Source: Geotalea daltonii FRC-32 (GTDB lineage Bacteria; Desulfobacterota; Desulfuromonadia; Geobacterales; Geobacteraceae). Taken from it: a stretch of 32,000 nt of DNA. This document shows positions 1-32,000 of the stretch, in pieces. The position numbers and the translations under genes were made by a program. Each line of letters begins with the position of its first letter. Positions within the stretch are counted from its first letter, which is position 1. The stretch is from positions 2,070,001 through 2,102,000 of the forward strand of contig NC_011979.1 in NCBI RefSeq assembly GCF_000022265.1, given 5' to 3'. The notes under the pieces were generated by a model, which saw nothing but the letters and a program-made list of their open reading frames with translations, did not search any database and was not told the DNA's origin.

Positions 1-1
1 G

Positions 2-736
2 CTCCTCGGCGCCAAGGTTACGCCGGTCACTGCAGGCACTGCCACCCTGAAGGATGCCATGAACGAGGCTATGCGGAACTGGGTTACCCATATCCAGACC
101 ACCTTTTACGTGATCGGCACCGTTGCCGGCCCCCATCCTTATCCGCTGATGGTCCGTGACTTCCAGTCCGTCATCGGCCGTGAGGCGAAAAAACAGCATC
201 TGAAGGTTGAAGGAAAGCTGCCCGACTACCTTGTGGCTGCCGTTGGCGGGGGAAGCAACGCCCTCGGCCTGTTTTATCCATTTATGGACGACATGGATGT
301 AAAAATGGTGGGCGTTGAGGCTGCCGGCTATGGAATAGCCTCTGGCAAGCACGCGGCACCGTTGTGTGCCGGGACCGTCGGGGTTCTACATGGTAACAAA
401 ACCTACCTGCTCCAGGATGAATTCGGCCAGATAGCCCATGCCCATTCCATTTCCGCAGGCCTTGATTATCCCGGAGTCGGTCCTGAGCATGCCTGGCTGA
501 AGGATTCCGGGCGTGCGGAATACGTGTCGGTAACCGATGATGAGGCACTGGAAGGATTCAAGCTCCTGACCAGGGAAGAGGGGATCTTGCCTGCACTGGA
601 GTCATCCCACGCCATTGCCCATGTCATTAGACTGGCACCGACCCTTCCCAGGGAAAAGACTATAGTGGTCTGTCTCTCCGGCAGGGGGGATAAGGACATC
701 CATACCGTTGCCGATGTGATGGGTGTTGAGTTGTAA
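2..736 (+). CDS. trpB: Tryptophan synthase beta subunit, C-terminal part (5' end lies outside the window)
   Basis: The frame is open from position 2. The translation [23 protein letters not shown]...[10 protein letters not shown]...VGGGSNA...[15 protein letters not shown]...LSGRGDKD is colinear with the C-terminal two thirds of canonical TrpB. Stop TAA at 734-736. Confidence 0.95.
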
Positions 737-792
737 AATATTGTTTTGTTGTTGTAACTAGCTGAAACTACAACTAAAGTCCAATTTTTGCT

Positions 793-821
793 TTGACATA
801 CGGAAATTTTTATTATATAAG
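793..821 (+). promoter_or_regulatory. sigma70-like promoter candidate (TTGACA-N17-TATAAG) in the AT-rich spacer after trpB
   Basis: TTGACA at 793-798, a 17-nt spacer, then TATAAG at 816-821. It lies in AT-rich DNA, so a chance match is possible. Confidence 0.3.
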
Positions 822-852
822 GTGACACCCTGCCATAATGACAGGTGAGAGA

Positions 853-879
853 AAAAGGACCCGGTGAGTGGGTCCTTTT
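853..879 (+). terminator. Rho-independent terminator-like hairpin
   Basis: GGACCC (857-862), a 7-nt loop, GGGTCC (870-875), then TTTT (876-879). An A-run precedes the stem. Confidence 0.6.
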
Positions 880-911
880 GGCGTTTAAATGGGGGGAGGA
901 AAAATTGCGGC

Positions 912-939
912 TTGCAAATAAACGTGAATCTATTATAAT
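912..939 (+). promoter_or_regulatory. sigma70-like promoter candidate (TTGCAA-N16-TATAAT) upstream of the SLT lipoprotein gene
   Basis: TTGCAA at 912-917, a 16-nt spacer, then a perfect TATAAT at 934-939, about 130 nt upstream of the ATG at 1068. Confidence 0.4.
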
Positions 940-1067
940 GCACTAATAATGAGGATGGATTAATTCTCAAATCCAAAGAAAGGAGATTTTGGCCGGAAAC
1001 GATACTGGAAATTCTGAGGGTCGCATGGACCAGCCGGCAAAGCCTGATAAAACCGACACTCTTTATT

Positions 1068-1715
1068 ATGAAAAAAACTATCTTGATTTTGGCAGCAATG
1101 CTTCTCATGGGGGTATCGTGCGACAAGTCTCATGTAAACCAGGCTCAAGCGCCTGTTGTTGGCGGAGACACGGAGCTCGATCGCGAGATTCGCAAGGTGA
1201 TGGAAAAAGGGATAAATCTGGAGGAAAGAAGGCGCCAGGTCCCCGCCATAGCCGCGGCCTTTGCCCGCCGGACCAATCCGGAGCGGGCACGCTGGCTGGC
1301 CGCGCTTTGCTACTTGAAAACGCTTGGGACTTCATTCATGCCGATGGATTTGGCAGAAATTGCCTTGGCAGAGACAGGCAACCATAGACTTTCGGCAAGG
1401 GCCGTGTCCCATAAAGGCGCCCTTGGCGTATGGCAGCTGATGCCATACAGGGCAAGGAGCCATGGCTATGAGCCTGAAGACATGGCTGACGATGAAAAAT
1501 GTGCCGCTGCTGCAGTTCGAGAACTGCTGAGCAAGATGGATATGGCCAAGGGAGACCTGGTCAGGGCAAAAAAACTATACTGCGGGGTGGGGCCGGCTGC
1601 CAATGCTTATGAGGCCAAGCGCCGCCAGTTCCGCAGGGAAATTCTCGATGAGCTGGGTAAATTAGGGCTCAAAGAGGCAGTGGTAAAGCAATATAAGGCA
1701 GAACAGCCTTCATAA
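1068..1715 (+). CDS. Lytic transglycosylase (SLT domain) lipoprotein
   Basis: 215 aa. Signal peptide with lipobox (LLMGVSC). SLT-like catalytic region AETGNHRL...GALGVWQLMPYRA. No clear Shine-Dalgarno sequence upstream. Confidence 0.75.
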   Translation: MKKTILILAAMLLMGVSCDKSHVNQAQAPVVGGDTELDREIRKVMEKGINLEERRRQVPAIAAAFARRTNPERARWLAALCYLKTLGTSFMPMDLAEIALAETGNHRLSARAVSHKGALGVWQLMPYRARSHGYEPEDMADDEKCAAAAVRELLSKMDMAKGDLVRAKKLYCGVGPAANAYEAKRRQFRREILDELGKLGLKEAVVKQYKAEQPS

Positions 1716-1759
1716 CCGGAATACGAATCCGGTGTTGCTGACAATCTGAATGTGCTATG

Positions 1760-1795
1760 CTGGGCGGGTCCGAAAGGATCCGCCCAGTCTTTTTG
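1760..1795 (+). terminator. Strong Rho-independent terminator after the SLT gene
   Basis: CTGGGCGGGTCC-GAAA-GGATCCGCCCAG forms a 12-bp stem (one G-T pair) with a GAAA tetraloop, followed by TCTTTTT. It ends 14 nt before the uup ATG. Confidence 0.8.
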
Positions 1796-1809
1796 AAAGA
1801 GAAAATTAA

Positions 1810-3720
1810 ATGAATGTTATAGATGTCGTTGGTCTGGAAAAGAGTTTCGGTGCCAGGAAGGTCATTGACCATATCACTTTTGCCATTGGGGAAGATGAAA
1901 AGATCGGTCTCATCGGCAGAAACGGTGCCGGTAAATCAACCCTGCTCATGATCCTCGGGGGGCTGGAGGATAGTGAAGGCGGAGTTATAGCCACTAAACG
2001 TGGCGCAACAACCGGTTATTTGTCCCAAGAACCGGCACTGGACCTGGATTTGACCGTGGCCGAGGAGATCGAGCGTGGACTGAAAGAAATACGTCAGGCC
2101 ATGGCAGAGTTCAATGAGCTGTCTGCTCGAATGGCGAGCGGCTCCCCGGATATTGACCGCCTTTTGAACAGACAGGGGGAGCTTTCCGGCTGGATAGAGC
2201 ATCACGGGGGGTGGAACACCGACTACCGGGTTGCGGAAATAATGACCCATCTGCAGCTTCCCGAACCGGACCAGCGGATCGCTGAACTTTCCGGCGGCAC
2301 CAAGCGACGGGTGGCTTTGGCCAAGTTGCTTCTCGAGGCGCCCGACCTGCTCATGCTGGACGAACCCACCAACCATTTGGATGCGGATACCACCCAATGG
2401 CTGCAGGAATATCTCAAGAGTTATCCGGGGGCGGTACTGCTCATTACCCACGACAGGTATTTTCTCGATCAGGTGGCAACCCGGATGCTGGAGCTGGATG
2501 AAGGGGTGATTTCCTCATTCAGCGGCGGCTATACCAGCTATTTGGAACAGAAGGAGCAGCAGCTTCTTCAGGAAGAACATTCACGTTCGCGTCTTTTGAA
2601 CCTGCTGCGTGTGGAAACCGCCTGGATCAGGCGCGGGGCCAAGGCAAGATCCACCAAACAGAAGGCCCGCATCGACCGCTATCAAGCCCTGCAGGAAAAG
2701 AACGTCGTCCCGCAGGCAAAGGACAGCAGGATCGCCTTCACCACCGAGGAAACCCTTGGCGGAACAGTCCTGGAATTTCACGCTCTCACCAAATCATTCG
2801 GTCCGCGGATACTGCTTTCAGACCTGACATTCCTGATGAAGCGGGGGGATCGCATCGGCATCATCGGTCCTAATGGTTGTGGCAAGAGCACCCTGTTGAA
2901 GATGATCATGGGGGAGGAGTGTCCCGATAAGGGCTCCGTCATCATCGGCAAAAAGACGCGCATAGCTTATTTCGATCAGGCCCGTGACATACTCGACCCT
3001 GAGCAGGCGATTTATGATTTTCTCGGCGAAGGGGATTACGTGCAGGTCGGTCCGGACAAACGCCATAAAATCGGCTACCTGGAGGACTTTCTCTTTTCTG
3101 CCTCCGATCGAAGACGTAAAATCGGCACCCTTTCCGGGGGAGAGAAAAGCCGCCTCATAATGGCAAGGCTGATGCTTCAGGATGCCAACCTGCTTATTCT
3201 CGATGAGCCGACCAATGATCTGGACATTCCCACCTTGCAGCTGCTTGACGAGTCGCTGTCCAGTTTCCCTGGCTGTGTCCTGATGGTTACCCACGATCGT
3301 TTCTTTTTGGACAAGGTAGCCACCGGCATCCTTGCTTTTGAAGGAAACGGCAGGGCCGTCTTTTACGAGGGAAACTACACCCAGTATCGTGAGCGCAGGG
3401 AGCAGGCACGGCTGGAAGAGAAGGTCGAAAGCAGGAAAGAGGAGCGGAAGCCAGGTAAACCCGTTTATGCTGAACCTAAGGCAAAAAAGGGACTCACCTA
3501 TGGCGAGCGGATCGAGCTGGAAAAGCTGGAACTGGTGATTGAGGATCTGGAGCAGCAAAAGTCGGCCCTGGAGGCAATGCTTGCCGATCCACTGCATTAT
3601 GAGCAGGCCGAAGGGGGTATTGCCGGAATTTCAGCCCGCTATACCGGGGTGGAGCGTGAACTGGCCGACAAATATGGACGCTGGGAAGAGCTTGAACTGA
3701 AGAAAGAAGGTAACAGCTGA
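1810..3720 (+). CDS. uup: ABC-F family ATPase with two ATP-binding cassettes and a C-terminal coiled-coil (Uup-like)
   Basis: 636 aa. Two Walker A motifs (GRNGAGKST, GPNGCGKST), two signature motifs (LSGGTKRR, LSGGEKSR) and two Walker B motifs (LLMLDEPTNHLD, LLILDEPTNDLD). No transmembrane domain. Charged K/E-rich tail. Confidence 0.85.
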   Translation: MNVIDVVGLEKSFGARKVIDHITFAIGEDEKIGLIGRNGAGKSTLLMILGGLEDSEGGVIATKRGATTGYLSQEPALDLDLTVAEEIERGLKEIRQAMAEFNELSARMASGSPDIDRLLNRQGELSGWIEHHGGWNTDYRVAEIMTHLQLPEPDQRIAELSGGTKRRVALAKLLLEAPDLLMLDEPTNHLDADTTQWLQEYLKSYPGAVLLITHDRYFLDQVATRMLELDEGVISSFSGGYTSYLEQKEQQLLQEEHSRSRLLNLLRVETAWIRRGAKARSTKQKARIDRYQALQEKNVVPQAKDSRIAFTTEETLGGTVLEFHALTKSFGPRILLSDLTFLMKRGDRIGIIGPNGCGKSTLLKMIMGEECPDKGSVIIGKKTRIAYFDQARDILDPEQAIYDFLGEGDYVQVGPDKRHKIGYLEDFLFSASDRRRKIGTLSGGEKSRLIMARLMLQDANLLILDEPTNDLDIPTLQLLDESLSSFPGCVLMVTHDRFFLDKVATGILAFEGNGRAVFYEGNYTQYRERREQARLEEKVESRKEERKPGKPVYAEPKAKKGLTYGERIELEKLELVIEDLEQQKSALEAMLADPLHYEQAEGGIAGISARYTGVERELADKYGRWEELELKKEGNS

Positions 3721-3742
3721 ACTGCATAAGTTAAGATGGCTG

Positions 3743-3776
3743 AAAAAACCCGCCCCTTGAAAAGGGCGGGTTTTTT
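3743..3776. terminator. Bidirectional Rho-independent terminator between convergent uup and the cytochrome gene
   Basis: AAAAAA-CCCGCCC-(8-nt loop)-GGGCGGG-TTTTTT. The A-run and T-run flank the stem symmetrically, so it can terminate transcription from either strand. Confidence 0.85.
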
Positions 3777-3783
3777 GTTGGGC

Positions 3784-5850
3784 CTATGGCACCGGTCGTC
3801 CTCCACCGGATTCAGCCAACAGGTAGTTATATGCTCGTTGCCATGTGGTGGCGCCGAGCTTGGTGCTGAGCGTAAGATCGTCGTTCAAGCCGTGAAGAGT
3901 TCCATTGAACGTGGTGCTGACGCTGCTATTCAACAAACCATCATCGAGCCAGTCTATGGAATCATACATGAGCCTTTTGGCGTAGGCGGGATTATGGGCA
4001 AAAGCACCGGGGTCGTAATAAAACATGAACCAGTTGTAGGTTGCTCCCATGTTATAGGCGGCTTTACGTATTAACTTCGGACTTCCGCCGTCAACCGGAT
4101 CGATGAAGCCGGAGCCGGGGACGGTCTCGTTGGTACTGGCAGAACGCAGCCAGGGCTGAATGATCTGGCCTGTAGTGTTGGTCCCGTACCAGTTGCTGGA
4201 GGTGGGAACCCGTCCCTGGGTATCGAAATCCACTCTTGTCAGGCGGACGTCGAGAGCAAAGGCTAGTACCTGTCTGAAGGCTTCAACTGCGGCGCGGAAA
4301 TCATCCTTTTCCGCTTGCAGTTTTGCCGGTGTCCAGGCATTGGAACCGGTATGGCAGGTGGCGCAGGCTCTGCTGGTTATCGCTGTGATCGGCAGGGCCG
4401 GATTCCTGACATCATGCAGATAGGTGTTGCTTGCTTCGCGATTGACGGGCAGGAATGTATGGGACGTGGCGCCGTCGGAGCCATTGCTGTTCAGGTGACA
4501 GCCAATGCAGGGACCATGGCCGCGGCTGTCGCCGGCGAAAGGCCCTTTGCCGTTCGGTGCTGTCTGATTCATGCCGATGTAGCGATGGGAAAACTTGTCG
4601 CTTGAGTACATGGCGGCGCTGGTATAGAACTCGAAGCCACCTTTTTGATAGAGCATCTGGGCTGCGCCACGGAAATGGTTGACGATCCTTCCGGTACTCG
4701 CCCAATCGATACCCCTTAAGTCGGCCATCTTGATGGTATTACCCACAAGCCGCCCTGAGTGGCAGGCGACGCACAGGTTGGAATCTCCCGCATCATCGAA
4801 TGTCACTACAGACCGAACGGCACGAGTTATTTTACTTGCCGGCCTTCCGGAGTAGTTGGCATAGATGAGGGTTTGGGGCACTTTGCGCAATTTGAAATTG
4901 TAGGTGTTCCCCTTGCCGTCGTCATGACAGACGTCGCAGTTGGTCAACTCCCTCGTCTTGTCTGATGAAAGCCTGCTTCTAAGGGCGGAAAAGGTGGCGC
5001 TTGGCAGGTTCATATAATCGTCAAGCCGATATGGCTTTCCGGTTTTAGGATCGGCGGGTCCAAAGGGACTGAGATTGGTAAATCCCGATTTGACATAATT
5101 GATGAAACCGGTCGAGGTGTGGCAGCGGAGACAGCCGGAGTTGTAAGTGGCGCTGGCTGTGCCTGTAGAATTATCGCTCCACTGCTGCGATGCCGGACCG
5201 AACGAACCTGCGGTCTTGAAATCGACTTCCTCCCGGGAAATGTTACGGAAATCGTATTGGATGGGGGCACTCGTTTCATTTGGATTTTCCAGGCCAAGAG
5301 TAGTGCCATGCCCGCTGCGCGACCAGTCCTTGTTGTACGTGATCAAGGTACTGGTGTCGTGAGGATTATGGCACTTGCGGCAGTTGTTTACATAATTATA
5401 AGAAACAAAGGATGCCGGGTACTCATAGCCGGTCATGTTGTTGAAATGGGCGCTCTGTGTGTTAAGCGGCAGACCGGCGTAACTCTTGCGAGCATCGTAG
5501 CCGGTTGTTGCATTATGGCATTTGCCACACATGCCGGCTTTTTCAGGGTTGTAGAATTCAAGCCCGGCCGTTGTCGAGCCGCCGTGGCAGCTGCCGCAGG
5601 TGTTTGGATGGCCGTTGCCGCTGCCGTGGCAGTCGATGCAGCTGGCTCCATGAAGTGTCCCGTGTGCCGACCGTGCCCACTCATCATTGATTTTTGCACC
5701 GGTAACGGATGAAATAGCCTGTGATGTATTGTGGCAGTCAATGCATTTTTCCGAGGCAGCAAAGGTTGACCCATTCTGACTGGTTTTATCACTTCCGCAG
5801 CCACCCAATAACAGTGTGAATAACAGGAACATTAATCGGCAATATTTCAT
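3784..5850 (-). CDS. Decahaem c-type cytochrome lipoprotein (paralog A, 688 aa)
   Basis: Signal peptide with lipobox LLLGGC. Ten CXXCH motifs: CIDCH x2, CGSCH, CGKCH, CRKCH, CLRCH, CDVCH, CVACH, CIGCH, CATCH. AAGGAGG Shine-Dalgarno sequence upstream of the ATG at 5850. Confidence 0.9.
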   Translation of the reverse strand: MKYCRLMFLLFTLLLGGCGSDKTSQNGSTFAASEKCIDCHNTSQAISSVTGAKINDEWARSAHGTLHGASCIDCHGSGNGHPNTCGSCHGGSTTAGLEFYNPEKAGMCGKCHNATTGYDARKSYAGLPLNTQSAHFNNMTGYEYPASFVSYNYVNNCRKCHNPHDTSTLITYNKDWSRSGHGTTLGLENPNETSAPIQYDFRNISREEVDFKTAGSFGPASQQWSDNSTGTASATYNSGCLRCHTSTGFINYVKSGFTNLSPFGPADPKTGKPYRLDDYMNLPSATFSALRSRLSSDKTRELTNCDVCHDDGKGNTYNFKLRKVPQTLIYANYSGRPASKITRAVRSVVTFDDAGDSNLCVACHSGRLVGNTIKMADLRGIDWASTGRIVNHFRGAAQMLYQKGGFEFYTSAAMYSSDKFSHRYIGMNQTAPNGKGPFAGDSRGHGPCIGCHLNSNGSDGATSHTFLPVNREASNTYLHDVRNPALPITAITSRACATCHTGSNAWTPAKLQAEKDDFRAAVEAFRQVLAFALDVRLTRVDFDTQGRVPTSSNWYGTNTTGQIIQPWLRSASTNETVPGSGFIDPVDGGSPKLIRKAAYNMGATYNWFMFYYDPGAFAHNPAYAKRLMYDSIDWLDDGLLNSSVSTTFNGTLHGLNDDLTLSTKLGATTWQRAYNYLLAESGGGRPVP
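5576..5770 (-). repeat. Copy A of the conserved N-terminal haem-module DNA shared by the two cytochrome paralogs
   Basis: Aligns by eye with 7585-7779. The core 5576-5650 versus 7585-7659 differs at only about 8 of 75 positions. It encodes ...CIDCHGSGNGHP..CGSCHGGST. Confidence 0.7.
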
Positions 5851-6097
5851 GCTGGTGCTGCCTCCTTTACTATAAAAGCATTGTTTATTATGGTTCTTCA
5901 GACATTTCCCGGGAAGACAGTCGTGGCATCGGGAGAGAGTGACGAGCTACAGCGGCGAGCGGACACCCGCCCCATGTGGAACGGAGGCAACCCACCAATT
6001 AAAGCATCGTGGCCACGCCGGATGGAAATGCATGCATGGTGGGAAATACTGGAAGGGAGAAGGCATTCTTTTGTGACCCGTTAATAGTTGGGAATGG

Positions 6098-6130
6098 AAA
6101 AGAGCCCCTGAATTTCGGGGGCTCTCTTTT
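6098..6130 (-). terminator. Rho-independent terminator of cytochrome paralog B
   Basis: On the minus strand: AGAGCCCC-(8-nt loop)-GGGGCTCT followed by TTTTCC, immediately after the stop at 6135-6137. It separates the two cytochrome genes into distinct transcription units. Confidence 0.75.
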
Positions 6131-6134
6131 CAGG

Positions 6135-7871
6135 TTAGTACGGTCTGGCGGTGGAGTAGAAAGTTCCATCCTGTCTTTGAAAGAACCCTGACGGGAACGC
6201 GGTACTCACATATGATTCATTCAACAACCCATCATCGAGAAAATCGAGAGAGTCATAGATAAGTCGCGCTGTGTAGCGGTGATTGTGAGCATAGCCGCCG
6301 GGGTCACGGAAGCAGAGATTCAGGTTGAAGGCGGCACCGAGTGTCCCCTCGTTAGGCCATGGAGCCTGAGCCGGGACCGGTGGCGTCACGGTAGTGTTAC
6401 CTGCGTAGCCGTAGGCTTTCGTCCGGTCATTGTGGTTCACTCCCCCGGGCCAGAAATAGGGGACGCGGTCCGGGTCATAGTATATCCCCTTCGCAGCCAG
6501 GGCGTCCTCCAGTTCCTTGAGCCTTTCGGCATATTCGGCCTTCAGGGTGCGTATGTCGGCTGGGTCTCCGAATGCCAGAGAGACGCTCCCCACGTGGCAC
6601 TTGACACAGACACGGTCGTTTGCCGGGAAGGAAGAGATCGTTGCGTTGATAACCTCCCTGGGACTTTTGGGTCCAGTACCATCCAGTTCCACCACCTTCA
6701 TTGTGTGGTTGTCGTCGTACATATGGCAGGCAACGCAGGGACCACGGGTGGTGCCCAGATTTACCGTGTAGGTTTTGATCACATTTTTGATGCCCAGTTC
6801 ACCGTGCATGAAATAGACACCGCCGTTGTAGATAAGCTGGTAATCGCTATGGGGGCGGTATTCATAGCCCAGGGTACCGTAGAGGGTGCCTGCGGCTGCG
6901 AAATAATGGGAATTTTTTGCCGTTGTCTGGGCAGTACCGGGGTAGGTACCGAAGAAGTTCCTGCCTGAGGTCAGGCCCGAATGACAGTTGATACAGAGAT
7001 TGGAATCTCCTGCGCTCTGATAGGTGGTGCTGGTGGCACTTTCATTTGCTTTTCCGTAGGTAAGGATGGCGCTGCTGAAACTGCCGTAGGGAACGGTCAC
7101 GCCATTGACGCCGCTTGTCCTGCCGTCGACCCTCTTGTAGGAGTAATCCGTATGGCAACCGTTGCAGCGGAGCATTTCCCTGCTCTTGTCAGCTGAAACC
7201 GTTGCCCAAGGCGATGTATCTCCGGTCTTTATGTATTTCAAGAATCCGGTGGTGGTGTGGCACCTGTTGCATGGGTTCATGGTCTTGAAGTCGTAGTGGA
7301 TCCAGGGATCGGCATTGACTTCCCCGTGGCCCGATTCGGCCCATTCCCGGTGCTGCGGCAGGAGGGTGCTTTGGTGGGGAGCATGACAGCCGGTGCACTT
7401 GTTGACGTTTTGCGTTCCAACGTAGCTGGAGGTCGGGACTTTGTCTCCATAGGTGTTGAGAGTGGTGTAGACATCGAAGTGTTTTTCCCCTACGCCGAGT
7501 GGGAAACGTGTTGCATTGACACCATGGCATTTATAGCACTGACCGGCAGAGTCGGGGTTGTGGAATCCCGTGCCGGCAACAGTGGAGCCGCCGTGGCAAC
7601 TGCCGCAGTTGCTGGGGTGGCCGTTACCGCTGCCATGGCAGTCGATGCAGCTTGCTCCTCTCATGAGGTTGTGGCTGGACGCGGCCCATTCGTCGTTAAT
7701 CTTGGCTCCGGTTACCTTTGACACAGGGCTGGAGATGTTGTGGCAGGTGATGCATTTATCGGAGGCAGCGAAGGTGGATTGGGTCAGGCTGTCACTGCTA
7801 TCGCTGCCGCACGCTGTCAACAAAAGCAGCAGTGAGAATAAAATCAGCGTTAGAGGATAAGACAATCTCAT
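6135..7871 (-). CDS. Decahaem c-type cytochrome lipoprotein (paralog B, 578 aa)
   Basis: Signal peptide with lipobox LLLTAC. Ten CXXCH motifs: CITCH, CIDCH, CGSCH, CYKCH, CTGCH, CNRCH, CNGCH, CINCH, CVACH, CVKCH. AAGGAGG Shine-Dalgarno sequence 7 nt upstream. Colinear with paralog A along its whole length. Confidence 0.9.
   Translation of the reverse strand: MRLSYPLTLILFSLLLLLTACGSDSSDSLTQSTFAASDKCITCHNISSPVSKVTGAKINDEWAASSHNLMRGASCIDCHGSGNGHPSNCGSCHGGSTVAGTGFHNPDSAGQCYKCHGVNATRFPLGVGEKHFDVYTTLNTYGDKVPTSSYVGTQNVNKCTGCHAPHQSTLLPQHREWAESGHGEVNADPWIHYDFKTMNPCNRCHTTTGFLKYIKTGDTSPWATVSADKSREMLRCNGCHTDYSYKRVDGRTSGVNGVTVPYGSFSSAILTYGKANESATSTTYQSAGDSNLCINCHSGLTSGRNFFGTYPGTAQTTAKNSHYFAAAGTLYGTLGYEYRPHSDYQLIYNGGVYFMHGELGIKNVIKTYTVNLGTTRGPCVACHMYDDNHTMKVVELDGTGPKSPREVINATISSFPANDRVCVKCHVGSVSLAFGDPADIRTLKAEYAERLKELEDALAAKGIYYDPDRVPYFWPGGVNHNDRTKAYGYAGNTTVTPPVPAQAPWPNEGTLGAAFNLNLCFRDPGGYAHNHRYTARLIYDSLDFLDDGLLNESYVSTAFPSGFFQRQDGTFYSTARPY
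7585..7779 (-). repeat. Copy B of the conserved N-terminal haem-module DNA
   Basis: See the 5576-5770 repeat. It occupies the same position in the paralogous gene. Confidence 0.7.
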
Positions 7872-7890
7872 TCATTTGCCTCCTTTAATC

Positions 7891-7918
7891 AAAATGACGG
7901 TATTGTGACTGTCATTTT
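7891..7918. promoter_or_regulatory. Inverted repeat in the divergent cytochrome control region / 5' UTR of paralog B
   Basis: AAAATGAC at 7891-7898 pairs with GTCATTTT at 7911-7918 (TGAC-N12-GTCA core). On the minus-strand mRNA the hairpin is followed by UUUUGAUU and then the AAAGGAGG Shine-Dalgarno sequence. Confidence 0.35.
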
Positions 7919-8108
7919 TCAAAGCATGGGAAATATAAGTTAGGTTACTGTTTTAGTAAATATTTTTCTTTGCCTGGACGCACGGCAGTTGACTTACCTG
8001 ATTCAATATTGTAATAGTGGTTGGGCTCATTTTTGTTTAAATGGTGGATGTTTAAAAGCTTTCTGCCTTTAATTTAGTATTTTTAATTCTGTGGGGAGGG
8101 TGTTTTTC

Positions 8109-9470
8109 ATGCAAAATCGTGCCGCGATTACCCTGCTTTTGCTGGCAGCAATAGCGCTTCCGCTGGTGGCCGTCGACTGTGCCCATGCGATTCCAGCTTT
8201 CAGCCGTCAACACAAAACCGAATGTTCCACCTGTCATACGATATATCCGGAATTGAACGAGTACGGAGAAGCATTCCAGAAAAACAGCTATGTGCCCTTG
8301 GTGAAGAAATCGGAGGTTAGTGCGCCCGCGCCTGCCGCCGGTCCGGTAGTTTCCGGTGAAGGCGATCCCGAACTGCTGGCGCAGCTGAAGTCACAGGCGG
8401 CTGCCGGCCAAGGGCAGGAAAAAAGAGCCCCGGAACAAAGGGTGCAGGGAAACGAAGGACTGTGGCTCTCCGGCATTCCGGAACTCCTCCCCGTTTCGTT
8501 CAGGGCAACCCAGAACGTGGTCTACAACAATGATGCTGCCGATAATCACAAATTCGATTTCGCCACCCGCACCTTTGTCCTCAACGGCGGCGGTGCGTTC
8601 AGGGACAAGGCCGGCTTTTATGCATCCTACATCCTCAGCAGTCATGCCCAGGACAGCACCAGCCGGAGCAGGGATCTCCACGAGTTGTTTCTCCAGTGGC
8701 GCAACCTTCTCGACACCCCGTTCAATATCAAGTTCGGCCGATTCGAGCCGAAGCTCAACCTGTGGAAATCCAACAACAAGATCACGACTGCGTCCACATT
8801 GGCACCACTGTCCTACAGCGTTGCCGGAGTATTCCCCAGCCGCTTTACCCAGACCTCAAGCCAGGACGCACTTGAGGCCAACGCCATCCTCTGGAAACGG
8901 ATCTTCGTTGCCGGCGGCATAGTGGATCGGGACGGACAGGACCGCAAGGAAGGTTACGGCCATATCTCCTTGAAGCTGGGAGGGGCGGATTTCCATGGTG
9001 AAGAGCCCGAGATGGACCTGGAAAGCGAGAGCATCTTCGATTATCTGACGGTGACCTTCGGCGGCTTCGGTTATGTGGGACGCAACACCTTCGACGATAC
9101 GGGTATCGGCGCCCAGAACCGTTTCTACCGCGCTGGTGGCGACATGGACCTTCAGTACAAACGGCTGAGGATCAAGGTGAGCGGTGTCCACGGCTGGGAT
9201 GAAAACCCTGATTACAGCAGCGCCCCTGTGGAGAGGGATTCCGTTGTCGTCGGCTCTGAGGCCGAATACTACCTGGGATCACCGATCGACGCCGCGGTGC
9301 TTTTCCGTTATGAATACCAGGATGACGGGCTGGAGATTACCCGTCGCTATGTGCCCGCTGTAGTTTACACACCACTGCAGAACGTCAAGCTGTCCCTTGA
9401 GTACCGATATGAAGACATGCGGGAGAAAATTTCCCGAATTGCCCTTCTTGGTGTAACGTACGCTTTTTGA
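8109..9470 (+). CDS. Fused monohaem cytochrome c / outer-membrane beta-barrel protein (Cyc2-like)
   Basis: Start chosen at ATG 8109, with GGGGAGGG 8 nt upstream (the ORF track starts at GTG 8091). Signal peptide ends AHA. A single CSTCH lies a few residues after the cleavage site, in IPAFSRQHKTECSTCHTIYPELNEYGEAFQKNSY. An A/P/G/Q-rich linker follows, then roughly 350 aa of alternating hydrophobic/polar strand-like segments ending ...LLGVTYAF (terminal Phe, typical of outer-membrane barrels). Confidence 0.75.
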   Translation: MQNRAAITLLLLAAIALPLVAVDCAHAIPAFSRQHKTECSTCHTIYPELNEYGEAFQKNSYVPLVKKSEVSAPAPAAGPVVSGEGDPELLAQLKSQAAAGQGQEKRAPEQRVQGNEGLWLSGIPELLPVSFRATQNVVYNNDAADNHKFDFATRTFVLNGGGAFRDKAGFYASYILSSHAQDSTSRSRDLHELFLQWRNLLDTPFNIKFGRFEPKLNLWKSNNKITTASTLAPLSYSVAGVFPSRFTQTSSQDALEANAILWKRIFVAGGIVDRDGQDRKEGYGHISLKLGGADFHGEEPEMDLESESIFDYLTVTFGGFGYVGRNTFDDTGIGAQNRFYRAGGDMDLQYKRLRIKVSGVHGWDENPDYSSAPVERDSVVVGSEAEYYLGSPIDAAVLFRYEYQDDGLEITRRYVPAVVYTPLQNVKLSLEYRYEDMREKISRIALLGVTYAF

Positions 9471-9503
9471 TAACAGAGTCAAAGTATTGCGGAGGAATAT
9501 CAA

Positions 9504-9863
9504 ATGAATAAAGTGTTTTCTTTTCTGATTTTATTCTGCCTTTCTACGACCGCTGCCCACGCCGGGTTGAAAGTCATCGGCAGGGGGGACAGCATGCGGC
9601 TTGATCCTGCAAAATTCCCATCGGCAATGAAGGCTAATTATGAGATCATGAAAACCAAGTGTGTGAAATGCCATACTCTGGAAAGGACAATCGTGGCCAT
9701 TCAGACAGGTGTTGCACCTATTTCCGGACAGATCTTCGACCGGAACGCGACCAAGGCATATGGCGTGAAAATGCTGCGCAAGCCCGATTCCAATATGAGC
9801 AAGCCGGAGGTCAAAGCTACAGTTGAGTTGATGAACTACCTGCTTAATGAAGCTGAACACTAA
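9504..9863 (+). CDS. Small periplasmic monohaem c-type cytochrome
   Basis: 119 aa. Signal peptide ending AHA. Single CVKCH motif. GGAGGA Shine-Dalgarno sequence 7 nt upstream. Only 33 nt downstream of the Cyc2-like gene, so probably co-transcribed. Confidence 0.8.
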   Translation: MNKVFSFLILFCLSTTAAHAGLKVIGRGDSMRLDPAKFPSAMKANYEIMKTKCVKCHTLERTIVAIQTGVAPISGQIFDRNATKAYGVKMLRKPDSNMSKPEVKATVELMNYLLNEAEH

Positions 9864-9948
9864 ACTTTCAGCCCGATACTTATACGAAACCATAAATATT
9901 CAGCAAGTCCGTACCTTGTAATAGTTTGGAAATCACGAGGGTTCGCAC

Positions 9949-12189
9949 GTGAAAAATATGAAACTCAGTTATCGCCTGGTTGGCTCCTTTCTGATCATGG
10001 CCCTGATTGTCGCCTTGACCGGCGCCTTTGGCTCATGGAGTATGAAAAGGGTGGGGGATCAGATCCAGAACATCATGCAGAACCTGGCAAGCCAGCAGAA
10101 ACTTGTCCTGCTCATGGGAGTGACCCAGAAATACTGCCATGTGAGCCTGATGCAGGCCGCCATGGTTCGCGCCGAAAAGGACAAATTCGAGGAATATGCC
10201 GAAGACTATCGCATGAAGCGGGATTTGTTTCGCAGCCAGTGCGAAATCATGCTGAAAGGAAATGCCAAACTCGGCATCAAGCCTGCCAAGGCAGGAAGTG
10301 TTATTGAGCAACGAACCAACGCCGCCCTTGCCAGCTGGGAAGAGTTCGAGAAAATAGCTGACGAACTTCTGGCTCACAAGGAGGGCCTGCTGAAAGGCGT
10401 GAAGCCTGGTGTCGTAGATCAGGCAGCAATGGCTGCCCTGGCTGACAACAGGCTCAACAAGCTTGCCCAGGAAGATATTGCCGATGCGATTGAAAAGGCA
10501 AAGGCCGACACTGATGATCTGCTCCTTGAGGTCGGAACGCAGATGACCAAGGCGGACAAGCAGGTTCATGAGATTCAGAGCACTTCGGTGATCGCCTTTG
10601 TCGTTGTGATTATCGCAGCGGTCATTCTCGGTATACTCCTGGGTATCAAAACCACAAGGAATATCGTTACGCGCATCCATTCAATGGCAAAAGCACTTGA
10701 TGAAGGTGCAGATGGAAATCTTACCACAAGGGTAGCTGTTGATTCCGGCGACGAGTTGGGAAAACTTGGTGCGGATTTCAACGTCATGGCTGCAAAACTC
10801 TCCGTGGTGGTCGGTAAAGTCAATCGATCTGCTGCCGAGCTCACCTCTATCTCCGGTACCATAAATGAGTCATCCCAGAAGGTTGTCGATACTGCCAGAA
10901 TACAGGCTGACAGTGTCAACAACACTTCTGCGGCTATTTCCCAGATAAATACCTCGGTCAAAGGGGTTGCCAGGGGGGTGGACAGCCTGTCCCTTTCCGC
11001 CTCCGAAAGCTCTTCCTCTATTCTCGAAATGGCCGCCAGTGTCGAAGAGGTTGCCCAGAATGTTGAAACACTTTCCCATTCCGTTGAGGATGTGAGTTCT
11101 TCCATCACCCAGATGGCCGCATCCATCAAGCAGATCGGCAACGGGGTGGTGAGCCTTCTCGATGTGGCCACGTCAACTGCTTCGTCGGTTATGGAAATGG
11201 ACAGCACCATCAAGCAGGTGGAAAGAAATGCCATGGAGACAGCTGCCATCTCCGATGAAGTCCGCAAGGATGCTGAAACCGGCAAGGAAGCCGTTGAGGC
11301 TACCATCGAAGGTATTGATGAGATCAAGCGTTCTTCCCGCATTACCTACGAAGTTATTGATACTCTCTCCGGACGGACCACCGATATTGGCGCCATTCTT
11401 TCAGTTATCGACGAGGTGGCGGAGCAGACAAATCTTTTGGCCCTGAATGCAGCCATTATTGCTGCGCAGGCTGGGGAGCACGGCAAGGGGTTTGCCGTGG
11501 TGGCCGACGAGATAAAAGAACTTGCCGAACGTACCAGCAGTTCCACCAGGGAAATTGCCATGGTCATCAAAGCCGTGCAGGATGAGACTCACCGGGCGGT
11601 AAAGGCAATGGAGCAGGCTGAAAAGAGCATTGCCGACGGCGAGCTCCTGTCACGGAAATCCGGTGAAGCGTTGAACAAGATCGTAACCGGGGTGCAGAAA
11701 GCAACCGAACAGGTGGATGAGATAGCCCGCGCCACTGTCGAGCAGGCAAAGGGCAGCCAGATGATCCGCGAAGCAATGGAGCAGGTGTCCGAGATGGTGG
11801 AGCAGATTGCCAAGGCCACTCGCGAGCAGGGGCAGGGAAGCGAATTGATTATGACCGCCGTGGAAAAAATGAAGGCACTCACCGGACAGGTCAGGTCTTC
11901 TACCCGGGAGCAGAGCAAAGTCGGCAGCTTCATTGCCAAATCAACGGAAAACATAACCGACATGATTCAGCAGATAAAACGCGCCTGTGATGAACAGAAC
12001 CGGGGCAGCGAGCAGATCGTTGTCGCCGTCGAGGACATTCAGCAGTCGACCCATATCAACCTGGAGGCCACCGGTGCCATGAACGAAGCGGTTTCGGGCC
12101 TTTTCCGCCAGATCGAAGTCCTGCGCAAGGAGATGGACATGTTCAAGGTGGACGAGGAAGAAGTTACTGAACTTGAGGAAACGGCATAA
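9949..12189 (+). CDS. Methyl-accepting chemotaxis protein with a periplasmic helical sensor, a HAMP domain and an unusually long signalling hairpin
   Basis: 746 aa. Two TM segments (approx. res 10-30 and 205-225). HAMP-like segment (...[18 protein letters not shown]). Highly conserved MCP tip [34 protein letters not shown]. About 450 aa follow HAMP, with visible internal repeats. The start is GTG 9949 (ACGAGGG upstream) or ATG 9958. Confidence 0.95.
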
Positions 12190-12204
12190 TTCGGAGAACT
12201 CGTG

Positions 12205-12999
12205 ATGGGCAGAATTGACAATACTTTTGCCAAGCTGGCAAAAAACAAAAAAAAGGCGCTGGTAACTTTTATTACCGCCGGTGATCCGGACCTTGAAACA
12301 ACCGAATCACTGATCATCGATCTGGAGAAAGCAGGTGCCGACCTGATAGAACTGGGGGTTCCATTTTCGGATCCCATGGCTGACGGTCCCACCATACAAC
12401 TGTCTTCGGAGCGTGCTTTGGCAGCCGGTACCACTTTGCCAAAAATTTTAGCCACAGTAAAATCGGTACGCAGAAAGACCCAGATACCTATCATTCTGAT
12501 GGGCTATTACAATCCGATTTTTCTTCACGGCGTAGAGCGATTTGTTTCTGATGCCGTTGCTGCCGGTGTGGACGGGGTTCTGCTGGTAGACCTGCCGCCG
12601 GAGGAAGCCGGGGAATTCAAGGCCATTGCCGACAGGAGCGGATTGGCGGTTATCTTTCTCCTGACTCCAACTTCCGATGAGGAACGAATCAGGAAAGTGG
12701 CGCACCTGGGAAGTGGTTTCATCTACTACGTCTCGGTTACGGGTGTTACCGGCGCCAGGTCAAGCGTAGCCGAAAATGTGTTTTCCGACGTGCAAAAGAT
12801 CAGGAAACGGGTGACTCTGCCTGTGGTTGTCGGATTCGGCATTTCCGACCCGGCTCAGGCCGGCAGCATAGCCTCGGTCGCCGACGGAGTCGTTGTCGGC
12901 AGTGCCCTTGTCAGGCAGTTCGAACAGTTCAGCGGCAAAGAGCTCCACACGAAGTTATCAACCATGGTTTCAGCCCTCAAGGCAGGCATTGCAGCGTGA
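12205..12999 (+). CDS. trpA: Tryptophan synthase alpha subunit
   Basis: [11 protein letters not shown]...[19 protein letters not shown]...[10 protein letters not shown]...VVGFGIS is colinear with TrpA. ATG 12205 has GGAGA 7 nt upstream (the ORF track starts at GTG 12202). Confidence 0.95.
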
Positions 13000-13056
13000 A
13001 ACTTACCATTATAACCTCTGAAGTCCTTAGGAAATCCATCGTCGCTTCCATAAAAA

Positions 13057-13085
13057 TTGACTTGGCACATCCTTTCTGCTAATAG
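13057..13085 (+). promoter_or_regulatory. Weak sigma70-like promoter candidate upstream of accD (TTGACT-N17-TAATAG)
   Basis: TTGACT at 13057-13062, a 17-nt spacer, then TAATAG at 13080-13085. The -10 element is poor. Confidence 0.25.
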
Positions 13086-13141
13086 AACATTTCATTTTCA
13101 ATAAAACCAACCCGGCAAATGATGCCATGAAGAGGGCAAAT

Positions 13142-13990
13142 ATGGGCTTGTTCAGTAAACGTAACGGCGTTCAGGCGACTACCGAAAAAAAGAGGGTTCG
13201 CGTTCCGGAAGGGCTCTGGACGAAATGCCAGAGTTGCGGCGAAGTCATCATATCCAAGGATATCGAGAGCAATCTCAATGTCTGCCCAAAATGCAATTTT
13301 CATTTCCGCATTTCGGCACGGAAAAGACTTGCCATTCTTCTCGATGAAGGGAGTTTCGTCGAGCATGATGCAAATATTGTGTCGGTGGACTGCCTCAACT
13401 TCAAGGATTCGAAAAGCTACCAGGAACGTATCAATGCAGCCGTTGCCAAAGGGGGCTCCAAGGACGCCATCATCTGCGGCGAAGGAAAGATTGAAGGAAC
13501 GCCGCTGCAGGTTGCCGTCTTCGATTTCTCCTTCATGGGGGGCAGCATGGGGAGCGTGGTCGGCGAAAAGATAACCCGAGCCATCGAACGGGGTATCGAA
13601 AAACATACCCCGGTGATAATCATCTCTGCATCGGGAGGGGCGAGGATGCAGGAGAGTATCCTGTCGCTGATGCAGATGGCCAAAACCTCTGCGGCACTGG
13701 CCAAACTGAAGGAGAAGGGACTCCCTTTTATTTCCATCCTCACCGATCCCACCACCGGCGGTGTAACTGCAAGCTTCGCCATGCTCGGAGACATCAACAT
13801 GTCCGAGCCCAAGGCACTCATCGGTTTTGCCGGTCCTCGAGTCATCGAACAGACCATCCGTCAGAAACTGCCAGCCGGTTTCCAGCGGGCTGAGTACCTC
13901 CTTGACCACGGCATGGTCGATATCATTGTCGAGCGCAGGGAGATGCGCCAGAAACTCTCCCAGATGCTGAAGATGTTGTACCGGCAATAA
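13142..13990 (+). CDS. accD: Acetyl-CoA carboxylase carboxyltransferase beta subunit
   Basis: N-terminal zinc ribbon [23 protein letters not shown], then the carboxyltransferase domain ([15 protein letters not shown]...SGGARMQE...). ATG 13142 has AGAGGG upstream. The alternative start ATG 13127 has no Shine-Dalgarno sequence. Confidence 0.95.
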
Positions 13991-14021
13991 TTCAACGGTT
14001 TTGTCGGTGCCGGGACCAAGG

Positions 14022-14056
14022 CCCCTGCTTTTCGGATGGTGAATGGCAGGGGTTTT
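14022..14056 (+). terminator. Weak terminator-like hairpin after accD
   Basis: CCCCTGC (14022-14028) pairs with GCAGGGG (14046-14052), followed by TTTT. The 17-nt loop is long, so this is only a moderate candidate. Confidence 0.35.
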
Positions 14057-14082
14057 CCATATTCTTCACTACCGCAAATCTG

Positions 14083-14111
14083 TAGACTTTTCCACGTGCT
14101 TTCCCTATAAT
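14083..14111 (+). promoter_or_regulatory. sigma70-like promoter candidate (TAGACT-N17-TATAAT) immediately upstream of folC
   Basis: A perfect TATAAT at 14106-14111 ends 11 nt before the folC ATG at 14123. TAGACT lies at 14083-14088. Confidence 0.35.
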
Positions 14112-14122
14112 TCCGGCCTGCC

Positions 14123-15397
14123 ATGACCTATCAGGAGATTCTCAACCACATATACAGCCTTGGCCGTTTCGGTATCAGGCCGGGTTTAGACCGAATAACC
14201 GCCCTGCTGCAAGCCCTGGATAATCCCCAGTCGACCTTCAAATCCGTTCACGTGGCCGGTACCAACGGCAAAGGCTCCACCTCGTGTTTTATGGCATCCA
14301 TGCTTGCTGAGGGAGGCTATCGCGTCGGGCTTTTTACCTCACCGCATCTGATCAGCTTCACCGAGAGAATCCGCATCAACGGCATGGAAATTTTCGAAGA
14401 GGACGTGGTCAGGCTGGGGCAGAGGGTGCTGTCGGCAGCACCGGCGGAAACGACGTTTTTTGAAATGGTCACTGCCATGGCCTGTCTCCATTTTGCCGAA
14501 CAGAAGGTGGATTTGGCTGTCATGGAAGCAGGCATGGGGGGAAGCTTTGATGCCACCAACGCCCTTGACGGCATTCTCTCGGTCATTACTCCTATCTCTA
14601 TTGACCACAGCGAATATCTGGGGTCATCCATTGCTGCCATTGCCAGAGAGAAAGCGGGCATCATCAAGGCGGGGCGACCGGTGGTCATTTCCTCCCAAGA
14701 GCCTGACGCAAGGGGGGAACTGGAAATGCGTTGCCGTGAACTGGACAGCCCCCTCTATTGCTGTGGCAGAGACTTTGACGCGGAGTGGCTGGAAAACGGC
14801 CTTTCCTACAAAGGGGGGGCCATTTCACTGGCAGGCCTCAGGCCGGGACTTTGCGGCAGCTATCAGAAATTCAATGCTGCTGTAGCTCTGGCCGCAGTGG
14901 AGGCCCTTGGCCAGGCGGGATTTTCCATGGCAATGACTGCCATGTCTGCCGGGATCGAAGTGGCAAAGTGGCCGGGCCGGATGGAGATGCTAAACACTTC
15001 ACCTCGCATACTCCTTGACGGAGCCCACAACCCGGCCGGAAGCGCGGCACTGGCTGGTGCCCTGTCTGAAATCCCACGCAGGCGGCTGCTGCTGATCGTT
15101 GGCGTTATGGGGGACAAGGATCTGGGGGGCATTCTCGGACCTATCCTGCCTTTCGCCGATGAGGTCTTTGCCGTAGCACCTTTGTTGCCGCGGGCTCTCC
15201 CAGCGGCGGAACTTGCAGAATTCTGCCGTCGACAAGGGCTGATGGCCCATGATGCGGGGAGCGTGACGGCTGGATTGGCTGCTGCCCGGAGTCGGGCCGG
15301 GGCCGATGACCTGATCCTTGTCTGCGGGTCCCTCTTCACGGTGGGGGAGGCAAGAGCCACCCTTTTTTCCCGGCAATACGAGCCGTTCCGCGGTTGA
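14123..15397 (+). CDS. folC: Bifunctional folylpolyglutamate synthase / dihydrofolate synthase
   Basis: 424 aa Mur-ligase-family protein with P-loop HVAGTNGKGST. It sits in the accD-folC synteny that is conserved in many proteobacteria. Confidence 0.9.
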   Translation: MTYQEILNHIYSLGRFGIRPGLDRITALLQALDNPQSTFKSVHVAGTNGKGSTSCFMASMLAEGGYRVGLFTSPHLISFTERIRINGMEIFEEDVVRLGQRVLSAAPAETTFFEMVTAMACLHFAEQKVDLAVMEAGMGGSFDATNALDGILSVITPISIDHSEYLGSSIAAIAREKAGIIKAGRPVVISSQEPDARGELEMRCRELDSPLYCCGRDFDAEWLENGLSYKGGAISLAGLRPGLCGSYQKFNAAVALAAVEALGQAGFSMAMTAMSAGIEVAKWPGRMEMLNTSPRILLDGAHNPAGSAALAGALSEIPRRRLLLIVGVMGDKDLGGILGPILPFADEVFAVAPLLPRALPAAELAEFCRRQGLMAHDAGSVTAGLAAARSRAGADDLILVCGSLFTVGEARATLFSRQYEPFRG

Positions 15398-15451
15398 AAG
15401 CAGTATTAATATCGGTCCAGCTTTTCAAATTTTAGCCTGTCAGAGTCCTAA

Positions 15452-17518
15452 ATGAAGCTTTCAAGAGCCCTTGGGCCGTTTTGCAAAATTCTCTTTTTCC
15501 TTGCCTGCGCCAGTTCTGCCATGGCCACCGATGTTTCTCCATCGGGACCGGTGCGTATTTCTGCCGACAGCCTTTCCTATGCTGAAAGGAGTTCGTCTTT
15601 TCAGGCCGAAGGCAATGTGCGTATCAGGTATGACGGCGTCACACTTCTGTCGGACAGCGCCGTTTTCAGTGAAGAAGAGGGCGAAGCCATTGCCGAAGGC
15701 AACGTTGTCCTGGAAAAAGGGGAAGATACACTCCATGGTGACCGGGTCAGGCTGAATACGGTGACGGAGCAGGGAGAGGTGGCAAATGGCTATCTTTTTC
15801 TGAAGAAGCCTAATTTCCATATTCGTAGCGGCCTGATGAGCAAGGTGGGCACCGATGACTACCACATGGAGCGGGGTGCCTTCACCACCTGTGACGGCGA
15901 TTCTCCCAGTTGGCATTTTACCGCCAGGAATCTGGATCTTACTCTGGAAGAATATGCGACCGGCAGCGATGTGCTTTTTTACGTGAAGGATGTTCCCCTC
16001 TTCTATCTTCCCTATTTTATTTTCCCCGTTAAAACCGAACGGCAGTCAGGATTTCTCTTTCCGCGCCTCGGCAATTCTACGAAAAAAGGATTTTATCTGG
16101 ACATTCCCTTTTACTGGGCCATCACCCCGAGCCAGGATGCCACCCTCAATCTGGACATCCAAACCAAACGCGGGGTGGGTACCGGTATCGATTACCGCTA
16201 CATGGCCAAGGGGGGAAGCGAAGGGTCAATTGCCGGCTACGGCATTTACGATACCTCCCAGTCAAGATTCCGCGGCGATATCCTTCAGCGGCATGTGGAT
16301 GCCACTGCCGGTAGCCTCACCTTCAGGTCTGACATCAATCTGGTGAGTGACCGGGACTTTTACCGGGACTTTACCAACGATGCCGGGGAATATAACCGCC
16401 AGTACCTGGATTCAAGGGCGGCCTTGACAAAGCATTGGCAGGACCAGGTACTGAACGCGGAATTGGGCTATGTGCAAAACGTCGACATCGGCAGCAGCGA
16501 CAAAACGACCCTGCAGAGGCTTCCCTCTGTTTCCTTTACGGCTGTCCGGCGCAAGATCGGCGACAGCCCCTTTTTCTTTTCACTGGATTCAAGCGCCGTA
16601 AATTTTTACCGCCCACAGGGAATTGAAGGGCAGCGCTTTACCGTGCACCCCACGGTTACCTCGTATTTTCAAGCGGGTTTCCTCGATCTATCGGCTTCTG
16701 CAGGCTACAGCCAGCGTCTTTACAATGCCTACGGCGGCGATTCGGGTAATGGTACCCATGGCGAAGGCGTTGCCGATGCCGGGCTGACCGTATCGAGCCG
16801 CTTCGCCAGGATATTCGATACCCGGATGCTGTCGATGCCCAAGGTGCGCCATCTGCTGATACCGGAGGTTGCCTATTCTTTCGTTCAGGAACGCAATCAG
16901 GATGAACTTCCCTTTTTCGACTATGACGACCGGATGCTGGGGCAGAATCTGGTCACCCTTTCATTGGCCAACTATGTCACCGGAAAATTCACCCAGGCCG
17001 ACGGGTCTTCCCTTTATCGGGAAATCATGTTTTTGCGGCTGAGCCAAGGATACCAGGCTACCGGTTCCCGCCGCGACCTGCTGACCTTGGTGGACGAAGG
17101 GAGGTCGCTGACCGATCTCAGGATCCAGTCACGGCTGTCGCCCATGAACGGGCTGTCATTGGACCTTGACAGCCGTTTCAACACCTACCGGGGAAGCTTT
17201 TCCTCGACCATCCTTGCTGCCGGATACGATGGGGAAAACGGCAACAGGTTCGGGGTCGGCTATCGCTTTACCAGGGACTCGCTGGAGTACCTGGAAGGTA
17301 CACTCGGCGTTGGTCTTGTAAAACCCTTTGTTTTCAATTACACTGGCCGCTATTCTTTCGACAAGGGTGATTTTCTTGAGTCTATCTACGCACTTGAATA
17401 CAAGCATCAGTGCTGGGGAGTGACCTTGTCCTATCGTGACCGGCCGGATAATCGGGAATTCATGCTGACCTTCACCCTGGCCGGGGTGGGTGCCGTCGGT
17501 CCCCTGAAGACTTTCTAA
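15452..17518 (+). CDS. lptD: LPS-assembly outer-membrane protein LptD
   Basis: 688 aa. Signal peptide, OstA-like N-terminal domain (ISADSLSY...AEGNVRIRYDGVTLLSDSAVF...AEGNVVLEKGEDTLHGDRV), and a large C-terminal beta-barrel region. Confidence 0.85.
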   Translation: MKLSRALGPFCKILFFLACASSAMATDVSPSGPVRISADSLSYAERSSSFQAEGNVRIRYDGVTLLSDSAVFSEEEGEAIAEGNVVLEKGEDTLHGDRVRLNTVTEQGEVANGYLFLKKPNFHIRSGLMSKVGTDDYHMERGAFTTCDGDSPSWHFTARNLDLTLEEYATGSDVLFYVKDVPLFYLPYFIFPVKTERQSGFLFPRLGNSTKKGFYLDIPFYWAITPSQDATLNLDIQTKRGVGTGIDYRYMAKGGSEGSIAGYGIYDTSQSRFRGDILQRHVDATAGSLTFRSDINLVSDRDFYRDFTNDAGEYNRQYLDSRAALTKHWQDQVLNAELGYVQNVDIGSSDKTTLQRLPSVSFTAVRRKIGDSPFFFSLDSSAVNFYRPQGIEGQRFTVHPTVTSYFQAGFLDLSASAGYSQRLYNAYGGDSGNGTHGEGVADAGLTVSSRFARIFDTRMLSMPKVRHLLIPEVAYSFVQERNQDELPFFDYDDRMLGQNLVTLSLANYVTGKFTQADGSSLYREIMFLRLSQGYQATGSRRDLLTLVDEGRSLTDLRIQSRLSPMNGLSLDLDSRFNTYRGSFSSTILAAGYDGENGNRFGVGYRFTRDSLEYLEGTLGVGLVKPFVFNYTGRYSFDKGDFLESIYALEYKHQCWGVTLSYRDRPDNREFMLTFTLAGVGAVGPLKTF

Positions 17519-17563
17519 AGCTTCGCACAATTTATAAATACTCAGCAGGGTGAGACAGGAGGA

Positions 17564-18643
17564 ATGATGTCGGAAAACTTTAAACCGCGTGCCGTTCTCG
17601 TCACCGGTGGCGCCGGGTTCATCGGCTCGAACTTCATCAACAGCTTTATGCCGGCCAATCCCGGTTGTCGGATCATCAATCTGGATCTTCTCACCTATGC
17701 GGGAAACCTGGAAAACCTGAAAGAGGTGGAAAATAACCACTGCTACCGCTTTGTCAAGGGCGATATCTGCGATGCTTCTCTGGTGGCAAGGTTGCTTGTA
17801 GAGGAAAAAATAGATGCGGTGGTGCACTTTGCCGCCGAATCCCATGTGGATCGTTCCATCACCGGTCCGGAAGTCTTCGTCCGCACCAACGTCCTGGGCA
17901 CACAGGTGCTCCTGGAAGAGAGCCGCAAGCACTGGCAGGCCAAGGTCGTGCCGCAGTTTCGCTATCTTCAGGTCTCCACCGACGAGGTCTACGGTTCACT
18001 GGGAGATACCGGTTTTTTTACCGAGGAAACTCCCCTTGCCCCCAACTCTCCCTATTCGGCCAGCAAGACCGGTGCAGACCTCCTGGTCCGCGCTTACCAC
18101 GAGACCTACGGTTTTCCTACCCTCAATACCCGCTGTTCAAATAATTACGGACCATGTCATTTCCCCGAGAAGCTGATACCCCTCATGATCCACAACATCA
18201 TGAACAGAAAGCCGCTCCCCGTCTACGGCGATGGCCTCAATGTGCGGGATTGGCTCCATGTGAAGGACCACTCCATCGCCATCGAGACAGTACTGAAAAC
18301 CGGCCGGCTCGGCCAGGTCTACAATATTGGCGGCAACAACGAATGGAAGAACATCGACATCGTCAACCTGGTCTGCGACCTGCTTGATGGCAGGCTCGGG
18401 CGTGCAGAAGGGGAAAACCGGCAGCTCATTACCTTCGTCAAGGACCGCCCCGGCCATGACCGCCGTTATGCCATCGACGCATCGAAAATGCGTCGGGAAC
18501 TGGGGTGGGAACCATCCTATACCTTCGAGCGCGGCATTGCCGAGACCATCGACTGGTATCTGGCTAATCAGGACTGGGTCGAAGAGGTGACCTCCGGCGC
18601 TTATCGCGACTACTATGAAAAGATGTACGGGGGACGCGGATGA
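17564..18643 (+). CDS. rfbB: dTDP-glucose 4,6-dehydratase
   Basis: VTGGAGFIGSNF Rossmann motif, YSASKTGADLL catalytic YxxxK, and a C-terminal ...RPGHDRRYAIDASK signature. AGGAGG upstream favours the second ATG at 17567. Confidence 0.95.
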   Translation: MMSENFKPRAVLVTGGAGFIGSNFINSFMPANPGCRIINLDLLTYAGNLENLKEVENNHCYRFVKGDICDASLVARLLVEEKIDAVVHFAAESHVDRSITGPEVFVRTNVLGTQVLLEESRKHWQAKVVPQFRYLQVSTDEVYGSLGDTGFFTEETPLAPNSPYSASKTGADLLVRAYHETYGFPTLNTRCSNNYGPCHFPEKLIPLMIHNIMNRKPLPVYGDGLNVRDWLHVKDHSIAIETVLKTGRLGQVYNIGGNNEWKNIDIVNLVCDLLDGRLGRAEGENRQLITFVKDRPGHDRRYAIDASKMRRELGWEPSYTFERGIAETIDWYLANQDWVEEVTSGAYRDYYEKMYGGRG

Positions 18644-19470
18644 TACTCATTGTCGGTGCAAAAGGGATGCTGGGCCAGGATCTGATGGCGCTATTCGGTC
18701 CTGGGGCCCGTGGCGTGGACCTGGAAGATATCGATATCACGTCACTGGAATCGGTGCAGAAGGTTCTTTTTACCATCAGGCCACGGGTTGTGATAAATGC
18801 CGCAGCCTACACGGATGTGGACGGCTGTGAAACGAACCAGGAACCGGCCATGCAGGTAAATGGCGAAGGGGTCGCCCATTTAGCCCTGGCCACCAGCGAG
18901 ATCGGCGCCAAACTGGTGCAGGTGAGTACCGACTATGTTTTTGACGGCGGTAAGGGGAGTCCTTATCTGGAGGATGAACCGACTGCGCCCCTGAGCGTCT
19001 ATGGCGAATCAAAGCTGGCAGGGGAAATGAATGCCCGCTTCAACCCCGACCACGTTATCGTCAGGACCCAGTGGCTGTATGGCATAAACGGCAAGAACTT
19101 TGTCGAAACCATGTTGCGCCTGGCTACGGAGAAAAGGGAACTGGCGGTGGTCGATGACCAGATCGGTTCTCCAACCTGGACTGTCGATCTGGCCTTGGCC
19201 ATCAAGGCGCTCGTCGAAAAAGATTGTCGTGGCATCTACCATGCGGCCAACGCCGGTTTCTGTTCCTGGAATGAATTTGCCCGCGCCATTTTTGCTGAGT
19301 CGGGCCTGGATGTCACTGTCAATCCCATGTCGACCAAGGATCTCGGACGACCGGCGCCGCGGCCGCTTTATTCCACCCTGGACTGCGGCAAGCTGACCCG
19401 TGACACCGGATTTCAGCCACAGCCGTGGCGAGAGGCGCTGAAGCATTATCTGAAACTGAGGAGGCTGTGA
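18640..19470 (+). CDS. rfbD: dTDP-4-dehydrorhamnose reductase
   Basis: 276 aa. ATGA overlap with rfb[10 protein letters not shown] YxxxK motif and colinearity with RfbD/RmlD. Confidence 0.9.
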
Positions 19471-19835
19471 TGGAGCATGGCGAAAGACCTTGGGGAACCT
19501 ACACCGTCCTTGAGGAAAACAAAAGCTACAAAATCAAGAGGATCGAGGTCAAGCCCGGCCAGCGCCTTTCCCTGCAGATGCACCATCACCGTAGCGAACA
19601 CTGGATTGTCGTTTCGGGAACGGCAAAAATAACCTGCAACGACCGGGAACAGATCGTCAATATCAACGAATCCACCTTCATCCCCATGGGGGCAACCCAT
19701 CGCCTGGAAAATCCCGGTTTGATACCATTGACCATTATTGAGGTCCAAAGTGGTGAATACCTTGGGGAGGATGATATCGTCCGCTTTCAAGATGATTATC
19801 ACCGGGTGGATAATGGGGAAGAAACACTCCCCTGA
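19470..19835 (+). CDS. Stand-alone cupin, mannose-6-phosphate isomerase type II C-terminal-domain homolog
   Basis: [11 protein letters not shown]...[35 protein letters not shown] matches the PMI cupin of bifunctional ManC/AlgA-type enzymes. ATG 19470 overlaps the rfbD TGA by 1 nt, with GAGGAGG upstream (the ORF track start 19425 is probably too early). Confidence 0.8.
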
Positions 19836-19871
19836 TCTTCTGCTGCGTCCTACCAACCAAAGGAATCCCTG

Positions 19872-21014
19872 GTGAAGAAACGTCTAAACATGCTGCGCGA
19901 ATTTTCGGTACCGCTTCTGGCCGGGGTCGTCACAGCCCTTTTCTGGATCAACCTCGACCCGCATGGCTATCACTCTTTTGTTCACTCCCCGTCCATTGCT
20001 GGGCTCAGTTTCCATTTCATCACCAATGATCTGTTCATGGTGCTGTTCTTTGCCATTGCAGCAGTGGAAATAACCCAGAGTTTTCATCCCGGGGGAGATC
20101 TCAACCCGCTGAAGAAGGCATTGAATCCGCTGTTTGCCACCGTTGGCGGTGTTACAGGTCCGATCATCGCTTACTTCTGCATCAATTTTCTGATTGGCAC
20201 TCCCGCGCTACGCCATGGATGGGGAATTCCCACGGCGACCGATATTGCCTTCGCCTGGCTTGCCGCCCGCCTCGTTTTCGGCAAAAACCATCCGGTTGTT
20301 TCCTTTCTGCTGCTCTTAGCCGTTGCCGACGATGCCATCGGCTTGGCCATCATCGCTATATTTTATCCAGATCCACACCTGCCTGCCGCACCCCACTGGC
20401 TGCTGCTGACTGCAGGTGGGGTGTTGGCGTCGCTTGCCTTGCGCTGGGCCAAAATCAGGAATTACTGGCCCTATATCATTATCGGCGGCGGACTGAGCTG
20501 GGCCGGGCTGTTCAATGCCCATCTGCATCCTGCTCTGGCACTGGTCTTCATCATTCCGCTGTTACCCCACGCGGCACGGGAAAGAAAGCATATTTTCGAA
20601 GAGGATCCGGATGATCTGTCCACCCTCGCCAGGTTTGAACATGATTGGAAAGTGTTCGTCGATCTGGGGCTGTTCATGTTCGGCCTGGCCAATGCCGGAG
20701 TGGAATTTACCGCCGTTGGACCAGCCACCTGGATTGTCCTGTTTTCCCTCATTGTCGGTAAAACCCTGGGAATTTTCGCTTTCGGAACGATCGCGGAGCT
20801 ATTCGGCTACCAGCTCCCCAAGGGGATGGGGCGGCGGGAGTTGTTTCTGGCCGGGGTCATTGCCGGGATCGGCTTTACCGTTGCGCTTTTCGTCGCCGGG
20901 GAGGCTTTCGTCGAGCCTGGTGCACAGGGTGCTGCAAAAATGGGTGCCATGTTAAGCATTCTTGCCGCGCCTTTGGCCCTGTTACTGTCAAAGCTTTCAA
21001 AGCCCTCCAGATAG
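19872..21014 (+). CDS. nhaA: Na+/H+ antiporter NhaA
   Basis: Colinear with E. coli NhaA, including GIPTATDIAFA and the LAVADDAIGLAIIAIFY (Asp-Asp) motif. Polytopic membrane protein. The start is GTG 19872 or ATG 19890. Confidence 0.9.
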   Translation: MKKRLNMLREFSVPLLAGVVTALFWINLDPHGYHSFVHSPSIAGLSFHFITNDLFMVLFFAIAAVEITQSFHPGGDLNPLKKALNPLFATVGGVTGPIIAYFCINFLIGTPALRHGWGIPTATDIAFAWLAARLVFGKNHPVVSFLLLLAVADDAIGLAIIAIFYPDPHLPAAPHWLLLTAGGVLASLALRWAKIRNYWPYIIIGGGLSWAGLFNAHLHPALALVFIIPLLPHAARERKHIFEEDPDDLSTLARFEHDWKVFVDLGLFMFGLANAGVEFTAVGPATWIVLFSLIVGKTLGIFAFGTIAELFGYQLPKGMGRRELFLAGVIAGIGFTVALFVAGEAFVEPGAQGAAKMGAMLSILAAPLALLLSKLSKPSR

Positions 21015-21024
21015 CCCACTGGGC

Positions 21025-21053
21025 TTGACATATCCTGGACAACAACCTAGACT
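21025..21053 (+). promoter_or_regulatory. sigma70-like promoter candidate (TTGACA-N17-TAGACT) upstream of manC
   Basis: A perfect TTGACA at 21025-21030, a 17-nt spacer, then TAGACT at 21048-21053. Confidence 0.4.
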
Positions 21054-21099
21054 TTGCAGCGTCATCAGCGATAAGAATTTCCCTTTCAGGAGATGCCAA

Positions 21100-22176
21100 A
21101 TGTACATAGTGATCCTCGCCGGCGGATCCGGCACCCGCTTCTGGCCCCTTTCTCGCAAAAAAACTCCGAAACAGCTCATGTCGGTCTTCGGTGGCAAATC
21201 AATGCTGCAACGGACCTTGGAACGTGTCCTGCCGTTGAAGCCGAAAAGAGTATTGATTGTGACCAACGCCATGCAGGCTGAGGAGACCACCCGGCAGTTG
21301 GAATATGTAAAAGGGGTTCCTGTGGATATCATTGCCGAACCGGTTGCACGCAATACTGCCCCCGCCATCGGCCTGGCTGCATCCATCATCGCCTATCACG
21401 ATCCTGACGGGGTGATGGCGGTCCTACCGGCAGACCATTACATCTCCGAGGAGGACGGATTCTGCCGGGTTATCACCCAGGGCAGAAATGCGGCCATCAA
21501 TGGCTATCTGGTAACCCTTGGTATCACCCCCACCAGGCCTGAGACCGGCTATGGTTATATCGAAGCAGACAATGCATTTCGGCAGCACGGTCCGTTTCCG
21601 GTCAAACGATTCGTTGAGAAGCCGAACCGGGAGAAGGCGCTGGAATTTCTCACCGCAGGAAATTTCTTCTGGAACAGCGGCATGTTCATCTGGAAGGCCT
21701 GCACCATACTCGATGGCATCAGTCGCTACATGCCTCCGCTGGCCGTTTCATTGTCAAAACTGGTTTTTTCGGAGAGCGTCTGGGAGCTCAGAGACCTTAA
21801 GCCGCAGATCGAAGCAATCTACGGGGAGATCGGGGGAGAATCCATTGACTTCGGCGTTATGGAAAAGGCGGACAATGTCCAGGTAATTCCGGCTGACTTC
21901 GGCTGGAGCGATGTGGGAAGCTGGAGCGCCATTCCGGAAGTTGCCGATGCCGATGATCTCGGCCACGTGGCCATCAACGCCAAAGAGGTGATCTCCGTCG
22001 ATGCCGGCGATTGTCTCGTCTATGGCGACAACCGATTGGTGGCCCTGGTCGGAGTCAAGGACCTGATCGTCGTCAATACCCCTGATGCCCTGCTTGTCTG
22101 CCCCAAAGAACGCGCCCAGGATGTGAAAAAGGTGGTGGAGGAGCTGGAGCGGCGGGGACTTACGGAATATTTATAG
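21100..22176 (+). CDS. manC: Mannose-1-phosphate guanylyltransferase (GDP-mannose pyrophosphorylase), nucleotidyltransferase-only form
   Basis: MYIVILAGGSGTRFWPLSR... is the typical N-terminus. CAGGAG Shine-Dalgarno sequence upstream of ATG 21100. The ORF-track start at 20962 overlaps nhaA and is rejected. There is no C-terminal PMI cupin. Confidence 0.9.
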   Translation: MYIVILAGGSGTRFWPLSRKKTPKQLMSVFGGKSMLQRTLERVLPLKPKRVLIVTNAMQAEETTRQLEYVKGVPVDIIAEPVARNTAPAIGLAASIIAYHDPDGVMAVLPADHYISEEDGFCRVITQGRNAAINGYLVTLGITPTRPETGYGYIEADNAFRQHGPFPVKRFVEKPNREKALEFLTAGNFFWNSGMFIWKACTILDGISRYMPPLAVSLSKLVFSESVWELRDLKPQIEAIYGEIGGESIDFGVMEKADNVQVIPADFGWSDVGSWSAIPEVADADDLGHVAINAKEVISVDAGDCLVYGDNRLVALVGVKDLIVVNTPDALLVCPKERAQDVKKVVEELERRGLTEYL

Positions 22177-22246
22177 TTCGACGTTCGAAGTTCGGGGTTC
22201 GACGTTGCCTATTGTTACCTCGAACTTCGAACTGCGAACTTCGAAC
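22176..22246. repeat. Large imperfect inverted repeat built from GTTCGAN heptamers
   Basis: Left arm 22176-22202 is GTTCGAC GTTCGAA GTTCGGG GTTCGA. Right arm 22220-22246 is TCGAACT TCGAACT GCGAACT TCGAAC. 23 of 27 positions are complementary, with a 17-nt loop. It starts on the G of the manC TAG stop and ends 5 nt before the aor ATG. No T-tract follows. Confidence 0.85.
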
Positions 22247-22251
22247 GGGTT

Positions 22252-23997
22252 ATGTATATGTTTGGTTGGACCGGAAAAATTTTAAAAGTAGACTTGACCA
22301 GTGGCCGTTGCTGGCGTGAAGATATCTCTCTGGAACTGCTCCATTCCTATCTGGGTGGGCGGGGGCTGGGGGTGCGGTTGATGCGGGATCACTTTCACCT
22401 GGATCCGTTTGACCCGCAGATGCCGTTGATCTTTGCCGTTGGGCCACTGTGCGGCACCTCTGCCCCCACGGCGGCAAGACTGGCTGTCGTCTCCCGGTCG
22501 CCTCTTACCGGCACCATTTATGATTGTTCGGCTGGAGGACGCTTTGCCTGGCGCTTCAAGGCCGCAGGGATCGATGCCTTGTTCATAACGGGCCAGAGCA
22601 GCCAGCCGGTAGTGCTTTCCATTGCTGACGAGAAGGTTGAGCTTCGGGCTGCTGACCACCTTTGGGGGCAGACGGTTCATCAAGCCATGTCTGCGCTGGG
22701 GGCAGGAGGCAGCACTGCCTGTATCGGCCCGGCCGGAGAGAATGGCGTCCTTTATGCCAACATCATGATGGGGGAAGGGAATTCAGTCGGCCGAGGCGGC
22801 CTCGGGGCAGTGATGGGCAAAAAGCGGCTGAAGGGTATTGTCGTAGAGGGCAGTAAATCTACTGCGGTCTTTGATCAGGCCCGTTTCGACCACGCCCGCC
22901 AGGATGTGATGCGCCTTTTTCGAGCTTCTCCGGTCATCTTCGGCGAACTGGGCATTGGTGAATACGGCACTCCGGCCCTCGTGGACCTGATGCGCCAGCG
23001 GCGCATGGCTCCAACCGAAAACTTCAGCAAGACCTTTTTTGCCGAATCGGGGAACTATTCAGGACCTGCCATCCGCAAAGCTTGTGCCGCAAAAAAGGAC
23101 GGCTGCTATGGCTGCCCTATCCAGTGCAAGAAGAGCACTCCGAACGGGGAGCATCTTCCCGAGTACGAAACGGTTTCCCATTTTGGCGGTCTAAATGGCA
23201 TTGCCGATCTCCACGCCATCGTCAAGGCAAATACCCTCTGCAACGAGCTGGGTCTGGATACCATAACCGCTGCTGCCACCCTGTCTGCATGGGGAGAGAT
23301 TCGTGGCAGGTTCCCCATAGCAGAGGAAATTCCCCAGCTTCTCCAAGACATTGCCTGCCGATGCCATGACGGGGAACTCCTTTCCTTAGGCTCGCGCCGG
23401 GTGGCAGAAGCACTGGGCCGGCCGGAGTTGTCCATGTCGGTCAAGTCCCTGGAACTGCCGGCCTATGACCCCCGCGGTGCCTACGGCATGGCGCTTGCCT
23501 ACTGCACCAGCAATCGCGGGGGCTGCCATCTGCGCGCCTATCCCATCTCCCACGAAATTCTGAGGAAGCCGGTCCCCACCGACCGCTTCTCCTTCTCGGG
23601 CAAGGCACGGATCATCAAGATCGCCGAAGATACCAATGCTGCTGTCGATTCCCTGGTTGCCTGCAAGTTCTCCTTTTTCGGCGCCACCCTGGAAGAATAC
23701 GCAGAGTTTGTGACCGCCACAACCGGCGTTGAATATACGCCCCAGTCACTGAAGGAAACAGGGGAGCGCATCTATTTGACCGAACGATTCTATAACTGCG
23801 CCAACGGCTTTACCGCAGTGGATGATTTCCTTCCGGACCGGTTCTACAGTGAGCCCGGCTCCAGTGGTGATGGAATCGACATTCATCCGATCGACCGGGA
23901 CCGTTTCCATGGGGAGATGCAGAAATACTACCGGATTCGTGGCCTGACAGAAGACGGGACCTTTGCTGATTCGAATTTTCTGGAGCGTCTGCCTTGA
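22252..23997 (+). CDS. aor: Aldehyde:ferredoxin oxidoreductase family (tungstopterin) enzyme
   Basis: N-terminus MYMFGWTGKILKVDLTSG is typical of the AOR family. Fe-S ligand motif CYGCPIQC, plus a later Cys in NRGGCHLRA. 581 aa. The start is ATG 22252 or 22258. Confidence 0.9.
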   Translation: MYMFGWTGKILKVDLTSGRCWREDISLELLHSYLGGRGLGVRLMRDHFHLDPFDPQMPLIFAVGPLCGTSAPTAARLAVVSRSPLTGTIYDCSAGGRFAWRFKAAGIDALFITGQSSQPVVLSIADEKVELRAADHLWGQTVHQAMSALGAGGSTACIGPAGENGVLYANIMMGEGNSVGRGGLGAVMGKKRLKGIVVEGSKSTAVFDQARFDHARQDVMRLFRASPVIFGELGIGEYGTPALVDLMRQRRMAPTENFSKTFFAESGNYSGPAIRKACAAKKDGCYGCPIQCKKSTPNGEHLPEYETVSHFGGLNGIADLHAIVKANTLCNELGLDTITAAATLSAWGEIRGRFPIAEEIPQLLQDIACRCHDGELLSLGSRRVAEALGRPELSMSVKSLELPAYDPRGAYGMALAYCTSNRGGCHLRAYPISHEILRKPVPTDRFSFSGKARIIKIAEDTNAAVDSLVACKFSFFGATLEEYAEFVTATTGVEYTPQSLKETGERIYLTERFYNCANGFTAVDDFLPDRFYSEPGSSGDGIDIHPIDRDRFHGEMQKYYRIRGLTEDGTFADSNFLERLP

Positions 23998-25148
23998 AAG
24001 ATCAGGTCGCAAAATACCTTGGCAAGCTCCTTTCGGATCGTTCGGCATCTGCCGGGGAGATTGCTTTTGCCGCCCAGGACGATGTTCTGATCACCGAAGG
24101 TAATCCCCATCTGGCAAGACTTGCAGGAGATTCTCTCTCCCGCCTCAATTGTCTTGGCCTCGTTGCCGCCCGTCCTTCGCTCCCCTTTTCCGACTTTCTG
24201 GTGAGGCGCGCTCCCATGTCCGAGAGCCGCATCGTCCCCAATGACACTGAGACCCGCACCTTTCTCCATGATATCCCCTTCTTGCGCCGGTCCGAGTTGA
24301 GCGCTGAACCCAGCAGGCAGGTTACCCAACTTCTCGGCAATCGCAAGGGGATCATCATCGAGGGAATCGGCATAGTTGCCAGCGGTGCCGTTACCATCGA
24401 ACAGGCCTATATCAACTATTCCTCGGTTTTTCATTCGACTTTTGTCAAATATCTGCAAGATGTGCTGGATCGGGGTTTTATCTTTTCCGACGAAGAAGCG
24501 GCATTCACGGAGTTCCGGCGCAGCTGGCTGCATACCCTGACTGCAGAAGGACTGAGTTTTGCGGAAGCGCCACTCATCGGCGGCGAGGCGATTCTAGCGG
24601 AAGTGGAGCGGGTGGGGCGCTACACGGTGGAGCGGGGGCTGGTGGATTCCTTCTTTGGCAACATCTCGGTCCGGGATGGTGATGTCATCTATATCTCCCA
24701 GACCGCCGCCAGCCTGGATGAACTGGCCGGATGCATCGATCCGGTCCCCATGGACAATTCCTCTACCACCGGCATCACCGCCTCCAGCGAGCTTCTGGCC
24801 CACCGGCGCATTTACGATGAGACCGGCACGGCGGTCATCCTCCACGGTCATCCCAAGTTCGCCGTGGTCATGAGCATGCGCTGCGCAGAAAAAGGCTGCA
24901 GGATCAAGGACTGCTGGAAAGACTGTCCCAAGGTCCGCTTTCTCGGCGACACCCCGGTGGTGGCCGGCGAAATCGGCGCAGGCGGCCTGGCCAAAAGGGT
25001 GCCGCCGGTGATCGGCACACCTGGCAAGGCCATTGTATACGGCCATGGGGTCTTTACCACCGGCCGCGATTTCGGCGAAGCCTTCCGCGCCATGGTGCAG
25101 GTGGAGAACTGGTGCCGGGAAGAGTATTTCCGGTTGCTGGGGGAGTAG
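23994..25148 (+). CDS. Two-domain class II aldolase/adducin-family protein (degenerate N-terminal half, intact C-terminal half with a Cys-rich insert)
   Basis: The C-terminal half reads LVDSFFGNISVRDGDVIYISQTAASL...ASSELLAHRRIY...ILHGHPKF...VYGHGVFTTGRDFGEAF, matching the class II aldolase fold. TTG start at 23994 overlaps the aor TGA (TTGA), with GGAG 8 nt upstream. The next in-frame Met is residue 75. Confidence 0.7.
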   Translation: MKDQVAKYLGKLLSDRSASAGEIAFAAQDDVLITEGNPHLARLAGDSLSRLNCLGLVAARPSLPFSDFLVRRAPMSESRIVPNDTETRTFLHDIPFLRRSELSAEPSRQVTQLLGNRKGIIIEGIGIVASGAVTIEQAYINYSSVFHSTFVKYLQDVLDRGFIFSDEEAAFTEFRRSWLHTLTAEGLSFAEAPLIGGEAILAEVERVGRYTVERGLVDSFFGNISVRDGDVIYISQTAASLDELAGCIDPVPMDNSSTTGITASSELLAHRRIYDETGTAVILHGHPKFAVVMSMRCAEKGCRIKDCWKDCPKVRFLGDTPVVAGEIGAGGLAKRVPPVIGTPGKAIVYGHGVFTTGRDFGEAFRAMVQVENWCREEYFRLLGE

Positions 25149-25156
25149 TAGGAGCG

Positions 25157-26725
25157 ATGTCCGAGAAAAAAAACATCGTCAGGGCCGCCGGGGTGCTCGG
25201 TTTCGCCACCATCCTCTCGCGCATCATGGGCATGGTGCGAGACATGGTGCAGTCGCGGCTGTTCGGTGCCGGTTTTGCCACCGATGCTTTTATTGCCGCC
25301 TACCAGATCCCCAACATGCTGCGGCGCTTTTTTGCCGAGGGTGCTCTTACCTCTGCCTTTGTGCCGACTTTTTCCGAATGGTACACCCAGAAGGGGGAGG
25401 AAGAGGCCCGGGCGCTGGCCAATGTCTGCTTTACTCTGCTGATTGTTGTCATGGCCGTCGTCACCCTGCTTGGGGTCGTCTTTTCCCCGCTGATCGTCAA
25501 TCTCATGTTTCCCGGCTTCAAGGCCGAGCCCTCCAAGCTGGAGCTGACCATCCTTCTCAACCGGCTGATGTTTCCCTATATATTCCTGGTCAGCCTGGTT
25601 GCCCTGTGCATGGGGATATTGAACACCGTACGCCATTTTTTCACCCCCGCCATCTCCACGGTTTTCCTCAATATTTCCGTCATTCTCTGCGCTGTTTTTC
25701 TGCACAGCCGCTTCCAGGTGCCCATCGTATCTCTTGCCGTCGGTGTTTTGCTCGGCGGATTGCTGCAACTGCTCCTGCAATTGCCGGTTCTCTACCGCAA
25801 AGGGTTTCCCATCCGCCTCCGCTTCGACTTCCGCCATCCGGCAGTGCGCCGGATCGCCCTTCTCATGGGGCCGTCCATATTCGGCGTCGGTGTCTATTAC
25901 CTGAACATTACCGTGGGGGCGATCCTGGCCTCCTACCTTCCCCAGGGGAGCGTTTCCTACCTCTACTATGCCCAGCGGCTTTTTGAATTTCCCCAGGGGA
26001 TTTTCACGGTTTCGGTGGCCCAGGCGGTGCTTCCCTCCATGAGCAGGCAGGCTGCTGCCGGCGATATGGAGGCGTTGAAGGAATCCCTGGCCTTTGGCCT
26101 GAAACTGACCCTCTTTATCACCATTCCTGCCATGGCAGGCTTGATGCTTTGTTCCACCCCAATTTTTTCCCTACTTTTCATGGGGGGCGCCTTCGATTAC
26201 GCAAAGGCAGAGCAGTGCGGCGTGGCCCTTCTTTACTATTCCCTGGGGCTTTCCTTTGTGGCCATGGTCAGGGTGCTGGTGCCCGCCTTTTATGCCTTGA
26301 AAGACACCAGAACTCCTGTGGTGACTGCTTTTATCGCCTTTATTCTAAATCTCTGCTTCAGTCTGCTGCTAATGGGGCCGCTCAGACACGGCGGGTTGGC
26401 GCTGGCTTCCAGCCTCTCCGCCCTTGGTAACATGGTGCTGCTTATCTGGTTTCTGCGGAAAAAGATTGGTTCCTTCGGCGGGAAAAGCATCCTGGTCGCG
26501 GCGGGGAAGGCCGCTGTGGCATCTGTTCCCATGGCCTTTGCCGTTTACTGGTTCATGACCCTTGCGGACTGGTCCAGGCATGGGAACAAAATATCCAAGG
26601 GCCTTGTCCTGGGCGGTGCGGTTGCTGCGGGAATTATTCTATACTATGCCTTTGCCCATCTGCTGCGGTGCGAAGAGGCCCGCGAGGCAACACGGCTCGT
26701 GCGCCGGAAGGTTTTGAAACGATGA
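25157..26725 (+). CDS. murJ: Lipid II flippase MurJ (MviN)
   Basis: MSEKKNIVRAAGVLGFATILSRIMGMVRDMV...FGAGFATDAFIAAYQIPNMLRRFFAEGAL is the canonical MurJ N-terminus. Polytopic membrane protein. AGGAG upstream of ATG 25157 (the ORF-track start 25112 overlaps the previous gene). Confidence 0.9.
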   Translation: MSEKKNIVRAAGVLGFATILSRIMGMVRDMVQSRLFGAGFATDAFIAAYQIPNMLRRFFAEGALTSAFVPTFSEWYTQKGEEEARALANVCFTLLIVVMAVVTLLGVVFSPLIVNLMFPGFKAEPSKLELTILLNRLMFPYIFLVSLVALCMGILNTVRHFFTPAISTVFLNISVILCAVFLHSRFQVPIVSLAVGVLLGGLLQLLLQLPVLYRKGFPIRLRFDFRHPAVRRIALLMGPSIFGVGVYYLNITVGAILASYLPQGSVSYLYYAQRLFEFPQGIFTVSVAQAVLPSMSRQAAAGDMEALKESLAFGLKLTLFITIPAMAGLMLCSTPIFSLLFMGGAFDYAKAEQCGVALLYYSLGLSFVAMVRVLVPAFYALKDTRTPVVTAFIAFILNLCFSLLLMGPLRHGGLALASSLSALGNMVLLIWFLRKKIGSFGGKSILVAAGKAAVASVPMAFAVYWFMTLADWSRHGNKISKGLVLGGAVAAGIILYYAFAHLLRCEEAREATRLVRRKVLKR

Positions 26726-27279
26726 GAAAACCAGCCAGGCCATCGGCGCAATATTTCTCCCTGTACAGCTCCCCCATGGGTTCGGGGGGCGTCGTGGCCG
26801 GTGCTGCCGGCCTCATTGAGGTTTTTCTTCCTTTTGCCGGGGGAAATAGGGCTGAAATGCATGCCCATATCGGGAAGCTTCATCCCGGAACACGCTGCAG
26901 CAATGAATTGACGGAAAGATGTGCCGCCCTTCTGCAGCGATACTTTGCCGGAGAGCGGGTGGAGTTCCCCCTGGAACTGGACAAGACCGGATTCACTCCC
27001 TTCCAGACCCGCGTCTACGAATTGGTTGCTGCCATTCCCTATGGATGCGTCAAAACCTACGCGCAGGTCGCTGCCGAAATGGGATGCAAGGGGGCCGCAA
27101 GGGGCGTTGGTACTGCCATGGCCCGCAATCCTTTGCCCATCATCATACCCTGTCATCGCATCGTGGGAGCTTCAGGCACAATGACAGGGTATTCTGCTGC
27201 CGGAGGCATCTCCTCGAAAAGGATCCTCTTGATGATGGAAGGAATTTCGCTGGATGCGAAGGGGCGGGTGGTGTCGTAA
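26722..27279 (+). CDS. ogt: Methylated-DNA--protein-cysteine methyltransferase
   Basis: Active-site PCHRIV motif and a preceding helix-turn-helix region (YGCVKTYAQVAAEMG...ARGVGTAMARNPLPIIIPCHRIVG). ATGA overlap with the murJ stop. Confidence 0.9.
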   Translation: MRKPARPSAQYFSLYSSPMGSGGVVAGAAGLIEVFLPFAGGNRAEMHAHIGKLHPGTRCSNELTERCAALLQRYFAGERVEFPLELDKTGFTPFQTRVYELVAAIPYGCVKTYAQVAAEMGCKGAARGVGTAMARNPLPIIIPCHRIVGASGTMTGYSAAGGISSKRILLMMEGISLDAKGRVVS

Positions 27280-27328
27280 AAATGGGTTTTGCTTAATTAT
27301 TGTTATAAACATGCAGATAAATAGATTC

Positions 27329-27342
27329 TGGAAAATTTTCCA
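27329..27342. promoter_or_regulatory. Perfect 14-bp palindrome TGGAAAATTTTCCA in the AT-rich convergent spacer
   Basis: Read directly from the sequence. The function is unknown. Confidence 0.3.
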
Positions 27343-27477
27343 TCAGCATCAGAATGATGTTTACATTGTAAAAAAAAGCATGATGAAGTGGTAAATAATT
27401 GTTTTTATGGTGGAAAAAACACTGCGTAAAAAATATGCAGATTGCAGAAAGGCTTTGAAAAGTATCAATTTATGGTT

Positions 27478-27523
27478 TTGTCCACAAGTTTATTCACAGA
27501 TTATCCACAGAATTTGTGGAAAA
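27478..27523. promoter_or_regulatory. Cluster of four DnaA-box-like 9-mers
   Basis: TTGTCCACA (27478-27486), TTATTCACA (27490-27498) and a perfect TTATCCACA (27501-27509) lie on the plus strand. TTTTCCACA lies on the minus strand (27515-27523). The three direct boxes are spaced 12 and 11 bp apart, start to start. Confidence 0.6.
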
Positions 27524-27552
27524 TCTGTTACAACGTTGAAAAATCGTAACAA

Positions 27553-28353
27553 TTATTGTTTCCCCTCCCCCCGTTCTTTTCTTTTTGCCTCCTCCCAGAG
27601 CTTGTCCATTTCTTCCAGGCTTGCTTCCTGCATGGTCACTCCCGATGCATGGAGGGTGTCTTCGATGTGGTTGAAGCGGCAAATAAAACGATTAATGGTT
27701 TTTCGCAGTGCTTCCTCCGTATCAAGGGATAGGAACCGACCAAGATTGACAATGGCGAACAGCAGATCCCCCAGTTCCGCCTCCATTCGCTCCTGATTCC
27801 CATCGGCCAGGGTCTCCTGAAATTCATGGAGCTCTTCAAGCACCTTGGCAAAGACCTGATCCGTATATTCCCAGTCAAATCCCACCCGGGCAGCTTTTTC
27901 GGTGACCTTGTGGGCCTTCATCAGCGCCGGCAGGTGAGGGGGGATGCCCGACAGTGCTGATTTCCGCTCTTCGCCTTTCTCCGCTTTCTTGATTCGCTCC
28001 CAGTTCGCCACCTGTTCGTCGGCGCTTTTTACGATCTGATCGCCAAACACATGGGGGTGGCGGCGGATCAGTTTTTCGTTGACGGTATCCAGCACGTCGT
28101 CAATGGTGAATTCGCCGCATTCCTCGGCAATGGCCGCATGGAAAACCGGCTGCAGCATGAGATCGCCCAATTCTTCTTTCAGGTTGACGGGATCCTTTGC
28201 GTCAATCGCCTCTAATACCTCATAACATTCCTCCACCAGGTAGCGCTTGAGGGACTCGTGGGTCTGTTCCGCATCCCAGGGACACCCACCGGGAGCCCGC
28301 AGTCTCCGCATTATCTCGATCAGTCGGTCAAAGCCTTTTTTTCCTTCGTTCAT
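27553..28353 (-). CDS. mazG: Nucleoside triphosphate pyrophosphohydrolase MazG (tandem MazG domains)
   Basis: FDRLIEIMRRLRAPGGCPWDAEQTHESLKRYLVEECYEVLEAID, plus a second MazG repeat (FAKVLEELHEFQE...ELGDLLF). ATG 28353 has GGAGAG upstream (the ORF track starts at 28386). Confidence 0.9.
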   Translation of the reverse strand: MNEGKKGFDRLIEIMRRLRAPGGCPWDAEQTHESLKRYLVEECYEVLEAIDAKDPVNLKEELGDLMLQPVFHAAIAEECGEFTIDDVLDTVNEKLIRRHPHVFGDQIVKSADEQVANWERIKKAEKGEERKSALSGIPPHLPALMKAHKVTEKAARVGFDWEYTDQVFAKVLEELHEFQETLADGNQERMEAELGDLLFAIVNLGRFLSLDTEEALRKTINRFICRFNHIEDTLHASGVTMQEASLEEMDKLWEEAKRKERGEGKQ

Positions 28354-28611
28354 GGAGTCTCTCCGTTTCACTTTATTCCAGCCCACCTTATCATGGCGGT
28401 GATTGCAGCTGCAAGTGCGTCATTTTCGGGCGAATTCCCAGTGGAGTTTCAAGTGACTGATTTTAGAGGATTTAAGGGATTGCGGAAGGGGACCGGCCGG
28501 GCCGGTATGGACCCGACATCGGGTCGAATTGCTATAGATGTCCGTAGAAAACGGACTTTAACAGGGATAACCTCGACTCATCGGTAACGAATACCGCTCA
28601 AGGAGAGAGAC

Positions 28612-29154
28612 ATGAAAAAATTGATGGCAAGTCAGTTATTGGCGGTGGTGGTTATTTTCGGCGGCGCGACAGCCCACGCGGGAAATGTGGGGGTGGGTCT
28701 GAACATCCACCTGGGGGACCGGTACCGGACAGCGAGCGTCAGGGAATATGCCTATGGGGAGCCGGTGCCTACCCCGGTGGTGATCGAGTATCCGGCGGTA
28801 GAGCGGATCAGATTCGTCTACCCTGAGCGGTTGGGATTCCAGGTGGCTGTTGGCGTTCCTTACGACCTGTGCCGCGTAGGGAACAGCTATTACCTGTTCC
28901 GTGACGGTTACTGGCTGAAGGCGCGCAGCGGTCGTGGACCATGGGTTGCCCAAAGCTTCCGGGATCTCCCATGGGAACTGCGCAGGCAGAGGATTGAGCG
29001 CATTCGCTCCTACGGGCAGTGGCGGCAAGGGGACATGGTGGCCTATGGAGAGCGCTCCAGCGACCGGGATGGCGATTGTGACCACCGGGGTCGCCATGAC
29101 CGTGAAATGGAACAGCGGGAGGAAGGACGGCCGGGGATGGCGCGATGGAGATGA
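28612..29154 (+). CDS. Secreted hypothetical protein with an Arg/Asp/Glu-rich C-terminal tail
   Basis: 180 aa. Signal peptide ending AHA. AAGGAGAGAGA Shine-Dalgarno sequence. I recognise no family. Confidence 0.6.
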   Translation: MKKLMASQLLAVVVIFGGATAHAGNVGVGLNIHLGDRYRTASVREYAYGEPVPTPVVIEYPAVERIRFVYPERLGFQVAVGVPYDLCRVGNSYYLFRDGYWLKARSGRGPWVAQSFRDLPWELRRQRIERIRSYGQWRQGDMVAYGERSSDRDGDCDHRGRHDREMEQREEGRPGMARWR

Positions 29155-29186
29155 GGTGTCTGCATTGGTGACTCAGGCAGCAATCG

Positions 29187-29210
29187 GAGCCCGTGAAAAC
29201 GGGCTCTTTT
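29187..29210 (+). terminator. Rho-independent terminator after the hypothetical gene
   Basis: GAGCCCG-(TGAAAA)-CGGGCTC followed by TTTT. It lies between convergent gene ends (the tgt stop is at 29216). Confidence 0.8.
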
Positions 29211-29215
29211 GTACC

Positions 29216-30325
<1,110 letters not shown>

Positions 30326-30567
30326 TTATCACTTCCGGGTAACTAATTTAAATACCTAATTGAATTAACAGAATGGCTGCTAAAATGCAACCAGACAACG
30401 GGTCGCAGAGAAAAAATAGCTGTTAAAAAGGGATAATTTTGGTTGCTTTTTTATAAAACGACGTTTAGTATACAGTATACATTTCCTAAGTATTATAAAT
30501 TTTTAATATTTTGTCCGATTAAGTACATTGTCCATTGTTTTTTAATTTATTTAGAAGGAGGTAGGTT

Positions 30568-30606
30568 ATGCTCACCGGCACAGAATGGCGCGCACCCCCT
30601 TCGTAG
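30568..30606 (+). CDS. Candidate 12-codon mini-ORF (MLTGTEWRAPPS) with a near-perfect Shine-Dalgarno sequence, upstream of frdC
   Basis: GAAGGAGGT at 30554-30562, 5 nt before ATG 30568, with TAG at 30604-30606. It has no other support. Confidence 0.25.
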   Translation: MLTGTEWRAPPS

Positions 30607-30731
30607 TTCACGTTTCCATTTCTTCCGGCTGCGATTTAAAAACGGATAGAAAGGGATGCCCGGCAATTTAGCAAAAGGGTTCCTCATACCCCTCAGTAAC
30701 TCTTTTCCAATTCATTCAAAGGGACTAAATT

Positions 30732-31412
30732 ATGGAATTTTTTAAAAACTCTGTGGGAAGAAAGATTTTGATGTCGATTACTGGTCAGTTGCTGATCATT
30801 TTTGTAATCGTCCATATGATCGGCAACTCCTCAATTTTTCTGGGTGCCGACGGAATCAACGCATATGCGAAGCATCTTCATGACCTGCCACCCCTGGTCT
30901 GGATTTTCAGGCTGGTGATGCTGACCGCTGTGGCTATCCACATCATCTATGGCATTCAGGTTACCCTCGAGAACAACAAGGCCAATGCAAAGGGGTATGC
31001 AGTACAGAATCATCTGAAAGCAACTTTCGCTTCAAAGAACATGATCTGGACAGGCATCTTGATTGGCGCATTCGTCATCTATCACTTGCTTCATTTCACT
31101 CTTCATATTACCAATCCTGAAATCTCTGCTGGAGTTGCCGCCAACTTTGATGCACTGCAGAGACCTGACGTGTTCAAGATGGTCGTACTCAGCTTCCAGA
31201 AGGGCCTTATTGCTCTCATCTATGCTGCTGCAATGGTTATTCTTTTCCTTCATCTCAGCCATGGCATCCAGAGCTTCTTGCAGACAATGGGCTGGAACAA
31301 TGACAAGACTCGTCCTGTCTTCTCTACTGTCGGCAAGGTTATATCCGGCATTCTGCTGGTAGGATACGTCTCCATTCCATTGGTCATCTTAACCGGATTA
31401 TTGAAACTTTAG
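30732..31412 (+). CDS. frdC: Succinate dehydrogenase / fumarate reductase dihaem cytochrome b membrane subunit (type B, five TM helices)
   Basis: 226 aa. N-terminus ...[30 protein letters not shown] has conserved His residues in TM helices. It is followed directly by the flavoprotein subunit. Confidence 0.85.
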
Positions 31413-31422
31413 GGGGTTCATA

Positions 31423-32000
31423 GTGATACTCGACGGAAAATGTCCGCAAGGACCGATTGAAAAAACATGGGACAAGCACCGCTTTGATCTGAAGCTGGTC
31501 AATCCCGCCAATAAGAGAAAGTATACGGTTATCATGGTGGGTACCGGTCTGGCCGGTGGCGCTGCTGCTGCATCTTTGGGCGAACTTGGTTACAACGTTA
31601 TGGCTTTCTGCTACCAGGATAGCCCGCGCCGCGCCCACTCCATCGCGGCTCAAGGCGGAATCAATGCTGCAAAGGCATATCCCAATGACGGCGACTCTAT
31701 CTACAGACTCTTTTACGACACCATCAAAGGTGGCGACTTCCGTGCCCGTGAGGCTGACGTTTGGCGTCTTGCCCAGGTATCCAATAATATCATCGACCAG
31801 TGCGTTGCCCAAGGCGTGCCCTTTGCACGTGATTACGCCGGTTACCTTGACAACCGCTCCTTCGGTGGTGCCCAGGTTTCGCGTACCTTTTACGCCCGAG
31901 GCCAGACAGGTCAGCAGCTCCTTCTTGGCGCGTACTCTGCACTTTCCCGCCAGATCAAGGCTGGCACGGTGAAGATGTACAACCGTCGCGAAATGCTTGA
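31423..32000 (+). CDS. frdA: Succinate dehydrogenase / fumarate reductase flavoprotein subunit, N-terminal part (runs off the window)
   Basis: This ORF is not in the ORF track because it has no stop in the window. GTG 31423 has AGGGGG 6 nt upstream. My translation is [59 protein letters not shown]...[17 protein letters not shown]...[21 protein letters not shown], which shows FAD-binding and SdhA/FrdA signatures. Confidence 0.9.

Follow-up and report, generated by a model that had tools for sequence, protein, structure and literature searches.

A candidate outer-membrane electron-transfer module of Geobacterales that links a Cyc2-family cytochrome-porin, a small monohaem cytochrome and a decahaem lipoprotein

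The outer-membrane conduits MtrCAB, OmaB-OmbB-OmcB and Ext thread a periplasmic multihaem cytochrome through a large haem-free porin. The outer-surface parts of the conduits of G. sulfurreducens are lipoprotein cytochromes, and in the Ext and OmcB clusters these extracellular parts are variable while the periplasmic parts are conserved (PMC6148476). Cyc2, a fused monohaem cytochrome-porin, is known from iron oxidisers. Published criteria for it include the motif AxPxFAR[QK][TY], Keffer et al. argue that monohaem Cyc2 handles only dissolved Fe2+, and the function of its cluster 3 is explicitly called uncertain by the Cyc2 authors (PMC8406198). Cluster 3 cyc2 genes have already been reported by FeGenie for iron-reducing Geobacter, with the G. 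bemidjiensis orthologue of the protein described here among the entries of its output (PMC7005843).

The locus analysed here lies in a 32,000-nucleotide stretch (the window) of the genome of the iron-reducing bacterium Geotalea (Geobacter) daltonii FRC-32. Genes A and B lie on the minus strand, C and D divergently on the plus strand (Table 1). All four open reading frames of the initial annotation were recovered as stated: A and B are paralogous, lipobox-bearing proteins with ten CXXCH motifs each, C has one CXXCH after its signal peptide, a barrel and a terminal Phe, and D is a monohaem protein with a signal peptide that starts 33 nt past the stop codon of C. The region between the two gene pairs is AT-rich and divergent as claimed, but its length had been given as 219 bp, whereas 7872-8108 spans 237 bp; a length of 219 bp (32% GC) fits only if C starts at an in-frame GTG at 8091, whereas relatives and the GenBank annotation (ACM20220.1, 453 aa) place the start at the ATG at 8109.

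Table 1. Features of the locus (window coordinates).
Feature	Position	Strand	Basis or remark
ABC-F gene	1810-3720	+	convergent with gene A
Bidirectional terminator hairpin	3743-3776		between convergent ABC-F gene and gene A; terminator-like sites on both strands, 3754-3766
Gene A, 688-aa decahaem lipoprotein cytochrome	3784-5850	-	ten CXXCH and lipobox
A/B spacer, 284 bp	5851-6134	-	gene B terminator and gene A leader or promoter region
Gene B, 578-aa decahaem lipoprotein cytochrome	6135-7871	-	ten CXXCH and lipobox
Divergent control region, 237 bp, AT-rich (34% GC)	7872-8108		composition
Conserved sigma-70-type promoter of the Cyc2-like operon	7989-8018	+	promoter scan and shared 10-mers
Gene C, 453-aa Cyc2-family fused monohaem cytochrome/16-strand outer-membrane porin (ACM20220.1)	8109-9470	+	see text
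Gene D, 119-aa secreted monohaem class-I-like cytochrome c (ACM20221.1)	9504-9863	+	see text
Methyl-accepting chemotaxis protein (MCP), 746 aa	9949-12189	+	Pfam: four-helix-bundle sensor, HAMP, MCPsignal

Related loci in which the multihaem gene is divergent from the Cyc2-like gene, as in G. daltonii, are termed Type I; in Type II loci, exemplified by Oryzomonas japonica and Geobacter sp. AOG2, all three genes point the same way in one tight operon and either lie 0-60 bp apart or have stop and start codons that overlap. The promoter scan identified a promoter of the Cyc2-like operon with the -35 element TTGACT, a spacing of 17-18 nt and the extended -10 element TGTAATAGT. Its 10-mers over the -35 (GTTGACTTCA and neighbours) and the -10 (CAATATTGTA, TATTGTAATA) recur exactly in 17-21 of the 33 Type I intergenic regions, which are mostly ~230-280 bp long and low in GC, like that of G. 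daltonii. Gene B has its intrinsic terminator in the A/B spacer, a GAGCCCC-N9-GGGGCTC hairpin at ~6102-6124 with a minus-strand T run behind it; this spacer matched neither an Rfam family nor a riboswitch, and the promoter scan returned no consensus promoter for it. At the hairpin next to the ABC-F gene Rfam gave only weak matches, corresponding to terminator-like parts of leader models.

The signal peptide of C ends in an AHA signal-peptidase site, the mature protein starting with IPAFSRQHKTECSTCHTIYPEL and the single CXXCH following shortly after; the C-terminus reads GVTYAF. AlphaFold2 predicts a barrel of 16 strands (pLDDT 74.6, >85 over most of the barrel) and models the haem domain with low confidence (pLDDT <50, residues 22-43). 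A Foldseek search with this model returned 16-strand porins including OprP (rank 2) and OprO (rank 7). C agrees with the Cyc2 criteria in its signal peptide, single CXXCH, PxL and length of 453 aa; the upstream motif, AIPAFSRQH, deviates from the published one by two substitutions, and PEL lies four residues downstream. Against the haem domains of reference Cyc2 clusters 1-3, an HMM of the gene C family reached 28-60 bits, whereas shuffled controls stayed at ≤1.6 bits; one cluster 3 barrel scored ~15 bits, and hhalign aligned the family with canonical Cyc2 at 96.1% and 96.6% probability. FeGenie assigned the G. bemidjiensis orthologue to Cyc2_repCluster3 (66.2 bits, cutoff 27.3). A deep search reached 2,985 related clusters, and among the 150 matches listed the strict Cyc2 motif is present in 66 of 114 full-length ones. 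C is a member of the Cyc2 superfamily of fused cytochrome-porins, nearest to cluster 3, and not of a non-redox porin family. Apart from the His of the CXXCH, the only conserved His or Met of C is H285 in strand 8 (82 of 86 sequences), supporting the view that the haem is probably seated in the barrel lumen. The model also contains a long β5-β6 loop (213-251), placed like the constriction loop in classical porins, so that loop and haem domain could be rivals for space in the lumen.

D, whose signal peptide ends in AHA before a Gly, carries its haem motif CVKCH at positions 53-57 (C53-H57) and is weakly similar to mitochondrial-type cytochrome c. M90 and M98 are conserved in at least 95% of 73 homologues, so that His/Met ligation of the haem is likely, and with this ligation D would be a carrier of higher potential than the bis-His Ppc cytochromes. 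D is the most conserved component of the locus, with 82-87% identity where the Cyc2-like proteins share ~50%, and is the dedicated periplasmic partner of C.

The lipoboxes of A and B are LLGG before C18 and LLTA before C21, respectively, and in each protein 20 of the 22 Cys residues lie within CXXCH motifs. The two are 33% identical overall (E 1e-82), ~75% across the first ~110 residues, and have the C-terminal motif DPGxYAHNxxYxxRLIYDSxDxLDDG in common. In the nearest metagenomic relative the lone multihaem protein is 72% identical to B (itself 100% identical to P0121), and B is the positional counterpart of the relatives' single multihaem gene. A matches P0149, 'lipoprotein cytochrome c, 10 heme-binding sites [Geotalea daltonii FRC-32]', at 100% and shares 50-54% identity with the long multihaem proteins of Type II loci; the closest relatives have one multihaem gene each, and A is a second, lineage-specific paralogue, an extra copy present only in G. 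daltonii. The AlphaFold2 model of B (pLDDT 74.9) contains a C-terminal helical domain and gave no significant match to PDB folds. The best PDB profile match of A and B is the cell-surface cytochrome OmhA (6qvm, 5e-8), their relatives have precomputed matches to the MtrC/MtrF haem domain (PF22113), similarity to NrfA-type periplasmic cytochromes is weak, and neither protein matches a known reductase family. In a relative whose Cyc2-like protein, D and MCP are 89%, 92% and 92% identical, respectively, identity in A/B is 47-52%; the multihaem lipoprotein is thus the hypervariable part, evolving far faster than its partners, as is typical of outer-surface conduit parts in Geobacter. Lipoboxes, the precedent of the G. 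sulfurreducens conduits, fast divergence and the PF22113 and OmhA matches together suggest that A and B are located on the outer cell surface. Lipoproteins can also face the periplasm.

Of the 43 metagenomic loci that could be tested, 42 carry a gene for a 9-10-haem lipoprotein of the A/B family immediately upstream of the Cyc2-like gene, as do all 13 loci taken from genome or long metagenome records. D lies downstream in 62 of 65 loci, and adjacency to the partner genes is kept down to 39% identity. All of the upstream multihaem proteins are members of the A/B family (350-630 bits), and most have lipoboxes. In a distant clade (Type III; three loci, ~32% identity) the Cyc2-like gene, D and the MCP are kept and no multihaem gene occurs within 2 kb upstream, indicating that the multihaem protein is not obligatory. 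The trio also persists where the flanking genes differ wholly (L007, L011, L012). The module is found in Geotalea, Geomonas, Geomobilimonas, Geomesophilobacter, Oryzomonas and Desulfuromonadaceae MAGs; G. sulfurreducens is an example of a genome without it. The minus- and plus-strand genes thus co-occur almost constantly, with varied flanks and, in one clade, within one operon, and none of the loci yielded a periplasmic multihaem cytochrome or a haem-free porin, an absence that the initial annotation had noted for this one. The conserved unit comprises three cytochromes and not the four of the initial annotation, A being confined to G. daltonii. The annotation's suggestion of an undescribed conduit applies to the linkage of Cyc2-like, monohaem and decahaem proteins, for which we found no description in the literature and no paper citing the locus proteins, but not to the Cyc2-like protein, already published from Geobacter (PMC7005843).

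We favour, with moderate confidence, the explanation that the locus is a conserved Geobacterales outer-membrane electron-transfer module built around C, with the decahaem lipoprotein outside and D in the periplasm. C is always paired with D, and in the Type I and II clades also with a 9-10-haem lipoprotein of one specific, otherwise uncharacterised family. Within the membrane this module has a single redox centre at its disposal, the N-terminal monohaem domain of C. D would shuttle electrons through the periplasm, the haem of C, probably in the barrel lumen, would carry them across the outer membrane, and the decahaem lipoprotein would dock at the outer face, so that contact would extend beyond dissolved Fe(II)/Fe(III) and include solids, chelates or other cells; the components of this route may form a physical complex. 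The module would thereby stand in for the threaded multihaem cytochrome and haem-free porin of MtrCAB, OmaB-OmbB-OmcB and Ext. Judged by the Cyc2 ancestry of C and the His/Met ligation that is likely for D, electrons would more probably flow inward, in oxidation or sensing of Fe(II) or reduced surfaces, than outward in bulk Fe(III) respiration. Several points speak against a conduit: the need for one haem to span the entire membrane with partner haems within ~14 Å on both faces, since a barrel of 16 strands is unable to sheath a multihaem cytochrome, the argument that monohaem Cyc2 is restricted to dissolved Fe2+ (Keffer et al., PMC8406198), the β5-β6 loop and low-confidence haem domain in the model of C, the Type III loci without multihaem gene, the absence of an inner-membrane quinol oxidoreductase gene from every version of the cluster, and signalling genes near every version, which fit sensing at least as well as respiration.

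Chemotaxis or signalling genes, which the initial annotation did not mention, lie beside every architecture. The gene directly downstream of D encodes an MCP in almost every Type I locus and in each of the three Type III loci, in L012 even though trpA is absent; it is missing in L007 and L008, and the MCP is possibly part of the module. All Type II loci with enough upstream DNA carry, in the same gene string, genes for a DUF4388 (PATAN-like) protein and a polytopic membrane protein, with CheX next in the Oryzomonas/AOG2 group. This association raises a sensory rather than respiratory role, which we regard as a serious though unlikely alternative: C and a decahaem surface antenna would report extracellular Fe(II) or surface redox state to D, which would be read by the MCP (Types I and III) or by the DUF4388/membrane-protein pair (Type II), steering redox or Fe(II) taxis instead of carrying respiratory current. 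The lack of a quinol oxidoreductase gene fits this role, as do the single monohaem periplasmic carrier being the most conserved part and a conserved Cys-His pair in the MCP sensor domain (C63 in 33 and H64 in 30 of 36 sequences); Geobacter metallireducens is also reportedly chemotactic to Fe(II). A precedent exists in Shewanella, where congregation around minerals needs outer-membrane cytochromes and an MCP (PMC5789149). Against it, the argument is one of gene adjacency, the sensor domain has neither a CXXCH nor a known redox cofactor motif, Geobacter sp. DSM 9736 has the trio without an MCP, and MCP-trpA-accD belongs to a wider conserved synteny that may predate the cytochrome genes, which could be insertions.

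Conventional Cyc2-type Fe(II) oxidation appears quite improbable. Here C would oxidise dissolved Fe2+ at or in the pore and pass electrons to D, and the decahaem lipoprotein, held by the outer membrane's inner leaflet and facing the periplasm, would store or take up electrons as a capacitor or sink or connect to the pool of periplasmic cytochromes and would not be an extracellular wire; nitrate-dependent Fe(II) oxidation or protection against Fe(II) could be the physiological role. The family of C, the published view of monohaem Cyc2 (PMC8406198), the higher potential suggested for D by its probable His/Met ligation, the weak NrfA-type similarity of A and B, and G. metallireducens, which has cyc2 and oxidises Fe(II) with nitrate (FeGenie), are all in line with it. 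However, divergence as fast as that of A/B is unexpected for periplasm-facing proteins, the lipoprotein cytochromes of Geobacter conduits are outer-surface proteins with exactly such variability, and the function of cluster 3 is itself termed uncertain by the Cyc2 authors. That the cytochromes serve unrelated pathways and share only a chance or inherited gene order deserves hardly any credence: long-range synteny in close relatives (trpB-SLT-ABC-F ... MCP-trpA-accD) alone could hold the genes together and the Type I multihaem gene is divergently transcribed, but the adjacency counts, the trio's persistence where both flanks differ and its rearrangement into a co-directional operon in another clade speak against it, and the two independent gene arrangements come close to refuting it.

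For the preferred outer-membrane module, the order-wide link of a Cyc2-family protein, its small periplasmic cytochrome and a fast-evolving ten-haem lipoprotein suggests that electrons may be moved or sensed across the outer membrane in a manner not yet described.

The four open reading frames claimed by the initial annotation are all present as described: on the minus strand genes A and B encode paralogous decahaem lipoproteins, and on the plus strand gene C, coding for a Cyc2-like monohaem cytochrome-porin, and gene D, coding for a small monohaem cytochrome, precede a chemoreceptor gene (MCP). The sequence of B is 100% identical to a database entry named 'lipoprotein cytochrome c, 10 heme-binding sites', and A matches the database protein P0149. 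Judging from the relatives and the GenBank annotation, the true start of C is the ATG at 8109, so that the divergent spacer between B and C, whose extent had been placed correctly, is 237 bp long (34% GC), the length of 219 bp originally assigned to it belonging to an upstream GTG at 8091. A strong hairpin with a T run, read from the sequence, ends B, and A thus has its own upstream region of 284 bp. Cytochrome or porin genes beyond the locus are absent from the rest of the window, where the stretch from 14123 to 28386 carries housekeeping and cell-envelope genes (folC, lptD, rmlB/rmlD-like, nhaA, manC-like, murJ, mazG, and genes for an aldehyde:ferredoxin oxidoreductase and a class II aldolase). 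The GC content of the window dips to 0.48 at 27-28 kb and to 0.44 at 30-31 kb.

Features of the locus and of related loci (positions refer to the window unless a locus is named; the arrow marks the cleavage site)
Feature	Position	Strand	Description
Bidirectional terminator	3743-3776	both	between A and the convergent ABC-F gene
A	3784-5850	minus	688 aa; lipobox LLGG↓C; exactly ten CXXCH
Hairpin with T run	~6102-6124		end of B
B	6135-7871	minus	578 aa; lipobox LLTA↓C; exactly ten CXXCH
Divergent spacer	7872-8108		between B and C
Inverted repeat	7895-7920		AAATGAC-N12-GTCATTT, near the B start
Promoter of the Cyc2-like operon	7989-8018	plus	near-consensus sigma-70
C	8109-9470	plus	453 aa; single CXXCH straight after the signal peptide; C-terminal YAF; ACM20220.1
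Codon of H285 in C	~8961-8963	plus	predicted strand 8
D	9504-9863	plus	119 aa; signal peptide; one CXXCH; 33 nt downstream of C; ACM20221.1
MCP	9949-12189	plus	746 aa; next gene after D; MCP also in nearly all Type I and the three Type III loci among L006, L009-L012, L014-L092
Type II signalling genes	L094:4217-5966 and 10218-10724; L095; Type II loci L036-L090

The initial annotation had treated the minus- and plus-strand genes as one locus, and they do co-occur beyond this genome. A genome-contig search with a single-protein query gave five close loci, all with the order trpB, SLT, ABC-F, one decahaem gene (minus strand), Cyc2-like gene, 119-aa gene, MCP, trpA and accD, the core of which is repeated in G. 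uraniireducens, Geomonas limicola, Geomesophilobacter sediminis and several MAGs. In Geobacter sp. DSM 9736 (locus L007) the trio of A/B-family multihaem, Cyc2-like and monohaem genes is kept in an entirely different neighbourhood with an MFS transporter downstream. Upstream of the module in this strain (L007:1-2256) we observed genes for cytochrome biogenesis of the ResB/CcsA type and for a multihaem protein of 2,504 aa with the GSu_C4xC__C2xCH motif family. Scanning metagenomes with the family alignment added 80 loci with 31-100% identity: a 9-10-haem open reading frame lies immediately upstream in 42 of the 43 metagenome loci with at least 2 kb of upstream DNA, and one for a monohaem protein of ~119 aa lies downstream in 62 of the 65 loci with enough downstream DNA. 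Against the HMM of the A/B family all the upstream multihaem proteins score 350-630 bits, which places them in that family, and most of them have a lipobox.

The loci show three architectures. In Type I, that of the window, the multihaem gene is divergent and the Cyc2-like gene (~430-460 aa) is followed by the monohaem gene and the MCP gene. In Type II the multihaem, Cyc2-like (~490-530 aa) and monohaem genes share a strand and are either 0-60 bp apart or overlap in their stop and start codons, and in Type III (~32% identity) the Cyc2-like, monohaem and MCP genes occur and the multihaem gene is absent. The gene upstream of one Type III locus, L088, encodes a HlyD-like efflux protein by our own reading of the sequence. 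As two distinct gene arrangements keep the same three families, chance adjacency of these families is very unlikely. The conserved unit consists of three genes, namely those for the A/B-family multihaem cytochrome, the Cyc2-like protein and the monohaem cytochrome. Neither the periplasmic multihaem partner nor the haem-free porin that the initial annotation had found lacking was detected beside the trio in ~95 loci scanned with marker profiles, which covered the A/B-family, Cyc2-like, monohaem and MCP proteins only, or in the Pfam gene tables of the 13 loci that were looked up.

Sequence conservation extends to the spacer. The near-consensus sigma-70 promoter of the Cyc2-like operon consists of TTGACT, 17-18 nt and TGTAATAGT, and the 10-mers covering its -35 and extended -10 elements are found exactly in about 17-21 of 33 Type I spacers. 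The conservation reaches upstream of the -35 element, hinting at an additional protein-binding site. The blocks TTGTTAAGTTGACTTCAC and CAATATTGTAATAAT recur in ~20 of 33 Type I loci at ~50% protein divergence, which is unusually conserved for intergenic DNA, and the inverted repeat near the B start was read by eye. Cytochrome genes of Geobacter often have GEMM-I c-di-GMP/cGAMP riboswitches in front of them. Riboswitch control of A or B was rejected, as no Rfam family, GEMM included, reached its gathering score in the window; with an E-value threshold Rfam returned terminator-like fragments at the bidirectional terminator alone.

Keffer et al. 2021 (PMC8406198) characterize Cyc2 by a signal peptide, one CXXCH, the family-specific motif AXPXFAR[Q/K][T/Y] upstream of it, PXL four residues downstream, a minimum length of 365 aa and a barrel of 16 strands similar to that of OprO/OprP. 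Protein C has a signal peptide (MQNRAAITLLLLAAIALPLVAVDCAHA↓IP...) and exactly one CXXCH (CSTCH), located within about 12 residues of the mature N-terminus, and the string spanning the signal-peptidase site and the haem region, AHA↓IPAFSRQHKTECSTCHTIYPEL, hardly varies in 119 of the 120 listed homologues. The upstream motif AIPAFSRQH matches at 7 of 9 positions, differing by A to S and T/Y to H, and the family varies between FSRQH, FTRQY and FARQH where the canonical motif is FAR[QK][TY], a minority having FARQY. Due to these two deviations most members including C would escape the strict expression PXFAR[QK][TY] behind the published tree, whereas the FARQY minority passes. Downstream, C reads CSTCH-TIY-PEL, with P47, E48 and L49 at least 90% conserved or invariant. 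The AlphaFold2 model of the 453 residues (pLDDT 74.6) contains exactly 16 strands, its haem domain being modelled with low confidence, and Foldseek retrieved 16-strand porins, with OprP (2o4v) at rank 2 (E 2.4e-11) and OprO (4rjw) at rank 7. An ordinary phosphate porin was rejected, the Pfam Porin_O_P match being below threshold (15.4 versus 20.9 bits); canonical Cyc2, too, is reported to show only low sequence similarity to OprO/OprP (PMC8406198).

The relationship to Cyc2 also emerged from profile comparisons. An exhaustive profile search gave 2,985 related clusters. Of the 150 listed, 114 were full-length, and the strict motif is present in 66 of these 114 more distant relatives (E 1e-26 to 1e-48), so that the family grades into canonical cluster-3-like Cyc2. 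On reference Cyc2 sequences of clusters 1, 2 and 3, taken from the FeGenie supplement, the HMM of the C family reached 28-60 bits for the haem domains; a cluster 3 barrel gave ~15 bits and shuffled barrels at most 1.6 bits. hhalign yielded a probability of 96.1% for the Sideroxydans cluster 1 Cyc2, with the alignment extending into the first barrel strands, and of 96.6% for the Rhodoferax cluster 2 Cyc2. Finally, the published FeGenie output (PMC7005843) lists the G. bemidjiensis orthologue, which carries the same motif string as C, as Cyc2_repCluster3 with 66.2 bits (cutoff 27.3). The single CXXCH and the PXL, the 16-strand model, the HMM and hhalign matches and the FeGenie call on the orthologue bear out the initial "Cyc2-like" designation: C belongs to the Cyc2 fused cytochrome-porin family, and its homology to Cyc2 is demonstrable. 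The function of cluster 3 is explicitly uncertain, and Fe(II) oxidase activity is unverified for nearly all of its members (PMC8406198).

H285 of C, located in the motif KEGYGHxSxK, is kept in 82 of 86 Cyc2-like sequences covering all three types and is, besides the CXXCH histidine, the only conserved His or Met among them. It is therefore a candidate distal haem ligand, which would seat the haem inside the barrel lumen. From CXXCH to the C-terminus the Cyc2-like proteins have a median length of 400 residues in Type I and 461 in Type II. The only FeGenie cyc2 call seen for G. sulfurreducens, a "cluster 3 cyc2" (NC_002939.5_1044; PMC7005843, file 8), is a 241-aa protein, below FeGenie's own stated length filter, in which a Cyc2 haem domain (MSAFARKYGMQCDGCH...PKLNEFG) is followed by a Pro/Ala-rich tail; having no barrel, it is not a porin-cytochrome.

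The cytochrome D is secreted, comprises about 100 residues and only weakly resembles class I cytochromes of the mitochondrial type; it is the most conserved component of the module, with 82-87% identity where the Cyc2-like protein has ~50%. M90 and M98 are kept in at least 95% of 73 homologues, making His/Met ligation of its haem likely. When D was compared with all chain sequences of the PDB (E up to 10), only weak matches to mitochondrial-type cytochromes c were listed, none of them labelled PccH, the Geobacter monohaem cytochrome needed for cathodic electron uptake, which has a solved structure (4RLR).

A and B share 33% identity overall, with highly similar first ~110 residues and a common C-terminal motif. 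The haem motifs begin about 15 residues beyond the lipid anchor, the first one of B lying 19 residues after the lipid Cys, the candidate distal histidines are mostly conserved, and inspection of the sequences revealed no CXXCK or longer haem-motif variants. Pfam matched generic multihaem families only, and NCBIfam models scored 15-29 bits against cutoffs of 134-400. Like the cell-surface cytochromes OmhA/OcwA of Gram-positive bacteria and MtrC/MtrF/OmcA, A and B are multihaem proteins, with ten haems, but the matches of the family profile in the PDB were all weak and local (OmhA, 6qvm, best with 5e-8; NrfA, 1e-7 to 1e-3; MtrF, 3.4e-5); PF22113, the MtrC/MtrF haem domain, matches in relatives. 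The AlphaFold2 model of B (pLDDT 74.9) consists of haem-packing coil and short helices and contains a confident helical domain at the C-terminus (437-547), which is conserved and has no identified counterpart. An MtrC/OmcA type was rejected on the fold: the four-domain arrangement of MtrC/OmcA/MtrF (split-beta-barrel domains I and III, pentahaem domains II and IV) is absent, the B model having no beta-barrel domains, and Foldseek found no PDB neighbour for it (best E 4.8) and no match to MtrC, MtrF or OmcA. NrfA-, OTR- or HAO-type enzymes were dismissed by scores far below the NCBIfam cutoffs and by the absence of CXXCK, and an OmcB type because A and B do not match its C4xC/C2xCH motif family (PF09698), whereas the giant cytochrome neighbour in L007 does. 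Being neither MtrC/OmcA-type proteins nor a known reductase, A and B therefore represent an uncharacterised decahaem lipoprotein family.

The lipoprotein is the variable partner of the module. Relative to Geotalea sp. SG265, identity is 89% for the Cyc2-like protein and 92% for both D and the MCP, but only 47-52% for the multihaem protein, where it levels off near 40% in more distant comparisons. Conservation is centred on the haem motifs and the AHN...RLIYDS segment of the C-terminal domain (511-540), with many insertion hot spots between the conserved blocks. In Geobacter conduits the lipoprotein cytochromes are the extracellular parts, and these outer-surface lipoproteins are non-orthologously replaced, with <40% identity, while the periplasmic parts are conserved (Jimenez Otero et al. 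2018, PMC6148476). Mainly by this match in variability, an indirect argument, A and B are candidate outer-surface parts that would be surface-exposed; both proteins have a lipobox, ten haems and a variability typical of surface parts. The nearest relatives (Cyc2-like proteins 84% and 89% identical) have one multihaem gene, and a second A/B-family gene next to the trio was seen in none of ~95 related loci by the marker scan; on this comparison gene A is specific to G. daltonii. With the long (750-830 aa) Type II multihaem proteins of L061, L063, L065, L066 and L076 it shares 50-54% identity, and it is equally close (52%) to the single multihaem protein of the nearest Type I relative, which suggests that A stems, by acquisition or retention, from another lineage of the variable partner and did not arise by recent tandem duplication of B.

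Many cyc2 genes precede a gene for a small periplasmic c-type cytochrome. C does so too, and it shares its architecture with the Cyc2 proteins (A. ferrooxidans Cyc2, Mariprofundus Cyc2PV-1, Leptospirillum Cyt572; FeGenie clusters 1-3). Unlike the Cyc2 of Fe(II) oxidisers, however, C occurs in an Fe(III)-reducing member of the Geobacterales, a 9-10-haem lipoprotein gene, a partner that we did not find described for Cyc2, is almost always attached, and chemotaxis or signalling genes adjoin the module. As in MtrCAB, OmaB-OmbB-OmcB and ExtABCD, ExtEFG and ExtHIJKL, the gene cluster brings together a barrel of the outer membrane and two kinds of cytochrome, one periplasmic and the other a multihaem lipoprotein, and it is the lipoprotein that evolves fast and is often replaced, as in the Ext and OmcB clusters (PMC6148476). 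In contrast to these systems the module has no periplasmic multihaem cytochrome of the MtrA/OmaB/ExtA type, monohaem D being the sole non-lipoprotein secreted cytochrome, and whereas the conduit barrels have 18-26 strands, are haem-free and sheathe a partner, the barrel of C has 16 strands and its own haem, with no sequence relationship to the MtrB, OmbB or Ext barrels.

On the reading that we consider most likely, the module is a conduit: D would serve as periplasmic electron carrier, the haem of C would be the only redox centre in the membrane, and the decahaem lipoprotein would dock outside and extend the reach beyond dissolved iron. We lean toward inward electron flow, given that C is of Cyc2 descent and that the haem of D is probably His/Met-ligated. 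Several points count against a conduit: one haem would have to span the membrane, confidence in the modelled haem domain is low, the multihaem partner is missing from Type III, a quinol oxidoreductase is encoded in none of the clusters, and the Cyc2 authors expect monohaem Cyc2 to handle dissolved Fe2+ only (PMC8406198).

The strongest rival is a sensory role, in which the module would be a dedicated extracellular redox/Fe(II) taxis sensor: a decahaem antenna at the surface and the haem-porin would pass information on the redox state of minerals, of electrodes or of dissolved Fe(II) through the outer membrane to the highly conserved, probably His/Met-ligated cytochrome D, which would directly modulate the adjacent chemoreceptor or act on a DUF4388/membrane-protein pair with CheX (Oryzomonas-type). 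We consider this less likely than a conduit. Almost every Type I locus and each of the three Type III loci have the MCP gene downstream of the monohaem gene, also one in which trpA is not adjacent; yet the MCP-trpA linkage may simply be older synteny, and the DSM 9736 trio has no MCP. The periplasmic four-helix sensor of the MCP contains a Cys-His pair, C63-H64 ('KYCH'), kept in 33 and 30 of 36 orthologues, respectively, and the MCP has no CXXCH. Type II clusters start, in every locus long enough, with two genes, one for a DUF4388 (PATAN-like) protein of 321 aa and one for a polytopic membrane protein of 249 aa, whose products have 65-95% identity to their L094 counterparts, and a CheX/CheC phosphatase gene lies downstream in five metagenome or isolate loci of the Oryzomonas japonica/Geobacter sp. 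AOG2 group. A functional tie of extracellular electron-transfer cytochromes to an MCP exists in Shewanella, where congregation around minerals needs the outer-membrane cytochromes MtrBC/OmcA as well as the MCP SO_2240 and CheA-3 (PMC5789149). In this energy taxis the genes lie apart and sensing is presumed to act indirectly, through the proton motive force, whereas here the MCP gene immediately follows the cytochrome pair, a position that may point to a direct input.

A Cyc2-like gene in Geobacter is already in the literature (PMC7005843). A literature search by accession (ACM20218-20221, WP_012646949, B9M7D2) gave no paper citing these proteins, a 2024 survey of Desulfuromonadia multihaem cytochromes has fixed multihaem groups as the sole ones in porin-cytochrome operons, with Cyc2 not among them, and MHCscan by default demands at least 15 haems per cluster, excluding Cyc2 unless retuned. 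Within the literature searched the Cyc2-decahaem-monohaem module therefore appears to be undescribed, its Cyc2-like member being known.

Two textbook designs carry electrons across the outer membrane of Gram-negative bacteria. In one (Mtr, Omb/Oma/Omc, Ext), which serves mainly for solids, a multihaem cytochrome runs inside a large porin that has no haem of its own; the other is the monohaem Cyc2 porin-cytochrome, thought to handle dissolved Fe2+ only. The Geobacterales-wide locus differs from both in genetically coupling a Cyc2-type protein to a hypervariable decahaem lipoprotein. The module is widespread in an important clade and relevant to extracellular electron transfer and iron cycling. 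If the two proteins cooperate, Cyc2-type proteins would not be confined to dissolved iron, 'cyc2' would be no clean marker of iron oxidation in metagenomes because it is present in classic iron reducers, and subsurface and paddy-soil relatives of Geobacter would gain an extra conduit or sensor that G. sulfurreducens may lack. The adjacent chemotaxis genes make testable the old question by what means Geobacter perceives Fe(II) and reaches Fe(III) oxides; should the module be a sensor, it would be the long-sought molecular input for Fe(II) chemotaxis and for locating Fe(III) oxides, and the first case of electron transfer via an outer-membrane cytochrome acting as a chemotaxis signal.

Follow-up and report, generated by a model that had tools for sequence, protein, structure and literature searches.

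Gene order places a divergent Cyc2-like cytochrome-porin of Geotalea daltonii in a conserved module with a small cytochrome and, commonly, a decahaem lipoprotein and a chemoreceptor

Introduction

Cyc2 is widely used as a metagenomic marker of microbial iron oxidation. Electron conduits of metal reducers are built differently: in MtrCAB of Shewanella and in the OmaB-OmbB-OmcB and Ext complexes of Geobacter, a separate porin of at least 20 strands surrounds a periplasmic cytochrome with 8 to 10 haems. Haem also occurs in chemoreceptors, and DcrA of Desulfovibrio vulgaris, like GSU0582 and GSU0935 of G. sulfurreducens, carries a CXXCH motif inside its own periplasmic sensor domain. Taxis directed by Fe(II) or metals has long been reported for Geobacter; to our knowledge, there is no settled account of how metal reducers detect Fe(II) or electron acceptors outside the cell.

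Among the sequence clusters of Cyc2, cluster 1 comprises the Mariprofundus proteins, cluster 2 the Acidithiobacillus proteins, and cluster 3 includes Leptospirillum Cyt572 (PMC8406198, PMC7029218, PMC7005843); functionally, cluster 3 is the most uncertain of the three according to Keffer et al. (PMC8406198). The same authors give the Cyc2 consensus AXPXFAR[Q/K][T/Y] just upstream of the CXXCH motif, and used PXFAR[Q/K][T/Y], which they termed unique to Cyc2, as the screen for a tree of 1,593 sequences (PMC8406198). Geobacter species encode cluster-3 cyc2 genes, and possible Fe oxidation by these organisms was discussed with the release of FeGenie (PMC7005843). The occurrence of Cyc2 in Geobacter-type bacteria has thus been on record since 2020 and is not new.

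Here we describe a Cyc2-like gene and its genomic context in Geotalea daltonii FRC-32, within a stretch of 32,000 nucleotides that is referred to as the window (NC_011979.1, positions 2,070,001 to 2,102,000; coordinates below are those of the window). A first-pass annotation made from the sequence alone had recognized in this gene the domain logic of Cyc2.

Results

The Cyc2-like gene encodes a fused monohaem cytochrome-porin

The gene lies at 8109..9470 on the forward strand and encodes 453 aa plus a stop codon, as indicated by the open reading frame, a ribosome-binding site, homologues, and a FeGenie-scored orthologue. The open reading frame is listed as 8091..9470 (+), and the ATG at 8109, which yields the 453-aa protein, follows a Shine-Dalgarno-like run (GGGGAGGG) located 7 nt upstream. 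Residues 1 to 27 (8109..8189, +) read as a signal peptide that ends in A-H-A and has the hydrophobic core LLLLAAIALPLV, identified by eye from the sequence. The haem-binding segment, delimited by invariant residues and motif comparison, covers residues 28 to 62 (8190..8294, +; IPAFSRQH-KTE-CSTCH-TIY-PEL-NEYGEAF), and the protein sequence around the haem motif reads MQNRAAITLLLLAAIALPLVAVDCAHA and IPAFSRQHKTECSTCHTIYPELNEYGEAFQKNSYV. The single CXXCH occupies residues 39 to 43 (nt 8223-8237), and the sole further cysteine is at position 24, within the signal peptide. Composition and model confidence (pLDDT) define a low-complexity Ala/Gly/Pro/Gln/Glu linker at residues ~63 to 128 (8295..8492, +), which differs in length among homologues (the 565 alignment columns reduce to 435 profile positions). 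The remainder, residues 129 to 453 (8493..9467, +), is a predicted 16-strand outer-membrane beta-barrel that ends in a C-terminal Phe (...GVTYAF), and the last residue is aromatic in nearly all homologues.

AlphaFold2, run on an alignment of 63 sequences, placed the 16 beta strands across residues 129 to 452 with block pLDDT values mostly between 75 and 94; pLDDT fell below 50 at residues 22 to 77 and 101 to 123, and the haem segment is thus a low-confidence part of the model. A Foldseek search with this model matched the 16-strand porins OmpT, OmpF, PorB, and OprP (E ~1e-10; OprP 2o4v, E 4.6e-10). Sequence-level recognition was much weaker. An NCBIfam scan of the protein gave no match, a Pfam scan gave only a sub-threshold match to Porin_O_P (E 0.011), and a sequence search of the PDB returned a single, spurious match to a designed repeat protein. 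The length of 453 aa and the C-terminal, predicted OprO/OprP-like porin of 16 strands agree with the Cyc2 pattern of at least 365 aa with such a porin at the C terminus.

Most of the first-pass description of the protein was borne out: the leader with one CXXCH, the roughly 15 to 16 strands, and the aromatic C-terminal residue all recur in our analysis, and the Ala/Pro/Gly/Gln linker is of low complexity as described, but is about 55 to 65 aa long rather than the ~70 aa proposed. The architecture is not a chance assembly, because 424 homologues were found at E<=1e-3 by a word-indexed search and 3035 representatives at 50% identity by an exhaustive profile search at the same threshold (E<=1e-3), and residues C39, C42, and H43 do not vary across the 63 aligned sequences. 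The product is a divergent Cyc2 superfamily protein in which a single c-type haem site, within a brief and very highly conserved stretch near the N terminus, is joined through a flexible linker to a 16-strand barrel.

The haem segment is Cyc2-like and the barrel is divergent

As in Cyc2, the signal peptide is followed by a single CXXCH, which is present once after the leader in 117 of the 120 Cyc2-like homologues listed, the others being truncated. Within the haem segment, F31, R33, E38, C39, C42, H43, L49, N50, E51, and G53 are invariant in the 63-sequence alignment. Two further traits are shared with the Cyc2 family. A spacer of exactly 3 residues lies between the F-x-R-x-x pentad and the first Cys, as in all 119 close homologues, and a PXL motif occupies the same place, its Pro standing four residues past CXXCH (CSTCH-TIY-PEL; kept in 117 of 119). 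The strict consensus is a different matter: the window protein reads AIPAFSRQH, which fits 7 of the 9 positions and has Ser in place of Ala and His in place of Thr/Tyr, its close homologues take the form AIPAF[S/T/A]R[Q/E/L][H/Y], and none of the 119 passes the PxFAR[Q/K][T/Y] screen. Among more distant representatives, 67 of 132 pass, and 5 of 13 FeGenie-labelled sequences fail likewise. The N-terminal motif that the first-pass annotation had suggested checking against Cyc2 is shared in its PxL and in the spacing of its F-x-R pentad, but not in the strict AxPxFAR[Q/K][T/Y] form.

Within the superfamily of Cyc2 fused cytochrome-porins, the window protein is nearest to FeGenie "cluster 3" and forms part of a divergent subfamily; the cluster assignment is based on published FeGenie-labelled sequences. 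The published FeGenie output assigns the G. bemidjiensis orthologue to Cyc2_repCluster3 at 66.2 bits, the cut-off being 27.3 (PMC7005843), and the window protein matches this orthologue with E 4e-103. Aligned with the family profile, the cluster-3 protein MGDI01000032.1_4 matches from end to end (E 1e-34), and the barrel on its own gives E 1.7e-14. Proteins of clusters 1 and 2 are matched across the haem segment only (~60 aa, E 1e-5 to 1e-12), without detectable homology between the barrels, and membership in either cluster was rejected on this ground. A neighbour-joining sketch without support values placed the subfamily next to sequences of cluster 3 and at a distance from the other two clusters. 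The Cyc2 logic read from the sequence alone thus stands for the signal peptide, the one haem, the 16-strand OprP-like porin, the PxL motif, and the cluster-3 orthologue, and gives way at the strict motif and at the relation to clusters 1 and 2, which is limited to the ~60-aa cytochrome part.

Neighbouring genes encode a small cytochrome, a chemoreceptor, and decahaem lipoproteins

An open reading frame located 33 nt downstream of the Cyc2-like gene (9504..9863, +) encodes a 119-aa periplasmic monohaem cytochrome c with a CVKCH motif, here termed c119, which is 100% identical to the "cytochrome c, 1 heme-binding site" of Geotalea daltonii FRC-32. Residues C53, C56, H57, M90, and M98 are invariant, and the two methionines lead us to predict His/Met ligation of the haem. 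The protein resembles class I cytochrome c weakly: Foldseek ranked class I monohaem cytochromes first at a non-significant E of 0.4 to 0.8, and a PDB sequence search returned marginal cytochrome c matches only (E 0.04 or worse).

The next gene (9949..12189, +) encodes a methyl-accepting chemotaxis protein (MCP) composed of a transmembrane segment, a periplasmic helical sensor (~aa 35-212), a second transmembrane segment, a HAMP domain, and an MCP signalling domain; Pfam matches were obtained for HAMP, MCPsignal, and, weakly, 4HB_MCP_1. Neither this MCP nor its homologues contain a CXXCH, so haem binding by the MCP itself was rejected, and no Cys, His, or Met position is conserved in the sensor alignment. 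The gaps between the Cyc2-like gene and c119 (33 nt) and between c119 and the MCP gene (85 nt) hold no terminator-like site, and the spacing is operon-like. Tight spacing alone proves little here, because trpA likewise starts only 12 nt past the MCP stop codon.

Divergent from the Cyc2-like gene, a decahaem lipoprotein cytochrome is encoded on the reverse strand (6135..7871, -; 578 aa, 10 CXXCH, lipobox LLLTAC), followed by a second, paralogous one (3784..5850, -; 688 aa, 10 CXXCH, lipobox LLGGC). A PDB sequence search with the decahaem protein gave no match. The divergent intergenic region (7872..8108) is AT-rich and has one promoter-like match per strand; a promoter and terminator scan gave consensus matches only, at a frequency not above the shuffled expectation. 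Genes of an Fe(II)-oxidation chain (Cyc1, rusticyanin, bc1, oxidase) were not found within the 32-kb window; under the FeGenie rule, a Cyc1-type or other chain partner is a supporting trait and not a defining one.

The module is conserved across many loci

For this subfamily, searches recovered 396 clusters of c119 and at least 102 species-level genomes. At every sufficiently flanked genome locus, a multihaem cytochrome gene adjoins the Cyc2-like gene and c119 lies just downstream. We took a census of the 94 loci that had 2.5 kb or more of sequence on the flanks. The Cyc2-like gene and c119 occur together in 92 of these and c119 in 93, while a homologue of the decahaem lipoprotein cytochrome adjoins in 87; a chemoreceptor with one particular periplasmic sensor is present in 56. 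The sensor-linked loci are mostly Geobacteraceae with inherited synteny, and about six of the cases are independent. By gene content, 51 loci combine the Cyc2-like gene, c119, the sensor, and a multihaem cytochrome, 36 have the Cyc2-like gene, c119, and a multihaem cytochrome without the sensor, and 4 have the Cyc2-like gene, c119, and the sensor without a multihaem cytochrome. Three single loci depart from these patterns: L014 has the Cyc2-like gene and c119 alone, L138 has c119 and the sensor without the Cyc2-like gene, and in L085, a relative with the canonical motif, the Cyc2-like gene stands alone among module members, beside Rieske and cytochrome b genes. The 36 loci without the sensor represent a paralogous operon, termed type B, in which a multihaem cytochrome gene, the Cyc2-like gene, and c119 are combined with no sensor inside 7 kb, which implies that the proposed relay has a function independent of an adjacent receptor.

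As judged from gene order and homology, the Cyc2-like gene is part of a conserved module with c119, usually a decahaem lipoprotein, and, at this locus and within its clade, a chemoreceptor with one specific helical sensor domain in the periplasm. Full-text searching, which was limited in extent, found no description of this module, and the gene context of c119, decahaem lipoprotein, and chemoreceptor sensor appears to be the new point.

The sensor is linked to the Cyc2-like and c119 genes in several lineages

In a metagenome-assembled genome assigned to Nitrospirota (L083), the order is MCP, Cyc2-like, c119, beside rpsB-tsf-pyrH-frr; identities to the window proteins are 50% for the MCP (736 aa), 61% for c119, and 35% for the Cyc2-like protein. 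Unrelated metagenome contigs have the triad of receptor, Cyc2-like gene, and c119 as well, in differing gene orders. The order of L083 is also found in L166. The order is Cyc2-like, c119, MCP in L167, beside feoB and fur-feoA, while L168 has MCP, c119, a decahaem cytochrome, and two Cyc2-like genes, all on one strand, and the MCP gene is convergent in L145. In L084 the sensor domain recurs (E 2e-27) with HAMP-HisKA-HATPase-REC-REC-Hpt in place of an MCP module, as part of a hybrid histidine kinase that is followed by the Cyc2-like gene and c119. A word-indexed protein search with a 240-aa sensor fragment gave 7 matches. Origin of the MCP adjacency purely from Geobacteraceae synteny was rejected, since the triad is also found with different gene orders and flanks, under another phylum label, and with another output domain. 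The basal modules outside the Desulfuromonadales have the sensor and lack the multihaem cytochrome.

Compared with the window c119, the proteins of distant sensor-linked modules score 0.62 to 0.69 (0.56 in the kinase-linked L084), against a mean of 0.54 in paralogous modules that lack the sensor and belong to the same taxonomic order. The Cyc2-like protein shows the reverse, with 0.32 to 0.39 in distant sensor-linked modules versus 0.46 in those sensor-less paralogous modules. These values indicate that c119 is the more constrained where it is sensor-linked.

Discussion

A proposed relay read by a chemoreceptor

We consider the best reading of the module, with a probability of roughly 0.5, to be an electron relay from the outer membrane to the periplasm whose state would be read by the chemoreceptor. 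A haem held by the predicted barrel would carry electrons across the outer membrane, its outside partner being the decahaem lipoprotein or a soluble species of the Fe(II)/Fe(III) type and its inside partner c119, and the redox state of c119 would hence mirror extracellular redox conditions. The co-encoded chemoreceptor sensor would read this state, probably through redox-dependent docking of c119. Docking is proposed because the sensor itself lacks a haem site, and it is purely what we infer, given a sensor domain without conserved Cys, His, or Met. Receptor output would then bias swimming; in relatives with the sensor on a histidine kinase, gene expression would be biased instead. A more specific proposal, which we advance tentatively and hold at somewhat less than even confidence, is that the Cyc2-like haem barrel, c119, and the helical sensor form a dedicated three-part input from outside redox conditions to a chemoreceptor or, in some lineages, a histidine kinase, with the surface decahaem lipoprotein as an antenna for solid phases added in the Desulfuromonadales.

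The resemblance to described systems is partial in each case. The relay would resemble DcrA, GSU0582, and GSU0935 in that a chemoreceptor of a delta-proteobacterial anaerobe is proposed to take a redox signal from periplasmic c-type haem, but the window sensor at 9949..12189 contains no CXXCH and the haem sites belong to other proteins, of which one is predicted in the outer membrane. With MtrCAB and the porin-cytochrome (Pcc) complexes the module shares side-by-side genes for a barrel, a periplasmic cytochrome, and putative surface multihaem lipoprotein cytochromes, which in the window are the lipobox proteins at 6135..7871 and 3784..5850. The window does not, however, offer a separate porin of at least 20 strands with a multihaem cytochrome; its barrel has 16 predicted strands and its own fused single haem, and the periplasmic partner is a monohaem protein of 119 aa. 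From Cyc2 loci it differs in its partners, which are c119, a decahaem lipoprotein, and a chemoreceptor in place of Cyc1, rusticyanin, and oxidase genes. A functional parallel is the congregation and energy taxis of Shewanella around insoluble electron acceptors, for which the published model has swimming cells sense their surroundings via outer-membrane cytochromes (PMC5789149). The logic is the same as in the proposed relay, but the abstract names no dedicated gene module of outer-membrane cytochrome, small cytochrome, and receptor, and its proteins, Mtr-type decahaems and other receptors, are unrelated to those of the window (PMC5789149).

Alternative explanations

The decahaem lipoprotein, the Cyc2-like barrel, and c119 could instead constitute a minimal new porin-cytochrome complex that moves respiratory electrons outward to Fe(III), Mn(IV), or humics; in that case the chemoreceptor would be a mere co-inherited or co-regulated neighbour. 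G. daltonii is a metal reducer, the decahaem gene adjoins in 87 of the 94 loci, 36 of these 87 are apparent same-strand operons with no sensor nearby, and the parts of L168 all lie on one strand. We nevertheless hold an outward conduit to be unlikely: the basal modules outside the Desulfuromonadales retain the sensor and not the multihaem cytochrome, the sensor domain stays with the module despite a change of output domain, c119 appears more constrained where it is sensor-linked, and one barrel haem with a monohaem partner would make a thin wire compared with MtrCAB and Pcc. The least probable alternative by far is an ordinary anion or phosphate porin of the OprO/OprP type with an incidental CXXCH in an N-terminal extension. 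The sub-threshold Porin_O_P match, the Foldseek match to OprP, and some database names ("OprO/OprP family phosphate-selective porin") would fit such a porin, but conservation along the protein peaks in the haem segment (C39, C42, and H43 are invariant in 63 sequences), every full-length homologue listed has one CXXCH, held in fixed register with the F-x-R and P-x-L motifs, and the conserved partners are all cytochromes. We regard this explanation as close to refuted.

Iron oxidation or electron uptake, which the first-pass annotation had offered as a capability of the organism, would have the protein act like Cyc2 of Acidithiobacillus, Cyc2PV-1 of Mariprofundus, or Cyt572 of Leptospirillum: Fe2+ would be oxidized at the cell surface and electrons would pass inward via c119, either to detoxify iron or to gain energy, e.g., by nitrate-dependent Fe(II) oxidation. 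Membership in the Cyc2 superfamily and an orthologue that passes the FeGenie cluster-3 HMM speak for this, as do c119 as a natural periplasmic acceptor and the ferrous iron link suggested by feoB and fur-feoA beside the module in L167, and the possibility was raised for Geobacter by the FeGenie authors (PMC7005843). Against it, cluster 3 is functionally the most uncertain one in the view of Keffer et al. (PMC8406198), the relation to the tested proteins of clusters 1 and 2 is restricted to the haem segment of ~60 aa, and the strict Cyc2 motif is not matched. The window has no Cyc1, rusticyanin, bc1, or terminal oxidase, while L085, with the canonical motif, has Rieske and cytochrome b genes and no c119; the decahaem lipoprotein and the sensor would be left unexplained. 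Energy-conserving or detoxifying oxidation is accordingly improbable to us, somewhat more so than an outward conduit, and the suggested capability finds no support in the 32-kb window. The fallback that had been added to it, a distinct use of the fold, fits best, with c119, the decahaem lipoprotein, and the chemoreceptor as the conserved partners.

Implications

If the relay reading is true, the input of Cyc2-like protein, c119, and sensor would provide a molecular route for the Fe(II)- or metal-directed taxis of Geobacter, and the Cyc2 fold would be used here for sensing and not for energy conservation. The occurrence of one sensor domain on two output types, MCP and hybrid kinase, each adjoining the same two cytochromes, would also point to a general principle, in which a redox relay protein serves as the "ligand" of a periplasmic sensor. 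A large and well-delimited Cyc2-like subfamily is found in iron reducers, beside a chemoreceptor and multihaem cytochromes; if its members sense redox conditions or export electrons, such "cluster 3" matches should not be counted as iron-oxidation potential. The module amounts to four named genes in cultivated, genetically approachable bacteria, namely G. daltonii, G. uraniireducens, G. bemidjiensis, and Geomonas, and G. uraniireducens has just one decahaem cytochrome at the position that corresponds to the pair in the window.

Architecture and conservation of the Cyc2-like protein

Within the open reading frame at 8091-9470 (+ strand), an ATG at 8109 preceded by a ribosome-binding-like run (GGGGAGGG) starts the 453-aa Cyc2-like protein. 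A hydrophobic leader ending in AHA gives way to the mature N terminus, IPAFSRQHKTECSTCHTIYPELNEYGEAFQKNSYV, and the single CXXCH occupies residues 39 to 43, the sole other cysteine lying within the leader, as the first-pass annotation had read this end of the protein. The low-complexity linker that it described is indeed enriched in Ala, Gly, Pro, Gln, and Glu (residues ∼63 to 128), with a length of ∼55 to 65 aa instead of ∼70 aa. An AlphaFold2 model built from a 63-sequence alignment (mean pLDDT, 72.8; pTM, 0.67) places 16 strands, mostly at high confidence, in the span from residue 129 to residue 452; pLDDT drops below 50 in the haem segment and linker. A Foldseek search of this model against the PDB returned 225 matches (E ≤ 0.001), headed exclusively by classical 16-strand porins (OmpT, OmpF, PorB, Omp32, and OprP 2o4v; target-normalised TM, 0.52 to 0.70). 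Both the earlier estimate of 15 to 16 strands and the barrel it implied are borne out by the model, and the aromatic C-terminal residue is Phe.

A word-indexed search found 424 homologues, the best named being those of Geotalea toluenoxydans (87%), Geomobilimonas luticola (75%), and G. uraniireducens (68%). When 1.84 billion representatives clustered at 50% identity were searched exhaustively with a profile, 3035 matched at E ≤ 1e-3, 696 of them at E ≤ 1e-10; most are full-length proteins with 400 to 470 aa. Conservation in the family alignment peaks in the haem segment, where F31, R33, E38, C39, C42, H43, L49, N50, E51, and G53 are invariant. His285 (GYGHISLKLGG), in the mid-barrel part, does not vary across the 63-sequence subfamily alignment; its equivalent is present in the Nitrospirota homologue and absent from the FeGenie cluster-3 protein MGDI. 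This residue could be a distal haem ligand, provided that the haem segment sits inside the barrel.

Placement within the Cyc2 superfamily

Keffer et al. define Cyc2 by a signal peptide, one CXXCH, an OprO/OprP-like 16-strand porin, and two flanking motifs, AXPXFAR[Q/K][T/Y] preceding the haem site and PXL following it; PXFAR[Q/K][T/Y] served as a screen in their tree building, and FeGenie HMMs are recommended for new homologues (PMC8406198). The window protein carries the PXL motif, spacing, length, and barrel of Cyc2, but its upstream segment is AIPAFSRQH and the strict motif occurs in 0 of 119 close homologues. Among more distant representatives, 67 of 132 have it.

The first-pass annotation named the right family. 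In the FeGenie supplementary output, G. bemidjiensis gene 642555228_3323 (N terminus, AIPAFSRQHKTECSTCHTIYPELNEFGDAFLKNSYV) is labelled Cyc2_repCluster3 with a score of 66.2 bits (cut-off, 27.3), and the window protein matches it at E 4e-103. The family profile matches the cluster-3 protein MGDI01000032.1_4 over its full length (E 1e-34; barrel alone, E 1.7e-14), whereas the cluster-1 (Sideroxydans ES-1) and cluster-2 (Rhodoferax and Dechloromonas) proteins are matched only in the ∼60-aa haem segment. In a rough neighbour-joining tree, the subfamily forms one clade that adjoins the cluster-3 sequences, and the phylogenetic placement called for earlier falls beside cluster 3 and apart from clusters 1 and 2. 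We conclude from these sequence comparisons that the protein represents a divergent subfamily of the Cyc2 superfamily, with cluster 3 nearest. Cluster 3 is functionally the most uncertain Cyc2 cluster according to Keffer et al. (PMC8406198).

The FeGenie paper (PMC7005843, 2020) reported cluster-3 cyc2 in G. sulfurreducens, G. bemidjiensis, and Rhodoferax ferrireducens and a cyc2 gene in G. metallireducens, and raised iron oxidation by Geobacter as speculation; the finding as first annotated is therefore not new. The G. sulfurreducens PCA "cluster 3 cyc2" of its supplement (NC_002939.5_1044) is a 240-aa protein that combines a Cyc2-type haem segment (MSAFARKYGMQCDGCH...PKLNEFG) with a Pro/Ala-rich tail and lacks a barrel. 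It is no fused cytochrome-porin, although at that length it ought to have been removed by FeGenie's stated length filter.

Gene neighbourhood and module census

The gene for c119, a 119-aa monohaem cytochrome, begins 33 nt past the Cyc2-like stop (9504-9863, +), and a methyl-accepting chemotaxis protein (MCP) gene follows 85 nt beyond it (9949-12189, +); a scan of the window found no terminator-like site between the three genes. Downstream lie trpA (12202-12999, +), accD, folC, and lptD. Only 12 nt separate the MCP stop from the trpA start, so trpA may be cotranscribed with the module. On the other side are two decahaem lipoprotein cytochrome genes, of 578 aa (6135-7871, −; 10 CXXCH; lipobox LLLTAC) and 688 aa (3784-5850, −; 10 CXXCH; lipobox LLGGC). 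These are tandem paralogues; because just one gene occupies this position in G. uraniireducens and Geomonas limicola, the pair looks like a lineage-specific duplication.

A Geotalea daltonii FRC-32 protein named "cytochrome c, 1 heme-binding site" matches c119 with 100% identity, so the window stems from this strain or one almost the same. The invariant residues of c119 are C53, C56, H57, M90, and M98, and its AlphaFold2 model is four-helical (pLDDT, 76.7). The nearest folds are class I monohaem cytochrome c domains (cytochrome cz 3a9f and SorB 2blf_B) at nonsignificant E values, and sequence matches to mitochondrial cytochrome c are marginal. With moderate confidence, we regard c119 as a small His/Met-type cytochrome c. 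The MCP sensor is a periplasmic helical domain flanked by two transmembrane segments, with a weak 4HB_MCP_1 match and the conserved motifs GNxKLG, GSxxE, and DDLLV. Its alignment contains no CXXCH, and no Cys, His, or Met is conserved in it, so the sensor itself cannot carry haem.

A genome scan with one genome per species identified 102 relatives. The best 80 of these are all from Geobacterales or Desulfuromonadales (Geotalea, Geomonas, Citrifermentans, Oryzomonas, Geomobilimonas, Geomesophilobacter, and many MAGs), and all well-flanked loci among them have a multihaem cytochrome gene (∼570 to 690 aa) immediately before the Cyc2-like gene and a c119 homologue immediately after it. Type A loci resemble the window, with a divergent multihaem gene and MCP, trpA, and accD downstream; in type B loci (39 to 49% identical), the multihaem gene shares the strand of its neighbours and appears to form an operon with them, and no sensor occurs within 7 kb. 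A metagenome scan with c119 as the query yielded 167 relatives; nearly all well-flanked loci among the best 80 read Cyc2-like, c119, sensor-MCP. Several type A loci (L004, L005, L015, L082, and L090) have a ∼0.95-kb gap between c119 and MCP, presumably one additional gene.

The architecture census covered 94 loci, each flanked by at least 2.5 kb in either direction. Cyc2-like and c119 genes occur with both sensor and multihaem cytochrome in 51 loci, with the multihaem cytochrome and no sensor in 36, with the sensor and no multihaem cytochrome in 4, and by themselves in 1 (L014). A canonical-motif Cyc2 relative stands alone in 1/94 (L085), next to Rieske, cytochrome b, and multihaem cytochrome genes. 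The one locus with c119 and sensor and no Cyc2-like gene (L138:7986-10569, a Geobacteraceae-type contig) retains trpA/accD/folC-like ORFs downstream, and its upstream 8 kb contain neither a Cyc2-like nor a multihaem gene, a layout indicating that the c119-MCP pair is able to persist without an adjoining barrel gene.

A receptor link across lineages

The partnership with a receptor extends to distant lineages. In a Nitrospirae-labelled MAG, MCP, Cyc2-like, and c119 genes lie in that order beside rpsB-tsf-pyrH-frr, with identities to the window of 50% for MCP (over all 736 residues), 61% for c119, and only 35% for the Cyc2-like protein; L166 has the same order in a further distinct context. In L168, MCP, c119, decahaem lipoprotein, and two tandem Cyc2-like genes share one strand, and in L145 the MCP is convergent. 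The tandem genes (L168:3047-5626) encode 409 and 432 aa, both with AIPAFARQ.KT.C.TCH. In L167 (7001-14124), Cyc2-like, c119, and a shorter MCP are immediately followed by convergent feoB and a fur-feoA fusion gene, which may tie the module to ferrous iron. Upstream of this triad there is a PGI gene, as there is on the P0129 contig.

At L084, a hybrid histidine kinase (HAMP-HisKA-HATPase-REC-REC-Hpt) is encoded upstream of Cyc2-like and c119, and its N-terminal 270 residues are homologous to the sensor and HAMP region of the window MCP (29% identity; E 2e-27). Constant neighbours combined with a swapped output domain classically mark a sensor served by accessory input proteins, and this pattern argues that the receptor link is functional rather than inherited. 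The identities of the mature c119 core agree with such a sensor: the window shares 62 to 69% with the majority of distant sensor-linked modules and 56% with kinase-linked L084, but only ∼54% with type B modules of its own order. Cyc2-like proteins rank the opposite way (32 to 39% for distant sensor-linked versus 46% for type B). In the neighbour-joining tree, itself rough, the basal members of the Cyc2-like clade are sensor-linked and lack the multihaem cytochrome, suggesting that the sensor link is ancestral and the decahaem partner a later addition in the Desulfuromonadales.

Proposed function

The data establish the protein architecture, the family placement, and the conserved gene partnership. 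On this basis, we propose that the barrel-held haem would relay electrons over the outer membrane, exchanging with a decahaem lipoprotein or soluble iron species on the outer side and with c119 on the inner side. The redox state of c119 would in turn be read by the sensor domain and direct taxis, or feed a phosphorelay in L084-type systems. A respiratory conduit built on the same Cyc2-like/c119 relay stays plausible, since the 36 type B operons without a sensor indicate that the relay works without an adjacent receptor too. The Fe(II) oxidation put forward in the first-pass annotation finds no support in the gene context, the 32-kb window containing no iron-oxidation-chain gene; a true Fe(II) oxidase is compatible with Cyc2 family membership and with the feo neighbourhood of L167.

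A limited full-text literature search found no description of the subfamily's variant motif, nor of the constant association that links it to c119, to a decahaem lipoprotein, and to one particular sensor domain on an MCP or kinase. These two features appear to be new, and the sensory hypothesis is directly testable.

At the left edge of the window, a PALP-family gene (putative trpB-like; 59-736, +) is ∼11 kb from trpA, with an ABC-F gene, the cytochromes, and MCP in between, a layout that is the same in G. uraniireducens (L001). An aldehyde:ferredoxin oxidoreductase gene (22252-23997, +) sits among otherwise housekeeping cell envelope and sugar-nucleotide genes (rmlB/rmlD-like, NhaA, mannose-1-P guanylyltransferase, MurJ, MazG, and Tgt).
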